Program-made: the position numbers and the translations under genes | The notes under the pieces: model-generated | What the model was told of the DNA's origin: nothing | What the model saw: the letters and a program-made list of their open reading frames with translations, nothing else | Database searches by the model: none | NCBI GenBank assembly: GCA_944359085.1 | Contig: CALVSQ010000001.1 | Location: 1 to 62,378 of the forward strand | Direction of reading: 5' to 3' | Length of the DNA stretch: 62,378 nucleotides | Source: an uncultured Bacilli bacterium | Lineage (GTDB): Bacteria > Bacillota_I > Bacilli_A > RF39 > UBA660 | Shown: positions 1-62,378 of the stretch, piece after piece | Numbering within the stretch: the stretch's first letter is position 1 | How the letters are laid out: the number at the start of each line of letters is the position of its first letter

Positions 1-43
1 CAATACCTAAAACATAAAAAAACTATATTTTATATAGGTTATT

Positions 44-268
44 TTGCTTTTTTATTCAAAAACTGTCAAACTTGGGGATATGGTTTCAGTTAAACAATTT
101 GAAGATGATGAAGATTATATTACAATTCAAGTATTAGTAGACGATAGTGTAATCGGTTCAGTAATCGGTAAACAAGGCGTTATTGCTAATGCTATTAGAA
201 CTATTGTGCAAGCTTCATCTTATGCTAATGGATTAAAAAAAGTAAAAATTAATATTGATTCATTTTAA
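44..268 (+). CDS. KH-domain RNA-binding protein (YlqC/UPF0109-like)
   Basis: KH core VIGKQGVIANAIRTIV. TTG start with in-frame stops just upstream, so the N-terminus is short for the family. Confidence 0.6.
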   Translation: MLFYSKTVKLGDMVSVKQFEDDEDYITIQVLVDDSVIGSVIGKQGVIANAIRTIVQASSYANGLKKVKINIDSF

Positions 269-346
269 GAAGATTTATCTTCTTTTTTATTGTATTAATT
301 TTTAATTTATAATATAATATTAAATAGGAAAGATTTGGAGGCATAT

Positions 347-1132
347 ATGAAGAAAAGAGTTATCAGCGCTATAATAGCTTTATTAATAAGTCTTCCTTTA
401 GTTTATATTGGTGGTGTTCCATTTTATATTTTAGCTATTATTATAGCTTTATTAGCGTTTAAAGAAATATTGGATCTTATTACTAATGACTATTGGATAA
501 GATTAGTTAGTTATATAAATTTTTTGTTTTTGATAGGTAATAGTATTATTCAAAAAAACTTTAGTTCTATTTTAGATTTTAAAGTTTTAGGAATTGTTTT
601 ATTAATATATGGGTTGTTATTCTTGTTTAATCATAAAAATAAAGAATTTAATGTTGAAAAATGTTTTTATTTAATTGGAATTACTTTATTTTTAGGTACA
701 GCTTTTGCAACTTTAATAATATTAAGAAATATGAGCTTGTATTATTTTATTTATATATTTTTAATTACTATTATGAACGATACTTTTGCTCATTCAATGG
801 GAACTTTATTTGGTAAACATAAGATAAATGAAATATCACCTAATAAATCTTGGGAAGGATGTTTAGGTGGCGCTTTTTTTGGAGTATTGATAAGTGTTTT
901 ATATTATTTAATAATTATTAATTCAGATATTGATATATTTTTATTAATATTTATTACTTTATTTTTATCGATAATTGGTCAATTAGGAGATTTATTCTTC
1001 TCACAAATCAAAAGAAGTTATAAAATTAAAGATTTTTCTAATATTATGCCAGGACATGGTGGCATGTTAGATAGATTTGACAGTGTTATATTTGTAGCTT
1101 TGGCTATCATATATTTTATTAATTTTTTATAG
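347..1132 (+). CDS. cdsA: phosphatidate cytidylyltransferase
   Basis: Multi-TM protein with signature SPNKSWEG...GDLFFSQIKRSYKIKDFSNIMPGHGGMLDRFDS. ATG 347 lies 7 nt after GGAGG; the track's TTG 335 is inside the RBS. Confidence 0.9.
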   Translation: MKKRVISAIIALLISLPLVYIGGVPFYILAIIIALLAFKEILDLITNDYWIRLVSYINFLFLIGNSIIQKNFSSILDFKVLGIVLLIYGLLFLFNHKNKEFNVEKCFYLIGITLFLGTAFATLIILRNMSLYYFIYIFLITIMNDTFAHSMGTLFGKHKINEISPNKSWEGCLGGAFFGVLISVLYYLIIINSDIDIFLLIFITLFLSIIGQLGDLFFSQIKRSYKIKDFSNIMPGHGGMLDRFDSVIFVALAIIYFINFL

Positions 1133-1142
1133 GAGATGAGTT

Positions 1143-2171
1143 ATGACTTTAATATATTTTATACTGGTATTAAGTATTACAATTTTTGTTCATGAATTAG
1201 GTCACTTTATATTTGCTAAGAAAGCAGGTATTCATGTTTATGAATTCTGTATTGGTATGGGACCTAGAATATTTAAATTTACAAGAAAAAATGATGAAAC
1301 TGAATATGGAATTAGATTATTTCCAATTGGTGGTTTTTGTGCTATGGCTGGTGAAGGCGTAGAAGATGATGAAGATGTTCCAAATGATAAAAAATTACAA
1401 AATAAAACATGGATGCAAAGATTTTTAACAATCGTTGCTGGTGTTATGTTTAATTTTATCTTTGCTTTAATTATATTAATTATTATTGGTTTTATAAATG
1501 GTAATCCAAATAATAAGCCAATTGTATCTCAAGTTCCTGTTGATAGCCCAAGTTATAATGCTGGATTACAAACTGGTGATGTAATTAAAACATTAAATGG
1601 TACTAAAATAAATACGATTGATAGATTGATGATTGAATATCAAATGAACTACGGTGAAACTTTAGAATTAGAAGTTTTAAGAGATGATAAACTAGAAAAA
1701 ATTAACATTGTACCAACTGAAAAAGATGGTGTATATTCATATGGATTTTCATTAGATTCAACTATTAGATATGGATTTTTTGAAGGTATTAAATATGGTT
1801 TTAGTAAATTCTTTAGTTTAATTGAACAAATGTTTTTAGTAATTACTTATTTAGTTACTGGGAAACTTAGTTTATCTAATTTATCGGGTCCAGTAGGGAT
1901 TTATAATATTGTAGGTGAATCAGCTAAAGCAGGATTACTTAATTTAGTTTATTTAACTGGTTACTTAAGTATCAATGTTGGATTTATTAATTTATTACCA
2001 ATACCAGCATTTGATGGTGGAAGAATTTTATTTTTAATAATTGAAAAAATAAGAAGAAAACCAATTAAACCAAGTGTTGAAAATACAATTCATGCAGTAG
2101 GACTCGCACTTCTTATGATTTTAATGGTCGCAATAACTTATAACGACATTGTAAGGTTTATTATTAAATGA
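1143..2171 (+). CDS. rseP: site-2 intramembrane zinc metalloprotease (RseP/RasP family)
   Basis: HELGH zinc motif in first TM, central PDZ-like segment, C-terminal NLLPIPAFDGG motif. Confidence 0.9.
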   Translation: MTLIYFILVLSITIFVHELGHFIFAKKAGIHVYEFCIGMGPRIFKFTRKNDETEYGIRLFPIGGFCAMAGEGVEDDEDVPNDKKLQNKTWMQRFLTIVAGVMFNFIFALIILIIIGFINGNPNNKPIVSQVPVDSPSYNAGLQTGDVIKTLNGTKINTIDRLMIEYQMNYGETLELEVLRDDKLEKINIVPTEKDGVYSYGFSLDSTIRYGFFEGIKYGFSKFFSLIEQMFLVITYLVTGKLSLSNLSGPVGIYNIVGESAKAGLLNLVYLTGYLSINVGFINLLPIPAFDGGRILFLIIEKIRRKPIKPSVENTIHAVGLALLMILMVAITYNDIVRFIIK

Positions 2172-2485
2172 TAACAATTAGTTGTTGTAAACATTATGAT
2201 AAAATAGTAAATTTCTTATATTTAGAAAATGATATTATGTCTAAGTTATTGATAGATTATTATCAAGAATATGTTTTTAATATTAAAAGCGAAAAGAGTA
2301 AAATAAAAGTAGATAATATTATGAATTTATATACTGATAAAGAAGATTTTTATAAATATGTTCAATTAAAGTTACAAGATGATATATATGATAACTATGA
2401 AAAAGTAATTAGAAAATTAGTTAAAATTTATAATGAATATGAAAATGATAAATTAAAAAAAATCAAAAATTCGAGGTGGTTATAA
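2168..2485 (+). CDS. hypothetical protein
   Basis: ATGA overlap with the rseP stop and TAATG overlap with the next gene. No recognisable motif. Alternative start at ATG 2237. Confidence 0.4.
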   Translation: MITISCCKHYDKIVNFLYLENDIMSKLLIDYYQEYVFNIKSEKSKIKVDNIMNLYTDKEDFYKYVQLKLQDDIYDNYEKVIRKLVKIYNEYENDKLKKIKNSRWL

Positions 2486-3384
2486 TGTTAAAAGTGGATG
2501 GAGTTACAAAATATTATGGTGATTTTAAAGCCGTAGATAATTTATCTTTTGAAGTAAAACCTGGAGAAATATTTGGACTATTAGGTGTCAATGGTGCAGG
2601 TAAAACAACAACTTTTAGAATGATTATGGGATTACTTGAACCAACTAGTGGTAATATTACTTTAAATGGCAAAAAAATAGATTATGATGTTACAGATAAA
2701 ATTGGTTTTTTAACCGAAGAAAGAAGTTTATTAACTAAATTAACAGTTAAAGAACAATGTATCTTCTATGGTGTTTTAAAAGGGATGAAAGAAGAAGATA
2801 TATTAAAAAGAACAAAAGAATTATTAGAAAAATTTGAAATACCAGAATATTTAGATAAAAAAATAAAAGAATTATCAAAAGGTAATCAACAAAAAGTTCA
2901 ATTTATAACAGCTATTTTAAATGAACCAGAATTATTAATACTAGATGAACCATTTAGTGGATTAGATCCATTTAATGTTGAAATGTTTAAAAAAGAAATA
3001 GTGGAAATGTCTAAAAAAGGTAGTATGATTATATTTTCTTCTCACCGAATGGAACATGTTGAATTATTTTGTAAAAAATTAGTTGTTTTAATGCAAGGTA
3101 AATCAGTTTTATCAGGAGAACTTAAGAAAATAAAGCAACAATATCGTAAGAAAAATATTTTAATTAAAGGTGATATTGATACTAAAGAACTAGAAAAAAT
3201 AAATGGTGTGGTTTCAGTTACTAAGAAATCTGATGAATATGAAGTTAAAATTGAAAATCAAGATATAGTTAAAGATGTATTTAAATATGTTAGTAAATGT
3301 GATAATGTAGTAAAATTTTCTGTTGAAGAACCATCTTTAAATGAAATATTTGTAGCTAAAGTAGGTGAATCTTATGAAAAATAA
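2485..3384 (+). CDS. ABC transporter ATP-binding protein (NatA/YhaQ-like)
   Basis: Walker A GVNGAGKTT, signature LSKGNQQKV, Walker B LLILDEPFSGLD. ATG lies 6 nt after GAGGTGG. Confidence 0.9.
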   Translation: MLKVDGVTKYYGDFKAVDNLSFEVKPGEIFGLLGVNGAGKTTTFRMIMGLLEPTSGNITLNGKKIDYDVTDKIGFLTEERSLLTKLTVKEQCIFYGVLKGMKEEDILKRTKELLEKFEIPEYLDKKIKELSKGNQQKVQFITAILNEPELLILDEPFSGLDPFNVEMFKKEIVEMSKKGSMIIFSSHRMEHVELFCKKLVVLMQGKSVLSGELKKIKQQYRKKNILIKGDIDTKELEKINGVVSVTKKSDEYEVKIENQDIVKDVFKYVSKCDNVVKFSVEEPSLNEIFVAKVGESYEK

Positions 3385-4690
3385 ATTAAAGTTTTTAATT
3401 GGTATGAGTTTAAAAAGAAAAATTAAAACTAAATGGTTCGTTTTAGCTAATATCTTTTTAGCTATCTTAATAATTGGTGTAGCAAACATTGACCATATTA
3501 TTACTTTCTTCGGTGGCGATTTTGATAAAGCTACTAAGATTTATGTAATCGATAATACTAATACTTATGATGTATTTAAAGCTAGTATTGATGCAGGATT
3601 TAAATTAACAGAAAATAGTAAGTATGAAATTATTAAATATGATAATTCTAAAGAAGAAATAACTGAAACAATTAAAACAAACGAAGAAGAGAAAGATTCT
3701 ATAGCATTAGTTTTTGATTATGATGAAGAAAACATTGTAAAAGTAGAAATGATTACAAATGGTTTTGTTGATACTTTAAATATGAGTTTAATTAATAGTG
3801 CAGTTAATTCTGTTAAAACTTATTTAGCAGTTGAAAAATTTGAAATAAGTGAAGAAGAATTATTAGCTTTAAATACACCTGTTACTATTGAAAGAACTGT
3901 TTTAGATGAAGAAAAAGACTCAACTGAAGAAAATATGGAAATGATAATGAGTGCTGTTTTCCCAGTTATTATATTACCATTTTTCATGTTAGTAATATTT
4001 TTAGTTCAAATGATTGGTGCTGAAGTTAATGATGAAAAGACTACTCGTGGTATGGAAATAATAATAGGAAATGTGTCACCACAAGTTCATTTCTTTAGTA
4101 AATGTATAGCTGGTAATTTGTTTATATTAATTCAAGCAGGTTTATTATTGTTATTCGGTATATTAGGTTTTATATCAAGAAGTTTCTTTGGTGATGTATC
4201 AGGTATTGGTGATGTATTTAATCAAGTAACTGGTATGATGAATAGTTTATTTACGCCTTCATTCATTGAATCATTAAGATATATAATACCATTAATATTA
4301 GTACTTATGATATTAACTTTTATTGGTTATTCTTTATTAGCAGGTATATTAGCTAGTATGACTACTAATACTGAAGATTTTCAACAATTACAAACACCTA
4401 TTATGTTAATTAGTTTATTAGGTTATTATCTTGCTATTATAGCTGGCGGTTTTAAAGGATCATTAATAATTAATATTTTAGGATATGTTCCATTTATATC
4501 AGCTATCTTAAGTCCATCTTTATTAGTTATGGGTGAATTTACTGTTATTGATGTATTAATTTCTATTGGATTAATGATAGTAGTTATATTCTTATTAATT
4601 AAATATGGATTAAAAATATATAAAGTAGGAATATTAAATTATTCTTCTGATAAATTATGGCGCAAAATGTTTAAAGCACTTAAAAACTAG
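3374..4690 (+). CDS. ABC-2 type permease (NatB/YhaP-like)
   Basis: N-terminal TM, large extracytoplasmic segment, then about five TM helices. Start overlaps the upstream ATPase gene. Confidence 0.7.
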   Translation: MKNKLKFLIGMSLKRKIKTKWFVLANIFLAILIIGVANIDHIITFFGGDFDKATKIYVIDNTNTYDVFKASIDAGFKLTENSKYEIIKYDNSKEEITETIKTNEEEKDSIALVFDYDEENIVKVEMITNGFVDTLNMSLINSAVNSVKTYLAVEKFEISEEELLALNTPVTIERTVLDEEKDSTEENMEMIMSAVFPVIILPFFMLVIFLVQMIGAEVNDEKTTRGMEIIIGNVSPQVHFFSKCIAGNLFILIQAGLLLLFGILGFISRSFFGDVSGIGDVFNQVTGMMNSLFTPSFIESLRYIIPLILVLMILTFIGYSLLAGILASMTTNTEDFQQLQTPIMLISLLGYYLAIIAGGFKGSLIINILGYVPFISAILSPSLLVMGEFTVIDVLISIGLMIVVIFLLIKYGLKIYKVGILNYSSDKLWRKMFKALKN

Positions 4691-4709
4691 ATTAATTCTA
4701 GTTTTATTT

Positions 4710-4794
4710 GCACAGATGGTGGAATAGGCAGACACGCAGGCTTGAGGTGCTTGTGAAGTAATTCGTGAGGGTTCGAGTCCCTTTCTGTGCACCA
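4710..4794 (+). tRNA. tRNA-Leu(GAG), type II with long variable arm, CCA encoded
   Basis: Hand-folded cloverleaf: acceptor GCACAGA/TCTGTGC, anticodon stem CAGGC/GCTTG, loop TTGAGGT, T-arm GAGGG-TTCGAGT-CCCTT. Confidence 0.9.
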
Positions 4795-4876
4795 AATTTG
4801 TAAAACTTATATCAAACTTGACTTTTAAGTGATTTTGATGTATCATATTGAAAATTCTTATGAAGGGGGAAATAAG

Positions 4877-5398
4877 ATGGAAAATATATTTTTTAAAGGA
4901 TTAGAAAAATCATTAAATGAAGGCTGTTATATTAAAGTGTTTAGTTGTTCAATGAGGTATCCTGTTGTTAGAGTTGAAAAGAAAGATAAAGAAACAAATG
5001 AAGAACAATTAATTTCATATGCTGAAAATGGTAATGTATTAGCCGCTCTTAATAGTGCTTCTAAAAAAATAATTGATGAAATATCAAAAGTGGATTGCGG
5101 AACGATTTTATTTTGTGAAAGAACTTTAATTGACAATGTTGTTGAACGAGGATATGATTTACATTTTTATAAATTATCTAATGGCCAAGTATTATCAACT
5201 ATTTGTCGTCATACTTATGGTAATTATATACCAATAAAAAGTATTATAAGTGATGACATTCAAAGTGGTTTTGAAATGTTAAATGCAACTTTACAACCTT
5301 TTGATTTTGAAAGAACTGAAGATTTTGATGATTTTGCTTATAGTCAAACTGACCTTGTAGATGAATATCAAAAAACTTTAAATAAAAAAACTAAATAA
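4877..5398 (+). CDS. hypothetical protein
   Basis: ORF with ATG after a GAAGGGGGA RBS. No recognisable motif. Confidence 0.5.
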   Translation: MENIFFKGLEKSLNEGCYIKVFSCSMRYPVVRVEKKDKETNEEQLISYAENGNVLAALNSASKKIIDEISKVDCGTILFCERTLIDNVVERGYDLHFYKLSNGQVLSTICRHTYGNYIPIKSIISDDIQSGFEMLNATLQPFDFERTEDFDDFAYSQTDLVDEYQKTLNKKTK

Positions 5399-5477
5399 GT
5401 ATTTTTATAATTATGTTATAATATAGTTAGTTAATAATTATTGCTAACTATTTTTATTATAATTTGAAAGGATTCTT

Positions 5478-5972
5478 ATGAAAATATTATATTGTTTTGA
5501 AAATAATAAATACCTAATTAAATTATCAAAAGATAATGATCAAATTAAAATAAATTTTGAAGGTTCTGATTTATATTTTGTAATGTATAATTATCATGAT
5601 GATAATAAGTTTGTTATAGACAATGAAAATGAATTATATAATTATTTTAAAAATTTATTTAATGAAATTAGAATTAATGACAATCCATATGATAAAATAC
5701 TTAATGATAACAAATTTATTTGGATAAGTGAAGATTATGGTGAATATGAAAATGCTAATAAATTAATCATTACAGAACTAGATAATAGTTATATTATTCA
5801 ATTTTATAATAATCCAAATAAGATGTTTGGAAATGCTAAGGTATGTCCTATATGTTTTTGTTTAAGTGGTAGTAAAAATCAGAATATTGTTAACTCATTT
5901 GCTATGATGTTTAATAATATTGTTAGTGAAAAATATTGTAATAAAAAACTGAGAAAGTATAATAAAAGATAA
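5478..5972 (+). CDS. hypothetical protein
   Basis: 164-aa ORF after a GAAAGGA RBS. No recognisable motif. Confidence 0.5.
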   Translation: MKILYCFENNKYLIKLSKDNDQIKINFEGSDLYFVMYNYHDDNKFVIDNENELYNYFKNLFNEIRINDNPYDKILNDNKFIWISEDYGEYENANKLIITELDNSYIIQFYNNPNKMFGNAKVCPICFCLSGSKNQNIVNSFAMMFNNIVSEKYCNKKLRKYNKR

Positions 5973-6066
5973 AAAAATTTATTAAATAAATGTTATTTTT
6001 AATCATTAATTACATAAAATTTTGGCATACATTAAAAAATGTGTTACAATGTGTATGGGTGATTAT

Positions 6067-6321
6067 ATGAACACAATCAATATAACAACTGCTAGACAAA
6101 ATTTATTTCAACTAGTATCTGATGTAAACAAAGAATTTAATCTTATTAAAATTATTAATAGTAAAGGTGAGAATGTGGTTTTATTATCTGAAAGTGATTG
6201 GCGAGATATAGAAGAAACAATTTATTTAAATTCTATTTCTGGTTTTGTTGATACAATAGAAGATACTCGTAAAGAAGAAAAATCTAAATGTAGCATCTAC
6301 AATAAAGGTGAAAAATGGTAG
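6067..6321 (+). CDS. type II antitoxin, Phd/YefM family
   Basis: N-terminus MNTINITTARQNLFQLVSDV...VVLLSESDWRDIEETIYL is typical of Phd/YefM. ATG follows GGGTGA. Confidence 0.8.
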   Translation: MNTINITTARQNLFQLVSDVNKEFNLIKIINSKGENVVLLSESDWRDIEETIYLNSISGFVDTIEDTRKEEKSKCSIYNKGEKW

Positions 6322-6400
6322 AATATAAAATAATTTTGCAGATAAGGATAAAAAAATATTAAAACAATTATGGCTTAAAATTAAGGTAAAGTATAATTAA
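6315..6400 (+). pseudogene. frameshifted, truncated RelE/ParE-type toxin remnant
   Basis: ATG overlaps the antitoxin stop (ATGGTAG). It reads MVEYKII, then needs a 1-nt shift at T-run 6334-6337 to continue ADKDKKILKQLWLKIKVKYN-stop. Confidence 0.35.
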
Positions 6401-6414
6401 GTAAGGTGAAATGG

Positions 6415-6888
6415 ATGAATAAAGAATATAAAATTATAAATAAAAATACCTTTGAAATTGTAGAAGATAGTGATTTTGTCGCAGTTGATAGTCAATTAGC
6501 TAAAGCTATATCAATATTAAATAAGAAAGGTTATTATGTTAAAATGTGTTCTAGAGCAAGAATATCTAGACCATTTTTAATAACTGATTTGATTTATAAT
6601 TTACAAAGTAAAAATTTATTAATAATAAATGAAGAAACTAAAAATGTAATAGATCAATTAGATTATGAATCAACTTTAATAATTTTTAAAGAGAAGTATA
6701 ATTTTAACAATTTACCTAAAAATTTTAAATTAATAGATACTGATTCTGAAAGCCATCTGATTTTTAATTTAAAAGCTTTAAAAAATACAAATGGTATAGA
6801 ACTAAAATCATTAATTGAAATTGATGAAGAACATAATAAAAGTATTAAAGATTTAGAAACTTGGGCAAAAAAATTGCCAAATATTTAA
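6415..6888 (+). CDS. hypothetical protein
   Basis: ORF with ATG after an AAGGTGA RBS. No recognisable motif. Confidence 0.5.
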   Translation: MNKEYKIINKNTFEIVEDSDFVAVDSQLAKAISILNKKGYYVKMCSRARISRPFLITDLIYNLQSKNLLIINEETKNVIDQLDYESTLIIFKEKYNFNNLPKNFKLIDTDSESHLIFNLKALKNTNGIELKSLIEIDEEHNKSIKDLETWAKKLPNI

Positions 6889-6903
6889 AAAGGAGGTTTA
6901 TGT

Positions 6904-7137
6904 ATGAATAAAGAATATGTAAGAGTAATGCTCGGTAGCTAGGAAAATTCTCAATTTATAACAGTAAAAAAAGGAACAAGAGTAATGCTATCTGATGGAA
7001 CTGTTATAAGGGCAGGTGTAACCTGTGAAGAATTTAGACAAGAAATGGATAAAAAAATTGATAAAATTTGTAAACAACAAGATTGTCATGAAAGATTACA
7101 AAAAGTTAAAACTAAAGTATTAAGTTTATTTAAATAG
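6904..7137 (+). pseudogene. small ORF interrupted by in-frame TAG (6940-6942)
   Basis: AGGAGG at 6891-6896 lies 7 nt before the ATG. Twelve codons are followed by TAG, then 64 more open codons in the same frame, ending at a terminator hairpin. Confidence 0.3.
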
Positions 7138-7156
7138 TATGTATAATACTATTTTT
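7132..7156 (+). terminator. rho-independent terminator
   Basis: Perfect 9-bp stem AAATAGTAT/ATACTATTT with a 5-nt loop, followed by a T-run. Confidence 0.5.
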
Positions 7157-7169
7157 AAATATTCAGTAT

Positions 7170-7198
7170 TTGACAATACAAGGTAGTTGATATATAAT
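7170..7198 (+). promoter_or_regulatory. sigma-A type promoter of the padR operon
   Basis: TTGACA, 17-nt spacer, TATAAT, about 18 nt upstream of ATG 7216. Confidence 0.55.
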
Positions 7199-7215
7199 TA
7201 TACAAGAGGTGAGAT

Positions 7216-7545
7216 ATGAACACACAATTTAAAAAAGGCGTTTTAGAGTTAATAGTTTTATTAGCTGTCAATAAAAAAGATATGTATGGTTACGAATTAG
7301 TTATGGAAGTATCTAAAGTTGTCGATGTTAATGATGGAACAATTTATCCATTATTAAAAAGATTAACTAATGAAAGATATTTTGAAACATATTTAGTTGA
7401 TTCTACTGAAGGACCTGCAAGAAAATATTATAAAATAACTGTTTTAGGAAAAGAAAGAGTAGAAGAGTTAAGAGATAATTGGAAGTTATTCGCTAATAGT
7501 GTTAATAAATTTATAAAGGAGAGTATGAAAAATGAACAAAAGTAG
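7216..7545 (+). CDS. PadR family transcriptional regulator
   Basis: KGVLELIVLLAV...MYGYEL...GTIYPLLKRLTNERYFE...ARKYYKIT winged-helix pattern. Confidence 0.9.
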   Translation: MNTQFKKGVLELIVLLAVNKKDMYGYELVMEVSKVVDVNDGTIYPLLKRLTNERYFETYLVDSTEGPARKYYKITVLGKERVEELRDNWKLFANSVNKFIKESMKNEQK

Positions 7546-8848
7546 TTTTATTAGTAAATTAAAGAAAAATTTAAAAATATTAGATGAAAATGAAGTTAAA
7601 GATATAGTTGATGAATATAGCGAAATAATTGATGAAAAGATAAAAAATGGTAAAACAGAAGAAGAAGCTATTAAAGATTTTGGTGATGTAAATGAATTAT
7701 GTAAGGAAATTTTAAAAGCTTATAAAATAAATCCTAAATACACTGATGATGATGTTAAATTTGATTTTGAAAATTTTATTAAGAATACTTCTACTAAATT
7801 ATCTAATTTTACAAAAGGTTTAGTTGAAGATGTAAAAAAACATGATGATATTACTTTAGATTTTGTTTTTGAAGTAATTATTAAAGCTATTATTTTGCTA
7901 GTTATTTTTGCTATCATTGGTTTACCTTTTTTAGTAGTATGTAAATTAGGTTATGCAATATTTGAAATAGCATTCTTCCCATTAAATATTTTATTAAGTG
8001 TTTTATGGGGCATGTTGATATGGATTTTATATTTTGTTGTTTGTGTTTTAATTAGTATTAGAATGTTTAAAGATAATATAAAACAGACAAAAAAAACAGT
8101 AAAAAAAAACAAAAAATTAAAAATTGATGAAGAAAAAAAAGAAGAAAATGTAAAAGAAAAAATAACAAAAGAAAATAAAATAAAAAAAGATGAAGTAGTA
8201 AATATATTAAAAGAAATAGCGAAAATATTTATCTTTATATTTATTATATTACCATTGATATTTGTTAATTTAGGTATCGTAATAGCTATATGTTTCACTA
8301 TTTATTATTTAATAATCGGAATTGATTTGTTAGGTATATTATTTATTTTGTTAGGCTTATTAGTATTTTTTGGTTATATTTCTAATCAGTTATCTAATTT
8401 GTTTAGTAAAAAGATTCAATTTAAATTTTATCCATTTTTAATATTTATTATTTTATTAGGAATTGGAATTATATTATCATTTAATACATTTAAAGATATA
8501 AAGTATATTGAATACGAAAATAATGATGTTTTAAAATATAATTATATTATTGAAAATAAAGTTAACTTATATTTAGAAGGCAATTATGACATTATTTATA
8601 ATGAAGATATGAAAGATAATGAATTAGTTATTGAAGTATATTATAATGATGATTTTGTTACAATAGATGAACAACAATCAAAAAATAGAATAGTAATTTT
8701 ATCAACTGATAAAGGATTTTCTAACTGGTACAATGATTGTATAAATAATTTAAAAGATAATAAAATAGTTAATTATAGTAAAGCAAGTGAATTATATTTT
8801 AAAGTATATGGAAATAGACAAACTATTGACGATATTAATATTAAATGA
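7532..8848 (+). CDS. PadR-associated membrane protein (DUF1700-like N-terminus)
   Basis: N-terminus FISKLKKNLKILDENEVKDIVDEYSEIIDEKIKNGKTEEEAIKDFG is typical of DUF1700. Multiple TM helices and a Lys-rich linker. Overlaps the padR stop. Confidence 0.7.
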   Translation: MNKSSFISKLKKNLKILDENEVKDIVDEYSEIIDEKIKNGKTEEEAIKDFGDVNELCKEILKAYKINPKYTDDDVKFDFENFIKNTSTKLSNFTKGLVEDVKKHDDITLDFVFEVIIKAIILLVIFAIIGLPFLVVCKLGYAIFEIAFFPLNILLSVLWGMLIWILYFVVCVLISIRMFKDNIKQTKKTVKKNKKLKIDEEKKEENVKEKITKENKIKKDEVVNILKEIAKIFIFIFIILPLIFVNLGIVIAICFTIYYLIIGIDLLGILFILLGLLVFFGYISNQLSNLFSKKIQFKFYPFLIFIILLGIGIILSFNTFKDIKYIEYENNDVLKYNYIIENKVNLYLEGNYDIIYNEDMKDNELVIEVYYNDDFVTIDEQQSKNRIVILSTDKGFSNWYNDCINNLKDNKIVNYSKASELYFKVYGNRQTIDDINIK

Positions 8849-8907
8849 AAAGACATATAAAATTTATGTCTTTTTTTAATTATTGTTATGATATAATTAT
8901 TATAGTT

Positions 8908-8983
8908 GCTGGAATAGCTTAGTTGGTAGAGCAACGCATTCGTAACGCGTAGGTCGTAGGTTCGAATCCTATTTCCAGCACCA
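8908..8983 (+). tRNA. tRNA-Thr(CGT), CCA encoded
   Basis: Hand-folded: acceptor GCTGGAA/TTCCAGC, loop TTCGTAA, T-arm GTAGG-TTCGAAT-CCTAT. TATGATATAAT box lies 10 nt upstream. Confidence 0.9.
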
Positions 8984-9001
8984 TTAAAAAGGAGTATGAT
9001 T

Positions 9002-10042
9002 ATGAAGTTAAGATGGGACAGAATTATAGCAGTATTTTTAGTTTTTGTTTTATTAATAGGGGTAGGAGTTTATTTTTTATTTTTTAACAAAGAAGAAGAA
9101 AAACAACTAGAAGAACCAGATAAACAAGAACCAGTAGTAGAAAAAAAATTACAAATTTTAGATTTGGAATCTGATACTAGACCAATTGCAGTTATGATAA
9201 ATAATCATAAGACTGCGCAACCATATCAAACAGGACTAAATGATGCTTATTTAGTTTATGAAATTGTTGTTGAAGGCGGTATTACTAGAATGATGGCAGT
9301 ATTTAAAGATCAAGATACTGCAACAATTGGTACAGTAAGAAGTTCTAGACATTATTTTCTAGATTATGTTCAAGAAAATGATGCTATATATACACATTTT
9401 GGATGGAGTGAAAAAGCTCAACAAGATATAAATGACTTAAATATTGATAATGTAAATGGATTAGTTGATAGTGGTTTTTGGCGTGATCAAGAATTAAGAA
9501 ATAATGGAGTTCCACTTGAACATACTGCTTATACCAATATAGAAAATATTTTAGAAGTAGCAGATAAAAGAGGATATGAAACAACTTCAACTAAAGACAC
9601 ATTATTAAATTATAGTGTTGATGAAATAGATTTATCAACAATGGAAGGTGCCATTAAAGCTGATAATGTATTTATTGAATATTCTAGTTATCAAGAAAAT
9701 ACATTCAAATATGATCCAGTTAATAAAGTATATAACAAATATAGTGGAGATACTTTAAGAAAAGATTATGTAACAGGTGAAGCTTTTAAGGCAAAAAATA
9801 TTATTACATACCAAGTAAATAATTATAGTATGGATAGTTATGGAAGACAAGAAATAGATAATATTGGTAGTGGTGAAGGATATTTCATATCAAATGGTTA
9901 CGCAGTGCCAATTACTTGGGAAAAGGAAAGTCCATCTAGTCAAACAATTTATAAATTTTTAGATGGAAAAGAAATAACTGTTAATGATGGAATTACCTAT
10001 ATTCAAATTCAACCAAAAAATAAAACTTTAGAAATTGAATAA
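9002..10042 (+). CDS. DUF3048 (YerB-like) membrane-anchored protein
   Basis: N-terminal TM, then RPIAVMINNHKTAQPYQTGLNDAYLVYEIVVEGGITRMMAVF, characteristic of DUF3048. Confidence 0.8.
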   Translation: MKLRWDRIIAVFLVFVLLIGVGVYFLFFNKEEEKQLEEPDKQEPVVEKKLQILDLESDTRPIAVMINNHKTAQPYQTGLNDAYLVYEIVVEGGITRMMAVFKDQDTATIGTVRSSRHYFLDYVQENDAIYTHFGWSEKAQQDINDLNIDNVNGLVDSGFWRDQELRNNGVPLEHTAYTNIENILEVADKRGYETTSTKDTLLNYSVDEIDLSTMEGAIKADNVFIEYSSYQENTFKYDPVNKVYNKYSGDTLRKDYVTGEAFKAKNIITYQVNNYSMDSYGRQEIDNIGSGEGYFISNGYAVPITWEKESPSSQTIYKFLDGKEITVNDGITYIQIQPKNKTLEIE

Positions 10043-10109
10043 TTTTTAGACAAAAGTTATTCTTTTTTTTATCTAACTATGATATAATGTTATAGTTCGG
10101 GGTGAAAAA

Positions 10110-10601
10110 ATGATACTAGATGAAGAGTATATATCTATAGTTAAACATATATTAAATAATGAAGAATTTTTAAAATTAAAAAATTATGAGCATCATGGAA
10201 TAACACGATTTGATCATTCTTTAAAAGTTTCTTATCAAGCTTACAAATTTGCTAAAAAGCATAATTTAGATTATAAATCAGTTGCTATTGGAGGATTATT
10301 ACATGATTTCTTTCATTCTTCTAATGTTAGTTTAAAAGAAAAATTTATTTCAACTTTTAATCATCCTTTAAAAGCAGAAGTAAATGCTTTAGAAAAATTC
10401 AATGTTAATACCAAAGAAGCTGATATTATAAGAAGCCATATGTTTCCTTTAAATTTAGTTTTACCTAAATATAAAGAAAGTTGGTTAGTAAGTTTATATG
10501 ATAAGAAAGTAGCATTATTAGAATTTAGTTATAAATTAGGTTATAAGTTAAGATATGCATCTAATTTAACTATATTATTGTTATTTAATTTTATAAAATA
10601 G
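10110..10601 (+). CDS. HD-domain phosphohydrolase
   Basis: H...HD pattern: HHGITRFDHSLKV ... GGLLHDFFH. Confidence 0.75.
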   Translation: MILDEEYISIVKHILNNEEFLKLKNYEHHGITRFDHSLKVSYQAYKFAKKHNLDYKSVAIGGLLHDFFHSSNVSLKEKFISTFNHPLKAEVNALEKFNVNTKEADIIRSHMFPLNLVLPKYKESWLVSLYDKKVALLEFSYKLGYKLRYASNLTILLLFNFIK

Positions 10602-10659
10602 ATAGATTTCTATCTTTTTTAATTGTTTTAAATAAAAAAATATATTATAATATTGTTAT

Positions 10660-10736
10660 GTCCTCGTAGCTCAGTAGGATAGAGCGATAGCCTCCTAAGC
10701 TGTAGGTCGTTGGTTCGATTCCAATCGAGGACGCCA
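10660..10736 (+). tRNA. tRNA-Arg(CCT), CCA encoded
   Basis: Hand-folded: acceptor GTCCTCG/CGAGGAC, anticodon loop CTCCTAA, T-arm GTTGG-TTCGATT-CCAAT. Confidence 0.9.
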
Positions 10737-10793
10737 TAAAAAAATTACTTGCTTAAGCAAGTTTTTTATTATATAATTATAAAGGTGTTAGTT

Positions 10794-12053
10794 ATGATAA
10801 AATTAGAAAAAATTATATATAAATTTATTATGCTATTAATGATATTAATTCCTTCATTTAAATTAATATCATATATTTTATATTTAAGCGGTATAATTGA
10901 AAATTCGTATGATTTTAATCATGTTTATGTTTTATGGTTTTCATTACCAATTTTAATTATTTTATATTTAGTTAATCTAATTTATAAAAAAATAACTTAT
11001 GTTGATATTATAATTTATTTTTTAATTATATTAGCAATTATTTCAACTATTTTTGCACAAGATGTAAAAATATCGATATTTGGAGAATTAAATAGAAACG
11101 AAGGATTACTTACACTTTTAAATTATTATTTTTTATTTTTAAATGTAAAAAATATAAATGAAAAAAAATATAAAGAAAAAATAATTAATTTATTTATAAT
11201 ATTAGGCATATTTCAAGTTATATATTCTATATTACAAGTATATACTGATTTCAATTTTATAAAACATTTTTCAAAATCTCATATGGCTATGGGGCTATGT
11301 GGTAATCCAAATTTTTTAGGTAGCTATATGGTTATGTTAGTTTTAATAACTAGTGCCTTATATTTGTTAAAAAATAAAAATATATATTTAATATTATCAT
11401 GCTTATTTGTTTTAGGTTTATATCTAGCAAATTCAACCGGTCCATTTATAGGATTTATTCTTGCTTTAATATTTTTAATAATATTTAAATATAAAAAAAT
11501 CAAATTGATAAATTTATTTAAACTTATTATTTTATTTATACTAATATTTTTTATTAATGATTATTTAGTAAATAAAAAATATATAGAAGTTAGTACTGAT
11601 TATAGAAATTACAATATCAAATATGATATTGTAGATACAACAACTAACATAAAAGAAAATAATAAAGAATATAATTATGGTAGCAGTAGATTTAAATTAT
11701 GGAAAAATTTAGTACCAATAGCTAAAGAGTATTATTTATTTGGAGCAGGATTAGATAATTTAAAAGTTGTTTATCCTAAAGATAATGGACTAGTGTATGA
11801 TAAAGCACATAATGTTTACTATCAAATACTAATAACAAATGGTATATTTGCTTTATCTTTATATTGTATGTTATGCCTAATTATATTTATTAAAGGATTT
11901 AAATTAAAAGATACCTTTTATATTGCTTTATATATTTCGTTTATAGGATATTGTATTCAAGCATTTGGAAATATAAGTGTAATTGATGTAGCTCCTTATT
12001 TCTTTGTAATATTAGGGTTATTATATTCCAAAGATAATGAAATTGTGATATAA
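10794..12053 (+). CDS. O-antigen ligase/polymerase-like (Wzy_C-type) membrane protein
   Basis: About 10 TM helices; periplasmic-loop region with GNPNFLGSY and HNVYYQILITNG resembles the Wzy_C/O-antigen ligase family. Confidence 0.6.
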   Translation: MIKLEKIIYKFIMLLMILIPSFKLISYILYLSGIIENSYDFNHVYVLWFSLPILIILYLVNLIYKKITYVDIIIYFLIILAIISTIFAQDVKISIFGELNRNEGLLTLLNYYFLFLNVKNINEKKYKEKIINLFIILGIFQVIYSILQVYTDFNFIKHFSKSHMAMGLCGNPNFLGSYMVMLVLITSALYLLKNKNIYLILSCLFVLGLYLANSTGPFIGFILALIFLIIFKYKKIKLINLFKLIILFILIFFINDYLVNKKYIEVSTDYRNYNIKYDIVDTTTNIKENNKEYNYGSSRFKLWKNLVPIAKEYYLFGAGLDNLKVVYPKDNGLVYDKAHNVYYQILITNGIFALSLYCMLCLIIFIKGFKLKDTFYIALYISFIGYCIQAFGNISVIDVAPYFFVILGLLYSKDNEIVI

Positions 12054-12062
12054 TTTCATTAT

Positions 12063-12136
12063 GCCGATATAGTTTAGTGGTAAAACAGGTCCTTGGTAAG
12101 GATCAGCGGACAGTTCAATTCTGTCTTTCGGCACCA
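12063..12136 (+). tRNA. tRNA-Thr(GGT), CCA encoded
   Basis: Hand-folded: acceptor GCCGATA/TTTCGGC (one mismatch), anticodon stem GGTCC/GGATC, loop TTGGTAA, T-arm GACAG-TTCAATT-CTGTC. Confidence 0.9.
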
Positions 12137-12228
12137 TAGGGAAATTAGTCGAACTAATCGACTTTAAATATATGAAAGGTTAATTTCGGTTAACCTTTTT
12201 TTGTTTGCTCGAAAGGAGTTGATTAGTT

Positions 12229-12507
12229 ATGCAAATAACAAAGGAAAAGTTAAATATTGACGAAACTTTAAATAAAAAAATTAATAATCTACTTAAGTTT
12301 ACTAGTATTAAGTCAAAGCTTATAAATGGAAATATTATTCATATTTCAAAAACTAATCTTGCTTATATTGAACCGCATAAATTAATTATTAATGAAATAA
12401 CATATTTATTCTTTAATAATTGTGAAAATGTTTATATTAATACTCTTGAACAATCTATATCTTTAAATGAATTGGAAAGACATATTAAAGCAAATAAAAT
12501 AAATTAA
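12229..12507 (+). CDS. small conserved protein, paralog of 16946..17212 (function unknown, recombinase-associated)
   Basis: Gapless alignment with the 88-aa ORF at 16946 gives about 30 identities in 82 positions (NLAYIEPH / NIAYVSPH, YLFFN / YLIFN, HIK). Same position upstream of a serine recombinase. Confidence 0.6.
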   Translation: MQITKEKLNIDETLNKKINNLLKFTSIKSKLINGNIIHISKTNLAYIEPHKLIINEITYLFFNNCENVYINTLEQSISLNELERHIKANKIN

Positions 12508-12642
12508 TATATTTTAAAAACACTTTTAAAATACTATTTAGTTTACTTTTGAAATACTAAATTCACACTATTTAGTTTATTGCAAAAATACTGTCAAGTT
12601 CTATAATATTATAAAATACCTAAATTATGAAAGGAGTTATGA

Positions 12643-14442
<1,800 letters not shown>

Positions 14443-14803
14443 TGTACACAAATATTAAATTTTTTTATAAAATAATGTACATTAAAATCAAAAAAATAAA
14501 ATTTAAATTTGAAAAACGATGTACATTTGGAGGTATTTTTACTATCAAAATTAATCTAATTTGTTATACTTTTGTCTGACAAATAGCCTTTTTTAGGCAT
14601 TTTTATTAAAAATATAGTATGACATACGTCAGACAATAATAAAAATGTCAGACAATAGAAAAGACTACAAACCCTTATAAATAGGGCTAACTCCCCACTG
14701 GGGAGTTGTTTTGTCAGACACACTTATCCTGTTTTTTTGGGTTCCTTAAGTATGTACATAAATTTTAAGAAAAGTTAAAAAATCGTGTACACAAAAATGT
14801 ACA
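14443..14803. repeat. non-coding motif array: 3x TGTACA, 4x TGTC(A/T)GACA, 3x TGTACA
   Basis: TGTACA at 14443, 14476, 14520, 14753, 14786, 14798. TGTCNGACA at 14573, 14627 (CGTCAGACA), 14646, 14712. GC-rich hairpin AACTCCCC-act-GGGGAGTT at 14689-14707. Confidence 0.85.
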
Positions 14804-14908
14804 CTGAAAATTACAAAAAATAATAAATAACATAAAAATTCCTCCCATATAAAAAGATTATCTTAATTCGATAATCATATAATTTAGTTTTATAAATTGC
14901 AATTTGTA

Positions 14909-15502
14909 TTACTTATTTCTTTTTATAAAAACTTCTTTTTTCAAAAATATTATATATAATATAAAACATATTAAATCAGTAATTGCTGAAAATAATTTTG
15001 TATGATTTATGAAAACACTATAAAATAATAAAATAGTTTCAAAAAAAATAAATATAACAGGTAAAACACATAAGATTTTACCATAAATATTATTTTTTCT
15101 ACCACTCCACAATATTGCACCTAAAATACCACATATAATAGCAGGAAATATACTATATAAAAGCCAACCATATAAGCTATTTAATGATAAATCAATCAAT
15201 GAATTAAAAGGCGTATATTCATTAAAATGTAAGTGAAAGGATTTATATATCGTTGTAATTAAAAACATTACAAAAATATAAATCGTAGAATTTATAGTAG
15301 CGGTTTTTCTTTTTTCACTTAATAATACAATTAGTGAAGTGCTAAACATCCAGAATCCAAAAGTTTTTGAACTCCAATAAGAAAATGCCCACAATTCATT
15401 ATCAGGAAATTCGCAAAAAAGTACTACCGATAATCCTGCCATTATACTTAATAAAAAGAGCATTAAATAAGATTTAATATTATCCCTAAATATAATTTTC
15501 AT
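14909..15502 (-). CDS. hypothetical polytopic membrane protein
   Basis: 197 aa with about 6 hydrophobic helices. No recognisable motif. Confidence 0.55.
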   Translation of the reverse strand: MKIIFRDNIKSYLMLFLLSIMAGLSVVLFCEFPDNELWAFSYWSSKTFGFWMFSTSLIVLLSEKRKTATINSTIYIFVMFLITTIYKSFHLHFNEYTPFNSLIDLSLNSLYGWLLYSIFPAIICGILGAILWSGRKNNIYGKILCVLPVIFIFFETILLFYSVFINHTKLFSAITDLICFILYIIFLKKEVFIKRNK

Positions 15503-15566
15503 ATTTTCTCACTTTCAACAAATACTATTTGATAATTATCCATATTATACTTTATTTAAAAATATT

Positions 15567-16061
15567 TTACTTTGTCTCTTTAATATAACTAATGTTATAA
15601 TCATCTAAATCACTTATTTTTATAGTATTATTTTTTAGAGCATTACTGATTGTTTCCTCATATCCATTTTCATATTTGACAATCATATATTCATTTTTAA
15701 TACAACTCCAATAATAAACATAATTATCATCTTCGTAAAAGCTTTCTAAAGCCTCAGCACAATGAAAATCTTTTATATCTTTTGTTTTATCAACAATTTC
15801 TTTAATTTTTAAATCATCATATTCGACAATTTGACAAGTATATTTTGCGTTTTTAAATAAAGTTTTTTCTTCCTTATTAACACAATGATAATGATTAACA
15901 AATAACCCCTTATCTATATAGTTAGTACTACTACCATCATAATATTCTCTAATCTTAAATATAGGACTATTATCAAACAGCAATGCTTGTAAAGTATCAA
16001 GAACTATTATTCCTAATGCTACTCCTAAAATAATAAAAGTAATTTTTAAACCTTTTTTCAT
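15567..16061 (-). CDS. hypothetical membrane-anchored protein
   Basis: Single N-terminal TM then a Cys-containing soluble domain. ATG 16061 follows GGAGG; the track's TTG 16073 is inside the RBS. Confidence 0.55.
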   Translation of the reverse strand: MKKGLKITFIILGVALGIIVLDTLQALLFDNSPIFKIREYYDGSSTNYIDKGLFVNHYHCVNKEEKTLFKNAKYTCQIVEYDDLKIKEIVDKTKDIKDFHCAEALESFYEDDNYVYYWSCIKNEYMIVKYENGYEETISNALKNNTIKISDLDDYNISYIKETK

Positions 16062-16073
16062 ATATTCCTCCAA

Positions 16074-16607
16074 CTAATTCCTTTCACAATCTATTAAATA
16101 TTGTTTTTTTATCTCCTTATTTATTAAAGTTAAAGTAATTAACGATAACATCATTTCTATTATTACAATTTCCATCTGTATGCCATTGATAATAATTGCA
16201 TCATATATTATCAAAATCATTGAAGCAATTATATAAAGATTTCTAATTAATTTTGTATGCCTTTTATTAAAAATAATATTACCCAATATTATTGAACACA
16301 TAAGCATTATAATCCAAAATATAATTATTTTTATATAAATATATTTAACAATTAATGCTGAAAACAAATAGTATGATATTAGCATTGATGTCATAAATGA
16401 AAAGTACAAAATATTAAATTCTTTTCTAGTTTCTGATTTTACTAATAACAATATTCCTATTACTAACCATAACACTATACCAGAAGATATTAATCCAAAA
16501 TAATGAAGAAAATTCATTCCTGCGATTACATCTCCCCATTTAGATAATACTCCAATTACAGCACCAATAATGATTAAAAAGATAATTTTTATAATTTGTT
16601 TTTTCAT
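16074..16607 (-). CDS. hypothetical polytopic membrane protein
   Basis: About 5 TM helices. ATG follows AGAGGTG. Abuts the downstream gene. Confidence 0.55.
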   Translation of the reverse strand: MKKQIIKIIFLIIIGAVIGVLSKWGDVIAGMNFLHYFGLISSGIVLWLVIGILLLVKSETRKEFNILYFSFMTSMLISYYLFSALIVKYIYIKIIIFWIIMLMCSIILGNIIFNKRHTKLIRNLYIIASMILIIYDAIIINGIQMEIVIIEMMLSLITLTLINKEIKKQYLIDCERN

Positions 16608-16783
16608 TGTATACACCTCTACAAATTACCGTTTGTAGTTTCATTGATATACATAATTATATCATATAAAAGATTACTTTAATTTATATTTTTTTTGCTT
16701 TCTTTGATAAATCAAAAATTTTTTAAAAATAATTTTAATATTTTGTAGCATATTCAAAAATTTATACGCATTATCATAAAATA

Positions 16784-16916
16784 TGGTATACTAGTATTAG
16801 AAATTGACCTCAATTGCGATTTCCAAACGTGGTTATCTCACGCACCAGATTGATAGAAAACTCGAACTTTTCGAGTAGTAATAAATATTAACTAGAAGTA
16901 CCGTCTAGTTTTTTTT
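16784..16916 (+). promoter_or_regulatory. extended -10 promoter plus ~110-nt structured leader ending in an intrinsic terminator
   Basis: TGgTATACT at 16784-16792. Hairpin CTCGAA/TTCGAG at 16861-16875. Terminator AACTAGA-N7-TCTAGTT plus T8 at 16890-16916, directly upstream of the small ORF at 16946. Confidence 0.35.
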
Positions 16917-16945
16917 GTTATTATGAGGAAAGTGAGGAGTTTTTA

Positions 16946-20395
<3,450 letters not shown>

Positions 20396-20476
20396 TCTTT
20401 GTTTATACTAAATTTTTGATAATTTAGAAAACACACTTGCACATTGACAACATCAATGAGCATGTTTAGATAATTG

Positions 20477-20965
20477 TTATCTTTTAATAGGGTTTGAATT
20501 GCTACTTTCTATTTTATCTAAAAAATCTATATTATCAAGTAGAATGTTTCTTTTTAATATCTCTGACATACCATCTATAGTTGCAACAAATCCATTGTTG
20601 ATAATTCCTTGCTGATATTCCTCACTACAAAAAAAATTTAATATATCATCACCAGTTAAATCTTCTTTATTACAAGAACTAGCAACAGCATTAAACCAAA
20701 TTTCTAACTTTCTTCGATTTTCAGAAATTTTAAGATGTCTATCAAGTGGAGTTGCATTCGGTTTTACATTTTCTCCTAGAGCAGTTTCAAGTCGATTATC
20801 AAAATTTCTAATAATAAATTCAAGAATTGATGAAAAATAACTATCATCATATCCTTTATTTTGGTTATAAAATCTTCTTCTATTAACTTCCTCTATCAAT
20901 TCTTTTTTTCCATCAATAGATAAAGAATAGTAGTCCCCCTTGATTTCCCCTAATATTTTAGTCAT
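20477..20965 (-). CDS. hypothetical protein
   Basis: 162-aa ORF with a GGAGGAAAAC RBS. No recognisable motif. Confidence 0.5.
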   Translation of the reverse strand: MTKILGEIKGDYYSLSIDGKKELIEEVNRRRFYNQNKGYDDSYFSSILEFIIRNFDNRLETALGENVKPNATPLDRHLKISENRRKLEIWFNAVASSCNKEDLTGDDILNFFCSEEYQQGIINNGFVATIDGMSEILKRNILLDNIDFLDKIESSNSNPIKR

Positions 20966-21033
20966 AAGTTTTCCTCCTTCTTATTGATTATACCACATTT
21001 TTGTGATTTTTTTTGTGTTTTTTCTATATTTTA

Positions 21034-21178
21034 TGTTATACTATAATTAGTTAATAGTTATTACTAATCATTTCTTTCGTTCTGAAAGTTGTTGTACTTC
21101 TTCCATAAGGGCACCATTTAAAATGATAGGTTGTAATCAGCCTTTTATAAAAAATTGCATATTTATGCAATTTTTTTA
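21034..21178 (+). promoter_or_regulatory. extended -10 promoter plus leader with terminator-like hairpin upstream of the endonuclease-like gene
   Basis: TGtTATACT at 21034-21042. Perfect hairpin AATTGCATA-tt-TATGCAATT at 21153-21172 followed by T7. Confidence 0.35.
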
Positions 21179-21236
21179 ATAATTAAAAGGAAATCATAAA
21201 GTTTTGTCTAATATAACTAATAGGAGGTGATTTAAT

Positions 21237-22028
21237 ATGGATGGATATTTAAATGAACAATATTTTGTTAACTATTTAAACGGCAAAAAAATAAAAGATT
21301 TAAATATAATGTATCTAGATTTAATAGAAAATATTTTTCCAAATATAAACAATGAAGATAAAATTAAAGTTTGGAAAAATCCATTTTCTCAAAAAACTGA
21401 CATATTTATAAAAATAAATAATATTAAGAAAAGAATAAGTATAAAGTCAGGAATAAAAAATTCAGTTCACGTTGAGCCAATTTCAGAATTTATTCATTTT
21501 TTGATTGAAAATAATATTGAAAAAAAATATATAATAAGTTACTTAAAATATCATTATGCTGATGGAACAACTAATGGTAGTGGCATTAAAAGAGTTTCTA
21601 TAAGTGAATATAAAAAAACAAATCAAGAAGAGATAGATTTATTAAATAAAAGGCTAAATAACAATAATTTAATAAGCAAAGCAATTGAAAGATTTGTTTT
21701 AAGAGGTAATAATGACATATATGAAATTGATGCGTTAATATATGGAGTCTCTAACGATTTTATTTTTATAACAAAAAAAGAAATAAAGGAGATAATAAAC
21801 AAAAAAATTAATTTATATTCAACAGGAATTCATTTTGGCCCATTATCTTGTCAACCAATGAATAGATGTTTGAATTACAATCCTAAATATGAAAAAAATA
21901 GATTTTGTGTCCAAATTAAATGGTATAGTTTATTTGATGATATATTAGAGCATAAAAATGATTTGTTAATAAAAAAATGTCAGAACTCTAATCCTTCCGC
22001 TAAGAACGTGGCACAAAAAAACTTGTGA
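21237..22028 (+). CDS. type II restriction endonuclease-like protein (MspI/HpaII-style core), no adjacent methyltransferase
   Basis: Pattern QKTDIFIKI...KRISIKSG (acidic residue, then Lys in beta strands) and a C-terminal GIHF...VQIKW block recalled from MspI-type enzymes. Assignment is from memory only. Confidence 0.4.
   Translation: MDGYLNEQYFVNYLNGKKIKDLNIMYLDLIENIFPNINNEDKIKVWKNPFSQKTDIFIKINNIKKRISIKSGIKNSVHVEPISEFIHFLIENNIEKKYIISYLKYHYADGTTNGSGIKRVSISEYKKTNQEEIDLLNKRLNNNNLISKAIERFVLRGNNDIYEIDALIYGVSNDFIFITKKEIKEIINKKINLYSTGIHFGPLSCQPMNRCLNYNPKYEKNRFCVQIKWYSLFDDILEHKNDLLIKKCQNSNPSAKNVAQKNL
21982..22011 (+). repeat. tRNA-Gly-derived fragment in inverted orientation, embedded in the CDS 3' end
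   Basis: AGAACTCTAATCCTTCCGCTAAGAACGTGG matches the sense strand of tRNA-Gly (complement of 22082-22112) at 28 positions, with one substitution and small indels. Confidence 0.7.
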
Positions 22029-22041
22029 ATAATCACAAGTT
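22020..22041 (+). terminator. hairpin terminator containing the stop codon of 21237..22028
   Basis: AACTTGTGA-ataa-TCACAAGTT, a perfect 9-bp stem. Confidence 0.5.
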
Positions 22042-22057
22042 ATTATTATACAAAATA

Positions 22058-22131
22058 TGGAGCGGGTGATGGGAATCGGACCCACGTTCTTAGCTTGGAA
22101 GGCTAGAGTTCTACCATTGAACTACACCCGC
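22058..22131 (-). tRNA. tRNA-Gly(TCC), CCA encoded
   Basis: The reverse complement folds with acceptor GCGGGTG/CACCCGC, anticodon loop CTTCCAA, T-arm GTGGG-TCCGATT-CCCAT. Confidence 0.9.
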
Positions 22132-22328
22132 AAATCAGTAGGCAATATAAATTTTACATGAAAATGATAAAAATGTCAACTACTTTTTGAAAAAAAATAA
22201 CAAAATTCGAATAATAAAAAAATTATCTATACAATATTATATTCAATTATAAAAAAATATTTATTAAATTTTTAGTAATAAACAATAACATAATTCATAT
22301 ATTTAAAGTGTAGAAAGGAATAAGATAT

Positions 22329-22589
22329 ATGGAAACATTAAAAGTAGGATCAAAATCAAATCCTAATTCAGTAGCTGGAGCACTAGCGAATGTATTTAGA
22401 GAAAAAGGAAGTTTAGAAATTCAAGCCATAGGAGCAGGAGCTTTAAACCAAGCCATTAAAGCAATAGCAATTGCAAGAGGATTTGTAGCACCATCTGGGA
22501 AAAACTTAGTATGTATTCCTGCATTTACTGATATAGTAATTGATGGTGAAGAAAGAACTGCAATTAAATTAATTGTTGAATCGCGATAG
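22329..22589 (+). CDS. spoVS: stage V sporulation protein S
   Basis: 86 aa: LKVGSKSNPNSVAGALANVFREKGSLEIQAIGAGALNQAIKAIAIARGF...GEERTAIKLIV, a full-length match to the SpoVS family. Confidence 0.9.
   Translation: METLKVGSKSNPNSVAGALANVFREKGSLEIQAIGAGALNQAIKAIAIARGFVAPSGKNLVCIPAFTDIVIDGEERTAIKLIVESR
22475..22589 (+). repeat. direct repeat copy 1 (spoVS 3' end)
   Basis: 115 nt, 106/115 identical by hand alignment to 26662..26776. Confidence 0.9.
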
Positions 22590-22613
22590 TTAATAATTTA
22601 ACTAATATACTAG

Positions 22614-22633
22614 ACACCAAATGGTGTTTTTTT
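22614..22633 (+). terminator. rho-independent terminator after spoVS
   Basis: ACACCA-aa-TGGTGT followed by T7. Confidence 0.6.
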
Positions 22634-22659
22634 AATTTTTAATAATTTTTGAAAAAGTG

Positions 22660-22688
22660 TTGATTTTTACTCACAAAGGTGATATATT
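22660..22688 (+). promoter_or_regulatory. candidate promoter of the cassette operon
   Basis: TTGATT, 17 nt, TATATT with an upstream TG (TGaTATATT). Confidence 0.4.
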
Positions 22689-22825
22689 TGTGTTGAAAAA
22701 TTGATAAGTTTTATAAGATTTTAACTTTAAAATTTTTATCATTTTTTATATTAACATTTATAGTTTAATTTATGAATATGTAATAATAAATAATTTAGAA
22801 TAAGAGTTTGGGTGTGAGTAACAAT

Positions 22826-23359
22826 ATGAGAAAAATTATTTTTATTGAAGGATTACCAAATGTTGGTAAAACTTATTTGATAAATAAGATAAGAAATCTT
22901 AATATGAAAAATGTATTTATTGTAGATGAAATTATTAATCCTAATGTAAATAATCCTTTTGCTGATGCTGAAGATTTATTTTTAAAAAATGATGAAATGA
23001 AAGTTAGTAAATATAATGAAGGAATTATTATTATTGATAGGGGACCAATTAGTACTTTAGTATATAATCAAGTTGCACACTTGATTGATAATAACTATAA
23101 TTGTAAGTATGTTGAGGAATGGTTTAAACAATTTGTTGATATTTATAATGATGATAATACATTTAATTATTATTTAAATAATCCTTTTGTGTATGAACCA
23201 TCTCTTGATGATAAATCAAATCCTTTTGGTAGTATTGACAATTTAAAATTAACACACTCTTTAATAATTTACAATTTGAAAAAATATGCTAAAAATTTCA
23301 GAGAAATTATTTATAATAAAGATAATTTAATGGAGGTTATTGATGAGATTATTAATTAA
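22826..23359 (+). CDS. P-loop kinase, thymidylate/deoxynucleoside-kinase-like fold
   Basis: IIFIEGLPNVGKTYL (Walker A) and IIIDRGPISTLVYNQ (DRxxxS..Y as in Tmk/dNK). Confidence 0.55.
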   Translation: MRKIIFIEGLPNVGKTYLINKIRNLNMKNVFIVDEIINPNVNNPFADAEDLFLKNDEMKVSKYNEGIIIIDRGPISTLVYNQVAHLIDNNYNCKYVEEWFKQFVDIYNDDNTFNYYLNNPFVYEPSLDDKSNPFGSIDNLKLTHSLIIYNLKKYAKNFREIIYNKDNLMEVIDEIIN

Positions 23360-24605
23360 TTTGTGTGCACATGATGGAATAATAAGCCATTATGCAGGTG
23401 TTGGAACCATTGTAAGAAGGTATATAGAGGCAATTAAATATTTATTAGATAAAAATAATATAAATTATCATTTAAATTTATTCACATTAGAATTTAATAA
23501 AGATAGTATGGGATATAATGAGAATATTTGGAAGGAACATAGTAATTTAGATAATACATTTATTTATATTTGTTCTAACGGAACAAATGGTGAGACTAGC
23601 TTTGGAAATATACATAATTGGAGATTAGCTTCTAAAAAAGTTTCAGAAATTATAAATAAAATTGATTTTAAAAAATATGATTATGTCATAACTTTAGCAA
23701 ACGATACTCCATTTGCTGGATTGCTTGAATTAGTAAAAGAAGAAGAAAATAGCATTAAAGCATGGATTCCTCATTCAACTGGAAAAATATATAATGAAGA
23801 CATGTCATTATCAAAAGAAAATCAAACTAGGAATGAAAGATTAGAATGGGAACAAGATGTAATTGATTATATAAATAAACATGATAGAACATACCTTATT
23901 TCAACAGGAAAATATATAAGGAATCATATTATAGATGAATATGGGTTAAATAAAGATAAAAATATAGATATTATAAATGGTGAATTGTTATTTAGAGATA
24001 ATATTTATGATAAAAATGATAGAATGAAGGAAATATTAAAAGAATTAGAAAAATATAATTCAATTATTTTGTCTTTAGGACGAGCTGAAAAATATAAAAA
24101 TTTAGATAAAACTATGTTGCTTGGTAAAGAGATGGAAATTAAATCTGTTGTTATTACACAACAATATTTTGAAAACCAACCAATTGTAGTGGATTATAAA
24201 AAGTTAGCTTTGGAAACAAATTCTATATTGTATGTCGACGAACCATTTTCTCTTCCACAATATCTTGTTCAAAATTATAGTAAAAAAATGATTATGCTGA
24301 TACCATCAGAAAGAGAAATTTTTGGACTTGTTATAAATGAAATGAGAAGATTTAACAAAGATAATGTTCTTATAGTTGCTAATAAAAGAGGTGGTCTTAT
24401 TGAACAAATAAATGACGGTATTGATGGCATTTTAGTTGATTTAGATAATATTGCTGAGACAAGTACAAAAATTAAAAAATATTTTAATGATGTTGATATT
24501 AAAAAGCTAAATAATGCTGGACAAAAAAGATTAAGTAAAGATTACGATTTAATAAAGAATTTTGATCTATTTTTAAAAAGAATATTAGGTGATGCTTATG
24601 AATAG
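23343..24605 (+). CDS. GT-B fold glycosyltransferase (GT4-like C-terminal half)
   Basis: LGRAEKYKNLD ... LIPSEREIFGLVINEMRR ... KRGGLIEQINDGIDGILVD fits the E-x-FG...E..a.G / GG..E....G..G nucleotide-sugar pocket pattern. ATG follows GGAGG. Confidence 0.6.
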   Translation: MRLLINLCAHDGIISHYAGVGTIVRRYIEAIKYLLDKNNINYHLNLFTLEFNKDSMGYNENIWKEHSNLDNTFIYICSNGTNGETSFGNIHNWRLASKKVSEIINKIDFKKYDYVITLANDTPFAGLLELVKEEENSIKAWIPHSTGKIYNEDMSLSKENQTRNERLEWEQDVIDYINKHDRTYLISTGKYIRNHIIDEYGLNKDKNIDIINGELLFRDNIYDKNDRMKEILKELEKYNSIILSLGRAEKYKNLDKTMLLGKEMEIKSVVITQQYFENQPIVVDYKKLALETNSILYVDEPFSLPQYLVQNYSKKMIMLIPSEREIFGLVINEMRRFNKDNVLIVANKRGGLIEQINDGIDGILVDLDNIAETSTKIKKYFNDVDIKKLNNAGQKRLSKDYDLIKNFDLFLKRILGDAYE

Positions 24606-25974
24606 ATTACTTCCAATAATTGATGAAATGGATACAATAGTTGATTCAAGATGCACATTTAGTGAAACACCTATGGTAAAAAATTTTTTGTTGCTATCAG
24701 AAAAAGATAAATTACAAGTTTTGGCAGATTTAGTTCGGCAGACAATATTATATTCAGAAACTCCCAATCCGGATTTTGAGTTGAAAACCTTAATAGGAGA
24801 TGATTATACTTCTTCTAAAGTATTTATAAATTATGCTAAGTTTTTAGGATTATATAACGATGTTAGACTTGCCATTGGTGGAAGCAGAAAAGGAATAGAT
24901 TTAGATGGATATAATACATCACATTTTGTGGTCGTGGTTAGAGATCTAAACAATAAAGAATATTTAGTTGATACGACTCCTGATATAGGGTATAGCTTTG
25001 GAGAAGTAAAAAGAAAAGAAGATTCAAATATATATACTTATTTAACTTATGTAGATGAAGAATTAGATGAAATAATATATGTTATTAGGAAAAGTATGTA
25101 TGAAATAAGTAAAGGATTATACCGTCAAGGACATATTGAACTATATAATTGCTATAAAAGATTATTTGATAGAGAATGTTTTAATGGACTACTACTAAAA
25201 TTTTATGATATAGTTGATAAAAGTAGTTTTTTTCAATTAAAGAATATATTGAAAAAAGAATATGGTAGTAAAATTAAAAGATTAAAAGAATTAAATATTA
25301 TGAATCAAGAACATAAGAAACGTATTATTAATAGATGGGAAGAACAGCTAAAATTTTTATTATCTCATAGTAAAGATAATAGAGCACAACAAAGAATTGC
25401 TCAACGTATCGTCGGTGAAAGAAAAAATAATTTGACTTTAAATATTAATGGGCAAAATATTAAATTAAATAATATTACTCCAAGATTATTTTGGGAATTA
25501 GGATGTAATGTCGTATTAATTAAGCCATCTTCATTTGCTGTAGGTGTTTCAGCATCTGTTACTGAATATATGATTCCTGATAGAAGCAAAATTATTACTT
25601 CTTATGATGCTAATTTAGGTGCACCTTCAGAACTAGGATTAAAACCTATGAGTTATTTTCATCCACATGGAATGAAATATGAACAACAAATGTTTGGTAT
25701 AAGTAGAATAATTTTAATACAAGATAATGCAAAAAAACTAAATGATAGGAAACATTTTATAAGAGAAAATTTTGTTCAAAAAATTGCGGGACATTATGTC
25801 AATTGGTTTGATGGAAGCAAGATGTTATGGGATCCTAGTTTAAATACTAATATGGTTCATTCAACAGATGATGCTAATGAGACTAGCATACATTTTTTAG
25901 CTGATTATCCTGAATATCAAGTATTTACTAGATATAATTATCCTAATCCAATATTAAGAAAGGAAAAGAAATAA
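24598..25974 (+). CDS. hypothetical ~458-aa protein
   Basis: Translationally overlapped with both neighbours. The N-terminal segment (SHFVVVVRD...EYLVDTTPD) vaguely recalls a papain/transglutaminase-like H...D core without the Cys. Confidence 0.5.
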   Translation: MNRLLPIIDEMDTIVDSRCTFSETPMVKNFLLLSEKDKLQVLADLVRQTILYSETPNPDFELKTLIGDDYTSSKVFINYAKFLGLYNDVRLAIGGSRKGIDLDGYNTSHFVVVVRDLNNKEYLVDTTPDIGYSFGEVKRKEDSNIYTYLTYVDEELDEIIYVIRKSMYEISKGLYRQGHIELYNCYKRLFDRECFNGLLLKFYDIVDKSSFFQLKNILKKEYGSKIKRLKELNIMNQEHKKRIINRWEEQLKFLLSHSKDNRAQQRIAQRIVGERKNNLTLNINGQNIKLNNITPRLFWELGCNVVLIKPSSFAVGVSASVTEYMIPDRSKIITSYDANLGAPSELGLKPMSYFHPHGMKYEQQMFGISRIILIQDNAKKLNDRKHFIRENFVQKIAGHYVNWFDGSKMLWDPSLNTNMVHSTDDANETSIHFLADYPEYQVFTRYNYPNPILRKEKK

Positions 25975-26459
25975 TGAATAAAGAATATGAATATAGTTTA
26001 AAAGTAAAAGATGTAAGTGAATTTATAAAATATTGTAATGATAATAATTATGTAAAAGAAGATGAGTATTTGCAAACAAGAACGCTTTTTAAAAATGGTG
26101 GACCTGTTATGGCTAGAATTACGGAAAATGAAATAAATGGTAAAGTAGAAAAGATACTTAATTTTAAAGATGATAATTTAAATGATAATACTTTGAAAAT
26201 ATCAAGAGAAAGTAAAGATTTAATTGTTACTTCAGAAAATGAAGAATTTGTTGAATCATTACTTCAAATATTAGATTTAAATAATAAGAAAGTTTTAAAA
26301 AGAAAAAGATATGTATTTGTTAAAGAATATGTTAAGTTTGAAATTGATGAATATTTAGAGCCTATTATGAATGTTATAGCTATTGAAGGAATTAAAGAAG
26401 AAGTAGATAAAGTATATGAATCTTTATCCGAACTTATAAATATTCAAAAGGTTGATTAA
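25974..26459 (+). CDS. CYTH-like (triphosphate tunnel metalloenzyme) domain protein
   Basis: N-terminal EYEYSLKV (ExExK-like) and C-terminal KRKRYVFVKEYVKFEIDEYLEP..VIAIEG resemble the CYTH strands. TAATG overlap with the upstream gene. Confidence 0.45.
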   Translation: MNKEYEYSLKVKDVSEFIKYCNDNNYVKEDEYLQTRTLFKNGGPVMARITENEINGKVEKILNFKDDNLNDNTLKISRESKDLIVTSENEEFVESLLQILDLNNKKVLKRKRYVFVKEYVKFEIDEYLEPIMNVIAIEGIKEEVDKVYESLSELINIQKVD

Positions 26460-26480
26460 AAGAATGAATCATTCTTTTTT
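26458..26480 (+). terminator. rho-independent terminator of the cassette operon
   Basis: AAAAGAAT-gaatc-ATTCTTTT with a T-run. Confidence 0.6.
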
Positions 26481-26661
26481 ATTTAAAAGTTTTTTGTTTG
26501 TAGCATAAACATATAGTATATTTTATTTTTAAAATTTAGTTTGAATTATAAAGATAATAATTTAGAGGTATGCGTTTTTACTATCAATTGCATCTTCGTT
26601 GTTTGAAAAATAATAGTAGAAACTAGTCATTCTTAAATTATTACTGCTTCCAAAGTGTAGT

Positions 26662-26776
26662 AAGAGGATTTGTAGCACCATCAGGGAAAAACTTAGTATG
26701 TATTCCTGCATTTACTGACATAGTAATTGATGGTGAAGAAAGAACTGCAATTAAATTAATCGTAGAGGCTAAATAG
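26662..26776 (+). pseudogene. spoVS 3' fragment (codons 50-86 only), direct repeat copy 2
   Basis: Encodes RGFVAPSGKNLVCIPAFTDIVIDGEERTAIKLIVEAK-stop with no 5' part. Followed by its own terminator GGCT-aaat-AGCC plus T8 (26767-26786). Confidence 0.85.
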
Positions 26777-26815
26777 CCTTTTTTTTATATTCTCATATAA
26801 TAATATGGTGATTAT

Positions 26816-27760
26816 ATGAAAGAATTAATAGGAAATACTCCTTTAATAAAAATAAAATATAGGTATCAAAATAAAATAAAAAATGTCTATGCAAAATTAG
26901 AATATTATAATTTAACAGGAAGTATAAAAGATAGAATGGCTTATTATATAGTAACTGAAGCATATAAAAATAAAACATTAAATAAAAATCAACCAATTAT
27001 CGAAGCAACAAGCGGCAATACAGGAATATCATTAGCAGCAGTAGGAGCAAAGTTCAATAATCCTGTTTATATCTTTATGCCAGATTGGGTGAGTAAAGAA
27101 AGAAAAAATATAATGGAAAAATATGGTGCTAAAGTCTATTTAGTTTCTAAACAAGAAGGTGGCTTTGTGGAATGTATTAAAAGAGCCAATCAATTAGCAA
27201 AAGAACTTAACGGTTTTAGACCAAATCAATTTGAAAATAAACTAAATGAAGAAATAAATTACATGACGACTGCTCAAGAAATTATAAATAAAAATATAAA
27301 AATTAGTGGATTTGTAAGTGGAGTAGGAACAGGTGGTACTTTGATGGGAATAGGTAAAAAATTAAAAGAAATATATAAAAATTCAAAGGTGATTGCAATA
27401 GAACCAGAAAACTTACCAATTATAAGTAAAGGGATAAACGAAGGAACACATAAAATTGAAGGAATAGGTGATGAATTTATACCTCAATTATTAGATAAAA
27501 ATATAATTGATCAAATAATATTAATAAATGATGAAGATGCAATAAATATGACAAACTTATTAGCAAGTAAACTTGGGTTAGGAGTTGGAATATCAAGTGG
27601 TGCTAATTTTTTAGGAGCAGTGCTAAGCAATTTAGATAATGTAGTAACAGTGTTTCCAGATGATTTAAAAAAATATCTTAGTGTTGATAACAAAATTAAA
27701 GAACAAGAAAACAATTTCATATCAAATAAAATAGAATTAATAGATTTTGAAATAGTTTAA
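26816..27760 (+). CDS. cysK: cysteine synthase A (O-acetylserine sulfhydrylase)
   Basis: PLP-lysine motif GSIKDRMA, TSGNTGISLA, GVGTGGTLMG. Confidence 0.9.
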   Translation: MKELIGNTPLIKIKYRYQNKIKNVYAKLEYYNLTGSIKDRMAYYIVTEAYKNKTLNKNQPIIEATSGNTGISLAAVGAKFNNPVYIFMPDWVSKERKNIMEKYGAKVYLVSKQEGGFVECIKRANQLAKELNGFRPNQFENKLNEEINYMTTAQEIINKNIKISGFVSGVGTGGTLMGIGKKLKEIYKNSKVIAIEPENLPIISKGINEGTHKIEGIGDEFIPQLLDKNIIDQIILINDEDAINMTNLLASKLGLGVGISSGANFLGAVLSNLDNVVTVFPDDLKKYLSVDNKIKEQENNFISNKIELIDFEIV

Positions 27761-27810
27761 ATTGCTTGATTTTTTTGAAATATAAATATATAATTAAATA
27801 GGTGGTTAAA

Positions 27811-28242
27811 ATGGATAATAATTTAAAAAGAAGCATTATTTTAGAACATTATCAAAATCCAAAAAATAAAGGATTAATAAGTGATAGCACATATTTGACT
27901 TCTAATACAAATAACGAAAGTTGTATCGATGAAATAAATCTAATGGCAAAAATCGATAATAACAAAATTGTTGACATTAGATTTGATGGTGAAGCTTGTG
28001 CAATATGCACAAGTAGTACATCAATAATGATAGATACATTAATTAATAAAACAATAGAAGAAGCTAATGAAATATATAATAATTTTGAAAATATGATAAA
28101 TGAAAAAGAATTTAATAAAAATATTTTAGAACAAGCAATAGTATATGAAGACATATACAAACAACCTAATAGAAAAAAATGCGCATTGCTTCCATGGTGG
28201 GGAATAAAAAAAATAATCGACAAGGAAAATAAAAATGACTAA
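27811..28242 (+). CDS. sufU: SufU-type Fe-S cluster scaffold/sulfur acceptor
   Basis: ILEHYQNPKNKG plus three conserved Cys contexts (ESCIDEI, GEACAIC, RKKCALLPW). Confidence 0.85.
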   Translation: MDNNLKRSIILEHYQNPKNKGLISDSTYLTSNTNNESCIDEINLMAKIDNNKIVDIRFDGEACAICTSSTSIMIDTLINKTIEEANEIYNNFENMINEKEFNKNILEQAIVYEDIYKQPNRKKCALLPWWGIKKIIDKENKND

Positions 28243-29542
28243 AGGATTAACTAAAACAAAAATAAAAGAAATATCAAAAATAAAAAAAGAACCCAAGTGG
28301 ATGCTAGAATTTAGGTTAAAATCATTTGAAGCATTTACAAATTTTGATAATCCATTTTTTGGACCAAATTTAAATATAAAATTTGATGAAATAAATTATT
28401 ATAAAAAAGTAACTGATAAGATAGCAGATAATTGGAAAGATGTACCAGAAGATGCAAAAACAGTCTTTGAAAAAGTAGGGTTAATTGATGCTGAAAAAAA
28501 ATATTTATCTGGTGTAGGAGCTCAATTTGAAAGTGAAGTTATATATCATAATATGCTAGAAGAATTAATCAAAAAAAATATTATCTTTTGTGATACTGAT
28601 ACGGCTTTAAAAAAATATCCAGATTTATTTAAAAAATATTTTAATAAGCTAGTAAAATATGATGAAAATAAATATACAGCATTAAACGGAGCAGTTTGGA
28701 GTGGTGGGACGTTTATATATGTACCACCAAATACAAAATTAGATCGTCCTTTACAAAGCTACTTTAGAATAAATACAAAAAATATGGGACAATTTGAAAG
28801 AACTATCATTATAGTAGATGAAAATAGCGAATTACATTATATGGAAGGATGTACAGCCCCAACATATACATCAGATTCACTACATGCAGCAGTTGTTGAA
28901 ATATATGTAGGAAAAAATGCTAAATGCCGTTATACAACGATTCAAAATTGGTCAACTGATGTTTATAATTTAGTAACAAAACGTGCAATTGTTGAAGAAA
29001 ATGGATTAATGGAATGGATAGATGGCAACATAGGATCTGGAATTAATATGAAATATCCAGCATGCATTTTAAACGGAAAATATGCTAAAGGAAACACAAT
29101 ATCTGTTGCAATAGCTTCAAAAAACCAAATTCAAGATACAGGAGCAAAAATGATTCATTTAGCCCCTTATACTACAAGCAATATCATAAGTAAATCAATA
29201 GCAGCAAATGGTGGCGAAGCAAACTATAGGGGAACAGTAAATATTACAAAAAAAGCAGTTAATTCAAAAAGTAAAATAAAATGTGATACAATCATAATAG
29301 ATGATTATTCTAAAAGTGACACGATACCTAAAAATATAGTTAGCAACAATACTTCAAATTTGGAACATGAAGCTACAGTTTCAAAATTAGATCAAGATAA
29401 ATTATTTTACTTGATGAGCAAAGGTTTAAGCGAAGAAAAAGCTAAAGAATTATTAATAATTGGTTTTATTGATAAATTTAAAGAAGAATTACCTATGGAA
29501 TATGCTGTAGAATTAAATAATTTATTAAAAAACTATTTTTAA
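28235..29542 (+). CDS. sufB: Fe-S cluster assembly protein SufB
   Basis: Blocks such as GAVWSGGTFIYVP, FERTIIIVDENSELHYMEGCTAP, IQNWS, HEATVSK typical of SufB. Confidence 0.9.
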   Translation: MTKGLTKTKIKEISKIKKEPKWMLEFRLKSFEAFTNFDNPFFGPNLNIKFDEINYYKKVTDKIADNWKDVPEDAKTVFEKVGLIDAEKKYLSGVGAQFESEVIYHNMLEELIKKNIIFCDTDTALKKYPDLFKKYFNKLVKYDENKYTALNGAVWSGGTFIYVPPNTKLDRPLQSYFRINTKNMGQFERTIIIVDENSELHYMEGCTAPTYTSDSLHAAVVEIYVGKNAKCRYTTIQNWSTDVYNLVTKRAIVEENGLMEWIDGNIGSGINMKYPACILNGKYAKGNTISVAIASKNQIQDTGAKMIHLAPYTTSNIISKSIAANGGEANYRGTVNITKKAVNSKSKIKCDTIIIDDYSKSDTIPKNIVSNNTSNLEHEATVSKLDQDKLFYLMSKGLSEEKAKELLIIGFIDKFKEELPMEYAVELNNLLKNYF

Positions 29543-29590
29543 TTTAGTTTATAATATGTTATAATATTATTAAGAATAAAGGAGGAAAAA

Positions 29591-29896
29591 ATGAAAAAAC
29601 TATTATTAGTATTAGTGACATTAACACTTTTAGTAGGTTGCAGTAATCAAAAAGAATATGAAAAAGCAATGAAAGAAAATGCAACATTATTTTATAACGA
29701 TTATCAAAAAGGTCAACAAGGATTAACAAATCCAACAATATCAATTAAACAATTAAAAGATGCTAACGAGTATGTAGATGCAAATTATGATTTAAGCAAG
29801 CTAGAAAAATGCAAAGATGAATCATATGTTGAATTGATAATTGATCAGGATACAAAAGAAGTTACAGGTGCAAAATACTATATGCAATGTGAATAA
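29591..29896 (+). CDS. small lipoprotein
   Basis: Signal peptide with lipobox LLVGC. Confidence 0.7.
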   Translation: MKKLLLVLVTLTLLVGCSNQKEYEKAMKENATLFYNDYQKGQQGLTNPTISIKQLKDANEYVDANYDLSKLEKCKDESYVELIIDQDTKEVTGAKYYMQCE

Positions 29897-30108
29897 AACT
29901 TATCAAATAATGATAAGTTTTTTAATTTTTTTGAAATTTTATATAATTTTAAAAATTAAATATACTCATCAGCTAAATTTGCTATATAAAAGTTAAAATT
30001 TACTAATCAAACTAGAAAAATCAATAAAATAACTTAATGAAAAAATAAAAAATTGACATTTGAATCGTTTTTTAATACGTGATATATTGTTCTTGAAAGG
30101 AGGAAAAT

Positions 30109-30441
30109 ATGCTAAATCAATCGATATTAGTAGGTAGAATTGTTAAAGAACCGGAAGTAAGAGAAACAGAAAATGGTACAAAAGTCACTAACATAACATT
30201 AGCTGTTCAAAGACCATATAAAAATGTAGAAGGTGAGTATGATACCGATTTTATTTCTTGTGTATTGTGGAAAGGAATAGCCGAAACAACTGCTGAATAT
30301 TGCAAAAAAGGTGATTTAATAGGTATAAGAGGAAGAATACAATCAAAAATTACTGAATATCCAAATGATATAAAACATAATGTTATGGAAGTAGTTGCTG
30401 AAAGAGTTACTTTTTTATCAAGTAAAAAACAAGAAGATTAA
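30109..30441 (+). CDS. ssb: single-stranded DNA-binding protein, short form lacking the acidic C-terminal tail (SsbB-like)
   Basis: OB-fold N-terminus MLNQSILVGRIVKEPEVRETENGTKVTNITLAV. 110 aa, ends SSKKQED. Confidence 0.85.
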   Translation: MLNQSILVGRIVKEPEVRETENGTKVTNITLAVQRPYKNVEGEYDTDFISCVLWKGIAETTAEYCKKGDLIGIRGRIQSKITEYPNDIKHNVMEVVAERVTFLSSKKQED

Positions 30442-30445
30442 AAAT

Positions 30446-30472
30446 AACCCCGTTAATAATAAAAACGGGGTT
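30446..30472. terminator. bidirectional terminator between ssb and the convergent XRE gene
   Basis: AACCCCGTT-N9-AACGGGGTT, a perfect 9-bp GC-containing stem. Confidence 0.7.
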
Positions 30473-30686
30473 AAATATTATCCATGTATTTTTTTACATA
30501 ATCTTCATAAAATAAAACGTCTGGTTTCATTTTAAATATCTTGGCAATTTTTAAAGCGGTTTCATAACTTAATCTCCTTTTTTGATTTTCAATTTGCCAA
30601 TAAAAAGATTTACTAATATTTAATTTGTTAGCCATATCTTGACAACTATAGTTATATTTCATACGATATTGTTGTAACTTACTCAT
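30471..30686 (-). CDS. XRE-family HTH protein
   Basis: YSCQDMANKLNISKSFYWQIENQKR helix-turn-helix. Confidence 0.8.
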   Translation of the reverse strand: MSKLQQYRMKYNYSCQDMANKLNISKSFYWQIENQKRRLSYETALKIAKIFKMKPDVLFYEDYVKKYMDNI

Positions 30687-30822
30687 AAATATTACCTCCT
30701 TATGTTAATTATACATTAACTTTATATTAATTTCAAGTAAATATTAACAAATAATTAAAAAAGTTGTAAAATAGAAAATATAATGATATAATTATGTTAA
30801 CAATTTGATTACGGAGGTTTAT

Positions 30823-31182
30823 ATGATAATAGGTGAAAGATTAAAAGAAGCTAGATTAGCTAAAAAAATGTCACAAGAAACATTAGGTAAAATTTTAGGA
30901 GTATCAAAAGTTTCAATATGTGGTTACGAAACAGGAACACGTACACCAAATATGAGTAACTTCTTAAAATTAATTGAAATATTAGATCTAGATGCTAAAT
31001 ATGTATTAGGTATGGATGTTAAAGTAATTAATGAAGATAATGAAGAATACCCAGTAAAATTAGCTAAAACTGATATTCAAATAATTGAAGAATTAAAGAA
31101 AAATCGTGAATTATATAATATGTTTTGTTCTAATCCAAAAAGAACAGTTGAAAGAGTTAAGAGTAAATTAAATTTAAAATAA
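30823..31182 (+). CDS. XRE-family HTH transcriptional regulator
   Basis: IGERLKEARLAKKMSQETLGKILGVSKVSICGYETGTRTP. ATG follows GGAGG. Confidence 0.8.
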   Translation: MIIGERLKEARLAKKMSQETLGKILGVSKVSICGYETGTRTPNMSNFLKLIEILDLDAKYVLGMDVKVINEDNEEYPVKLAKTDIQIIEELKKNRELYNMFCSNPKRTVERVKSKLNLK

Positions 31183-31236
31183 TTACTCTTTTATTTTTAA
31201 AGTATTTGGGGTATAATACTATTAGGAGAGAATACT

Positions 31237-32085
31237 ATGTATAGAAAAAAACAAAAAGAAAAAAGAAATAAAATAATAATTATATGTGTATTAATTTTTT
31301 GTCTAATAACAGGATTTATTATTAATGTAGTAATGACAGATAGAAACTTAACAATATTTGAAAAAACTATTAAAGACAGTGTTTTAACTGTTCAAAAAAT
31401 ATTAGCTTTCCCAATTGATTTTGTTGCCAATAAAATAAATGAAAATAATGAAAAAAATAAAATGTATGAAAAATATATAGAATTAGAAAATCAAGTAAAA
31501 GAAAATGAAAAATATAAAGTAGAAAACGAAGAATTAAAAAAACAACTTTCTGATATGAAAGAATTATTAAACATAAATGATACCATTGCAGAATATACTT
31601 ATTTAAATGCAAATGTAATAAATAGAAATTTAGATTATTGGAATGATACTTTAATTATAAATAAAGGTGAACATGATGGTATTACTAAAGATATGCCAGT
31701 TGTAATAGGAACTAATTTAATAGGTAAGGTTATAAGTACAACAACATTTAATAGTACAGTGAGATTAATTACAGCTACCGATGTTGTTGATAAAATATCA
31801 GTAAAAATTAAAAATGGTGATGATTATATTTATGGAATATTAAATGGTTATAATAAAGAAAATGATACTTATACAATTGAAGGTATCTCACAAAATGCCA
31901 AAATAGAAAATGGATCAATTGTAACCACAACAGGAATGGGGGATATATTTCCTGCTGGAATAGTAATAGGAAAAATAACTGGAATAAATACTGATGCATT
32001 TGATTTATCTAATGTTTTAGAAATGAAGTCTGATGTAAATTTTGATAATGTAAACTATGTTACAGTATTAAGGAGAAATATATGA
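31237..32085 (+). CDS. mreC: rod shape-determining protein MreC
   Basis: N-terminal TM, coiled-coil, then the MreC beta-domain (GINTDAFDL..., GMGDIFPAGIVIGKI). Confidence 0.85.
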   Translation: MYRKKQKEKRNKIIIICVLIFCLITGFIINVVMTDRNLTIFEKTIKDSVLTVQKILAFPIDFVANKINENNEKNKMYEKYIELENQVKENEKYKVENEELKKQLSDMKELLNINDTIAEYTYLNANVINRNLDYWNDTLIINKGEHDGITKDMPVVIGTNLIGKVISTTTFNSTVRLITATDVVDKISVKIKNGDDYIYGILNGYNKENDTYTIEGISQNAKIENGSIVTTTGMGDIFPAGIVIGKITGINTDAFDLSNVLEMKSDVNFDNVNYVTVLRRNI

Positions 32086-32570
32086 TTGTTTTAATATCAA
32101 TGATATCATTTTTCTTAGATGGAATACTATCACGATATATTTTACCAAATAGTTTATTTTTACCATTATTTACAATTGTATCATTAGTTATTATTTACCC
32201 ATATTTTAACAATGATAATTTTCGTTATTTTAAATTTATAGCAATAATTGGATTGTTATATGATATTGCTTATTTTAATACTTTATTTTATAACTTTTTT
32301 ATATTTATAGCATTAGGATTTGTAATTGGATTAATTAATTATCTATTATCTAATAATATATATACTAATATATTAATGACAGTTGTAAGTATAACCATAT
32401 ACCGAATAATAACTTTTTTAATAACTATTATTTTTAAAACATCATATTCATTATCTGAATTATTACAAAGTATATATAGTTCATTAATTTTAAATATAAT
32501 TTATTGTTTAATAATTTATATAATAACTGAAATTTATAGTAAGAAAAATAAAATTTTAAGAAGCAAGTAG
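32082..32570 (+). CDS. mreD: rod shape-determining protein MreD
   Basis: Small polytopic membrane protein overlapping the mreC stop. Call is by position and topology. Confidence 0.7.
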   Translation: MIVLISMISFFLDGILSRYILPNSLFLPLFTIVSLVIIYPYFNNDNFRYFKFIAIIGLLYDIAYFNTLFYNFFIFIALGFVIGLINYLLSNNIYTNILMTVVSITIYRIITFLITIIFKTSYSLSELLQSIYSSLILNIIYCLIIYIITEIYSKKNKILRSK

Positions 32571-32600
32571 TTGACATACTAACTAATTATGTGATATTAT
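32571..32600 (+). promoter_or_regulatory. candidate promoter of rplS
   Basis: TTGACA, 18 nt, TATTAT preceded by TG (TGaTATTAT). Confidence 0.5.
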
Positions 32601-32664
32601 TAAAAGCGACGTAATCCGCTGATAAAATTATTATGATTATAGTTTGAAAAAGGAGAGTGACATC

Positions 32665-33018
32665 GTGAATTTAATAGACAAAATTACTGAAAAACAAATT
32701 CGTAACGATATTCCTGAATTTAGAGTTGGGGATACAATTAAAGTAAACGTTAAAATTGTTGAAGGTAAAAGAGAAAGAATTCAAGCGTTTGAAGGTTTAG
32801 TAATGGCTATTCAAGGAAGTGGCGTTAGCAAAAATTTCATCGTACGTAAAGTATCAGGTGGCGTTGGTGTTGAAAGAACATTCCCAATCAATAGTCCAAT
32901 TATTGAATCAATTGAAGTTGTTAGAACAGGTAAAGTTAGACAAGCAAAACTTGGCTATATCAGAACAATGACTAAACAACCAAAAATTAAAGAACGTCGT
33001 GTAAAAGAAGCTGAATAA
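32665..33018 (+). CDS. rplS: 50S ribosomal protein L19
   Basis: [32 protein letters not shown] 32665 follows AGGAG and gives the family-typical length. Confidence 0.9.
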
Positions 33019-33075
33019 GCTTTTTTTGTTTAATTTTTTTTAAAAATGTTATATAATATTATAGGAAGTGATAAG

Positions 33076-33546
33076 ATGAAAATACTAAAAGAATTAGTTC
33101 CTTATGCCATAATATTAGTTACAGTTATTTTTATTAGAACATTTATAGTAACACCTGTTATTGTATCTGGAACATCTATGAATAATACTTTAAAAGATGG
33201 CGAAATATTATTATTAAATAAATTTGATAAATCATATGAAAGATATGATATAGTTGTTTTTGATTATAAAGATTCTAAGTTAGTAAAAAGAGTTATCGGT
33301 TTACCAGGAGAAACTGTTGAATATAAAGATGGAATTTTATATATAAATGGAGAAGAGATAGAAGATCAATTTGCTTCAATTACTAGTGATTTTAAATTAG
33401 ATAAAGTGATACCAGAAGGATATTATTTTGTAATGGGTGATAATCGTAATAATTCAAGTGATAGTAGAATAATTGGGTTGATAAATGAAAAAAAAATAAA
33501 TGGAACAACAACATTTAGCTTGTGGCCGATTAAATTTGTAAAGTAA
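33076..33546 (+). CDS. lepB: signal peptidase I
   Basis: S26 motifs SGTSMNNTL, VKRVIGLPGE, GDNRNNSSDSR. Confidence 0.9.
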   Translation: MKILKELVPYAIILVTVIFIRTFIVTPVIVSGTSMNNTLKDGEILLLNKFDKSYERYDIVVFDYKDSKLVKRVIGLPGETVEYKDGILYINGEEIEDQFASITSDFKLDKVIPEGYYFVMGDNRNNSSDSRIIGLINEKKINGTTTFSLWPIKFVK

Positions 33547-33590
33547 GTATTCTTACTTTTTTTGTGATATAATGTTATTGGTGACTCGTT

Positions 33591-35084
33591 ATGAATGGTG
33601 TTTTAGGTAGTTTAAAAAATATGCTTAAAAGATGGCGTATTAATTTTAGAAAAAAGAAAAAACAAGATGAAGTAAAAATTTATAATAGAAAAATAACAAA
33701 ATATCCTAAACTTACATCTTTTATTTATAGTACAATAGCTATAATTTATTGTCCATTTGGTTATATGTTTGCTAAAAGTAATAAGCAAGCAAGTAATGAA
33801 CAACCTAAACTATATAAAAAAATAGAAAAAATAAATGTTAAATTAGATGAAATGATTGTTAAAAAGGAAAATAATATCAAAACTATTGAAAAAGATATAT
33901 TTGAAGTAAAAAAGCAAATTAAAATTCCTATGTCTAAAGAAAGTAAAAATTATTTCAACTCAAAATTAAAAGAAATAGAAATAAAAATTCAATTTATTAA
34001 AAATCCTGATAAAATTAGTAATATAGAAGCTGAAGTAATTAATGAATCATTAGAAAAAAGTGCTGTTAAACATAAAAATGTTAATAAAAAATTACTTCAA
34101 TCTTTGCCTATTTCGTTAGTCTTAGTTAAACAAAAAAAAGAAGATAAATTTAACTTTGTAAAGCAAGCAAATAAAGAATTAAAAAATATAAATGAGCAAA
34201 TTAAAAGTATAGAAAATAAAATATCAAATGTTAATCAATATAATCATTTTTATGATTTAGAAAACGAATTAAAATATTTAAGAAAAAAAATTAAAACTTT
34301 AAAAGAAAAATATGAAGAAATAAAGGATTATTTGAATTTTGAAGTAGATTACGATAAATACGAATTGTGTAAAAGTCCTAAAAAAATAGATGAAACTTTA
34401 GAAAGAATTGAAAAAGATTTAAAATTGATTGAAACAAAGAAAAAAGAAATGTTAAATAAAAAAGAAGAAGATAAGCAAAAAAATATAGAAGAAAAAAAAG
34501 AAACTAAAAAACAAAAAGAAAAAAAAGAAGAAAAGAAAGAAAAAATAGATGATATTATTAAAGCCCAACAATTAATTTTAAATAACATTATGAATCAAAA
34601 CAAATATTTTGATGATTACATGAAGAAAATTTCTAAAACAACTAATAAAAAAAGAACTATTTTAAGTTCATTATCTAATTTATCAACAATTATTTTAAAT
34701 TTTACAGTATCATTATTGCCAGTTTCATTATTTAAAAATAAATTATTAGGAACTTTAGTAAGTAGCATTATGATAAACAATTCTCTTAAGACCATGAGAA
34801 GAATATTAAATCCTAGTTTAAAAGTAGATTATCAGTTATTTATTGATAATTATTATAATAGTAAAAATATTCTATTTGATACATATCAAATGTGTGATAA
34901 TTCATTACAAGAATTAACCTTATTAAAACAAGAATTATTAGTTTTTGATCAAAATGATATAAAACAATTATTATTTCAAATTGAATTAATTGAGAATAAT
35001 ATTAAAAATCAAATGAAATCTTTAAATATAAAAAAGGAGACTATTGAAAAGGTATATGTTAAAATAAAAAATAAAATAAGTTAA
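33591..35084 (+). CDS. hypothetical Lys/Glu-rich coiled-coil membrane protein
   Basis: 497-aa ORF with a TM segment near residue 45 and others near the C-terminus, and long heptad-like KE-rich stretches. Confidence 0.5.
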   Translation: MNGVLGSLKNMLKRWRINFRKKKKQDEVKIYNRKITKYPKLTSFIYSTIAIIYCPFGYMFAKSNKQASNEQPKLYKKIEKINVKLDEMIVKKENNIKTIEKDIFEVKKQIKIPMSKESKNYFNSKLKEIEIKIQFIKNPDKISNIEAEVINESLEKSAVKHKNVNKKLLQSLPISLVLVKQKKEDKFNFVKQANKELKNINEQIKSIENKISNVNQYNHFYDLENELKYLRKKIKTLKEKYEEIKDYLNFEVDYDKYELCKSPKKIDETLERIEKDLKLIETKKKEMLNKKEEDKQKNIEEKKETKKQKEKKEEKKEKIDDIIKAQQLILNNIMNQNKYFDDYMKKISKTTNKKRTILSSLSNLSTIILNFTVSLLPVSLFKNKLLGTLVSSIMINNSLKTMRRILNPSLKVDYQLFIDNYYNSKNILFDTYQMCDNSLQELTLLKQELLVFDQNDIKQLLFQIELIENNIKNQMKSLNIKKETIEKVYVKIKNKIS

Positions 35085-35182
35085 AAAATATTTAATAAAT
35101 AGAAATGAAAAAAAATTTTGAAAATATTGAATAATTGTAATATAATATGGTATAATTATGTAAATTGAATGGAGTGAACGAA

Positions 35183-36862
35183 ATGAGAGAATATATTGAA
35201 GAACAAATTAATGAAAAAATAGAATCTTTAGGTTACGGTAAAGTGAATGTTATATATTCAGGTAGAAAAGATTTATGTGATTTTCAATGTAATGATGCAT
35301 TTAGATTAGCTAAAATATACCACAAAGCCCCAAATTTAATAGGTGAAGAAATTATTAATCTTATAAAAGATTTTGATATATTTTCCAAAGTTGAATTTGT
35401 AAATCCAGGCTTTATAAATATAAAAGTAAGTGATAAATTAATAAATAAATTTATTAGAGAAATGAACGATAATCCTAAATTTAATTTAAAAAAACCTGAT
35501 AAAATAGAAACATTTGTTATAGATTATGGAGGATATAATGTTGCTAAACCACTTCATATAGGACATTTGAGACCAACTATAATAGGTGAATCTATTAAAA
35601 GAATTATATCTTATAAAGGACATAAAACAATAGGTGATGTTCATTTAGGAGATTATGGTTTACAAATGGGACAAGTAATTTATGGTATAAAAAGAGATAA
35701 TTTAAAAATTGAAGATATAACAATTGATTATTTGAATAAAATATATCCAGAAATAAGTGCTTTGTGTAAAGAAGATGAGAAAGTAAGAGAAGAATGTGTT
35801 TTAATTACTAAAATGATTCAAGATGGTGATAAATACTATAATGAATTATTAGACAGAATAATTGAAATATCAGTTTCAGATGCTAAAAAAACAACAGATT
35901 ATTTAGGAATAACATTTGATCTTTGGCATGGTGAAAGAGATTCTTATCCTTATTTAGAAAAATGCGAAAAAATGTTAAGAGATAAAAACTTATTGACTCT
36001 TAGTGAAGGTGCTTTAGTAGTTAATGTAAAAAAAGAAGAAGATAATAAACCAATGCCACCTATGATGTTTAAAAAAAGTAATGGAGCATATGTTTATGAT
36101 TCAACTGATTTAGCTACTATTTATGAAAGATATATAAACTATAACCCAAATCATATAATTTATATAACAGATTTTAGACAAAATCTTCATTTTGAGCAAG
36201 TATTTAGAGTAAGCGATATGGTTGGCTTAATACCTTATGAGTGTCTTGAACATGCCTATAATGGAACTATAAATGGTAAAGATGGCAAAGCATTTAAAAC
36301 AAGAAAAGGAGATGCTCCTAAATTAAGTGAATTATTTGATTTAGTAAAAGATACATTTATATCATTAAAAGAAGAAAATAAAAATATGAATAAAGAAGAT
36401 ATAGATAAAATAGTAAATGCAATAATTAAATTTGCTGATCTTCAAAATAGCAGGGATAAAGATTATATATTTGATATAGAAAAATTTTCTCAAGTTGTTG
36501 GTAAAACCGGGCCTTATATTTTATATACATATTTAAGAATTCAAAAAATATTAAAAGATAATTCAATAGAAAATAATTTAAATGATATTATTTATAATGA
36601 AAAAGATCGTAATTTAAGAATGAAATTATTAGAATTTGAAACTTCTTTTGATAGTGCTTTTAAGGAAAGAAAACCTAACTATATAGCAGAATATGTATAT
36701 AATGTTGCTATTTTAGCTAATAACTTTTATGAAAATAATCATATAATGGGATTAGAAGATTTAGACAAAAAAAATTCATGGCTTTATATCCTTAATTTGA
36801 CGAATAAAATATTAAAAGATATGCTTTACTTACTAGAAATTGAAATACCATCATTTATGTAG
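35183..36862 (+). CDS. argS: arginine--tRNA ligase
   Basis: Class I HIGH motif (KPLHIGHLR) and overall ArgRS blocks. ATG follows GGAGTGA. Confidence 0.9.
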   Translation: MREYIEEQINEKIESLGYGKVNVIYSGRKDLCDFQCNDAFRLAKIYHKAPNLIGEEIINLIKDFDIFSKVEFVNPGFINIKVSDKLINKFIREMNDNPKFNLKKPDKIETFVIDYGGYNVAKPLHIGHLRPTIIGESIKRIISYKGHKTIGDVHLGDYGLQMGQVIYGIKRDNLKIEDITIDYLNKIYPEISALCKEDEKVREECVLITKMIQDGDKYYNELLDRIIEISVSDAKKTTDYLGITFDLWHGERDSYPYLEKCEKMLRDKNLLTLSEGALVVNVKKEEDNKPMPPMMFKKSNGAYVYDSTDLATIYERYINYNPNHIIYITDFRQNLHFEQVFRVSDMVGLIPYECLEHAYNGTINGKDGKAFKTRKGDAPKLSELFDLVKDTFISLKEENKNMNKEDIDKIVNAIIKFADLQNSRDKDYIFDIEKFSQVVGKTGPYILYTYLRIQKILKDNSIENNLNDIIYNEKDRNLRMKLLEFETSFDSAFKERKPNYIAEYVYNVAILANNFYENNHIMGLEDLDKKNSWLYILNLTNKILKDMLYLLEIEIPSFM

Positions 36863-36933
36863 ATAGAGTAAACTATCTTTTTTTAATAGATTATGATATA
36901 ATTTAGAAAAAAATTTAAAATTGAGGTAAAAAT

Positions 36934-37719
36934 ATGATTGATATAAAACAAGCTAAAACAGAATTCAAAAAATTTTTAAAAAGGTATGATAATAGTGAAT
37001 TAGGATTTGAATTAAAAGTTGTTCATACTTATCATGTTATGGAAAATGCAAAAAAAATTGCAATAAAATTAAATTTAGCCAAAGAAGATATTGATTTAGC
37101 AGAACTAATTGGTCTTCTTCATGATATCGGTAGATTTGAAGAGATTACTACTTTAAAACGATTTGATAGTGTTTCATTTAATCATGCATCATATGGAGTA
37201 AAAATGTTATTTGAAGATAATTTAATAAGAAATTTTATTGCTGATAAAAGTTATGACGAAATAATAAAAAATGCAATTAATAATCATAATAAATTATCTA
37301 TTGAAAAAGATTTGGATGAAAAAAGCTTATTACATTCAAAAATAATAAGAGATGCTGATAAATTAGATAATTTTAGAGTGAAAAAAGAAGAAAATATAGA
37401 AGCGATATTTCCAGGAAAAGTAAAAAATAAAAGTGATATAGAAGATTCAACTTTATCTAATGAAGTTTATGAATCAGTTAAGAAGAAAAAATGTGTAGAT
37501 ATTCATAATAGGGTAACTCCTCTTGATTATTGGGTTTGTGTATTAGCTTTTATATTTGATTTAAATTTTAAAGAATCTTATGAATTTGTTAAAGATAATG
37601 ACTATATAAATGTATTAATAGATAAATTTAGTTATAATGATTTAGAAACAAAGAGAAGAATGGAAGATATAAGATTTATTATGAATGATTATATAAATGA
37701 AAAAATATATAGTAATTAA
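36934..37719 (+). CDS. HD-domain protein
   Basis: HTYHV...LLHDIGRFE...RDADKLDN. Confidence 0.75.
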   Translation: MIDIKQAKTEFKKFLKRYDNSELGFELKVVHTYHVMENAKKIAIKLNLAKEDIDLAELIGLLHDIGRFEEITTLKRFDSVSFNHASYGVKMLFEDNLIRNFIADKSYDEIIKNAINNHNKLSIEKDLDEKSLLHSKIIRDADKLDNFRVKKEENIEAIFPGKVKNKSDIEDSTLSNEVYESVKKKKCVDIHNRVTPLDYWVCVLAFIFDLNFKESYEFVKDNDYINVLIDKFSYNDLETKRRMEDIRFIMNDYINEKIYSN

Positions 37720-37751
37720 TATTTTTAATAAAAAGAAAGTTGGAATATGTT

Positions 37752-38240
37752 ATGAATAAAAAAGAAGTATATGATTATTTAAATAAAAAAAATATTAAAT
37801 ATGAAGTAATAGAACATGAAGCTGTTCGTACTATGGAAGAATCAACAAAAATTGGCGTTTTATATCCAGATGGTGATGCTAAAAATTTATTTGTTCGTGA
37901 TGATAAAAAAAGAAATTATTATCTTATTACCGTTAAGGGTGATCCAAGAGTAGATTTAAAAGAATTTAAAAATAAATACAATACTAGAACTTTAAGTTTT
38001 GCTTCAGAAAAAGATTTATGGGATAAAATGAAGTTAATTCCTGGTTCTGTAACACCTCTTGGATTATTAAATGATAATGATAAAAAAATTATATTTTTCC
38101 TTGATAAAGCGTTTTTTAATGGAAGTAATATGATAGCGGTTCATCCAAACGAAAATACGGCAACCGTATGGTTAAATGTAAATGATTTGGTTGAAATAAT
38201 TAAAGAACATGGCAATCAAATAAATATAGTTGATATTTAA
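37752..38240 (+). CDS. YbaK/ProX-type aminoacyl-tRNA editing domain protein
   Basis: YEVIEHEAVRTMEE...KNLFVRDDKKRNYYLITV...GSVTPLGL pattern of prolyl-tRNA editing (ProX/YbaK) proteins. Confidence 0.7.
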   Translation: MNKKEVYDYLNKKNIKYEVIEHEAVRTMEESTKIGVLYPDGDAKNLFVRDDKKRNYYLITVKGDPRVDLKEFKNKYNTRTLSFASEKDLWDKMKLIPGSVTPLGLLNDNDKKIIFFLDKAFFNGSNMIAVHPNENTATVWLNVNDLVEIIKEHGNQINIVDI

Positions 38241-38242
38241 AT

Positions 38243-38278
38243 ATAATTTTATAGTAGATATAAAAGTCTACTTTTTTT
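38243..38278 (+). repeat. terminator-type repeat unit, copy 1
   Basis: ATAATTTTATAGTAGATATAAAAGTCTACTTTTTTT; stem AGTAGA/TCTACT. Confidence 0.8.
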
Positions 38279-38310
38279 GTGGTATAATAATATAAGAGTG
38301 AAGTGATTTT

Positions 38311-38982
38311 ATGGAGTCAAAAATTTTTAATTGTATATCAACTATTGGTTGTATTATTACAATAATTTTATTATATATTTTTATTATAATTAGTGATAGC
38401 TTTTATTTTAATGGATGTACAATTTTAATGTTCTTGTTGATGCTATTAAATCCTATTGCTAATACATGTAGATTAAATAAAAAAATTATAAATAATCCTA
38501 TATTTCATTTTTTAATTGTCACATTGACTGGTTATACTTCGTATATTTTAATAAATAGTATTATAATATATATTCTAAATAGAAATGAAGAATCGTTAGC
38601 ATATCATATATTTTATGATAGACTTTTATATATTTTTTTATCAATAATTGTTATATTATTGATAACTTTAATATTTAAAAAAATTAATGTAAAGTCTAAT
38701 AAAGATAATTCTAAAATTATGCTTTTAATAATTTTAATAACATCATTAATACCAATATTAACTCATGGTAGTGTGCCATTAATATGTGCAGGATTTAATA
38801 TTGTATTATTTATTTTTACAATAATAACATTTTTTAAATTAAAATTAATTAATACAACAGATGAATTGCGAAGTCATTATTTAATTTTAATAGTTAGTTC
38901 TTTGATATCAATTAATCCAATTGCACTTGTTTTATCTATCTATATGTTTTTACAACAAGATATTTTTGGCCTACATATTTAA
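38311..38982 (+). CDS. hypothetical polytopic membrane protein
   Basis: 223 aa with about 6-7 TM helices. Confidence 0.5.
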   Translation: MESKIFNCISTIGCIITIILLYIFIIISDSFYFNGCTILMFLLMLLNPIANTCRLNKKIINNPIFHFLIVTLTGYTSYILINSIIIYILNRNEESLAYHIFYDRLLYIFLSIIVILLITLIFKKINVKSNKDNSKIMLLIILITSLIPILTHGSVPLICAGFNIVLFIFTIITFFKLKLINTTDELRSHYLILIVSSLISINPIALVLSIYMFLQQDIFGLHI

Positions 38983-38991
38983 TAATGGATT

Positions 38992-39026
38992 ATAATTTTA
39001 TAGTAGATACAAAAATCTACTTTTTT
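38992..39026 (+). repeat. terminator-type repeat unit, copy 2
   Basis: ATAATTTTATAGTAGATACAAAAATCTACTTTTTT, two substitutions relative to copy 1. Confidence 0.8.
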
Positions 39027-39101
39027 AATGTTTTATTAGGTATATAGTGTGACATGTGATATAATGAGCATACAAAGGCGAAAAAAATAGTAGGTGATAA
39101 A

Positions 39102-39791
39102 ATGAAAAAAAATATTCTTATTGTAGAAGATGAAATGGATATAGCAGAATTATTAAAGTTATATTTAGAAAGTGAAGGATTTAATGTAAATATTGCTAGT
39201 GATGGAATAGAAGCAGAAAAATTGATGGACGATAAAAATTTTGATATGGCATTAGTTGATATAATGATGCCCAGAAGGAATGGTTATGATTTAATAAAAA
39301 AGGTCAGAGAATATAATTTAAAACTACCGATTATAGTTTTGTCTGCTAAAAATTTAGATAATGATAAAATAGTTGCATTAAATTTAGGAGCAGATATGTA
39401 TATTACAAAGCCATTTAATCCTTTAGAAGTAGTTGCTAATATAAAAGCTTTGCTTAGAAGATGTTCAGTACTTGGAATCAATAATATTATCAAATACGAT
39501 AATATCGAATTAAACACTAATGAATTTTGGATAAAAAAAGATGAAAAAATAATTAATTTTACAGCTACAGAGTTAAAAATATTAATTAAGTTAATGAGTA
39601 AACCTAATGTAATATTTACAAAGGCACAATTATATGAATGCATAAGTAGTGATAATTTTTTCAATAATGAAAATGCAATGATGGTTCATATATCAAATAT
39701 AAGAGGAAAATTAGAAGATAATCCATCAAATCCAAAATATATAAAAACGGTCAAAGGGCTAGGGTATAAATTTAGTTATGAAAAAAAATAA
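39102..39791 (+). CDS. OmpR/PhoB-family response regulator
   Basis: Receiver domain (ILIVEDE...LVDIMMP...KPF) plus winged-helix output (VKGLGYKF). Confidence 0.9.
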   Translation: MKKNILIVEDEMDIAELLKLYLESEGFNVNIASDGIEAEKLMDDKNFDMALVDIMMPRRNGYDLIKKVREYNLKLPIIVLSAKNLDNDKIVALNLGADMYITKPFNPLEVVANIKALLRRCSVLGINNIIKYDNIELNTNEFWIKKDEKIINFTATELKILIKLMSKPNVIFTKAQLYECISSDNFFNNENAMMVHISNIRGKLEDNPSNPKYIKTVKGLGYKFSYEKK

Positions 39792-41328
39792 AAGTTTTGT
39801 TAATTTTTGTGTCTTTTATTTATCTATTTATTCGTTATTGTTATTTCTTACTTTTATATTAACTAATACATTAATTAATAATAGTATTATTAATGTTTCT
39901 AAAACTTTATATGATTTTATAAAATATGATTATTTATTAAAAGAAGATGAATTTGATAAAATACCAGTAAAAAAATTCAAAAGAAATGAAATTGTTATTT
40001 TTGATGAAAACAAAGAAGTTTTATTCAGTACCAATAATTACGAAGAGGGATTTTTAACTAAAGATGAGTTAATGTTTATTAATGAATATTTTACTGATAC
40101 ATATTTTCTTGTCCAAAGTATTAATAATGACAATTATTTAATTACAGAAAATAATTATAATCAAGAAAACAAACAAACTGAAATATTAAATTATGCTATA
40201 TTAGATTCAAACTATAATATAATAGATGGAAATTTATTTGAAGAAAAAACAAAATTAAGTGAAAAAGAGTTTATATTACTAAAAGAAGGAATGAATGGTA
40301 AAAGTTATGTATCTAAATATTCATATGTAAATAATGAAGGAAAAGAAAGAATATTAGTTTTTTATGAACGATATTTAAGTAATGAAGAATATGAAAAAAT
40401 TACTGACAACATATTATCTAGATGGATTTTTGTAATTCCTATTATATTAGTTTTAAGTGGTATAATAATTATTATATTTTATTACAAAATAAAAAAATCT
40501 ATTAATATTATGAAAAAAAGAATATTAGATGATAATTATGCTTTAAAAAAGAAAAATAATATTCCGATTGAGTTTAATGAATTTTGTATAAAAATTAAGG
40601 ATTTATTAAAAAAATTGGAATTAGAAAAGAAAAAAACAGAAAAAGAAGAAAAACTTCGTCAAAGTATTATTACTAATTTAAGTCATGATATAAAGACTCC
40701 GTTAACAGTTATTCAAGGTTATGCTAAGGCATTTTGTGATGGTGTTGTACCAAAAGATAAAGAGAAAAAATATATGGAAGCTATATATAATAAATCAGTT
40801 ATTTCTACGGAAATTATAAATTCATTATTTCAATATTCACAAATGGAACATGTTGATTTTAAAGCGAATTATGAAAAATCTGATTTTAGTGAATTTTGTC
40901 GCGAATATTTAGCTATTAAATATTCTGATTTAGAAATGTTTAAATATAATTTAACTTTTAAACTAGAAGAAAAAACAATTATGTACAATTTTGATAGATC
41001 TCTTATGACAAGACTTTTTGACAATATAATAAATAATAGTGTAAAACATAATAAGAAAAATACAACAGTTTATTTTATTTATAAAGTTGTTAATAATTGC
41101 ATTATTATTACAATAGCTGATAATGGTAGAGGAATAGTTTCCAAAGATCCAAACGTTTTGTTTACTCCATTTGTAGTAGAAAATGAAGCAAGAACTTGTG
41201 ATTCTAGTACAGGATTGGGATTATATATTGTAAAAAAAATAGTCGAAATGCATAACGGCGAGATAAGTATTAATAAAAATCCTAAAAAACCTTATAAATT
41301 TGAAATAAATATTAAATTTAAATTATAA
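39778..41328 (+). CDS. sensor histidine kinase
   Basis: Two TM segments flank an extracytoplasmic domain. H-box LSHDIKTPL, N-box NNSVKHN, G-boxes DNGRGI and GLGLYIVKK. Confidence 0.85.
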   Translation: MKKNKSFVNFCVFYLSIYSLLLFLTFILTNTLINNSIINVSKTLYDFIKYDYLLKEDEFDKIPVKKFKRNEIVIFDENKEVLFSTNNYEEGFLTKDELMFINEYFTDTYFLVQSINNDNYLITENNYNQENKQTEILNYAILDSNYNIIDGNLFEEKTKLSEKEFILLKEGMNGKSYVSKYSYVNNEGKERILVFYERYLSNEEYEKITDNILSRWIFVIPIILVLSGIIIIIFYYKIKKSINIMKKRILDDNYALKKKNNIPIEFNEFCIKIKDLLKKLELEKKKTEKEEKLRQSIITNLSHDIKTPLTVIQGYAKAFCDGVVPKDKEKKYMEAIYNKSVISTEIINSLFQYSQMEHVDFKANYEKSDFSEFCREYLAIKYSDLEMFKYNLTFKLEEKTIMYNFDRSLMTRLFDNIINNSVKHNKKNTTVYFIYKVVNNCIIITIADNGRGIVSKDPNVLFTPFVVENEARTCDSSTGLGLYIVKKIVEMHNGEISINKNPKKPYKFEINIKFKL

Positions 41329-41407
41329 ATGTATATTAAGAAATCTTAAGACTAAATTTATTTTATCTTAATCTTTCATGTGTATAATCTGTGAATGAGG
41401 TGATGAA

Positions 41408-42922
41408 ATGGATTTAGTTTTTTCGTATTTAGAAGATACATGTATGAAATATAAAGACAAGATTGCAGTTAAATATAAAGATGAATATTTAACTTATAAT
41501 GATTTTTTAACTAATGTTTATGTAGTGGGAACTAATTTATCTAAGGATGTTATAAATAATGAACCTATAGTTGTTTTTATGGATAAAGGGATAAATTCTT
41601 TAGAATCATTTTTTGGAATTTTATATTCTGGTGGATGTTATAGTTTAATTAATCCAGAATTTCCTGATGACCGAATTAAACAAATAAAAGAAGTTTTAAA
41701 AGTAAAAAAAATAATAACTTGTGAAAAATATTATGAACGAGCAATTAATTTATTTAATGATTGTAAGGTTTTTAAAATAGATGAATTGAAAAAAGGAACT
41801 TTTGACATTGATTTGCTTAATAAAATTAAACAAAACAAAATTGATGTTGATCCTGTATATATTAATTTTACATCAGGTTCAACAGGTATTCCTAAAGGAG
41901 TAGTAGTTTCTCATAAATCAATTATTGATTTTATAAATAAGTTTACAAAGTTATTTAATATTACCGATAAAGATATAATAGCAAATCAAGCTCCATTTGA
42001 TTTTGACGTTTCAGTAAAAGACATATATTCATCAATTTTTGTTGGAGCAACATTAGTACTTATTCCTAAAGAATATTTTTCTAATCCAACAATTCTTTTA
42101 GATTATCTTGATAGTAATAATACAACAACAATGATATGGGCAGTTTCAGCTCTATGCTTGATTACTACTTTTCATGGCTTAAATTATAAAGTACCAAATA
42201 AGGTTAATAAAATTATATTTTCAGGAGAAATAATGCCATTGAAACATTTAAGCGTTTGGATGGAAAAATTACCAAATGCGATGTTTGTAAATGTTTATGG
42301 TCCAACGGAAATAACTTGTAATTGTACTTATCATATTATTGATAAAAAAAGATTTTATGTTGACTATATTCCGATTGGAATTGCGTTTTTTAATGAAAGA
42401 GTATTCTTATTAAGTAAAGAAGATAAATTAATAACAAATAACGATGAAATTGGAGAAATCTGTGTTAGTGGGTCTTGTTTAGCGCCAGGATATTATAATA
42501 ATGAAGAACAAAGTAAAAAAAGTTTTGTTCAAAATCCTACTAATAATAATTATTTTGAAAGAATATATCGAACTGGAGATTTAGGTAAATATAATGAAAA
42601 TAATGAATTAATTTTTTGTGGAAGAAAAGATTTTCAAATTAAATATTTAGGGCATCGTATTGAATTAGAAGAAATCGATAGAGCAATAATGAATGTTGAT
42701 GGTATAACTAGAGTTTGTACAATATTTGATGAAGAAAAATCAAAAATATATTCTTTTTATGTAGGAACTTTGGAAACTAAAGATTTAAGAAGTATATTGC
42801 AAGAAAAATTACCAATATATATGATTCCAACTAAGTTTATCAAATTAAATAATTTACCTTTAACAAAAAATGGTAAAATTGATAGAAAAAAATTATTTGA
42901 TTCATATAAAGGGGGAAAATAA
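41408..42922 (+). CDS. DltA-like amino acid--carrier protein ligase (adenylation enzyme)
   Basis: FTSGSTGIPKGV, NQAPFDFDVSVKDIY, YGPTE, YRTGD, GRKDFQIKYLGHRIELEEI, NGKIDRKK. Length (504 aa) equals a typical DltA. Confidence 0.85.
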   Translation: MDLVFSYLEDTCMKYKDKIAVKYKDEYLTYNDFLTNVYVVGTNLSKDVINNEPIVVFMDKGINSLESFFGILYSGGCYSLINPEFPDDRIKQIKEVLKVKKIITCEKYYERAINLFNDCKVFKIDELKKGTFDIDLLNKIKQNKIDVDPVYINFTSGSTGIPKGVVVSHKSIIDFINKFTKLFNITDKDIIANQAPFDFDVSVKDIYSSIFVGATLVLIPKEYFSNPTILLDYLDSNNTTTMIWAVSALCLITTFHGLNYKVPNKVNKIIFSGEIMPLKHLSVWMEKLPNAMFVNVYGPTEITCNCTYHIIDKKRFYVDYIPIGIAFFNERVFLLSKEDKLITNNDEIGEICVSGSCLAPGYYNNEEQSKKSFVQNPTNNNYFERIYRTGDLGKYNENNELIFCGRKDFQIKYLGHRIELEEIDRAIMNVDGITRVCTIFDEEKSKIYSFYVGTLETKDLRSILQEKLPIYMIPTKFIKLNNLPLTKNGKIDRKKLFDSYKGGK

Positions 42923-44091
42923 TGGACTATAGTAAATTATTAAATAAATTTTCAACGCCTATGTATTTATTTGATATAGAATTATTAGAAAAAAGAATTA
43001 AATATATAAAAAGTTGTTTTGATAAAGATATTAAATTTATATATGCAATAAAAGCTAATACATTTATTTTAAAACAAATAGAAGAATTAATTGATGGCTT
43101 TGAAATATGTTCTTTTGGTGAATTTGAAATATGTAATAATTTAAAATTAAATCAAAGTAAGTTTGTTATTTCTGGAGTTAATAAAGATTTTGATTCTATA
43201 AAATATATTTTTGAAAATACAAATAAAGTTGTTAAATTTACTGTTGAATCTATAAATCAATATAAATTGTTAACTGCATTAGCAAAACAATATAATAAAA
43301 AAATAGAGTTATTAATTAGATTAACTTCTGGAAATCAATTTGGAGTTTCAGAAACAGATTTTGAACAAATAATTTCATATAGTAAAAATGAAGAAATGAT
43401 AAAGATAATAGGCATACAATATTTTTCTGGAACTCAAAAAAAATCAGTTAAAAAATTAGAAAAGGAATTGAATTATTTAGAACAATTTATTAATTATATT
43501 GAAGAAAAATATAAAATAATAATAGAAAATCTTGAGTATGGTCCAGGTGCTCCTATTTCATATTTTGTAGGTGAAGAATTCGATGAATTAGAATATTTTA
43601 AAGAGTTAAATAATATGTTAAGTAAAATTAAAAATAGAAAAATATCATTAGAAATAGGGCGGAGTATTGTTGCTTCATGCGGCTTTTATTTAACTAAAGT
43701 AGTTGATATTAAAAGTAATCAAAATGGTAACATACTTTTACTTGATGGAGGTATGAATCATTTAGTATATTATGGACAAACAATGGCCATGAGGATACCT
43801 TATTTAGAACAATACCCTATAAGAAAAGGCGAGGTAAATCATTATACTCTTTATGGTTCATTATGTACTATAAATGACATATTAATAAAAAATTTACCAC
43901 TTGAAGATGTTAAAATTAATGATGTATTTATTTTTAAAAATGTTGGTGCTTATTGTAGTACCGAAGGTATATCTTTGTTTTTAAGTAGAGAATTACCTAA
44001 AATAATATTAAAAGATAAAGATGGAAATTTTAAATTAGTAAGAGATAATATAAAAACAAGTAATTTAAATTTTCCTTATGTAGAGGAGTGA
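42922..44091 (+). CDS. PLP-dependent decarboxylase, Orn/DAP/Arg decarboxylase family 2 (LysA-like fold)
   Basis: TPMYLFD...YAIKAN (PLP-Lys), EYGPGAPISY, GRSIVASCG, LLDGGMNHL, GSLCTINDIL, GAYC. TAATG overlap with the ligase gene. Confidence 0.8.
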   Translation: MDYSKLLNKFSTPMYLFDIELLEKRIKYIKSCFDKDIKFIYAIKANTFILKQIEELIDGFEICSFGEFEICNNLKLNQSKFVISGVNKDFDSIKYIFENTNKVVKFTVESINQYKLLTALAKQYNKKIELLIRLTSGNQFGVSETDFEQIISYSKNEEMIKIIGIQYFSGTQKKSVKKLEKELNYLEQFINYIEEKYKIIIENLEYGPGAPISYFVGEEFDELEYFKELNNMLSKIKNRKISLEIGRSIVASCGFYLTKVVDIKSNQNGNILLLDGGMNHLVYYGQTMAMRIPYLEQYPIRKGEVNHYTLYGSLCTINDILIKNLPLEDVKINDVFIFKNVGAYCSTEGISLFLSRELPKIILKDKDGNFKLVRDNIKTSNLNFPYVEE

Positions 44092-44096
44092 AAATA

Positions 44097-44324
44097 ATGA
44101 ATGAATTAATCGATATATTAGAAGAACTAAAACCAGGTATAAATTATGAAACAACAGAAAATTTAATTGATGGAAGATATTTAGACTCATTAACAATTCT
44201 TTCTTTAATTTCTGAAATTGAAGATGAATTTGATGTTGAAATTCCTGCTGTTGAAATTATTCCTAATAATTTTAATTCTGCAGAAAAAATTTATAATTTA
44301 ATTCAAAAGTTAAAAAATGAATGA
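44097..44324 (+). CDS. acyl/D-alanyl carrier protein (DltC-like)
   Basis: 75 aa with the phosphopantetheine site context RYLDSLTILSLISEIEDEF. Confidence 0.75.
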   Translation: MNELIDILEELKPGINYETTENLIDGRYLDSLTILSLISEIEDEFDVEIPAVEIIPNNFNSAEKIYNLIQKLKNE

Positions 44325-45840
44325 AATTTTTAGTAAATATTACAATTTAATTTTCTTATTAGTTGTTTCTTTTAATAATTTGATTCCTAAAAAAATAAGA
44401 TCAATATTTTATTTAATTATTAGTCTTCTTTTTTTCTATATAATGAGTGGGAAACTAATAATATATTTATTGATAACAATAACAAGTATATATATATCAG
44501 CTTTATTAATAAATAAAGTTGAAGAAAAACAAAATTCATCTAAAAAAATAAAATCATTAATTTTAATTGTTTGTATTTTAATTAATTTAGCATTTTTGAT
44601 AGTATTTAAATATTTAAAATTTTTTACTATAAGTACAAACTCGATATTATCTATTTTGGGAATAAATTTTAGTTTTAATATTTTAAAATTTGTAGCACCA
44701 ATAGGTATATCTTTTTATACACTTCAAGGTTTATCTTATTTATTTGATGTGTATAATAAAAAAATCAAAGCAGAAAAAAATTTTATTAAAGTAGCATTAT
44801 TTATATCTTTCTTCCCACAAATTATGGAAGGGCCTATAGCAAGATATGAAGAAACAAGTAACGAATTATATAAAAATAAAAATTATACATATGATAGCTT
44901 TTGTTTTGGTATGCAAAGAGTAATTTGGGGAATATTTAAAAAAATGGTTATAGCAGATAGGTTAAATATAGTTGTAAAAACTGTATTTAGAGATTATCAA
45001 ATATTTAGTGGACCATTCATTTTTATTGGAGCTATGTGTTTTACAATAATGCTTTATATGGAATTTAGTGGAGCAATGGATGTTGTAATTGGTACAGGAG
45101 AAATAATAGGTGTTAAAATTCCAGAAAATTTTAGACAACCATTTTTTTCTAGAAATATATCAGAGTTTTGGACTAGATGGCATATAAGTTTAGGTAAATG
45201 GTTTAAAAATTATATTTACTTTCCTGTTTCTTTATCAAAACCGGTAAAAAAGATAAATAGTAAAGTAAAAAAAATGTTTGGAAGAAAAGTTAGCACTTTA
45301 GTTAGTAGTGGTATTGCTTTATTTGTTGTTTGGCTATTAAATGGTTTATGGCATGGAGCAGGATTAACTTTTATTTTATTTGGCTTGTATCATTTTATAT
45401 TGATTTTTTTAGGTAATATATTAAAACCATATATTGATAAGAGAATTTCTAAATTTAGTAATAATAAACTATTTAAAGTTTTGCAGAATTTTAAAGTTGC
45501 AATATTAGTTATTATAGGTGAATTAATATTTTGGTCTTTAAATGTTAAAGCATTATTTATTATGTTAAGTAAACTTTTCACTGAATTTACTATTGATAAA
45601 GCTTCATTTGTAAAATTAGGGTTAGATATACCAGACTGTATTATTTTAGTATTATCATTATCAGTTGTATTTATTGTTAGTTTATTAAAAGAAAAAAATA
45701 TTAATGTTAGAGAAGAAATAGCTAAAAAAAATATAATAATTAGATGGTCATTATATTATATTTTAATTTTTAGTATAATTCTTTTTGGAGCTTATGGTCC
45801 AGGATATCAACCAGTTGAACCAATTTATGCAGATTTTTAG
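44317..45840 (+). CDS. MBOAT-family membrane O-acyltransferase (DltB/AlgI-like)
   Basis: ISFYTLQGLSYLFDVY, FWTRWHISLGKWFKNYIYFP, NGLWHG (conserved His). Confidence 0.85.
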   Translation: MNEIFSKYYNLIFLLVVSFNNLIPKKIRSIFYLIISLLFFYIMSGKLIIYLLITITSIYISALLINKVEEKQNSSKKIKSLILIVCILINLAFLIVFKYLKFFTISTNSILSILGINFSFNILKFVAPIGISFYTLQGLSYLFDVYNKKIKAEKNFIKVALFISFFPQIMEGPIARYEETSNELYKNKNYTYDSFCFGMQRVIWGIFKKMVIADRLNIVVKTVFRDYQIFSGPFIFIGAMCFTIMLYMEFSGAMDVVIGTGEIIGVKIPENFRQPFFSRNISEFWTRWHISLGKWFKNYIYFPVSLSKPVKKINSKVKKMFGRKVSTLVSSGIALFVVWLLNGLWHGAGLTFILFGLYHFILIFLGNILKPYIDKRISKFSNNKLFKVLQNFKVAILVIIGELIFWSLNVKALFIMLSKLFTEFTIDKASFVKLGLDIPDCIILVLSLSVVFIVSLLKEKNINVREEIAKKNIIIRWSLYYILIFSIILFGAYGPGYQPVEPIYADF

Positions 45841-45848
45841 GAGGGTAT

Positions 45849-46769
45849 ATGAAAAAAGTATTGAAGATTTTTATGTTTGTTTTGATTTTTGTAATATTAC
45901 TTTTTATATTTTCATATTTACTATCACCTAAATATAATTTAAAAAAATTTGGTTTTGTAAAAAATTCTTTATATAGTATATTAAGTGAAAAGCCTAATAC
46001 AATAGATGTTGTTGCGGTTGGTGATAGTCTTGTCTATTCATCAATTTCACCAATGGAAATATATGGTGAATATGGTTATACTGTTTTTGATTGTTCAAAA
46101 CCAGCTCAGTTAGTAACAGAAGCGTATAATTATTATAAGGTGGCTGTTGAAAGTCAAAAACCTAAAGTAGCCTTTATTGAAGCAAATATATTGTTTAGAA
46201 ATATAAGTAAAACAAATGGTATTAGTAAAACAAGGGATATATTAAAAAGTTCAATTCCTTTGTTTGTTTATCATGACGATTGGAAAAAAATAATAGTCGG
46301 TAATAATGTTGAAAATAATTTAAAAGGTTTTGTTTATAGTAAGAAAATACAATCTGGAACTTTAGAAGAATACATGATAAAAACAGATGAAACAAAAATT
46401 ATTCCCAAGGAAAATTTAGATTATTTAAATAAAATAATTAAATTGTCAAAAGAAAATAATATAAAAATAATATTTGTAGGACTACCTAGTCAAAAATCTT
46501 GGAATTATGAAAAACACAATGCAGTAGAAAAATTGTCTAAAAAATTACAGATTGAATATATTAACTTAAATATGATAGAAGAAGTAGATATTGATTGGCA
46601 AAAAGATACTAGGGATAAAGGGGATCATTTGAATTATTTTGGTGCAAAAAAAGTTTCAAAATATTTAGGTGAATATTTAAAAAAATTAAATATAATTTCT
46701 AGTAAGAAAAACGATTCAAATTATAATGATTGGAATATACTTTATGAAAAATATAAAAATTTAGATTAG
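45849..46769 (+). CDS. membrane-anchored SGNH/DHHW-AlgJ-DltD-like accessory acyl-transfer protein
   Basis: N-terminal TM, AVGDSLVYSS block, C-terminal KGDHLNYFGAKK block resembling DHHW/AlgJ-type motifs. Confidence 0.5.
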   Translation: MKKVLKIFMFVLIFVILLFIFSYLLSPKYNLKKFGFVKNSLYSILSEKPNTIDVVAVGDSLVYSSISPMEIYGEYGYTVFDCSKPAQLVTEAYNYYKVAVESQKPKVAFIEANILFRNISKTNGISKTRDILKSSIPLFVYHDDWKKIIVGNNVENNLKGFVYSKKIQSGTLEEYMIKTDETKIIPKENLDYLNKIIKLSKENNIKIIFVGLPSQKSWNYEKHNAVEKLSKKLQIEYINLNMIEEVDIDWQKDTRDKGDHLNYFGAKKVSKYLGEYLKKLNIISSKKNDSNYNDWNILYEKYKNLD

Positions 46770-47110
46770 TATAATATTACACTGGCGATTGCATATTCTC
46801 CATCGTGAGAAATGGAAACACTTATATTATGATTTAAATTTTTTAATTCATTATGTAATAATATTTCAGGACAATTATTAGAATCGTGTGTTATTTCTAT
46901 ATTTTTTAAGGAACAGTTCTCTATTCCTTTTTTTAATGCTTTTAAAAAAGCTTCTTTAGCGGCAAACATTCCTGCTATAGTGGAATTATTATAATTTCTT
47001 TTTTCTATATAATTTAATTCTCTTTGAGTAAATGTATTACTCATAAAAGTTGTATTGCTTTTTAATTTTTCAAATCTATTAATTTGAATTATATCTATTC
47101 CATTTGTCAT
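46766..47110 (-). CDS. acpS: holo-[acyl-carrier-protein] synthase
   Basis: GIDIIQINRF...FTQRELNY...FAAKEAFLKAL...SISHDGEYA. ATG follows AGGTGA. Confidence 0.85.
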   Translation of the reverse strand: MTNGIDIIQINRFEKLKSNTTFMSNTFTQRELNYIEKRNYNNSTIAGMFAAKEAFLKALKKGIENCSLKNIEITHDSNNCPEILLHNELKNLNHNISVSISHDGEYAIASVILY

Positions 47111-47232
47111 AAAAATCACCTATAAATATTATAATATAAAATTTAATATAAAGAAATATTTATTAATTTATTTAGATGTTTTGTTTGATAGTATAATGTA
47201 TAACAATAAAAAATAGATTTTATTAAATATAG

Positions 47233-47265
47233 TTTATAGAGCAGATATAAAAATCTACTTGTTTT
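47233..47265 (+). repeat. degenerate third copy of the terminator-type repeat
   Basis: TTTATAGAGCAGATATAAAAATCTACTTGTTTT followed by TATGATATAAT. Confidence 0.5.
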
Positions 47266-47327
47266 ATGATATAATGGTATATAAGAAGGAAGTGATTCTA
47301 TGTTTGAAAATAAAACAAATATCAATT

Positions 47328-47362
47328 GGTTGATACCGATTTATTGCAACCCCTTTAAAAAT
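47328..47362 (+). repeat. direct repeat R1 (TGATACC-N5-ATTGCAACCCCTTT)
   Basis: Shares the TGATACC and ATTGCAACCCCTTT blocks with 47484..47518. Confidence 0.75.
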
Positions 47363-47483
47363 CCTTGTAAATAAAGGAATTGTTAGATTTTAGATCTTAC
47401 ACGTTTTAGCTCAAAATAGTTAAAATTTGAGTAAAAATGATAAAAACATCATATTTTTAAGGCTTTTTAGTAGGACTATTAAT

Positions 47484-47518
47484 AAGGTGATACCACCATT
47501 GCAACCCCTTTTACAAAT
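47484..47518 (+). repeat. direct repeat R2 (TGATACC-N3-ATTGCAACCCCTTT)
   Basis: See R1. Confidence 0.75.
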
Positions 47519-47588
47519 AAGTTAGCTAATTTTTTATAAAAATACTATAATTAAAAAATATAAAGATTGCTAAAGGAAGGTGATAATT

Positions 47589-48179
47589 ATGATAGTTATA
47601 TTTGAAGGATTGGATAATTGTGGAAAAACTACTTTAGTTCAAATGTTAAATAAATATTATTCTAGTATAGAAATAGAAACTGAAATTTCGAAAGAGTTTG
47701 AAACTAATATTGGAAAAGAATTAAAAAATATGGCAAAAGAAGGCAAATTAGATCCAATTTTAAAAGCTTATTTATTTGCAACTGATAGATATATAAGAAT
47801 GAAAGAAATATCTAAACAAGATTTGGAAAGTAAAATAATAATGTTTGATCGCTATGTTCCGTCTGCACTTGCATATAGAATGGCGGAAGGAGTGGATAAA
47901 GAATGGGTGTCTAATATTAATTCTATTTTTCCAAAAGCAGATATTGGATTTTTTATCGATATTTCTCCAGATGAATCAGTTAAAAGAAACACAGATACGA
48001 AGTTTAATATAAAAGCAACACCTGAACATCTTAGTAAAGTTAGAAATTCTTATTTATCAATTTTAGATGAAAATAATTTAATATATATTAACGGAATGAG
48101 ACCAATAGAAGAAATTTTTAATGATGTATTGTCAAAAATAGAGGAGTATAGAAAAGTAAATGGAAAACGAATTAAATGA
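47589..48179 (+). CDS. tmk: thymidylate (dTMP) kinase-like protein
   Basis: VIFEGLDNCGKTT (P-loop), DRYVPSALAY, lid-region pattern. Confidence 0.75.
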   Translation: MIVIFEGLDNCGKTTLVQMLNKYYSSIEIETEISKEFETNIGKELKNMAKEGKLDPILKAYLFATDRYIRMKEISKQDLESKIIMFDRYVPSALAYRMAEGVDKEWVSNINSIFPKADIGFFIDISPDESVKRNTDTKFNIKATPEHLSKVRNSYLSILDENNLIYINGMRPIEEIFNDVLSKIEEYRKVNGKRIK

Positions 48180-48747
48180 ACTAATAAGGAATTTAGAAAA
48201 ATGTAAATTATGCAAAGAAAAATTCGGTTTTGAACCTCATCCTATTTTTTTGGGTAATGTTAATTCTAAAATAGTGCAAATAAGTCAAGCACCTTCAGCG
48301 ACAGTTCATGAAACCTTAAAACCATTTACAGATCAAAGTGGTAAAAAATTAAAATATGAGTGGTATCAAATATCAGATGAAGAGTTTTATAACCCAGATA
48401 ATTTTTATATAGCTGCACTTGCACATTGTTATCCTGGTAAAGACAAAAATGGAAATGATAGAATGCCACCTAAAATTTGTTATGAAACATGGATAAAGAA
48501 AGAACTTGAACTTATTAATAATGAAATATATGTAATAATAGGTGCTAAATCAGCTAAAACATTCTTTCCAAAAGATAATTTTAATGAATTAATTTTTAAA
48601 GATAATTATATCAATGGTAAGTTAGCAATTGTATTACCACATCCTTCACCACTTAATATTAAATGGTTTAAGGATCATCCTGAATTTATGCAAGATAGAA
48701 TAATTAAAGTTAGAAAAATAATAAAGACAGTATTGGAGGTAAAATAA
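48160..48747 (+). CDS. uracil-DNA glycosylase superfamily protein
   Basis: CKLCKE..., IVQISQAPS (GxAPG-like), HCYPG, VLPHPSPLN motif B. Confidence 0.65.
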   Translation: MENELNELIRNLEKCKLCKEKFGFEPHPIFLGNVNSKIVQISQAPSATVHETLKPFTDQSGKKLKYEWYQISDEEFYNPDNFYIAALAHCYPGKDKNGNDRMPPKICYETWIKKELELINNEIYVIIGAKSAKTFFPKDNFNELIFKDNYINGKLAIVLPHPSPLNIKWFKDHPEFMQDRIIKVRKIIKTVLEVK

Positions 48748-49059
48748 ATGATAGATTTAAATAAAATACAAAAAGATGTATATCAAAATAAATTAGATAA
48801 AGGTTTTAATGTCACTGATATTAATAAAGAATTTTGTTTAACATATGGAGAGATGGCGGAAGCATATGAAGCGTGGCGCAAAAAGAAAGATGATGTTGGT
48901 GAAGAAATAGCTGATGTTGTAATATATCTTTTGGGTTTGTCTGAAATATTGCACATTGATTTAGAAAAATAAATACTAAGAAAAATAAATAAAAATAAGC
49001 ATAGAGAATACAAAGTTATTGATGGTGTTAATACTAGAGTAAAAGAATATGAAGAATAA
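48748..49059 (+). pseudogene. MazG-like all-alpha NTP pyrophosphohydrolase with in-frame TAA at 48970-48972
   Basis: EMAEAYEAWRKKKDDVGEEIADVVIYLLGL core. After the TAA the same frame continues ILRKINKNKHREYKVIDGVNTRVKEYEE-stop, which looks like the family's normal C-terminus. Confidence 0.55.
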
Positions 49060-49210
49060 TATAGATGAATTAGAATTTGAAAAAGAATTTTTAGATAATT
49101 TTCAAATATTCTTAAAAAATTATTAATTAAAATAATACAAAAATTATAATAAGAAGCAGGGGAAAGTCCTGTTTTTTTATGTTATAATATAGTGCAATGG
49201 GTGATATGTA

Positions 49211-50428
49211 ATGAAGTGGAATGTAGCAGTATATTTAAGAGTTTCTAAAGAAGTAGATGATTTGTGTGAGACTAACAGTTTAGATAACCAAAAACTGATA
49301 ATTGAAAATTTTGTAAATAACAATCGAGATTTAGTTATTAAAGATTATTATATTGATAATGGATATAGTGGCACAAATATGGAAAGACCTGCATTAGAGC
49401 AAATGATGGGTGATATACATAATGGAAAAATAAATTGTGTAATCGTTAAAGATATGTCTCGATTTGCAAGAAATTATGCATGGTGCCAAATATATTTAGG
49501 AGAACGTTTTCCAAGTAATAACGTAAGATTTATTTCTGTAAATGATAATTTAGATAGTTTAGAAAATCCTAATTATACTGATAAACTGGAATTTGTTTTG
49601 TTAAATCTTGTTTATGAACATTATGCTATTGAAGCTTCTGAAAAAGTAACAACAATAAAAAGAATGCAACAAAAAAACGGAGATTATTTAGGAGTATCTG
49701 CACCATATGGATATATTAAAGATCCAAATGATGGTCATAAAGTTTTAATAGATGATTATGCATCAAAGATAGTAAAACGAATTTTTGATATGTCTTTAGA
49801 GTGCAAGAGTAGAAATGAAATAGCAGATATATTAAATGATGAATGTGTATTACCACCTTCTAAATATAAAGCTGAAATTATTAAAGTAACAAGTTTATCT
49901 ACTAAGATAGCAGAAAAGTGGCAACCAAACATGATTAGAGAAATATTAAAAAATGAATTTTATATTGGTAATATGGCCCAAGGAAAAGTAAGAAAACCTA
50001 CTAGAAGATTAAATAAACTTGTAAAAGTGTCTAAAGATGATTGGATAGTGGTAGAAAATACGCACGAAGCTATCATAGATAAAAATGATTTTGAGACAGT
50101 TCAAAGAATATTAGAATATACTCCAACTATGTTAAATTCTAATGATATTTTATTAAGATATTTGAAATGTCCTAAGTGTGGTAGTAAGTTCTATAAGAGA
50201 AAAACCAAATATAATGAGTATTACTATTGCAATAATTATTATCGAACTAAACAATGTAATAATAGCAACTCAATTGTTAAGTCTATTATAGAAGGAATTG
50301 TTTTAGATGATTTAAAAAGTAGGATGAATAAAGATATAAAAAGATTAACTAATGAAACTGTTGAACAAAATATTAATCAGATTTATGTATATGATAGTGG
50401 TAGAGTGGAAATTGATTATAAAAAATAA
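49211..50428 (+). CDS. serine recombinase (C), 405 aa
   Basis: VAVYLRVSKE...NQ, VKDMSRFARN, recombinase domain, zinc ribbon CPKCG...CNNYYRTKQC. Shorter tail than A and B. Confidence 0.85.
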   Translation: MKWNVAVYLRVSKEVDDLCETNSLDNQKLIIENFVNNNRDLVIKDYYIDNGYSGTNMERPALEQMMGDIHNGKINCVIVKDMSRFARNYAWCQIYLGERFPSNNVRFISVNDNLDSLENPNYTDKLEFVLLNLVYEHYAIEASEKVTTIKRMQQKNGDYLGVSAPYGYIKDPNDGHKVLIDDYASKIVKRIFDMSLECKSRNEIADILNDECVLPPSKYKAEIIKVTSLSTKIAEKWQPNMIREILKNEFYIGNMAQGKVRKPTRRLNKLVKVSKDDWIVVENTHEAIIDKNDFETVQRILEYTPTMLNSNDILLRYLKCPKCGSKFYKRKTKYNEYYYCNNYYRTKQCNNSNSIVKSIIEGIVLDDLKSRMNKDIKRLTNETVEQNINQIYVYDSGRVEIDYKK

Positions 50429-50591
50429 ATAAAAATTTCTTATTTTTATACTTATATATATATTTATAAATATATATATAAATATAATTTTTTTGGTCTG
50501 AAAAAAGTTTAAAAATAACTATTGACTTTTTATTTTTTAGTATATAAAATGGCACTAGTTAGAGCTTTAACTTTAGGGAGGTTTAGAATAT

Positions 50592-51812
50592 ATGCTAATA
50601 GAATATATGGGAAAAAATAATATTGAACGTTTAGCTTTAGTTGGGACGAATTCACAAGGAAAGTCATATACTATTTCTCAAGAATTCAAGGGTGCTATTG
50701 CTAAACAAACAATTCTTGTTGCAAATGAAGTAAAAGCAGATGAAAATTTAAAAAATACTGCGGATTCTTCAACTTTAATTAATTGGCTAAATACGTTGCT
50801 TGATAACACTAATGCAAAAAAAGCCATTCAAGATGAAATTGATAAAATTGATCTTGATTCAATTAATGATGATAGCTTTTTAAGTATCTCTATTAATAAT
50901 AACTTGGATTCATATAAAGATATTGTAAATGCTGAAATAAAAACAGATTCAAACCAATGGAAAAAACCAGGTTCTGGTGAAAGATTTTTGGGGCAATTAT
51001 TATTAATATCAAAAATATTAGAAGATAATCATGCTCAAAGTTATAAATATTTGGTTATCGATGAACCAGAGCAACATTTACATCCTTCTCTTTATATAAA
51101 AGTAGCTAAAATATTAAACAAGATATCTACTCAAGGTATAAAAGTTATTATCGCTTCTCATTCACCTGTAATTACTCAATATTTTATAGAGGAAACAAAT
51201 GAATTATGTAAGGTTATAGATGGAACATGTAACTTTTTACCTAAAATAGATGAATTAATAACATTATCACAAAGTTTTGATTGTTATCAAAAAGAAGAAT
51301 TAAAATTAAAAAGTTATAATTCTATTGAAACTAAATACAGTATGTATTTTAAAAATTTTGTTCTTCCAATAGTTTTAAATTCTTTGTTTTGCAATTGTAT
51401 GATTTTGGGTGAGGGTGCAATGGAAAGAAAAGTATTTGATATCTATTTATTAAAATATGCTTCAACAATGAAGAATAATGATGTTAATTATGCCATAGTG
51501 GATGGCAAAATTTTCTTTCCATTAGTGATTAGTGTTTTGAAGAAAGTTGGTACAAAAGTTATAACAATACATGATTTAGATGATGAGGGTAATCCAGCTC
51601 ATGCGTATTTAAATAGTGTTATTAAAGAATTATCTGATGAAGTTATTGCTTTTAAACCAAAGATTGAAAAATTTTTAGAAATTACTAAAGACATGTGTAA
51701 TGGTAAATATAGAGAGTCTATTATATTGATAAATGAGTTTTATTTAGATGACAATGAAAAACTTAATCTGTTGTTGGAACTAATAGACAAAGCGAGAGAA
51801 AAAATAAATTAA
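50592..51812 (+). CDS. OLD-family ATP-dependent endonuclease (ABC-type ATPase + Toprim), compact 406 aa
   Basis: Walker A GTNSQGKS, Walker B/D-loop YLVIDEPEQHLHP, H-loop ASHSP, Toprim-like ILGEGAMERKVF ... IHDLDDEG. Confidence 0.65.
   Translation: MLIEYMGKNNIERLALVGTNSQGKSYTISQEFKGAIAKQTILVANEVKADENLKNTADSSTLINWLNTLLDNTNAKKAIQDEIDKIDLDSINDDSFLSISINNNLDSYKDIVNAEIKTDSNQWKKPGSGERFLGQLLLISKILEDNHAQSYKYLVIDEPEQHLHPSLYIKVAKILNKISTQGIKVIIASHSPVITQYFIEETNELCKVIDGTCNFLPKIDELITLSQSFDCYQKEELKLKSYNSIETKYSMYFKNFVLPIVLNSLFCNCMILGEGAMERKVFDIYLLKYASTMKNNDVNYAIVDGKIFFPLVISVLKKVGTKVITIHDLDDEGNPAHAYLNSVIKELSDEVIAFKPKIEKFLEITKDMCNGKYRESIILINEFYLDDNEKLNLLLELIDKAREKIN
51789..51810 (+). repeat. 22-nt direct repeat, copy 1 (inside the last codons of the OLD gene)
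   Basis: AAAGCGAGAGAAAAAATAAATT vs AAAGCGAGAGGAAATATAAATT at 51858-51879 (20/22). Confidence 0.8.
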
Positions 51813-51857
51813 AAATGGTATTTTAAAAGAATGGATAAATCTGTTCTTTTTTTATAC

Positions 51858-51879
51858 TAAAGCGAGAGGAAATATAAAT
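51858..51879 (+). repeat. 22-nt direct repeat, copy 2 (upstream of the rbgA promoter)
   Basis: See copy 1. Followed by TGTGTTATAAT. Confidence 0.8.
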
Positions 51880-51930
51880 TTTGTGTTATAATTATATGTG
51901 CTGGAGACTTTAGAAAAGGAAGTGAAAAAA

Positions 51931-52815
51931 ATGAAAGATTTAGAAAAAACGTTCCCAAAAACAAGTATTAACTGGTACCCAGGCCATATGGCAAAAACAA
52001 AAAGATTAGTTAAAGAACAATTAGACTTAATAGATATAGTTTATGAAGTAATAGATGCAAGAATGCCTTATTCATCAAAAATAAAAGACATTGATGAAGT
52101 TATAAAAAGCAAACCAAGAATATTAATAATGACTAAATATGATTTATGTGATAAAAAAGAAACTGATAAATGGATAAAATATTATGAAGAAAAAGGTTAT
52201 AATGTTTTACCAATTGATCTAGAAAATAAACCAAATTTAAAACCTTTATTTAATTTAACTAGTGAATTAATGCAAGAAAAAAATGAAAAAAGAGAACAAA
52301 AAGGATTATTAAAAAGAAGAACTAGAGTATTAATAATAGGTATTCCTAATGTTGGGAAGTCAACTTTATTAAATAGATTAGTTGGTAAAAAAGCAGTAGA
52401 TGTAGGAAATAAACCAGGTGTTACAAAACAATTAAATTGGATTAGAATAAATAATGAATTAGAGTTATTAGATACTCCAGGTATTTTGTGGCCTAAATTA
52501 GATAATCAAAAAGTAGCTCTAAATCTTGCTAGCTTAACAGCAATTAAAGAAGAAATATTACCTTTATTTGATGTGTGTGAATATATTTTAAATACTTTAA
52601 ATAAATACTATAAAGATAAATTAAAAGAAAGATATGGCATTGAAGATATAAATGAAGATATAATTGATACTTTTGATATAATCGGTAAAAAAAGAGGTTG
52701 TTTAATTAAGGGTGGACAAGTTGATTATGATAAAGTAATCAATGTTATAATAAATGATATTAAAAATGGATATATTAAAAATATAACTTTTGATAGGATT
52801 GATGAAATTGGATAA
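51931..52815 (+). CDS. rbgA: ribosome biogenesis GTPase A
   Basis: INWYPGHMAKT, circularly permuted GTPase order (TKYDL before GIPNVGKST, DTPG). Confidence 0.9.
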   Translation: MKDLEKTFPKTSINWYPGHMAKTKRLVKEQLDLIDIVYEVIDARMPYSSKIKDIDEVIKSKPRILIMTKYDLCDKKETDKWIKYYEEKGYNVLPIDLENKPNLKPLFNLTSELMQEKNEKREQKGLLKRRTRVLIIGIPNVGKSTLLNRLVGKKAVDVGNKPGVTKQLNWIRINNELELLDTPGILWPKLDNQKVALNLASLTAIKEEILPLFDVCEYILNTLNKYYKDKLKERYGIEDINEDIIDTFDIIGKKRGCLIKGGQVDYDKVINVIINDIKNGYIKNITFDRIDEIG

Positions 52816-53185
52816 AAATGTTTTAGTTTTAGCTTACTTAGGCGATAGTGTTTTTGAAATAATAGTTAGAAAATATTTAATAGATCAAGGTATCAATAAA
52901 GTAAACACATTACAAAAAGAAGCTATTAAATATGTAAGTGCGAAAGGACAATGTAGTTTTGTTACTAAATTAATAGAAGAAAACAAATTAACTGATGGTG
53001 AATTAGAAATATTTTATAGAGGAAGAAATCATAAATCCAATTCTCACCCTAAAAATACTGATATTATAACTTATAAATATGCAACAGGGTTTGAAGCAAT
53101 AATAGGATATTTATATTTAAAAAATGATTACAAGAGAATAGAAGAAATAGGAGAGTTGTTATGTACGTATATGGTAAAAATGTAG
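52802..53185 (+). CDS. mrnC: mini-ribonuclease III
   Basis: LAYLGDSVFE ... ATGFEAIIGYLYL. Confidence 0.85.
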   Translation: MKLDKNVLVLAYLGDSVFEIIVRKYLIDQGINKVNTLQKEAIKYVSAKGQCSFVTKLIEENKLTDGELEIFYRGRNHKSNSHPKNTDIITYKYATGFEAIIGYLYLKNDYKRIEEIGELLCTYMVKM

Positions 53186-53820
53186 CTAAAGATATTAATA
53201 GTAAAGTAGAAAAAGTTTATGTTGTTAATAATTTTAAAGATAAAGAAATACTCAAAAATATTAAAGCACCTATAGTTTATGTTGATAAAAATAAATTAGA
53301 TAAAATGGTTGATGGTGTTCATCAAGGAATTGTTTTAAAAATAGCTGATTATGAGTATAAAGATATAAGTGAATTAAATAGTGATATTGTTGTTATGTTA
53401 GATCATTTAGAAGATCCTCATAATTTTGGAGCAATAATTAGAACTTGTGAAGCAGCTGGAGTTAAAGATATAATAATTCCTAAGGATAGAAGTGTTAAAG
53501 TAAATAGTACAGTTATGAAAACAAGCGCAGGTTGTTTAGATAGAGTAAATATTTATGAAGTTACTAATTTATCTCAAACAATTAATTATCTTAAAAAAAA
53601 TAATTATTGGATAATAGGAACTGATATGGAAGGAACTGATTATAAAGATATTGACTATAAAGGTAAAATTGTTATAATAATTGGTAATGAAGGAAATGGA
53701 ATGAGTAGGTTAGTAAAAGAATCTTGTGATTTTATAGCGACAATTCCTATGCTAGGAGAAGTTAATAGTTTAAATGCATCAGTAGCAGCTGGTATTATTA
53801 TATTTGAAACAAGGAGGTAG
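53161..53820 (+). CDS. rlmB: TrmH/SpoU-family 23S rRNA 2'-O-methyltransferase (RlmB/YacO-like)
   Basis: DPHNFGAIIRT, IIGNEGNGMS, SLNASVAAGI. Position between mrnC and sigH as in Bacillus. Confidence 0.8.
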   Translation: MYVYGKNVAKDINSKVEKVYVVNNFKDKEILKNIKAPIVYVDKNKLDKMVDGVHQGIVLKIADYEYKDISELNSDIVVMLDHLEDPHNFGAIIRTCEAAGVKDIIIPKDRSVKVNSTVMKTSAGCLDRVNIYEVTNLSQTINYLKKNNYWIIGTDMEGTDYKDIDYKGKIVIIIGNEGNGMSRLVKESCDFIATIPMLGEVNSLNASVAAGIIIFETRR

Positions 53821-53822
53821 AT

Positions 53823-54422
53823 ATGAATTATAAAGATTTTAATGATTATGAATTATTAGATCACATTCATAGTTGTAATGAAGACGCTAATGAAATAATG
53901 ATTTATAAATATCGACCTTTAACTGTTAATTTGGCTAAAAAATTAATAAAATACTGTAATGGTGGTATAGATTTAAATGATTTGATTCAAGAAGGATTAA
54001 TAGGGTTAAATGAAGCAGTTAATTCATTTAGAGAAGATAAAGAAACAAATTTTGGAACATATGCTAAATTATGTATTGAAAGAAGAATGTATAGTTTGGT
54101 AAAAAGCACAAGAACATATAAAAATAAAATATTAAATGAATCAATTTCATTAGAAGATGAAGATGAAAATAATATAGATAGATTTTTAGTAGATAATACA
54201 ACTAATCCTTCAGAAATGGTTGAAGAAAATGATTATCAAGAAAAAGTATTAAATGAATTAAACAATCAATTAACTGATTTAGAAAAACAGGTATTTGAAC
54301 TTAAAAAAAATGACTTTAATTATAAAGAAATAGCTGAAATATTAGATAAAGATCCTAAAGTAATTGATAATACAATTCAAAGAATAAAAACAAAATTAAA
54401 AAAGATTTTGAAAGTTATATAA
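53823..54422 (+). CDS. sigH: RNA polymerase sigma-H factor
   Basis: Collinear with B. subtilis SigH as recalled: DLIQEGLIGLNEAVNSFREDKETNFGTYAKLCIERR, LTDLEKQVF, YKEIAEIL, IDNTIQRIKTKLKK. Confidence 0.85.
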   Translation: MNYKDFNDYELLDHIHSCNEDANEIMIYKYRPLTVNLAKKLIKYCNGGIDLNDLIQEGLIGLNEAVNSFREDKETNFGTYAKLCIERRMYSLVKSTRTYKNKILNESISLEDEDENNIDRFLVDNTTNPSEMVEENDYQEKVLNELNNQLTDLEKQVFELKKNDFNYKEIAEILDKDPKVIDNTIQRIKTKLKKILKVI

Positions 54423-54449
54423 TAATGAAAAAACAAGTAAAATTTTAAG

Positions 54450-55058
54450 TTACTTGTTTTTATTTAATTCAATTTCTGGGTATTCATATTTTCTTAATAA
54501 TTCATTACCTTTAAGAAATTGACTTATTAAATCTTTACCACTAATATCTTCAAATACAAATTGGTCATCAATACTATTTAATGTTCTATAAAAACTATTT
54601 CCGTATAAAAATGCACTTTCTTCATTTAATTTCATAAAACCTTTTTGTAAAAATGATAATAATAATTTAGGATTAATTTCTTTAGCATAATAAAATGGTG
54701 ATTTACTTTTGATTCTAATATGTTTGATATATAATTCTTCGTATGTATGATCTAAATATAAAAATTGAATAAAAGACGGATCAATTATATACAAACCATT
54801 TTCTTTAAAATCGGCTACTAAAAAACTATGGCCAATAACATTACTAGCAATACATTTATTTGTTATGCAAGGATATATTGTAACATTTAATTTTTGTAAG
54901 TATCTACCGATTAATCCTTGAACTAAGTCGCATTGATTTTCATAATTAGAATGATTAACAATTTCATCAACACTATCAATAATATATTTTAAAAATATTT
55001 CTAATTCTTGCTCGGTTATTTTATTATTATTTAATATTTTATTTTCAATATCTTTCAA
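54450..55058 (-). CDS. hypothetical protein with a possible papain/transglutaminase-like Cys-His-Asp core
   Basis: NQCDLVQGLIGRYL ... GHSFLVADF ... LYIIDPS. TTG start after GGAAGTGA. Confidence 0.4.
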   Translation of the reverse strand: MKDIENKILNNNKITEQELEIFLKYIIDSVDEIVNHSNYENQCDLVQGLIGRYLQKLNVTIYPCITNKCIASNVIGHSFLVADFKENGLYIIDPSFIQFLYLDHTYEELYIKHIRIKSKSPFYYAKEINPKLLLSFLQKGFMKLNEESAFLYGNSFYRTLNSIDDQFVFEDISGKDLISQFLKGNELLRKYEYPEIELNKNK

Positions 55059-55062
55059 AATT

Positions 55063-56055
55063 TCACTTCCTTAGAATCCAAGCATTTGGTAAATATCTTG
55101 GCCCTGTATAATTATATCCACGTGGTTCGTTTATAATTTCATGATTTATTGTTAAAGTAGATGAACCTCCACCATCTAAATTAGCAGCATTATAAGCACC
55201 ATATTTTTCAAATAATGAAATCATATCTTTGATAGAAATTCCAGCACTTCCATTAGCCCCTCTACCATCAATTACTAAAAATAATACTATTCCATCTTTT
55301 CTTTGAGCGATAGATGTCCTATTAGCATATCCCCAACCACCATTACCTGATACTTCAGCAGATTTACCATTAACTATTAAAAAAGGCCCAAATGACATTG
55401 CATCAACAATACCATCTTTAATTGCATCTTCAGCACTTTTAGTAGTTAATACCAATACGCCATCTTTATTAAAACCTATTAATCCTCCACCATGAACATT
55501 AGAAGAACCAATTGATACTATTTTTCCATCTTGAATAGTAGTACCAGCAGGAGATAATACTTTATCATTTACTACAAAACCGCTTGCATTGATTGCTACT
55601 AATGCATCATAATCTTTACTTAACGCATCTAATGTTTGACCACCAGATTTTATATACTTTGAAGTAACAAGATCAATATTAGAGGAATCGTAAATAGCTA
55701 CTAAATAACCACTATAATCTTTTTCATTGATTTCAATTAATTTATATAATGCGTCTTTATCACGTTCTAATATTTGTTGTTCATAAATTGAATCATATTG
55801 ATTTTTTGAATCGTTATCAAAATTTATATCCGAAGCATCAGTATCACTATCAAATTCAGTAATTACATTATTTTTTAATGTTTCTATTATAATTTTATCT
55901 GAATATAATACATTAGCAAAATATTGATGATGTCCTGTTTTTAAAGCTGTTGTAATAAACCAATCTCGAAAATTAGGAATTGGGCCATATATTATAAATA
56001 AAACTATGATAGTTAGTATATCTATGATACTAATTATTATTGTTGATTTCTTCAT
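55063..56055 (-). CDS. phosphodiester glycosidase family (DUF2233) membrane-anchored protein
   Basis: ALVAINASGF, SFGPFLIVNGK, NRTSIAQRKDGIVLFLVIDGR, ANLDGGGSSTL. Confidence 0.75.
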   Translation of the reverse strand: MKKSTIIISIIDILTIIVLFIIYGPIPNFRDWFITTALKTGHHQYFANVLYSDKIIIETLKNNVITEFDSDTDASDINFDNDSKNQYDSIYEQQILERDKDALYKLIEINEKDYSGYLVAIYDSSNIDLVTSKYIKSGGQTLDALSKDYDALVAINASGFVVNDKVLSPAGTTIQDGKIVSIGSSNVHGGGLIGFNKDGVLVLTTKSAEDAIKDGIVDAMSFGPFLIVNGKSAEVSGNGGWGYANRTSIAQRKDGIVLFLVIDGRGANGSAGISIKDMISLFEKYGAYNAANLDGGGSSTLTINHEIINEPRGYNYTGPRYLPNAWILRK

Positions 56056-57058
56056 TATTGCCTCCTAAAATAAAAGGTGATAAATAACTACCATTACCTT
56101 TTTTGATTTCTATATCATTTTTAATGTATAGAGCAGGTCTGACATAGTGTTTGTTATCTATTGAATCTAAATATAAATTATTATTTTCATCGATAATATA
56201 AATATTTGTTTCATCCATATTTGATATTGTAAATGTATTTTGTAAATCATAAACGAACATTTCATCAATAGTTAATAATCCTATTTTGTGTGTTTCATTG
56301 TTAAAAATTCCTTTTACAATCAAATCTTTTTCTTTAAAGTTATCATAATATTCATTATTTAGATAGTTTAATAAACTTTTAAAATCAGTTTCATAATTAG
56401 TATTGTTTTCTTTTAAGTAGTCATCACTAACTATTTTTATTTTATCATTTTCTTTAGCAACAACTTTCCATAAACTATCGTTTAAATATAAATAGTGGCC
56501 AACAAATATATCATTTAAAGTTTCAAATTTGTTTTCCATTATTATATATGGATTATCGACACCACCACTGCCATAGTATATTTGTGTAGTTGGTTTTAAA
56601 TCTATGACAGGCTGAACATTTACAAAATCAGAATTATTTTTTAAATTTGTTATAGTTTCATCTTTTAAATAATTTAAATCTAGTGTGTTTCTAAATTCTT
56701 TTAGCCAATTATCAACTTTATTTTTTTCTAATTTTATTAATACATCATCGGTAGTAATTGTAATTGAATTATCTTCATTTATTTTAATGATTCGCCATGT
56801 GTAACCCATAAAATTTACATAATTATTTTTAGCTTCATCTGTAAATCGATATATATTATTCTCTTTAATTAGAGAGGGTGTTATTTCATATTTATCAATA
56901 CTTTGTTTTACTCTTTCTGCTAATATATTGGAATAAACTGTATTATCAACATTTAAATATTTAAAATATATTAATCTTCCTAAATAATAAATACCTAAAA
57001 TAATTATAATACCAATACTTATTATATTAAAAATTTTTTGTTTTTTCTCACTTATCAT
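56030..57058 (-). CDS. hypothetical membrane-anchored protein
   Basis: N-terminal TM. No recognisable motif. Overlaps the downstream gene start. Confidence 0.5.
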   Translation of the reverse strand: MISEKKQKIFNIISIGIIIILGIYYLGRLIYFKYLNVDNTVYSNILAERVKQSIDKYEITPSLIKENNIYRFTDEAKNNYVNFMGYTWRIIKINEDNSITITTDDVLIKLEKNKVDNWLKEFRNTLDLNYLKDETITNLKNNSDFVNVQPVIDLKPTTQIYYGSGGVDNPYIIMENKFETLNDIFVGHYLYLNDSLWKVVAKENDKIKIVSDDYLKENNTNYETDFKSLLNYLNNEYYDNFKEKDLIVKGIFNNETHKIGLLTIDEMFVYDLQNTFTISNMDETNIYIIDENNNLYLDSIDNKHYVRPALYIKNDIEIKKGNGSYLSPFILGGNNEEINNNN

Positions 57059-57172
57059 ATTTTAACTCCTTCATACAATGTCATCATTATATCAAATTTG
57101 TTACAAATAGACAATCATGTATTGTCTAGTAATTATTTATGTGATATTATATAGATAATGTAGGTGGTCCTA

Positions 57173-60019
57173 ATGTTTGAAAAAGATAAATTAAAAGAAA
57201 ATACGATATTTATTATTGTTTTAATTGGGATTATTTTAGTTCTTACTATAATTGATATTTTTATTAATAATAAAGATGATATTTTTACATCTTTAACTGA
57301 TGATAAAATAAATATAAAACAATTAGTAATAAACGAAATAATGACTTCTAATAAGGGAGCTTATACTGATTTAAATGGTAATACTTATGATTGGATAGAA
57401 TTATATAATGGCTATAATGAAGATATTAATTTAGCTAATTATACATTAAGTGATGAAGAATCAGGTAAAACAAAATGGATATTTCCAAATGTGACAATTA
57501 AAAGTAAAGAATATTTGATTGTTTATTTATCAGGAACTAATGATGAAGGAATGTACGCTAATTTCTCATTAAAAAAAGAAGGTGGCGAATTAGTAACTTT
57601 AAAAAAGCCTAATGGTAAAGTAGTTGATTCTGTTAGAACGGAAAGTTTAGAAAAAAATACTACTATGGCAAGAGATAGCCAAGGTAACTGGGTTAAAACA
57701 AATGAAGTCACACCTTGTTTTGATAATAATAAAGAGGGAAGAAATAAATATTTAGAATCATTAAAAAATACAGAAGATTATTTAATTATTAATGAATTTT
57801 TACCAAATAATAAAGGTAATTATAATGTAAATGGTGAATTTTTATCTTATATTGAAGTAAAAAATACAAGTAGTGAAACAATTAATCTACATGATTATTT
57901 TTTATCAGATGATGTATTAGAACCATTTTCTTGGCGTCTACCAGATGTTGAATTAAAAAGTAACGAAGTATATTTATTTTATACAACTGAATTAGATAAT
58001 GCTAATAATACTGATTTTAAATTAAATAAAAGTTCAGGGACTATAATTTTATCTAAAAAAAATAAAATAGTTGAACAAGTTGATTATAATAATGTAACAG
58101 GTGGTTATGCTTATATAAAATCTAATGGAACTTTTTATGAAGGAATAAATATAAGTCCAGGTTATGATGATATAGAACAATTTAATAAAAATGAAAGAAA
58201 AAATCCAAATGATTTAATTATAAATGAAGTTATGTCAAGTAATAATACTTATCTACCACAAAATGGTGGCAATTATTATGATTGGATTGAATTATATAAT
58301 AACAGTGATGAAACAATTAATTTAAGTGATTATACAATAACAACTGATGTTGATAATGTTAATTTGTATAAATTAGAAGATAAAGAATTAAAACCTGGTG
58401 AATATTATATTTTAATGGCTTCTGGTAATGTTAATAATAGTAATAGTAATTATAAACATACTAACTTTAAAATTTCACCAACTGAAAGTTTATATTTATA
58501 CAAAAATGGTAATTTAGTCGATTCAATTTTTATTTCTAGTATTCCTAAAGGATATAGTTATGGTAGAAATGAAGATAATGGACATTATTATTTTAAAACT
58601 CCAACACCTGGTAAAAATAATAGTTCTGGTATTAGTGCAATAGCTTATACCCCAACTTTTAATACTAAACCGGGAATATACAATGATATTGACAAATTAA
58701 CAGTAGAAATAAATGGTTCTGGGACTATATATTATACTTTAGATGGAAGTGAGCCAACTACTAATTCTAAAGTATATGATAGTCCTATTGTTTTATCTGA
58801 AACTACTGTTGTTAGGATCATAAATTATGAAGAAAATAAAAAAACGAGTGAAGTTGTAACAGCTTCTTACATTATTAATGAAAATCATACTTTGCCTGTG
58901 TTATCGATTGGAATGGCTCCTAATGATTTTAATCGTGTTTTAAATGCTGGAGGATCAAATTTAACATTACCTGCTCATGCAGAATTATTTGAAAGTGATG
59001 GTAGTTTTACTATTGATTGTGGATTCAAATTATTTGGTGGAAGTAGTAGATATATAAATAAAAAAAGTTTCTCTTTAAAATTTTCTTCAAAATATGGTAA
59101 TTCATCATTAGAATATAAAGTTTTTGATAATAGAGAAGCTACAAATTATAAATCATTAGTAATTAGAAGTGGATCACAAGATAGCCAATTTTCAATGATA
59201 AGAGATGAGTTAGCTACTTCAATTATGGATGATTATGGAACAGTTGATGTTCAAGCATATAAACCAGTTATTTTATATGTTAATGGTGGTTACTGGGGAA
59301 TATATTATTTAAGAGAAAAAGTAGATGAAGATTTTATTCAAAATCATTATAATGTTGATGGTAGTTATTCTAATATTATAAGAATTGATGGTGAAGTAAA
59401 ATATGGAACTAGAGATTTTTATAATGAATTAATTAACTTTGTTAAATATAATGATATATCTAATACTACTAATTATAATAAAGTAAAAGAAATGTTAGAT
59501 ATTGAAAATTATATAGATTATTGGATAGGAGAATTATATACAACTAATAATGATATTGTTAATCAAAGATATTTTAATAATACATTATTAGATAATGGTA
59601 AAATAAAAATGGTTTTCTATGATTTTGATTATGCATTTTATAATCAAAGATTTAATTATTTAAACTGGATGATTGATCCAAGCGGTATGAGTGAATATCA
59701 TTATGATAATACATTATTAATTAAATTATTACAAAATAAAGAATTTAGACAATTATTTTTAGAAAGAGCTTCTTATAACATGAATAATGTTTGGACAGAT
59801 GAAAATGTATTAAATAGATTTAATGAATTAAAAAAAATAATTGAACCTGAAATGCCACGTAATCAAGAAAGATGGGGTTATACTATGTCTACTTGGTATA
59901 GTGAACTTGATAAGTTAGAAAAATATATTAAAGAAAGAAGAAGTTATATGTTAAATAGTATTAAGTGGTATTTTGGCCTATCAAGTAAGGAGATGGAAAA
60001 ATATTTTGAAGATGTATAG
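57173..60019 (+). CDS. CotH-kinase family protein with three lamin-tail (LTD) repeats
   Basis: Three repeats of the INE..(S/P)NN...Y(D)WIELYN type, GTIYYTLDGSEPT module, then CotH blocks SFSLKF, LRSGSQD, RDELA, ILYVNGGYWGIYYLREKVDEDF. Confidence 0.85.
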   Translation: MFEKDKLKENTIFIIVLIGIILVLTIIDIFINNKDDIFTSLTDDKINIKQLVINEIMTSNKGAYTDLNGNTYDWIELYNGYNEDINLANYTLSDEESGKTKWIFPNVTIKSKEYLIVYLSGTNDEGMYANFSLKKEGGELVTLKKPNGKVVDSVRTESLEKNTTMARDSQGNWVKTNEVTPCFDNNKEGRNKYLESLKNTEDYLIINEFLPNNKGNYNVNGEFLSYIEVKNTSSETINLHDYFLSDDVLEPFSWRLPDVELKSNEVYLFYTTELDNANNTDFKLNKSSGTIILSKKNKIVEQVDYNNVTGGYAYIKSNGTFYEGINISPGYDDIEQFNKNERKNPNDLIINEVMSSNNTYLPQNGGNYYDWIELYNNSDETINLSDYTITTDVDNVNLYKLEDKELKPGEYYILMASGNVNNSNSNYKHTNFKISPTESLYLYKNGNLVDSIFISSIPKGYSYGRNEDNGHYYFKTPTPGKNNSSGISAIAYTPTFNTKPGIYNDIDKLTVEINGSGTIYYTLDGSEPTTNSKVYDSPIVLSETTVVRIINYEENKKTSEVVTASYIINENHTLPVLSIGMAPNDFNRVLNAGGSNLTLPAHAELFESDGSFTIDCGFKLFGGSSRYINKKSFSLKFSSKYGNSSLEYKVFDNREATNYKSLVIRSGSQDSQFSMIRDELATSIMDDYGTVDVQAYKPVILYVNGGYWGIYYLREKVDEDFIQNHYNVDGSYSNIIRIDGEVKYGTRDFYNELINFVKYNDISNTTNYNKVKEMLDIENYIDYWIGELYTTNNDIVNQRYFNNTLLDNGKIKMVFYDFDYAFYNQRFNYLNWMIDPSGMSEYHYDNTLLIKLLQNKEFRQLFLERASYNMNNVWTDENVLNRFNELKKIIEPEMPRNQERWGYTMSTWYSELDKLEKYIKERRSYMLNSIKWYFGLSSKEMEKYFEDV

Positions 60020-60680
60020 ACATGAATTAAAATTCATAATAAATAAAGCATATTCTGAAATGTTAAAAAATCAACTTGCTTTAATTATGGATATAGATGA
60101 AAATTCAATAGATAATACTTATTTTATAAGAAGCTTATATTTTGATGATATAAACAATAGTGCTTATTATGAAAAGGTTGATGGAGTAGAAAAAAGAAAA
60201 AAATATCGTATTCGTATTTATAATTTAGATGATTCATTTATCAGATTAGAAAGAAAAGACAAAGATAGAGATTTGACTCATAAAGAGCAAACAAAAATAT
60301 CTAAAGAAATATATAATAAAATAATTAATAATGATTTAGATGATATTGATTTATCTGATGATTTATTAAAAGAATTTATAACATTTATTAAAACGAAAGG
60401 ATTAAAACCAGCGGTTATAGTTGATTATAATCGATTAGCTTACACGTATCCTTTGTTTAATACAAGAATTACTTTTGATGAAAATATTAAATCAGGTAGA
60501 TTTAGTAATGATTTATTTGGTGATTGTCAAACTTATAATGTATTAGATGATGAAGTAGTATTGGAAGTTAAATTTAATGAAATGTTACCTAGTCATATTG
60601 CTTCTGTTATCATGAATATACCAAGCGTAAGACAAGCAATATCTAAATACGCATTATGTTTTGAAAAGAAGGAGATTTAA
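60012..60680 (+). CDS. VTC-domain (polyphosphate polymerase-like, TTM fold) protein
   Basis: MYRHELKFII, IRSLYFDD, KRKKYRIRIYN, RLERKDK, VLEVKF. ATGTATAG overlap with the CotH stop. Confidence 0.8.
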   Translation: MYRHELKFIINKAYSEMLKNQLALIMDIDENSIDNTYFIRSLYFDDINNSAYYEKVDGVEKRKKYRIRIYNLDDSFIRLERKDKDRDLTHKEQTKISKEIYNKIINNDLDDIDLSDDLLKEFITFIKTKGLKPAVIVDYNRLAYTYPLFNTRITFDENIKSGRFSNDLFGDCQTYNVLDDEVVLEVKFNEMLPSHIASVIMNIPSVRQAISKYALCFEKKEI

Positions 60681-60682
60681 TT

Positions 60683-61330
60683 ATGGGATTTTTAGATTTA
60701 ATTAAAAAAGGAGTAGTTGAAGAATTTACAGGAACAATTTCAACCGGAGATTTATTTTTATCACTTATTATTGCTTTTATATGTGCAATATTTATAACTT
60801 ATATTTATAAAAAAACTTATACTGGAGTTTCTTATACAAAATCATTTGTATTATCAATTATATTGTTATCTATGGTAACATCACTAGTAATTAGAACAAT
60901 AAATTCTAATTTGGCTTTATCATTAGGTATGGTTGGTGCTTTATCTATCGTTCGTTTTAGGACAGCTGTAAAAGATTCAGTTGATACGATATTTATGTTT
61001 TGGGCAATTGCTGTAGGTATTATGTCAGGAGCAGGATTATATTTAATAACAATAATCGCTTGTGCTTTATTAGGATTATTTTATTTAATAAGTTATTTTA
61101 AAGTATTTAAACCAATCGATAAATATTTGTTAGTTGTAAATACTAGTAAAAAAGATTCTTTAGAAGTAGCCAAGATATTTGCTAATAAAAATTGCGCTTT
61201 AAAAACAGAATCTATTAAAAAAGATAAAGTAGAATTAACTTATGAAGTAATAGGTAAAGAATTTGCTAATACTATATTAGAAATGAGAAATGATGCTATA
61301 GAAAGTATTCATATGATTAATATTAATTAA
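60683..61330 (+). CDS. DUF4956 membrane protein
   Basis: LSIVRFRTAVKDSVDTIFMFWAIAVGIMSGAG block typical of DUF4956, the usual partner of bacterial VTC-domain genes. Confidence 0.8.
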   Translation: MGFLDLIKKGVVEEFTGTISTGDLFLSLIIAFICAIFITYIYKKTYTGVSYTKSFVLSIILLSMVTSLVIRTINSNLALSLGMVGALSIVRFRTAVKDSVDTIFMFWAIAVGIMSGAGLYLITIIACALLGLFYLISYFKVFKPIDKYLLVVNTSKKDSLEVAKIFANKNCALKTESIKKDKVELTYEVIGKEFANTILEMRNDAIESIHMININ

Positions 61331-61375
61331 TGATTTTTAAGATCATTAATTTTTTCATAATTTTTAATAAAATAA

Positions 61376-61404
61376 TTGACAGATAAAGTGATCTATGATA
61401 ATAT
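61376..61404 (+). promoter_or_regulatory. sigma-A type promoter upstream of secE-nusG
   Basis: TTGACA, 17 nt, TAATAT with an upstream TG. Confidence 0.55.
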
Positions 61405-61467
61405 TTATATAAACACGAAAAAGTGTTTTTATTTTGAAAAAAATTCATATAATTTAAGAGGTGAACT

Positions 61468-61767
61468 ATGAGTAAAAAAGATGAAAAAAATACTAAAAAA
61501 GTAAGTACATCAAAAAAAGAAGAAAAAGTTTCAAAAAAAGACAAAATTTCAAAAAAAACTAAAAACACAAAAAAGGTAAAAAAAGAAAAAGTTAAAAAAG
61601 AATTATTTTTAACAGGTGTAAAAAAGGAAATGGGCAAAGTTCGTTGGCCATTAAAAAAAGAAATGATTAAATATTCTATTGCAACCTTATCATTTATAAT
61701 TTTCTTTGGTATATTCTTTACTTTAGGTGATTTAATTATCGCAGGATTGAAAATGTTGGTGGGATAA
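61468..61767 (+). CDS. secE: preprotein translocase subunit SecE with a Lys-rich N-terminal extension
   Basis: C-terminal GKVRWPLKKEMIKYSIATLSFIIFFGIFF is the SecE core. Strong RBS AGAGGTGA before ATG 61468. Confidence 0.8.
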   Translation: MSKKDEKNTKKVSTSKKEEKVSKKDKISKKTKNTKKVKKEKVKKELFLTGVKKEMGKVRWPLKKEMIKYSIATLSFIIFFGIFFTLGDLIIAGLKMLVG

Positions 61768-62300
61768 TGGAAAAAGAATGGTATGTAGTAAACACCTATT
61801 CAGGTCATGAAAGTAAAGTAAAAGAAAAATTAGAGATGCGTGCTTCTAGTATGGGACTTGAAGATTATATCTTTAGAGTAGTAGTTCCAGAGCAAACAGA
61901 AGTAGAATATAAAGATGGGGTTAAAAAAGAAAAAGTTAAAAAAATGTTTCCAGGTTATATATTAGTTGAAATGATTATGACTGATGAAGCTTGGTTTGTT
62001 GTAAGAAATACACCAGGTGTAACTGGATTTATTGGAAGTAGTGGTAAAGGAGCTAAACCTTTCCCATTAACACCAGCCGAAGTTGATAAAATATTAGGTT
62101 CAATGGGAATGAGTAGATTAGATATAGCTAACGAATTACAAATTGGTGACCAAGTTAAAGTAGTTGATGGTCCATTTGCTAATATGTATGGTAAAGTTAC
62201 AAGTATCAACTTTGAAAAACAACAAGTTGAAGTTGCTTTAGACTTATTTGGACAAGAAACTAATGTTGAATTAGAATTAACGCAAATTTCTAAAGCATAA
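61767..62300 (+). CDS. nusG: transcription termination/antitermination protein NusG
   Basis: WYVVNTYSGHE NGN domain, KOW motif GDQVKVVDGPFANMYGKV. ATAATG overlap with secE. Confidence 0.95.
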   Translation: MEKEWYVVNTYSGHESKVKEKLEMRASSMGLEDYIFRVVVPEQTEVEYKDGVKKEKVKKMFPGYILVEMIMTDEAWFVVRNTPGVTGFIGSSGKGAKPFPLTPAEVDKILGSMGMSRLDIANELQIGDQVKVVDGPFANMYGKVTSINFEKQQVEVALDLFGQETNVELELTQISKA

Positions 62301-62378
62301 CTATGTCAATAATTTTTGATTAATTCCTAAAAATAAATTAAAATAATTTCTTGATTAGTTCCTTTTTCTTTTGGAAAT

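Follow-up and report, generated by a model that had tools for sequence, protein, structure and literature searches.

A recombinase-less four-gene cassette at the 3′ end of spoVS as a probable remnant of a serine-recombinase element in a Faecisoma lineage

How does an operon that encodes no recombinase come to lie between two copies of the same gene end? This question is raised by the spoVS locus of an uncultured gut bacterium of the Faecisoma lineage, for which we analyzed a 62,378 nt stretch of DNA (the window). We conclude that the operon is probably the cargo of an integrative element whose own recombinase gene has been deleted almost to its end.

A duplicated spoVS end brackets a four-gene operon

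The spoVS gene (22329-22589, forward strand) matches the Pfam SpoVS profile over positions 1-83 of 83 (E = 5e-38). Its last 115 nt, which comprise codons 50-86 plus the stop (22475-22589, the attL-like left copy), recur after an interval of 4072 nt in the same orientation at 26662-26776 (the attR-like right copy). When aligned to both stop codons, the copies are identical at 106 of 115 positions, with 2 mismatches among the first 99 nt and the other 7 confined to the final 16, and a repeat search of the window returned a direct repeat of 105 nt with 96% identity (22475-22579 and 26662-26766). The left copy ends in ...LIVESR and the right copy in ...LIVEAK. The right copy retains the spoVS reading frame and length and carries neither a 5′ half nor a start codon; no trace of the spoVS 5′ half was found upstream of it, where DNA and protein alignment scores were at shuffle level. 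Elsewhere in the window, SpoVS-like sequence was confined to this fragment (26654-26773).

Each copy is associated with a terminator-like hairpin on the forward strand detected by a terminator scan. The hairpin of the left copy (22612-22629), apparently element-borne and now serving the rebuilt spoVS, is kept with the cassette in all occupied loci. The hairpin of the right copy (26764-26781), apparently the ancestral spoVS terminator, contains the stop codon and is followed by cysK (26816-27760). Three such hairpins were observed in the region compared with 0.5 expected from shuffled sequences. An earlier note based on the letters of this DNA had described a complete spoVS with a 115 nt repeated end, the two divergent C-termini, a second copy devoid of its 5′ half and a hairpin for each copy; the Pfam match, the realignment, the shuffle comparison and the two mapped hairpins bear out this description. 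The same arrangement of repeat and cassette is present in >30 independent metagenome contigs and is thus not an assembly artefact.

Four co-oriented genes, overlapping or abutting, form one operon between the copies on the forward strand. A promoter-like site is predicted by consensus match at 22660-22688 (TTGATT, 17 nt, TATATT with a TG extension), and this region is 97-100% conserved in Candidatus Faecisoma merdavium (L025). The first gene (22826-23359) encodes a putative thymidylate-kinase-like P-loop kinase of 177 aa, which matches phrog_761 (thymidylate kinase, E = 3.5e-9) and, weakly, dTMP-kinase and AAA profiles. The second (23343-24605) encodes a 420 aa group-1 glycosyltransferase (Pfam Glycos_transf_1, E = 1.7e-8) with partial BshA-, MshA- and GlgA-like matches. 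The product of the third (24598-25974; 458 aa) has no Pfam domain and belongs to a small family of 58 clusters; its AlphaFold2 model (pLDDT 93) gave nothing better in Foldseek than weak matches to nucleoside-diphosphate kinases (E ~5e-3). The fourth gene (25974-26459) encodes a 161 aa protein with a predicted CYTH/triphosphate-tunnel-metalloenzyme (TTM) fold, as its AlphaFold2 model (pLDDT 92) matched TTM proteins and class IV adenylate cyclase in Foldseek (E = 7e-8, TM ~0.6-0.7). The operon is followed on the same strand by an AT-rich hairpin and T-run (aagaatg-aat-cattctt-tttt, 26460-26480), which was read from the sequence and lies under the G+C threshold of the terminator scan. Searches of the four genes against Pfam, NCBIfam, PADLOC and PHROGs gave no recombinase, relaxase or transposase matches. 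Among the 34 species-representative genomes that were recovered, 26 have the operon conserved as a unit.

The two copies have different histories

An empty site, which the earlier note had suggested looking for in relatives, was found in L001, a strain of the same species: spoVS ends in ...VEAK and is followed by the GGCT/AGCC hairpin and then by CysK identical to that of the window. A related genus likewise harbors a single spoVS that ends in ...VEAK with the stop codon within the hairpin, in the layout retained at the right copy of the window, and among 120 close SpoVS homologues EAK is the ending seen most often. As judged from these comparisons, ...VEAK with its stop codon in the hairpin is the ancestral form, which settles the question of the ancestral allele that the note had raised. 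The empty site also upholds the att-like reading of the repeat. The notion that the fragment is left over from a tandem spoVS paralogue, its 5′ half having decayed around an operon that was always resident, hardly deserves credence: the fragment does keep the spoVS frame and length, but the sequence upstream of it shows shuffle-level similarity to the 5′ half and is occupied by a recombinase stub (see below), the empty site exists within the same species, the related genus has a single spoVS, and divergence is much lower in the cassette than in its flanks.

The right copy tracks the host and evolves like host coding DNA. Between the window and Ca. F. merdavium it differs at 10 positions, all of them third codon positions and synonymous; between the window and L108 it differs at 12, of which 11 are third positions and none is non-synonymous. 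The right copy of L005 is identical to the empty-site allele (115/115). The left-copy end (...VESR) and the cassette, on the other hand, travel together and track the element. Third-codon-position identity between the window and Ca. F. merdavium is 98.7-99.4% in the cassette genes versus 65% in the neighboring sufB, and between the window and L108 it is ~90% in the cassette versus 60% in the 5′ half of spoVS. Positions 47-115 of the left copy are identical across three host backgrounds (L005, L025 and L072). The spoVS gene of the window is accordingly a chimera, its 5′ part being host DNA and its last codons (...VESR) element-derived. The 35 nt to the left of the right copy are identical between the window and Ca. 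F. merdavium at only 27 positions compared with 99% in the cassette interior, and this greater divergence indicates that the right end has an older or separate history.

In five host backgrounds, element and host meet at the left edge of the repeat. In L121, bases of the host type are found from repeat position 1 onwards, and the 24 nt to the left are identical to those of the merdavium group, in which host-type bases begin by position 16. A junction at this edge is as would be expected for the short crossover of a serine recombinase, and we infer that the crossover took place there. The switch from host-type to element-type bases in the left copy differs by strain (before position 40, at 46-67, or at 88-100) and lies between positions 88 and 100 in the window. 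As a fixed crossover does not predict variable switch points, later homologous exchange with empty-site alleles must explain them. The sole hint that the recombinase of a related element might excise or move the cassette comes from one contig, which carries the cassette in tandem with an attP-like middle junction; it is possibly a chimera of two strains, since the right copy of one strain equals the left copy of another over 99 nt.

A recombinase stub and the origin of the cassette

The note had stated that no integrase, recombinase or transposase lies between the copies. This holds for intact genes, but the degraded 3′ end of a large serine recombinase (LSR) gene was detected by blastn and by local alignment against shuffled sequences in two pieces, 26544-26630 and 26636-26659. 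The resulting pseudogene stub (26544-26661, forward strand) reads towards the right copy; the region appears non-coding, and ~115 nt of the LSR gene are left, with a 1 nt indel and a 76 nt deletion between 26629 and 26630. The stub is 78.7% identical over 89 nt to the recombinase gene of L121 in blastn, and its local alignment score of 85 compares with a mean of 26 for shuffled sequences (z = 20.5); for the second piece the score is 38, and no shuffle exceeded 28. A longer stub in Ca. F. merdavium matches recombinase residues 339-395 (E = 3.8e-17), and the stubs of the merdavium group are also homologous to the 3′ end of the L121 LSR gene. LSR-homologous ORFs are located just 3′ of the last gene of the module in L030, which has the whole module, and in L048, which has part of it.

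L121 is a contig of 3x coverage on which the left end of the element is missing. Cargo genes 2-4, which share 99.4% identity with the window, are followed on it by an IS3-type transposase, then by a TraG/VirD4-like fragment and the LSR gene, and finally by the right copy and host genes. The LSR gene, positioned like the stub of the window between cassette and right copy, is nearly whole, with Resolvase, Recombinase and Zn_ribbon domains in one frame and two in-frame stops. The adjoining TraG/VirD4-like sequence is a fragment of a conjugative coupling protein. Because the IS3 element lies between cassette and LSR gene on a contig of such low coverage, their physical link could be a misassembly; the stub, however, directly adjoins the cassette in all other lineages, which argues against this. 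An intact recombinase at the spoVS site was not found among the relatives, in which the L121 gene is the sole near-complete copy.

We therefore favor, with a probability of roughly three in four, the interpretation that the cassette represents the remaining cargo of an LSR integrative element inserted in the spoVS end, whose recombinase gene has since been deleted to a stub. The parent element, probably mobilizable or conjugative and in any case presumed transferable, would have integrated site-specifically in spoVS at codon 49/50. Its left end would have brought its own codons 50-86 (...VESR) plus a terminator, so that spoVS stayed intact, and the original host 3′ end (...VEAK with the stop-containing terminator) would have been pushed to the right end as an orphan fragment. 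The LSR gene would have been located at the right end of the element, reading into the right copy, until a later deletion removed the transfer genes and reduced the LSR gene to its last ~115 nt. The outcome would be a four-gene operon between two att-like repeats, a state called a cis-mobilizable element (CIME). Attachment-like ends from integration at a defined target are seen here in the repeat, the empty site, the host- and element-type copies and the shared junction; integration and transfer genes of its own are absent apart from the stub; and descent from a fuller element by deletion is indicated by the coupling-protein fragment and LSR gene of L121, subject to the low coverage and IS3 insertion of that contig. 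The long repeat was then not produced by the enzyme; it reflects a spare gene end of 38 codons that the element carried. To our knowledge, such a 115 nt replacement end is unusual, and unusually long, for serine-recombinase elements. This length counts against the interpretation, as do the varying switch points of the left copy, the diverged right end and the failure to find an intact recombinase in relatives.

Among the three options left by the earlier note, that of a decayed element stands, and given the stub and the near-complete LSR gene of L121 there is no need to invoke an unknown insertion route. The note had also set serine enzymes aside as unlikely; the LSR-derived stub beside the right copy reverses this judgment.

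The same stub-bearing derivative is present in at least three host lineages, which implies that spread went on after the loss of the recombinase. We infer that the derivative passed between hosts in its decayed state, either by homologous recombination through spoVS and cassette or by a related recombinase acting in trans. A further-reaching proposal, to which we give a fairly low probability, is that the cassette is a non-autonomous "gene-end cassette" still moving among species-level Faecisoma lineages, inserted and excised by RecA via the 115 nt of spoVS homology or served in trans by a distantly related resident serine recombinase; the orphan end would be kept coding by its regular return to service as the functional gene end.

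Could homologous recombination of the host have sufficed from the outset? A circularized or linear copy might have entered through the 115 nt of spoVS homology by Campbell-type or double-crossover integration with no site-specific enzyme ever involved. The varying switch point of the left copy, L012-type strains in which the whole spoVS is window-like and the upstream flank ~81% identical, and a between-species block of 99-100% identity that stops near 26626, inside the right end of the cassette and not at the repeat, together show that homologous exchange does act at this locus. As an origin it is nevertheless improbable. It leaves unexplained both the recombinase stub abutting the right copy and the left-edge junction in every host background, and no single double crossover at an empty site could give the combination in L025 of a left switch at 46-67 with a right copy that is host-type from position 16. 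Homologous recombination thus fits best as the present means of exchange of the decayed cassette, not as its origin.

A parent island with a tyrosine integrase is still less probable; the cassette would then be its cis-mobilizable remnant, on which a 308 aa tyrosine integrase next to tRNA-Gly might act in trans. Duplication from the crossover to the stop codon of a gene end is classic for tyrosine-integrase islands, and the 308 aa integrase is encoded ~350 nt upstream of spoVS in L001 and L117. It lies outside the repeats, however, abutting the 3′ end of tRNA-Gly, occurs at an empty (L001) as well as an occupied (L117) site, and is absent from the window. No tyrosine integrase was found between the repeats in >30 loci, and all recombinase sequence within the element is of the serine type.

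Relation to known elements

The closest parallels to a decayed LSR element at spoVS are staphylococcal cassette chromosome (SCC) elements and their ccr-less relatives (pseudo-SCC and ACME) at rlmH/orfX, which, as proposed for the parent of the spoVS cassette, insert by an LSR at a fixed 3′-end site of a conserved housekeeping gene that is kept intact. Direct repeats bound both, and SCC derivatives without a recombinase stay repeat-flanked (PMC7029136). The spoVS cassette differs in its target (spoVS instead of rlmH), in its repeat (115 nt with 38 codons replaced, compared with ~18 nt), in its host, an uncultured gut lineage, and in its cargo, a nucleotide/glycosyl operon and not a resistance gene. 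Moreover, a stub and one pseudogene are all that is known of the recombinase of the spoVS element. The element of the window contains only the 3′ stub and no full LSR (Resolvase, Recombinase and zinc ribbon), and is thus a derivative and not a functional SCC-like member. Partial CcrA/B/C-like matches, well under curated cut-offs, were obtained for a serine recombinase encoded elsewhere in the window (17266-19167), indicating that this enzyme class is present in the genome.

In streptococci, CIMEs that descend from integrative conjugative or mobilizable elements share their anatomy with the cassette, including evidence for the loss of a module of coupling protein and recombinase. The parents of classic CIMEs are tyrosine-integrase elements that reside at the ends of fda or tRNA genes, whereas the parent of the spoVS cassette would have used a serine recombinase. 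Serine-recombinase intervening elements are known in sporulation genes, namely skin in sigK and SPbeta in spsM, and these, too, are LSR elements that reside within a sporulation gene in an endospore former of the Firmicutes. They split their gene and excise at sporulation to rebuild it, whereas the spoVS cassette leaves the gene intact; as it supplies a replacement end, developmental excision is not required. In a full-text literature search for spoVS with attB, no publication describing integration into spoVS was found.

The element is accordingly a decayed case of a known kind, without a new insertion route, and the apparent paradox of an att-flanked island that lacks a recombinase receives an ordinary explanation. 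The decayed cassette is 99% identical between species in which one third of the silent sites of neighboring genes differ; small islets devoid of a recombinase are thus still able to sweep from species to species among spore-formers of the gut.

A spoVS end duplicated around a four-gene operon

The G+C content of the window is very low (~20-30% in the stretch profiled). Here spoVS (22329-22589) encodes an 86-aa protein matching the Pfam SpoVS family across the whole profile (E = 5e-38). The last 115 nt of the gene (22475-22589, the left copy) are present again at 26662-26776 (the right copy), and the two copies are identical at 106 of 115 positions when aligned to both stop codons; a repeat search alone returned 105 nt at 96% identity. 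The differences are unevenly placed, as 2 fall within the first 99 nt and the final 16 nt contain 7, and the encoded proteins end in ...VESR on the left and ...VEAK on the right. Terminator-like hairpins accompany the left (22612-22629) and the right copy (26764-26781). Between the copies, 4072 nt are filled by four co-oriented genes, overlapping or abutting, and an intact recombinase is absent. The right copy lacks an upstream start codon in the window, where only an in-frame TAG is found (26624-26626). The same structure recurs in more than 30 independent contigs. The direct repeat and the operon without an intact recombinase, as described in the earlier note, are confirmed.

Judged by the 458-aa cargo protein, the nearest public genomes are the uncultured Bacilli MAG BRZ_CH bin62 (99%) and Candidatus Faecisoma merdavium (98%; contig L025), Faecisoma being placed by NCBI under Mycoplasmatota incertae sedis. 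Using the exact CysK sequence of the window, we found the predicted empty site in contig L001, where tRNA-Gly, spoVS (...VEAK), a GGCT/AGCC hairpin and cysK follow one another with no cassette. The flanks of L001 are 95-97% identical to the window, which assigns it to the same species, and its 115 nt match those of the right copy in another strain, L005, at every position. The exact ...VESR SpoVS of the window was followed by the cassette or its start in 16 of 16 contigs read, where these extended long enough downstream. In a related genus spoVS likewise ends in ...VEAK, with the stop codon within the hairpin, and the gene order spoVS, variable genes, nifU, sufB and SSB is conserved. EAK is also the commonest ending among 120 close SpoVS homologues (43, as against 7 for the rare ESR). 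Thus, ...VEAK is the ancestral ending, and the right copy represents the displaced ancestral gene end. Contig L068, whose protein matches the ...VESR end, was rejected as its source, as the DNA is unrelated and the cassette absent. The spoVS-nifU slot itself is variable: it holds cysK (26816-27760) in the window species and genes for a 349-aa protein and a TPM-phosphatase in the related genus (L058-L067), and is empty in the F. merdavium group.

The two copies differ in what they follow. Between the window and F. merdavium, third-codon identity is 98.7-99.4% in the cassette but 65% in sufB, and the flanking DNA is ~80% identical; against the more distant L108 lineage, the values are ~90% for the cassette and 60% for the 5′ half of spoVS. 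The left copy shows no variation at positions 47-115 across three host backgrounds, whereas its bases at positions 1-46 are host-specific. These results indicate that the left-copy end travels with the cassette while the right copy follows the host, in support of the attL/attR-like reading. The right copies of the window and L025 differ at 10 positions, all third-position and synonymous; there are 12 differences between the window and L108 (11 third-position) and 14 between L025 and L108 (13 third-position), with no non-synonymous change in either comparison. Under free drift of an untranslated fragment, the chance of 10/10 third-position changes would be ~(1/3)^10 = 2e-5. Judged from these substitutions, the right copy evolves like host coding DNA.

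A decayed tandem paralogue of spoVS would also leave an orphan gene end, but upstream of the right copy nothing homologous to the 5′ half of spoVS was found, which rules this origin out. A third, older spoVS-end remnant between the operon and the right copy, based on a by-eye likeness ('KIIVETS'/'NLEVCVF'), was likewise rejected (z = 0.1-0.5 against shuffles in the window); the stretch is recombinase C-terminal sequence. Among viral and prophage contigs, 28 IMG/VR loci (L079-L106) carry SpoVS homologues, nearly all full length and 49-81% identical, some near contig ends, and none of the 28 has a second partial copy.

A serine recombinase remnant beside the right copy

Contig L121 (ERZ24773518), retrieved via the exact 161-aa cargo protein, retains a nearly whole recombinase gene. 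It carries, in order, cargo genes 2 to 4 (99.4% identical to window 23310-26469), an IS3-type transposase, a 299-aa TraG/VirD4-like fragment, a large serine recombinase (LSR) gene with Resolvase, Recombinase and Zn_ribbon_recom domains, a 24-nt right flank, the right copy (...VEAK) with its hairpin, and host genes only ~67% identical to the window. The LSR gene (L121 6023-7699) occupies a single reading frame interrupted by two in-frame stops (TAA, TGA), and its C-terminus ...SVLSIASSLFEKIIVEASHDSEENVKAVLHCQLKIDGGERYNL... reads on into the right copy. Window positions 26544-26630 align to this gene at L121 7474-7564 (score 85, shuffle mean 26, z = 20.5; also found by blastn), and 26636-26659 to L121 7647-7670. 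A version 76 nt longer is present in every locus of the merdavium group and matches recombinase residues 339-395 (E = 3.8e-17). These alignments identify the seemingly non-coding DNA at the cassette's right end as the stub of a serine recombinase gene once located beside attR.

The earlier note had set serine enzymes aside as not normally producing long duplications and had considered an unknown insertion route. While its structural description and att-like reading stand, these two points change: the stub beside the right copy belongs to a serine recombinase, and given this stub no unknown route is needed. In L121 the host-type bases start at repeat position 1 and the 24 nt to their left are the same as in the merdavium group, which places the element/host junction at the left edge of the repeat. 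On sequence grounds, such a junction fits a short serine-recombinase crossover, and the 115 nt would be a spare gene end brought by the element, not made by the enzyme. The two serine recombinases of the window share only 25-28% identity with the L121 enzyme and were therefore rejected as helpers.

In contigs of the F. merdavium group, the loss of 1 nt brings the recombinase stub and the orphan end of spoVS into one reading frame, creating a 103-aa ORF (L025 ~7037-7345; L116 4617-4928 and 8885-9196) to which gene callers assign a SpoVS Pfam match; it is probably an accidental chimera. In L111, of the L108-type lineage, an ORF at ~1900-2067 beginning MKYGVGIDISKGKS... follows the orphan end and resembles the N-terminal part of an IS110-family transposase. 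Elsewhere in the window, 49637-50059 gave a weak tblastn match to the L121 LSR (25% identity, E = 0.001), and the 405-aa ORF containing it (49211-50428) is possibly another gene of the recombinase type.

A second hot spot of integration lies on the 3′ side of tRNA-Gly(tcc) (22058-22131, minus strand), ~200 nt upstream of spoVS; its occupants vary with the strain, and many assemblies break off at this gene. The window carries an LSR (17266-19167) and a MobV relaxase (19148-20395) in the region 17266-22131; a 308-aa tyrosine integrase occupies the site in L001 (946-2037) and L117 (229-1155), and a 611-aa serine recombinase, TnpV and a relaxase in L127 (4084-7647). A further island, tandem to that at 17266, may be marked by the second LSR of the window (12649-14442; 597 aa, with Resolvase and Recombinase domains), which lies ~500 nt downstream of tRNA-Thr(ggt) (12063-12136). 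The 263-aa protein encoded at 21237-22028 matches a type II restriction enzyme in PADLOC (E = 1.4e-12), with no methyltransferase noticed nearby. As the gene is also found in F. merdavium (L025; 78% identical), it may be resident rather than island-borne.

The anatomy of the cassette agrees with the definition of a cis-mobilizable element (CIME; PMC5704250). Staphylococcal cassette chromosome (SCC) elements insert by way of a serine recombinase into the rlmH 3′ end, with direct repeats at their bounds and the gene left intact (PMC7029136). SCC elements and their ccr-less derivatives are the nearest functional analogues, but the cassette differs from them in target gene, 115-nt replacement end, host and cargo. 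A full-text literature search for spoVS with attB yielded one paper, which was unrelated.

Occurrence and rearrangement of the decayed cassette

The merdavium group, L108 and the window species share one stub, which has undergone secondary deletions in the latter two; in all three the right copies and their flanks are host-specific. Thus, one derivative that had already lost its recombinase is present in at least three host lineages. In the left copy, the switch from host to element sequence lies before position 40 in L005, at 46-67 in L025 and L072, and at 88-100 in the window, L073 and L108. In L012-type strains the entire spoVS is window-like next to an 81% flank, and the block of 99-100% identity between the window and L025 ends near 26626, short of the 35-nt right flank (27/35 identical). 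These patterns make it clear that the locus undergoes homologous recombination. Movement of the cassette after decay may depend on RecA only or on a recombinase acting in trans.

A frequent deletion variant joins window 22712 to 25768, so that the repeats enclose only the final 93 codons of the gene for the 458-aa protein and the CYTH gene. This form, which lacks cargo genes 1 and 2 and most of gene 3, was found in L012, L069, L078, L107, L122, L123 and L127-L136. Contig L116 (ERZ24773227 NODE_4977, 400-9196) carries two cassettes in tandem, joined in the middle by a junction of attP-like form; upstream of the repeat's divergent end, their 4252 aligned positions show no difference. The longest identical run shared by the left and right copies of this strain is 27 nt. 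The right copy of the L116 strain is equal over 99 nt to the left copy of another strain. L116 therefore does not prove a circle or tandem: it is either a real signal of one or a two-strain assembly chimera. A search of JGI metagenomes for attP or circle junctions with a right-flank pattern gave one match, an ordinary right junction.

The cargo operon and its distribution

Gene 1 encodes a 177-aa thymidylate-kinase-like P-loop protein (phrog_761, E = 3.5e-9) and gene 2 a 420-aa group-1 glycosyltransferase (Pfam Glycos_transf_1). The 458-aa product of gene 3 belongs to a 58-cluster family without a Pfam domain; its model has a pLDDT of 93 and only weak matches to nucleoside-diphosphate kinase. 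Gene 4 encodes a 161-aa protein with a CYTH/triphosphate-tunnel fold (E = 7e-8). We infer that the cargo most likely serves a nucleotide or nucleotide-sugar related pathway. PADLOC gave no significant defence-system match in the cassette, its one weak match being for the cargo kinase (E = 0.0014), and tRNA-Gly was the only RNA family found with Rfam.

Of the 34 species-representative genome loci recovered, 26 have the full four-gene set; 24 of these lie outside Faecisoma, where the chromosomal contexts differ. No bracketing repeats surround the operon at the loci of other genera L014, L017, L020 and L030, and searches of plasmids, phages and viral contigs for the operon gave zero matches. At two loci from other uncultured lineages, ORFs homologous to the L121 LSR (33% identity in both) lie 3′ of the CYTH gene of the module. 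L030 (5466-10883) carries the whole module with a 528-aa ORF ~180 nt downstream of the CYTH gene, and L048 (4518-7294) a partial module with the ORF ~570 nt downstream. This arrangement suggests that LSR elements recurrently carry the operon as cargo.

Follow-up and report, generated by a model that had tools for sequence, protein, structure and literature searches.

A horizontally mobile four-gene cassette encoding a kinase, a glycosyltransferase, a two-domain protein and a CYTH protein in an uncultured gut bacterium

The succession of a kinase, a glycosyltransferase and a phosphatase is encountered in several glycoside pathways, including those of sucrose-phosphate, trehalose-phosphate, glucosyl-phosphoglycerate and mycothiol, and the SPS/phosphatase, MshA/MshA2 and GpgS/GpgP systems associate a retaining GT-B glycosyltransferase with a phosphohydrolase, by linkage or at times by fusion, and with a kinase. 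The Arabidopsis proteins TTM1 and TTM2 (uridine-kinase-CYTH; PDB 7z67) combine a P-loop nucleoside/nucleotide kinase with a triphosphate-tunnel metalloenzyme (TTM), and the glucosylation of hydroxymethylcytosine in phage T4 employs a dNMP kinase (gp1), NDK, alpha/beta-glucosyltransferases of the GT-B fold and an NTP phosphohydrolase, the gp56 dCTPase. With respect to gene mobility, skin, SPbeta in spsM, and gin in gerE are large-serine-recombinase elements that split genes (PMC5595907, PMC4191935).

This paper describes a cassette of four genes, designated K, GT, X and C, in a 62,378-nucleotide stretch of DNA (the window) from an uncultured gut bacterium of the order RF39. The cassette is shown to be a horizontally mobile, co-transcribed unit of four cytoplasmic enzymes acting together. 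The proposed function has the logic of the above glycoside pathways in common; unlike these, the cassette has a Tmk/dNK-like kinase, a CYTH instead of a HAD or His_Phos phosphohydrolase, and an extra NDK-like/NAT-like protein, and it is mobile. In comparison to TTM1/TTM2, which lack a glycosyltransferase or NDK-like partner, the cassette genes are separate and K is not uridine-kinase-like by Pfam. The cassette resembles the T4 pathway in its enzyme types, but has no hydroxymethylase, is not phage-borne, and its glycosyltransferase is unrelated to T4 alpha/beta-GT. Unlike skin, SPbeta and gin, the cassette in the window lacks its own recombinase, and rebuilds its target gene, spoVS, via a mimic of the 3' end.

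Gene organisation and transcription signals

The cassette occupies positions 22826-26459 of the plus strand, and consists of K (22826-23359; 177 amino acids), GT (23343-24605; 420 amino acids), X (24598-25974; 458 amino acids) and C (25974-26459; 161 amino acids). K and GT overlap by 17 nt, with GGAGG located 6 nt 5' of the GT start codon ATG, GT and X overlap by 8 nt (ATGAATAG), and X and C have a single base in common (TAATG), such that the reading frames and junctions match those of the first-pass annotation. Overlaps of 17, 8 and 4 nt recur in the orthologous loci, and the coupling is therefore conserved rather than due to chance.

The annotation had assigned a single promoter and a single terminator to the four genes. 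The candidate promoter is present on the plus strand (22660-22688; TTGATT-17-TATATT with an upstream TG), but carries less weight than was claimed, as 53 sigma-70-like matches were found in this AT-rich stretch where 43.5 +/- 7.3 were expected, which is not above chance. In the orthologues, a conserved extended -10 element (TGnTATAAT) lies only 40-50 nt 5' of K, and judged by sequence these promoters look like the constitutive, sigma-A-like type. The probable terminator is a weak, AT-rich hairpin with a 5-7 bp stem followed by a T-run, 3' of C on the plus strand (26460-26482; 26458-26480 in the annotation). This hairpin falls outside the G+C criterion of the terminator scan and was not detected by it, but has been retained, with a longer stem, in the orthologous locus L009.

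Predicted folds and catalytic residues

K belongs to the Tmk/dNK/NadR-RNK (NMP- or nucleoside-kinase) class of P-loop kinases and matches the thymidylate kinase profile phrog_761 (3.5e-9). Its orthologues are recognised by the Pfam models AAA_28 (17/17), Thymidylate_kin (9/17) and dNK (2/17), K has no Pfam match to PPK2, and the P-loop and DRxxxS motifs are retained, with G14, K15, D71 and S76 (in IIDRGPISTL) being invariant. Since a canonical tmk (Pfam 1e-30) is encoded separately in the host, K is not the housekeeping enzyme. This ordinary tmk (47589) had been described as a second Tmk-like gene, and a VTC gene (60012) as a second TTM-fold gene, both in accessory blocks; the latter belongs to a CotH-VTC-DUF4956 cluster, and the cassette is related to neither. 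The Tmk fold class also includes shikimate, gluconate and polyphosphate kinases (PMC12995831), and the substrate of K could be other than a nucleotide.

GT is a retaining GT4-type enzyme with a GT-B fold, and is better conserved than K, X and C. It exceeds the gathering score of Pfam Glycos_transf_1 (1.7e-8), its profile matches include PDB 7mi0, PglA and BshA as well as MshA and GlgM-type enzymes, and the EX7E motif is intact (E325 invariant, E333 nearly invariant). The GT4 enzymes that match best have small molecules or lipid-linked compounds as acceptors.

C is a CYTH/TTM protein, although no Pfam CYTH match was obtained. Its AF2 model (pLDDT 93.7) has the Sulfolobus TTM as best Foldseek match (SaTTM, 7nsd; E 2.3e-8, TM 0.71), 7z67 is among the further structural matches, and a profile match was found with PDB 2dc4 (1e-3). 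The acidic and basic tunnel residues E4, E6, R48, K65, E79, R110, R112, E123, D125 and E138 are invariant; the canonical ExExK motif is replaced by ExExS, without its lysine. The profile and structure matches bear out the earlier domain assignments for K, GT and C.

X, which had been annotated as unknown, is not featureless. It represents a rare family (127 representatives among 1.84e9) for which there is no Pfam model, and its AF2 model (pLDDT 92.8, pTM 0.91) displays two domains separated by a long helical linker, for which Foldseek searches of PDB and BFVD returned NAT and NDK matches. The N-domain is arylamine-N-acetyltransferase (NAT)/papain-like, with T71-H109-D125 replacing the Cys-His-Asp triad. 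The C-domain matches approximately 45 NDK chains (prob 1.0, TM approximately 0.6, E only 0.01-0.02) and an NDK in an independent structure library. As in NDK/Nme proteins, the order of secondary-structure elements is maintained, an IKP lysine (K309) follows strand 1, and N-x-x-H-S-T-D (with N418, H421 and D424) is found where NDK has N-x-x-H-G-S-D; E428, R296, K385 and R389 are conserved as well. The C-domain has no significant sequence similarity to NDK/Nme (Pfam NDK matched 0/29 X members, and hhalign against an NDK alignment gave 0.8% probability), and, unlike these proteins, is fused to the NAT-like domain and the linker. On the basis of a confidently modelled fold and two short motifs, the C-domain is thus predicted to be NDK-like.

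Insertion at spoVS, conservation and distribution

The annotation had placed the genes on an inserted cassette, and this is strengthened by the structure of its borders. An intact spoVS (22329-22589, plus strand; Pfam SpoVS 5e-38) precedes the cassette, followed by a terminator-like hairpin (22612-22629, plus strand). The RF39 hosts are, to our knowledge, not known to sporulate. Relative to L009, spoVS is 86% identical over its 5' part but 95.7% identical over its 3' part, and the last approximately 117 nt (from approximately 22473, codon 47) form part of the transferred element, substituting for the native 3' end. The displaced end (codons 47-86, ending in VEAK*) was located by tblastn and alignment at 26654-26776 on the plus strand, where it forms the right-hand border of the insertion; the native spoVS terminator (26764-26781, plus strand) overlaps its stop codon. 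The left copy of a 105-nt direct repeat (22475-22579, plus strand) is 96% identical to the right copy in this remnant (26662-26766). The sister species has an empty site (L042), in which spoVS runs straight into this same end.

All four genes occur together in approximately 26 of the 34 related loci, including loci in which the identity of X is as low as 28%. The gene order is K-GT-C-X in L028 and L031 and X..K-GT-C in L024, the genes are divergently arranged in L036, and C is 4 kb distant from the others in L033. This co-occurrence despite changes in order, together with the conserved start/stop overlaps, indicates a functional unit. In L031, GT and C form a single 571-aa reading frame, which is encountered in one MAG only and may be an assembly error. 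X is always linked to glycosyltransferases, and in a distant branch that has X only, it is linked to GT4, GT2s and a His_Phos-GT2 fusion, in which setting the histidine phosphatase stands in for CYTH. Profile searches placed the genes in no characterised pathway, PADLOC models gave no convincing match (best E 0.0014, for K; none for GT and X), phage, plasmid and IMG/VR collections did not contain the cassette, and no paper matching it was found in the literature, in agreement with the earlier view that the combination corresponds to no named pathway or defence system. Of the two outcomes that the annotation had named as refuting an undescribed system, placement in a characterised pathway and absence of the four-gene linkage from other genomes, neither was observed.

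The distribution of the cassette is patchy, mobile and often decaying. Two species share the four genes at 99.1% identity, as compared to 80-86% for the flanks, and transfer between species is recent. The cassette is carried by serine-recombinase elements in L014, L019 and L032; in L014 and L019, small large-serine-recombinase elements, whose cargo is the cassette or a remnant of it, split class-B PBP and DD-carboxypeptidase genes. Large serine recombinases are located within 8 kb in 6 of approximately 30 distinct loci, and truncated X and C remnants were detected in L019, L032, L034, L040 and L041. These data bear out the accessory nature of the unit, and its carriage by integrative elements points to a conflict- or niche-related role.

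Proposed function and alternative explanations

We tentatively propose, with well under even confidence, that the cassette makes or processes a small molecule bearing both sugar and phosphate, with a nucleotide as the most likely candidate. K would carry out the first phosphorylation of the acceptor, converting a nucleoside to NMP or an NMP to NDP; with His421 as phospho-histidine relay, the NDK-like domain of X would raise it to the triphosphate, GT would move a sugar from an NDP-sugar to the phosphorylated acceptor, and C would subsequently strip tri- or pyrophosphate. The N-domain of X has lost the cysteine (Thr71), and its probable role is acceptor binding or the docking of GT, not thiol catalysis. 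The proposal draws on the retention of catalytic residues in K, GT, X and C, on the folds, and on occasional nucleotide-type neighbours, including an NT5C 5'-nucleotidase, NUDIX (4 loci), HD, an MBL/Apyc1-like protein and a GNAT joined to K; coupling of GT to a phosphohydrolase is suggested by the L031 GT-C reading frame and the His_Phos-GT2 fusion. The product might serve as an antiviral or antimicrobial nucleotide analogue, as a signal, or as a precursor with which the envelope or nucleic acids are modified. Among the accessory genes, GT2, GNAT and epimerase functions suit an envelope-glycan pathway equally well, and the cassette comes without a transporter, regulator, sensor or immunity gene.

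A mobile envelope-glycosylation module is unlikely. GT, with or without GT2, would then modify a cytoplasm-facing precursor (teichoic acid, lipoglycan or surface protein), while K (NMP to NDP), X (NDP to NTP) and C (removal of PPi or PPPi) would recycle the donor nucleotide and ease product inhibition. This agrees with the strong conservation of GT, the constant linkage of X to glycosyltransferases, the accessory GT2 (5 loci), GNAT (4 loci), NAD-dependent epimerase/dehydratase and Listeria-Bacteroides-repeat surface protein genes, and the carriage by integrative elements, by which receptor-modifying glycosyltransferases such as gtrABC and TarP are also carried. Such a module would be useful in RF39, which is genome-reduced (PMC8035907), and would resemble lysogenic conversion by altering a phage receptor or antigen. 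However, the cassette lacks a sugar-1-phosphate nucleotidyltransferase and a flippase and encodes no membrane protein, the host already encodes tmk, three housekeeping-type enzymes for one glycosyltransferase are uneconomical, and the GT-phosphohydrolase fusions suggest that the phosphatase targets the GT product rather than PPi.

Two other readings are highly improbable. The annotation had drawn an analogy with T4 hypermodification from the kinase and the GT-B enzyme, and formal counterparts exist for four of the five T4 functions (K for the modified dNMP, X for the dNTP, C to exclude a canonical dNTP, GT to glycosylate the base in DNA), but the defining base-modifying enzyme, a hydroxymethylase or thymidylate-synthase homologue, was found in 0 of 34 loci, the cassette has no DNA-binding domain and is absent from phages, and GT is dissimilar to the T4 enzymes, with best matches among GT4 enzymes for other acceptors. 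A role in polyphosphate or energy-phosphate metabolism, with K as PPK3/PPK2-like polyphosphate-dependent kinase, X as NDK and C as tri- or polyphosphatase, would fit the Sulfolobus TTM as closest structural match of C, the recurrence of His_Phos genes close to the cassette, and the existence of Tmk-superfamily polyphosphate kinases in operons with SixA histidine phosphatase and CHAD (PMC12995831); yet PPX, CHAD and a second regulatory Tmk paralogue are lacking, as is a PPK2 match for K, and the invariably linked, most conserved GT4 is left unexplained. It is also very unlikely that the cassette phosphorylates and glycosylates, and in some loci acetylates, a nucleoside-like or aminoglycoside-like toxin so as to inactivate it. 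Antibiotics are classically modified by kinases, GT-B glycosyltransferases and GNATs, L024 has a GNAT-K fusion, and the unit is mobile and accessory, but resistance offers no precedent for NDK-like and CYTH partners and an NCBIfam search revealed no similarity to known resistance enzymes. An anti-phage or conflict system, in which a nucleotide (signal or chain terminator) would be depleted, converted or generated upon infection by the kinase, the NDK-like protein and the CYTH enzyme, and GT4 would be the effector that modifies invader molecules, is unlikely: although patchiness, decay to X and C remnants, the empty site, recent transfer, nearby recombinases and a minority of defence neighbours (type I MTase, AbiLi, AriA, AAA_21) are consistent with it, and a role of GT4 domains as conflict effectors has been predicted (PMC8195603), housekeeping genes make up most of the neighbours, the orthologue promoters look constitutive, PADLOC and the phage, plasmid and IMG/VR collections gave the negative results above, and the cassette has no sensor, nuclease or toxic effector. 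This last explanation concerns biological role as much as mechanism, and is compatible with the proposed nucleotide glycosylation.

Linkage and expression signals of the four-gene cassette

The cassette comprises genes for a Tmk/dNK-like kinase (K; window 22826-23359, +), a GT4 glycosyltransferase (GT; 23343-24605, +), a 458-aa protein (X; 24598-25974, +), and a CYTH protein (C; 25974-26459, +), as delineated from a six-frame ORF list and the junction sequences. All four products are cytoplasmic enzymes with conserved putative catalytic residues. A scan with one genome per species found 34 homologous loci, all in MAGs of uncultured Bacilli, 'Tenericutes', or Clostridia from the gut. Approximately 26 of these contain K, GT, X, and C together (tblastn), with X identities down to 28%, and the linkage that the first-pass annotation had put forward as a candidate system is therefore conserved outside this genome. 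Candidatus Faecisoma merdavium and a Bacilli MAG share 98-99% identity with the window organism, whose group corresponds to the GTDB order RF39 (PMC8035907). NCBI files RF39 under Mycoplasmatota.

All-against-all clustering of neighbouring ORFs returned K, GT, X, and C as the only universal genes, while recurrent extra neighbours included His_Phos phosphatases (7 loci), GT2 glycosyltransferases (5 loci), GNAT acetyltransferases, M23-domain proteins, and NUDIX proteins (4 loci each), as well as an NT5C nucleotidase. Gene order varies among the loci, being K-GT-C-X in L028 and L031, X..K-GT-C in L024, and divergent in L036, and C lies 4 kb away from the rest of the cassette in L033. Gene fusions were also encountered, each in a single assembly: GT and C are joined in a 571-aa ORF of a 'Mollicutes' MAG (L031, 991-2706), and a GNAT acetyltransferase and K constitute one 344-aa ORF in L024 (8246-9280). 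In a distant branch (L035, L037, L038 ~3000-16600; L039), X (27-33% identity) occurs without K, GT, and C, is located between two UvrD-like helicases, and is followed by a His_Phos phosphatase, a GT4 enzyme with a weak match to Pfam GT4-conflict, a His_Phos-GT2 fusion, and another GT2. Because X is again linked to GT4 and GT2 enzymes in this branch, its association with glycosyltransferases is ancient. Moreover, a phosphohydrolase, of either the CYTH or the His_Phos type, consistently accompanies the glycosyltransferase and is in some cases fused to it, as in the GT-C ORF of L031 and the His_Phos-GT2 fusion of the distant branch.

The junction sequences bear out the overlaps of 17, 8, and 1 nt originally described for the cassette genes, and a purine-rich ribosome-binding site precedes each of the four starts. 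Since orthologous operons of only 34-50% identity likewise have overlaps of 17, 8, and 4 nt, translational coupling is a conserved feature of the cassette. The transcription signals, in a window with a G+C content of approximately 23% throughout, are less distinct. The promoter initially placed at 22660-22688 matches at 9 of 12 positions and has the upstream TG, but such matches are not more frequent than in shuffled sequence (53 observed versus 43.5 +/- 7.3). The claimed terminator is a weak AT-rich hairpin with a T-run that was missed by a terminator scan but is conserved in the Ca. F. merdavium locus (L009). The proposal that a single promoter and a single terminator serve the cassette was not established. 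Orthologues instead share an extended -10 element (TGnTATAAT) 40-50 nt 5' of K, which points to ordinary, sigma-A-type transcription. Sporulation-specific expression was considered and rejected, as the orthologue promoters are of the extended -10, sigma-A-like type and spore-coat neighbours were found in one context only.

A leader of approximately 70 nt is conserved upstream of K in L004 (~6150-6235), L014 (~5400-5487), and L015 (~6150-6236). It contains the inverted repeat ATAAACTACAATTGAGTAGTTTAT immediately 5' of the extended -10 TGCTATAAT, and this element may function as an operator or as the site of a recombinase.

Insertion at spoVS and mobility

In the window, the cassette unit is bracketed by 105-nt direct repeats of the spoVS 3' end. 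The cassette and a mimic of the spoVS 3' end have been inserted at about codon 47 of spoVS (22473-26776), with duplication of ~107 nt, and the downstream repeat copy (the remnant, 26654-26776) is the displaced original end, encompassing codons 47-86 and the native terminator. The same insertion is present in L009 (2961-7345). A search pattern that could match nothing but an unoccupied spoVS site retrieved L042 (reverse strand 54-388), a metagenome contig in which spoVS is joined straight to the downstream genes and the cassette is absent. This contig belongs to the same species as L009, with which it shares 99.6% identity across 7.2 kb downstream, and the pair of occupied and empty sites represents a clean natural experiment, whatever the function of the cassette.

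Comparison of the window with L009 revealed identities of 80-85% in the flanking genes, 86% in the spoVS 5' part, 95.7% in the spoVS 3' copy, 97.5% in the promoter region, 99.1% in the four genes (32 differences in 3634 nt), and 90% in the remnant. Because the cassette genes are so much more alike than their flanks, the unit of approximately 4.2 kb (~22473-26653) must have been exchanged recently between species, and a 99% identical copy in two species is suited to the study of gene flow in unculturable organisms.

Upstream of the cassette lies a mobile island (at about 12649-20395) with two genes for large serine recombinases (12649-14442; 17266-19167) and one for a Mob_Pre relaxase (19148-20395). 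Between this island and spoVS, two ORFs without a Pfam family were found, of 162 aa (20477-20965, -) and 263 aa (21237-22028, +). The latter has a homologue upstream of spoVS in L009 (82% identity) and is therefore probably chromosomal. The upstream portion of L009, with which the island was compared, is not represented in the window.

Splitting of a host gene by a serine-recombinase element was encountered in L014 and L019. In L014 (4190-11784), a class-B PBP gene that precedes mraY and encodes PBP_dimer, Transpeptidase, and PASTA domains is split exactly, with Transpeptidase profile positions 2-107 and 104-298 on either side of a 5.6-kb element that encodes a 48-aa ORF, K-GT-X-C, and a 528-aa large serine recombinase, and that resembles the skin/gin gene-intervening elements. 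In L019 (1511-6472), a DD-carboxypeptidase gene is split (Peptidase_S11 9-197 and 207-237) by an element carrying a serine recombinase, fragments of GT and X, and an intact C. The window does not contain such a split-gene element, in that spoVS is intact and a recombinase is absent from the 4.2-kb unit. Overall, large serine recombinases were found at most 8 kb away in 6 of approximately 30 distinct contexts.

Decay of the cassette is apparent at several other loci. In L032 (4218-7378) an SRP54 N-domain continues in frame into the C-terminal 118 residues of X, and C and a recombinase come next. A truncated X adjoins C in L034, L040, and L041, with C being whole in L034 and L041 and truncated in L040. 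In L010, an insertion sequence with a 274-aa transposase-like ORF (6328-7152, -) interrupts GT in an otherwise intact cassette; the cassette at this locus has a serine recombinase and genes of phage/plasmid type as neighbours. Because no homologue of X was found in IMG/VR viral contigs, GenBank phages, or PLSDB plasmids, an origin from phages or plasmids was rejected.

Predicted folds and active sites

K (177 aa) contains the Walker A loop EGLPxxGKT and the motif IIDRGPISTLxY, which is typical of thymidylate and deoxynucleoside kinases. Residues G14, K15, D71, and S76 are invariant, in agreement with a P-loop and an NMP-binding motif of the DR(Y/F)xxS type. The PHROGs collection assigns K to a thymidylate kinase group (phrog_761, 3.5e-9), and Pfam analysis of K orthologues yielded AAA_28 in 17 of 17, Thymidylate_kin in 9, and dNK in 2; AAA_28 ('AAA domain' in Pfam) presumably includes the NadR ribosylnicotinamide-kinase class. 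These matches all remain below the Pfam and NCBIfam family thresholds (best E for Thymidylate_kin 3e-4 among the 9 orthologues; TIGR00041 17 bits versus 83 required), and sequence and profile searches of the PDB gave P-loop matches only. GT (420 aa) is a divergent GT4 enzyme that scores 34.6 bits against Pfam Glycos_transf_1 (cut-off 26.4) and has the GT-B C-terminal domain. Its EX7E motif is whole, with E325 invariant and E333 nearly so, and its top profile matches among solved structures are the GT4 enzymes PDB 7mi0, PglA, and BshA.

The X family is rare, amounting to 58 clusters when grouped at 90% identity and to 127 representatives out of 1.84 billion, and its members are all of a single architecture, without a Pfam model or a source name. 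The initial description of X as unknown holds in that it has no Pfam model and belongs to no named family, but its structure model (pLDDT 92.8, pTM 0.91) displays NAT-like and NDK-like folds. Foldseek comparison with the PDB gave no match below 1e-3, and the list consists of arylamine N-acetyltransferases for the N-domain and about 45 NDK chains; the independent viral structure library BFVD returned the same two folds (Tupanvirus NDK, E 0.013). The N-domain (~30-150) matches the NATs at E 4e-3 to 1.4e-2. In the model it has the geometry of the papain/NAT triad, with Thr71 in the place of Cys beside H109, which is found in most members, and D125, which is found in at least 90%. The Cys-His-Asp triad of this fold is itself not present, as Thr71, at the helix N-terminus, is at least 90% conserved and never Cys.

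Residues ~300-440 of X match NDK chains with probabilities of 0.97-1.0 and TM to target of 0.5-0.63 at modest E-values (0.02-0.1), and the modelled order of strands and helices is that of NDK. NVVLIKPSS sits at the place of NDK TFIAIKPDG, and TN(L/M)VHSTDD at that of N-x-x-H-G-S-D, so that N418, H421, and K309 are equated with NDK N115, H118, and K12 by motif and strand order only. N418 does not vary across 29 sequences with identities as low as 24%, and at least 90% of these have K309, H421, and D424. Sequence-level tests failed: a Pfam scan of 29 members gave no NDK or NAT model, hhalign of the family against an NDK alignment aligned the 'IKP' stretch alone at a probability of 0.8%, and sequence and profile searches of the PDB gave nothing significant. 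The C-domain is therefore designated NDK-like rather than NDK, a claim at the level of modelled fold and motif.

The AF2 model of C (161 aa; pLDDT 93.7), although derived from an alignment shallower than one with locus-derived C sequences, predicts an eight-stranded beta-barrel tunnel fold. Foldseek matches include SaTTM (E 2.3e-8, TM 0.71), Pfu 1yem, AtTTM3, and class IV adenylyl cyclase (E 2e-8 to 1e-5, TM 0.6-0.7 overall), and the family profile finds the archaeal CYTH protein PDB 2dc4 at 1e-3; the Pfam CYTH model gave no match to C at E <= 1. Across 27 sequences with identities as low as 36%, ten charged residues of the tunnel do not vary, including the basic R48, K65, R110, and R112 and the acidic E79, E123, D125, and E138. 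In the ExExK site, E4 and E6 are invariant, the Lys position is occupied by a nearly invariant Ser8, and the nearby K10 is not conserved.

Possible roles of the cassette

Searches of the four proteins against Pfam, NCBIfam, PADLOC, and PHROGs left X and C without a family and gave K no more than weak P-loop/Tmk matches, and, in line with the first-pass annotation, no profile search, including that of the PDB, places the cassette in a characterised pathway. Literature on CYTH proteins with glycosyltransferases, anti-phage and conflict systems, NDK, and thymidylate kinase did not describe this gene set. Each part falls within a known superfamily; what is new is their combination, the architecture of X, and the mobile context. 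Tentatively, the cassette may be a linear kinase, glycosyltransferase, and phosphohydrolase pathway acting on a small acceptor, following the logic of known kinase-GT-phosphatase routes to small glycosides. K and subsequently the phospho-histidine domain of X would phosphorylate the acceptor, most simply a nucleoside or nucleotide, GT would put a sugar on the phosphorylated acceptor, and C would take off tri- or pyrophosphate. If so, X would represent a new enzyme family that combines an NDK-fold phosphotransferase with a NAT/papain-like domain devoid of the Cys, CYTH tunnel enzymes would have a new use alongside glycosyltransferases, and the cassette would define a novel type of small mobile cargo among RF39 and related gut bacteria, which are uncultured and genome-reduced. 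Were the product a glycosylated nucleotide, its chemistry would be new and potentially of antiviral or antimicrobial interest.

The main rival, which we regard as rather doubtful, assigns K, X, and C only the task of regenerating the sugar-donor nucleotide for a mobile envelope-glycosylation enzyme. A separate defence mechanism would be consistent with the mobility and frequent decay of the cassette, but it is improbable, given neighbours that are mostly housekeeping genes and the lack of a sensor, an effector, or a PADLOC match; in PADLOC-DB 2.0 the best E-values were 0.0014 for K (P-loop only) and 0.017 for C, with none for GT and X. It is likewise unlikely that the small-acceptor pathway constitutes a new defence or conflict mechanism, in which the Tmk-like kinase and the phospho-His NDK-like enzyme would take a nucleotide to the triphosphate, GT4 would glycosylate it, and CYTH would process it, the glycosylated nucleotide then acting as an antiviral or antibacterial antimetabolite or as an immune signal; serine-recombinase elements would have disseminated this mechanism across gut Bacilli and Clostridia. 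DNA hypermodification of the T4 type is very improbable, as no base-modifying enzyme (dCMP/dUMP hydroxymethylase) occurs among the conserved or recurrent neighbours in the 34 loci. A role in polyphosphate metabolism seems equally remote and would leave GT unexplained: the PPK3-type operon is defined by catalytic and regulatory Tmk paralogues with PPX and CHAD (PMC12995831), whereas the cassette has a single kinase, and neither PPX nor CHAD is present in any locus.

Two further genes of the window had initially been brought up as second copies of cassette functions. The second Tmk-like gene is the canonical tmk of the host (47580-48179; Pfam 1e-30) and looks like an ordinary housekeeping gene; it overlaps a gene of the uracil-DNA-glycosylase superfamily, the two together covering 47580-48747. 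The VTC gene, cited as a second TTM-fold gene, is not related to the cassette and resides in a cluster (57164-61330) that encodes a 951-aa CotH kinase with lamin-tail domains, the 235-aa VTC-domain protein, and DUF4956.

Follow-up and report, generated by a model that had tools for sequence, protein, structure and literature searches.

Several described systems resemble parts of the locus analysed here. The canonical Dlt system obtains its substrate from alanine racemase, a PLP enzyme of fold-type III. In the butirosin pathway, BtrJ is an ATP-grasp ligase, the substrate of BtrK is Glu-S-BtrI, and a gamma-glutamyl protecting group is used because gamma-aminoacyl thioesters lactamise; SbnH acts on a citryl-conjugated amino acid. 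BtrK and SbnH represent a subfamily that acts on conjugated amino acids (PMC7857480). Loading followed by decarboxylation is also documented with adenylating enzymes, in VinN/VinL/VinO for 3-methylaspartate and in fluvirucin biosynthesis, where FlvN loads Asp and the starter unit is beta-alanine; in these modules a stand-alone ACP is loaded with an aspartate-type amino acid and the PLP decarboxylase acts on the ACP-bound form only (PMC11284099). Among the membrane acyltransferase systems, the Tyr of the FXYXXF motif of DltX and PatA was shown experimentally to carry the acyl group, and PatA/PatB- and AlgI/AlgJ-type systems take acetyl from acetyl-CoA and use no carrier protein (PMC12148441).

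The stretch of DNA that we analysed (62,378 nt from an uncultured Bacilli bacterium, hereafter the window) contains seven genes tightly packed on the + strand, encoding an OmpR-type regulator, a histidine kinase, a ligase, a decarboxylase, a carrier protein, an MBOAT and an SGNH protein, with acpS convergent downstream (Table 1). All eight open reading frames of the initial annotation were recovered in place from the ORF list, with matching Pfam and NCBIfam domain content, and the TAATG junction that it had described, which couples the ligase and decarboxylase genes translationally, is seen directly in the sequence. The response regulator and histidine kinase genes overlap by 14 nt, and the convergent acpS and SGNH genes by 4 nt. 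For the carrier gene the most probable start codon is ATG 44097, which a GAGGAG ribosome-binding site precedes; this start gives a protein of 75 aa as in its homologues. No separate lysA or dlt gene was found within the window.

Table 1. Features of the locus, with positions in the window
Feature	Position	Strand	Basis
OmpR/VanR-like response regulator, receiver + winged-helix	39102..39791	+	Pfam Response_reg, Trans_reg_C
Sensor histidine kinase	39778..41328	+	Pfam HisKA, HATPase_c; hydropathy profile
Putative regulated promoter of the biosynthetic genes	41343..41388	+	Sequence inspection
Stand-alone adenylation enzyme, DltA/NRPS A-domain type	41408..42922	+	Pfam AMP-binding
Fold-type III (alanine-racemase-fold) PLP decarboxylase, BtrK/SbnH type	42922..44091	+	Pfam Orn_Arg_deC_N, Orn_DAP_Arg_deC
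Phosphopantetheine carrier protein, 75 aa, DltC-like	44097..44324 (alternative GTG start 44088)	+	Pfam PP-binding
Long-form MBOAT acyltransferase	44317..45840	+	Pfam MBOAT
Putative MBOAT C-terminal acyl-shuttle hexapeptide P-I-Y504-A-D-F	45820..45837	+	Motif alignment with family
Membrane-anchored SGNH-fold protein, 306 aa, putative DltD/PatB functional counterpart	45849..46769	+	AF2 model, Foldseek
Holo-(acyl carrier protein) synthase AcpS	46766..47119, likely start ATG 47110	-	Pfam ACPS, TIGR00516

Decarboxylase similarity alone (39-61% identity) retrieved 86 loci from gut Bacilli, Clostridia and Lachnospiraceae. A ligase gene adjoins the decarboxylase gene upstream in all 86, and of the loci whose contig extends further, all but one have a carrier gene directly downstream; 67/86 loci have an MBOAT and 52/86 an SGNH protein. 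This gene arrangement is far beyond chance. The ligase-decarboxylase-carrier order is invariant and is kept in a Lachnospira group where the trio stands without an adjacent MBOAT/SGNH pair, which ties the decarboxylase to the loading module and not to general metabolism. No recurring further enzyme (racemase, mutase or protecting ligase) was found in the neighbourhoods of the 86 loci. Two relatives lie in an envelope context, one with an ABC-2 exporter, a GT2 and an NDP-hexose dehydratase nearby (L062), the other with an LtaS-like sulfatase and a LicC/LicA-like enzyme (L064). The convergent acpS noted initially is present in the window, but this synteny, found in 33 loci, all of them Bacilli, does not extend beyond that clade. 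A description of the five-gene cassette, which the initial annotation had named as a finding that would refute its idea, was not found in the searched literature. The five-gene operon is widely conserved in gut Firmicutes and so far uncharacterised.

The idea first put forward for this operon, that an amino acid is loaded, decarboxylated on the carrier and exported, is supported computationally, as every refutation test that could be run, on the decarboxylase, the ligase pocket and the literature, was favourable to it. We consider it probable that the ligase charges the carrier with Asp, Glu or DAP, that the tethered residue is decarboxylated to a beta-alanyl, GABA or lysyl group, and that this group is relayed via Tyr504 of the MBOAT and Ser60 of the SGNH protein to an envelope glycopolymer. 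AcpS would make the holo-carrier. The ligase would adenylate an amino acid with a second carboxylate and thioesterify it onto the carrier phosphopantetheine, the candidates being L-Asp via its beta-carboxyl, L-Glu via its gamma-carboxyl and meso-DAP via one alpha-carboxyl; this chemistry is established at the family level, and the choice of substrate is predicted from an invariant lysine of the pocket, Lys239. The BtrK-like decarboxylase would strip the alpha-carboxyl that the tethered residue has left free, as homology and gene linkage suggest, to give beta-alanyl-, 4-aminobutyryl- or lysyl-S-carrier. The MBOAT, using His346, would carry the acyl group across the membrane to Tyr504 in its own PIYADF motif, from which Ser60 would accept it and esterify a teichoic-acid-like or polysaccharide acceptor; by analogy, these two steps would follow the mechanisms of PatA/PatB and DltB/DltX/DltD. 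On-carrier decarboxylation and the identity of substrate and acceptor are what we infer from the sequences. In a rough ranking of products, beta-alanyl is the leading, if tentative, candidate, lysyl is possible though rather unlikely, GABA is less likely again, because unprotected gamma-aminoacyl thioesters lactamise easily and the cassette carries no protecting enzyme, and a product other than these comes last. If this reading is true, the operon makes a cell-envelope decoration distinct from D-alanylation.

The decarboxylase and the ligase bear on where the carboxyl group is lost. The best solved relatives of the decarboxylase in the PDB are BtrK (105.6 bits) and then SbnH (87.5 bits), ahead of the best DAP decarboxylase (83 bits); E. 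coli LysA reaches only 31 bits. The catalytic residues K44, E244, R247, C315, D319 and Y344 are invariant in an alignment of 80 homologues. In all 80 the DAP-binding Glu343 of LysA is replaced by Thr (Thr316 in the window protein), as in BtrK and SbnH, and the RPxxY motif of LysA is absent; the window enzyme shares a Cys-Thr loop with BtrK where LysA has Cys-Glu. A GPG in place of the GGG phosphate loop in the window protein is unusual, as is, in the family, Phe/Tyr in place of the PLP-stacking His, although BtrK also has Tyr there. We count these substitutions, and the remoteness of the similarity to BtrK (~105 bits), against our preferred reading. As the initial annotation had supposed, this is not the housekeeping LysA: although lysA (TIGR01048) is the top NCBIfam match by score, its 167 bits are well below the cut-off of 297.9, and together with the Thr substitution and the lost RPxxY this led us to reject the LysA assignment.

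The specificity code of the ligase, computed against GrsA and DltA by an extraction validated on GrsA (which gave DAWTIAAIC), reads D V K I I S V C N K. Seven of the ten positions are invariant in homologues spanning 46-100% identity, and the family code DVK[I/T][I/L]S[V/L]CN is near-invariant among 78 homologues. It does not match the D-Ala-specific pocket of DltA (DLMT[M/L]CTVA), from which it differs at 8/9 variable positions, in agreement with what had been expected of a different substrate. The known code for Glu is DAKDLGVVDK, so that we tentatively read Lys239 as a carboxylate binder, and its invariance suggests an acidic substrate. The best PDB matches of the ligase are LgrA, TycA, GrsA and DltA; it keeps the canonical Asp235 and is more like DltA and NRPS A-domains than VinN-type beta-amino-acid ligases, and activation of a side-chain carboxyl is therefore not indicated by homology. 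The carrier has its phosphopantetheine serine in an LDSL motif, invariant in 55 homologues, and its best PDB matches are DltC (full-length alignment, E 8e-08); AcpS scores 76.4 against TIGR00516 (cut-off 59.8).

These properties also bear on a model in which the decarboxylase converts an untethered amino acid, for instance Asp into beta-Ala, Glu into GABA or DAP into Lys, and its product is then loaded and exported in a Dlt-like manner. Alanine racemase, as a fold-type III PLP supplier of the Dlt system, is a precedent for it, the catalytic set of the decarboxylase is complete, and tight gene linkage is equally expected of a dedicated supply enzyme. We nevertheless find this model unlikely: Lys239 suggests that the ligase substrate still has its extra carboxylate, the residues with which LysA holds a free substrate at its distal end are lost, BtrK and SbnH, the closest relatives with a characterised function, use conjugated and not free amino acids, and documented adenylation/ACP/decarboxylase modules need the thioester before decarboxylation (PMC11284099).

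The membrane proteins argue for an extracytoplasmic destination. In the MBOAT, His289 and His346 are conserved and both align with His of DltB, its only PDB match (64 bits), but the protein scores 158 against the LTA_dltB model (cut-off 375) and is closer to generic AlgI/PatA-like MBOATs (about 150-230 bits). The C-terminus of each of the 64 family MBOATs reads [P/F][I/M]YxxF, which appears to be a fused acyl-Tyr shuttle motif of the FXYXXF, PatA/AlgI type, so that the cassette would not need DltX. We therefore reject the MBOAT as a DltB orthologue, and the initial description of the operon as dlt-like needs qualifying, because the membrane half is PatA/AlgI-like. No Pfam match, the DltD domain included, was found for the 306-aa protein. 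Its AF2 model (pLDDT 90.8, pTM 0.89) matches TesA, GDSL lipases, PatB and DltD in Foldseek; its N-terminus forms a TM helix, and the GDS motif (G58-D59-S60) and His260 are invariant. These data bear out the SGNH fold and the membrane anchor proposed earlier, and lend no support to the label DHHW-like. The product could also be diffusible or lipid-bound, for example an aminoacylated glycolipid as for AlmEFG or a small metabolite, since the Lachnospira trio stands without an adjacent MBOAT, which suggests that the product may have other destinations, and the load-and-decarboxylate logic also serves natural-product pathways. This is improbable here, as the trio shares an operon with the MBOAT in the window and in 67/86 loci, and the only known setting for a shuttle-motif MBOAT with a membrane-anchored SGNH protein (52 loci) is the acylation of extracytoplasmic polymers.

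Still less probable is a racemase or epimerase function of the PLP enzyme in vivo, analogous to Alr, by which D-aminoacyl groups would become available for a modification akin to D-alanylation. The enzyme shares the fold of alanine racemase, it weakly matches Pfam Ala_racemase_N (29.7 bits, threshold 24.1), and DltA is the named family most similar to the ligase; however, its matches to the two Pfam decarboxylase domains are stronger (55.7 and 47.5 bits), a Cys-loop of decarboxylase type (C315) and Asp319 are kept throughout the family, the enzyme aligns overall with decarboxylases, and the ligase code is not that of DltA. A housekeeping LysA sitting by chance in a canonical dltABCD operon is strongly disfavoured, for although a homologue is called 'diaminopimelate decarboxylase' in one public source, lysA is the top model and the window has no second lysA or dlt genes, the LysA signatures are gone, the DltA (303.7 and 286 against cut-offs of 476 and 559.85), DltB and DltC equivalog models all fall below cut-off, the ligase code and the fused motif in place of DltX are not those of Dlt, and in 86 loci from several orders the gene keeps its place between those of ligase and carrier.

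The two-component pair reported directly upstream is indeed there in the window, but it is adjacent in just 5-6/86 related loci. The best NCBIfam match of the regulator is the VanR family, below cut-off; in the kinase, hydrophobic segments at ~6-33 and ~211-240 flank an extracytoplasmic stretch of ~175 aa. Upstream of the ligase gene lies a direct repeat, ATCTTAAGA (41343-41351) and ATCTTAATC (41365-41373), with 22 bp spacing, followed by a TATAAT hexamer at 41383-41388; no -35 hexamer was seen on inspection of 41343-41388. Tentatively, by eye, a TTAAGR box upstream of the ligase gene also occurs in 4/4 other inspected loci linked to a two-component system and was not seen in 4/4 inspected loci lacking one. 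In this genome the two-component system probably switches the operon on via the direct-repeat box at the -35 position.

Among known systems, the exosortase-A-associated TIGR03098/TIGR03099 pair likewise combines an AMP-forming ligase with a DAP-decarboxylase-like PLP enzyme, in exopolysaccharide loci; the window proteins score 180.5 and 144.1 bits against these models, far below the cut-offs of 592 and 478. These families are proteobacterial hypothetical equivalogs with no assigned function, and we know of no MBOAT/SGNH partner for them. With BtrI/BtrJ/BtrK the operon shares a fold-type III PLP decarboxylase, in butirosin acting on a carrier-thioesterified amino acid, but its ligase is an adenylation enzyme and not an ATP-grasp enzyme, and the butirosin product is gamma-glutamyl-protected and destined for an aminoglycoside, not the cell surface. 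The logic of VinN/VinL/VinO and FlvN/FlvL/FlvO is identical to the one proposed here, the decarboxylases VinO and FlvO being likened to ours by description, not by sequence; the operon ligase is nearer to DltA and NRPS A-domains than to VinN-type enzymes, and the Vin/Flv product is protected by an extra aminoacylation, then fed to a polyketide synthase. PatA/PatB and AlgI/AlgJ-type O-acetyltransferase pairs have, like the operon, a long MBOAT with invariant His and a C-terminal xxYxxF, and an SGNH partner, and the operon MBOAT is nearer to them in sequence than to DltB; with a ligase, a carrier and a decarboxylase dedicated to supplying its donor, it should transfer an amino-acyl group and not acetyl. 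DltABCD(X), finally, shares a stand-alone adenylating ligase that loads a small phosphopantetheinyl carrier primed by AcpS, an MBOAT and a membrane-anchored SGNH protein that move the acyl group outside, and DltC as the best solved relative of the carrier. The operon differs from it in the additional decarboxylase gene that separates those of ligase and carrier, in a ligase code unlike that of DltA, with every Dlt equivalog model below cut-off, in a 306-aa SGNH protein lacking the DltD Pfam match, and in an MBOAT ~100 aa longer, in which a fused, putative acyl-shuttle Tyr motif would replace the DltX microprotein.

The eight open reading frames around the decarboxylase gene lie where the initial annotation had put them, and ORF calls and Pfam/NCBIfam matches agree with the domain content proposed there. 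The ligase and decarboxylase genes are joined by a TAATG, with a GGGGG ribosome-binding site in front of it as read from the sequence; the carrier gene most likely starts at the ATG at 44097, after GAGGAG, which gives a protein of 75 amino acids (AA), the same as in its homologues. The carrier and MBOAT genes overlap by 8 nt, and acpS overlaps the last gene of the operon, encoding the SGNH protein, by 4 nt. GC content is about 22–23% across the whole window. A paralogue search of its 62,378 nt found no second decarboxylase, ligase or MBOAT, and no public protein names are attached to the window's proteins. The multi-pass membrane protein gene lies directly upstream of the response regulator and histidine kinase pair (TCS). 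Farther downstream, the serine recombinase and OLD-like genes, just after tmk and a UDG-family gene, may form a small integrated mobile or defence element, and the CotH-kinase protein and the phosphodiester glycosidase are surface- or glycan-related.

Genes and sites of the cassette region and of its surroundings in the window
Feature	Position	Strand	Remarks
Multi-pass membrane protein	38311-38982		223 AA; no Pfam match
Response regulator, OmpR/VanR-like	39102-39791	+	
Histidine kinase	39778-41328	+	Two hydrophobic segments flanking an outside domain of ~175 AA
Direct repeat, first copy	41343-41351		ATCTTAAGA
Direct repeat, second copy	41365-41373		ATCTTAATC
TATAAT	41383-41388		Perfect match
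Adenylating ligase	41408-42922	+	
Decarboxylase	42922-44091	+	Orn/DAP/Arg-type PLP enzyme
Carrier	44088/44097-44324	+	PP-binding
MBOAT	44317-45840	+	
SGNH protein	45849-46769	+	306 AA; no Pfam match
AcpS	46766-47119	-	Convergent
Large serine recombinase	49211-50428		Resolvase, Recombinase and Zn ribbon
OLD-family-like ATPase/TOPRIM nuclease	50592-51812		
NAGPA-type phosphodiester glycosidase	55063-56055		Strand opposite to the nearby CotH-kinase protein
CotH-kinase protein	57164-60019		951 AA; Lamin Tail Domains, Fn3_assoc/CHB_HEX_C, CotH kinase domain

We propose, with moderate confidence, that in many gut Bacillota (Erysipelotrichales-like Bacilli, Oscillospirales, Lachnospiraceae and Ruminococcus bromii) a glycopolymer of the wall or membrane bears a new amino-acyl ester, which would be beta-alanyl, 4-aminobutyryl or lysyl. 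The ester would arise by decarboxylation of an acidic amino acid bound to a DltC-like carrier, and its export would combine a Dlt-type donor with a PatA-type MBOAT that has its own acyl-tyrosine shuttle. In such a pathway AcpS would prime the carrier, the ligase would thioesterify an amino-dicarboxylate to it, and the decarboxylase would strip the free alpha-carboxyl while the substrate sits on the carrier, the candidate conversions being Asp to beta-alanyl, Glu to GABA and meso-DAP to lysyl. The MBOAT would hand the amino-acyl group to its own Tyr504, and the SGNH protein would accept it on Ser60 and then esterify an extracytoplasmic glycopolymer. Gamma-aminoacyl thioesters lactamise readily when unprotected, hence the gamma-glutamyl protecting group in butirosin, and since the cassette encodes no protecting enzyme we rank beta-alanyl first among the possible products.

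The substrate is best approached through the ligase. Its top NCBIfam families are the DltA models, each below cut-off, and its nearest structures in the PDB are NRPS A-domains and DltA. Identity with the canonical D-Ala enzyme is rejected (TIGR01734, 286 against a cut-off of 559.85; NF003417, 303.7 against 476). Stachelhaus positions were read off an alignment that had GrsA-PheA and two DltA proteins as anchors, with fragments checked against 1AMU, 3E7W and 3DHV; as a control, extraction on GrsA yields the textbook code DAWTIAAIC. At the same positions (235–331) the DltA proteins of B. subtilis and B. cereus read DLMT[M/L]CTVA, and the 78 sequences of the ligase family read DVK[I/T][I/L]S[V/L]CN (DVKIISVCN in the window), so that the adenylation pocket, singled out as a check in the initial annotation, does not match the D-Ala code. 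D235, V236, K239, S301, C330, N331 and K517 are invariant in these 78 ligases, which are 46–100% identical. This invariance predicts that the whole family, also in the Lachnospira genomes that have only the ligase, decarboxylase and carrier genes, activates one common substrate, other than D-alanine. In Glu-activating NRPS domains (code DAKDLGVVDK) Lys239 binds the gamma-carboxylate. The invariant Lys239 of the present family is likewise predicted to be directed into the side-chain pocket, which suggests that the substrate keeps a second carboxylate, and loading first with decarboxylation afterwards fits this better than the reverse order. A VinN-type, beta-amino-acid-selective ligase was rejected: the beta-aminoacyl-ACP synthetases 7dq5, 5jjq and 5jjp match only the C-terminal two thirds of the protein (E 1e-43 to 1e-40), more weakly than DltA, which matches at full length (about E 1e-59), and than LgrA, which is better still. 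Two further records deserve mention. In Bacillus cereus CP009368.1 (locus L091) a giant gene, about 14.9 kb long and encoding an NRPS, is labelled 'dltA, D-alanine--poly(phosphoribitol) ligase subunit 1' in GenBank, an annotation error that is a pitfall when mining dlt genes. The best plasmid or chromid match of the ligase (36% identity), at 7965–10585 of the essentially unannotated Paenibacillus cellulosilyticus record NZ_CP054613.1 (locus L090), is a ligase-like gene followed by a 270-AA ORF and a carrier-sized ORF of 76 AA, with no decarboxylase, and may belong to a different carrier-dependent pathway.

The relationships of the decarboxylase point in the same direction as the ligase pocket. 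Its ranking against PDB sequences is headed by BtrK (105.6 bits), annotated in its structure entry as 'L-glutamyl-[BtrI acyl-carrier protein] decarboxylase', followed by SbnH (87.5), the best DAP decarboxylase (DAPDC, 83.1) and E. coli LysA (31), which places it, by a modest margin in bit score, probably closer to BtrK and SbnH than to DAP decarboxylases. BtrK decarboxylates Glu-S-BtrI on the carrier, and together with SbnH, AcsE, FigC and MccE it forms a group of alanine-racemase-fold decarboxylases that shares an ancestor with DAPDC and whose substrates are amino acids with the far end conjugated to something large (PMC7857480); the window enzyme would fit in this group. An alternative model, in which the decarboxylase merely provides free substrate to the ligase, is unlikely in view of Lys239 in the ligase pocket, of this affinity with BtrK and SbnH, and of the precedent of VinO, a PLP enzyme that acts on the carrier-bound form of its substrate.

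The gene neighbourhood of relatives fetched by decarboxylase homology alone bears on the fate of the product. Eighty loci came from one decarboxylase-only scan of species-representative genomes and six from exact-protein look-ups, and the resulting 86 loci were compared by tblastn and by clustering of their 1211 ORFs. The ligase gene is directly 5′ of the decarboxylase gene in all of them, and the carrier gene directly 3′ wherever the contig continues, locus L071 being the sole exception. An MBOAT gene is found in 67 of the 86 loci and an SGNH-type fifth gene in 52; acpS follows in convergent orientation in 33, all from a low-GC Bacilli clade, and a TCS adjoins the cassette in five or six. Only the five cassette genes, acpS and the occasional TCS are shared gene families, and no recurrent extra enzyme (racemase, mutase, protecting ligase or glycosyltransferase) was found among the 1211 ORFs. 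The hosts are gut or rumen Bacilli (Erysipelotrichaceae-like, 'Candidatus Coprovivens'), Clostridia, Oscillospiraceae, Lachnospiraceae and Ruminococcus bromii. Among gut Firmicutes the cassette occurs in at least 80 genomes at species level, those of cultured R. bromii and Lachnospiraceae included.

In a Lachnospira/Eubacterium group (loci L067, L080, L077 and L066; positions about 6400–9700) the ligase, decarboxylase and carrier genes stand without an adjoining MBOAT or SGNH gene, flanked by genes for adenylosuccinate synthetase versus FliD_C-like, SEC-C-motif, methyltransferase and Hsp33 proteins. Their ligases carry the same specificity code as the rest of the family. As the three genes stand alone there among unrelated genes, they form the conserved core, of which MBOAT and SGNH genes are the usual but non-obligatory neighbours; in these genomes a transferase gene may lie at some other place, or the product may be destined for something else. 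A product that is not destined for a polymer is conceivable for them, and is improbable for the window, whose five cassette genes, those for MBOAT and SGNH protein included, form one tightly packed unit. Hints at the acceptor, which we infer to be an envelope polymer, come from two Lachnospiraceae-type isolates: in one the cassette is accompanied by an ABC-2 exporter pair, a GT2 and an NDP-hexose 2,3-dehydratase (L062, 9499–15605), and in the other by an LtaS-like sulfatase-family protein and a LicC/LicA-like nucleotidyltransferase-kinase (L064, 12936–16428).

The active site of the decarboxylase, which bears both decarboxylase Pfam domains, was compared in an alignment of 80 family members with E. 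coli LysA (NC_000913.3), a second DAPDC, BtrK and SbnH. The PLP-binding Lys44, Gly209, Glu244, Arg247, the proton-donor Cys315, Asp319 and Tyr344 are invariant in the 80 homologues, and the window enzyme looks catalytically competent on these grounds. A racemase role for the PLP enzyme is very unlikely, because the decarboxylase Cys loop is intact. We take E343, R307 and Y311 of E. coli LysA, the last two within its RPxxY motif, to be DAP-binding residues, following UniProt/HAMAP annotation. The position of E343, just after the catalytic Cys, is Thr in 80 of 80 family members, as in BtrK and SbnH, and the family has an invariant YYGQTMAM where LysA has RPxxY. The C-terminal motif is FLSR in the family, FLSH in SbnH, FLGH in BtrK and NYNSR in LysA, and the position of the PLP-stacking His is occupied by Phe or Tyr in the family and by Tyr in BtrK. 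Clustering with LysA had been named at the outset as an outcome that would refute the proposal, and a housekeeping LysA within a plain dlt operon is effectively excluded by the TIGR01048 score (167.1 against a cut-off of 297.9), by the Thr in place of E343 and by the loss of RPxxY.

The export half of the cassette combines features of two systems. The carrier has DltC as its best PDB match (full-length alignment, E 8e-08), with the phosphopantetheine Ser conserved, and scores below cut-off in the DltC models (PRK05087, 36.8 against 68; TIGR01688, 20 against 52.35). DltB is the only solved relative of the MBOAT (64 bits), H289 and H346 both aligning with DltB histidines; identity with DltB is nevertheless rejected (TIGR04091, 158 against 375), as the protein, of 507 AA, is about 100 residues longer, carries a fused C-terminal motif and resembles generic AlgI/PatA-like MBOATs far more (about 150–230 bits). 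The WHG (His346) and RWH (His289) motifs are conserved in 64 homologues, all 64 of which end exactly in [P/F][I/M]YxxF (first position Pro in 53, Phe in 10 and Ser in 1), PIYADF in the window, with Tyr504. The FXYXXF 'acyl-shuttle' hexapeptide is carried by the microprotein DltX in the Dlt system and is fused, on two extra C-terminal helices, in PatA and other acetyl-CoA-using MBOATs, and it is on its Tyr that the acyl group was shown to travel to the SGNH partner (PMC12148441). There is no space for dltX 5′ of the ligase gene, the intergenic gap being just 79 nt. The 'dlt-like' character first assigned to the operon is to be qualified, as the MBOAT is PatA/AlgI-like with a fused shuttle motif.

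The fifth protein had been called DHHW-like, a label that we dropped as it has no Pfam match even at E=10. An AlphaFold2 model built with 49 homologues (pLDDT 90.8, pTM 0.89) retrieves TesA and GDSL lipases (E 1e-6) and PatB (9e-5) in Foldseek, DltD coming only at rank 48 (E 1.2e-3), with no DltD Pfam match, and predicts an SGNH hydrolase fold. The protein has an N-terminal transmembrane helix, and G58-D59-S60, D256 and H260 are invariant. Residues 141–146, in a lower-confidence part of the model, form a family-conserved Y-H-N/D-N/D-W-K-K stretch, with H142, W145 and K146 invariant, which may be the source of the DHHW-like label.

Regulation by the TCS is suggested by the gap between the kinase and ligase genes, which contains a TATAAT, no -35 hexamer, and a direct repeat with copies 22 bp apart that extends into the -35 position. 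A direct repeat reaching the -35 position, with no -35 hexamer, is the usual layout of OmpR/PhoB-type activated promoters, and the resemblance is suggestive only. A TTAAG[GA] box is present in five of five inspected TCS-linked loci, namely the window (41343–41373) and L019, L057, L046 and L059, where it lies 60–110 nt 5′ of the ligase gene, and was not seen in four inspected loci without a TCS. It is a candidate response-regulator binding site, again suggestive only, because these are counts without statistics in AT-rich DNA. A generic sigma-70 and terminator scan was uninformative (86 sites against 96 expected in DNA of 22% GC), and at Rfam gathering thresholds the whole window and 16 related loci contained tRNAs only, with no riboswitch or T-box.

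Decorations that alter the charge of teichoic acids and wall polysaccharides govern autolysin activity, the binding of cations, the resistance of cells to cationic antimicrobial peptides and their recognition by the host immune system, and to our knowledge D-alanylation is the only such decoration that depends on a carrier protein. If the proposed pathway is correct, the ester would be chemically different, lacking the alpha-ammonium group or having a second amine, and should therefore differ in lability and charge; the cassette would then be the first MBOAT-SGNH system apart from Dlt to be fed by a carrier protein, and PLP decarboxylation on a carrier would have its first use in primary (non-antibiotic) metabolism. 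The hypothesis lends itself to direct testing and is relevant to cell-envelope biochemists. No description of the cassette, including the five-gene arrangement for which an earlier characterization had been envisaged, was found in the literature searched, and the matches that involved C. beijerinckii, Dechloromonas and C. cellulovorans proved coincidental.

All components fall into known superfamilies, and there is a precedent for each step; what appears to be new is the combination of Dlt-like loading, BtrK/VinO-like on-carrier decarboxylation and a PatA-like fused acyl shuttle. The exosortase-A-associated pair is a poor likeness, both models scoring below cut-off (TIGR03098, 180.5 against 592.35; TIGR03099, 144.1 against 478.45). 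The vicenistatin module resembles the cassette in encoding together an adenylation enzyme, a stand-alone carrier and a PLP decarboxylase: VinN loads 3-methylaspartate on the ACP VinL and VinO decarboxylates the ACP-bound form, a reaction that needs prior thioester formation, and FlvN similarly loads Asp toward fluvirucin, with its beta-alanine starter (PMC11284099). As the window ligase is not of the VinN type, this likeness reflects convergence of logic rather than family membership. Model scores, specificity code and fused motif set the cassette apart from canonical DltA and DltB. Its catalytic His, its C-terminal FXYXXF-type Tyr motif and its separate SGNH partner with Ser and His are those of PatA/PatB-type systems, which differ in using an acyl-CoA donor without a carrier, whereas a carrier gene accompanies the MBOAT throughout the present family. 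MBOAT/SGNH pathways other than Dlt have been stated to function without a carrier protein (PMC12148441), a generalization that the cassette, with a predicted Dlt-type donor half and PatA-type acceptor half, would contradict as an exception, and it provides a natural test case for how an MBOAT selects a CoA or a carrier-protein donor.
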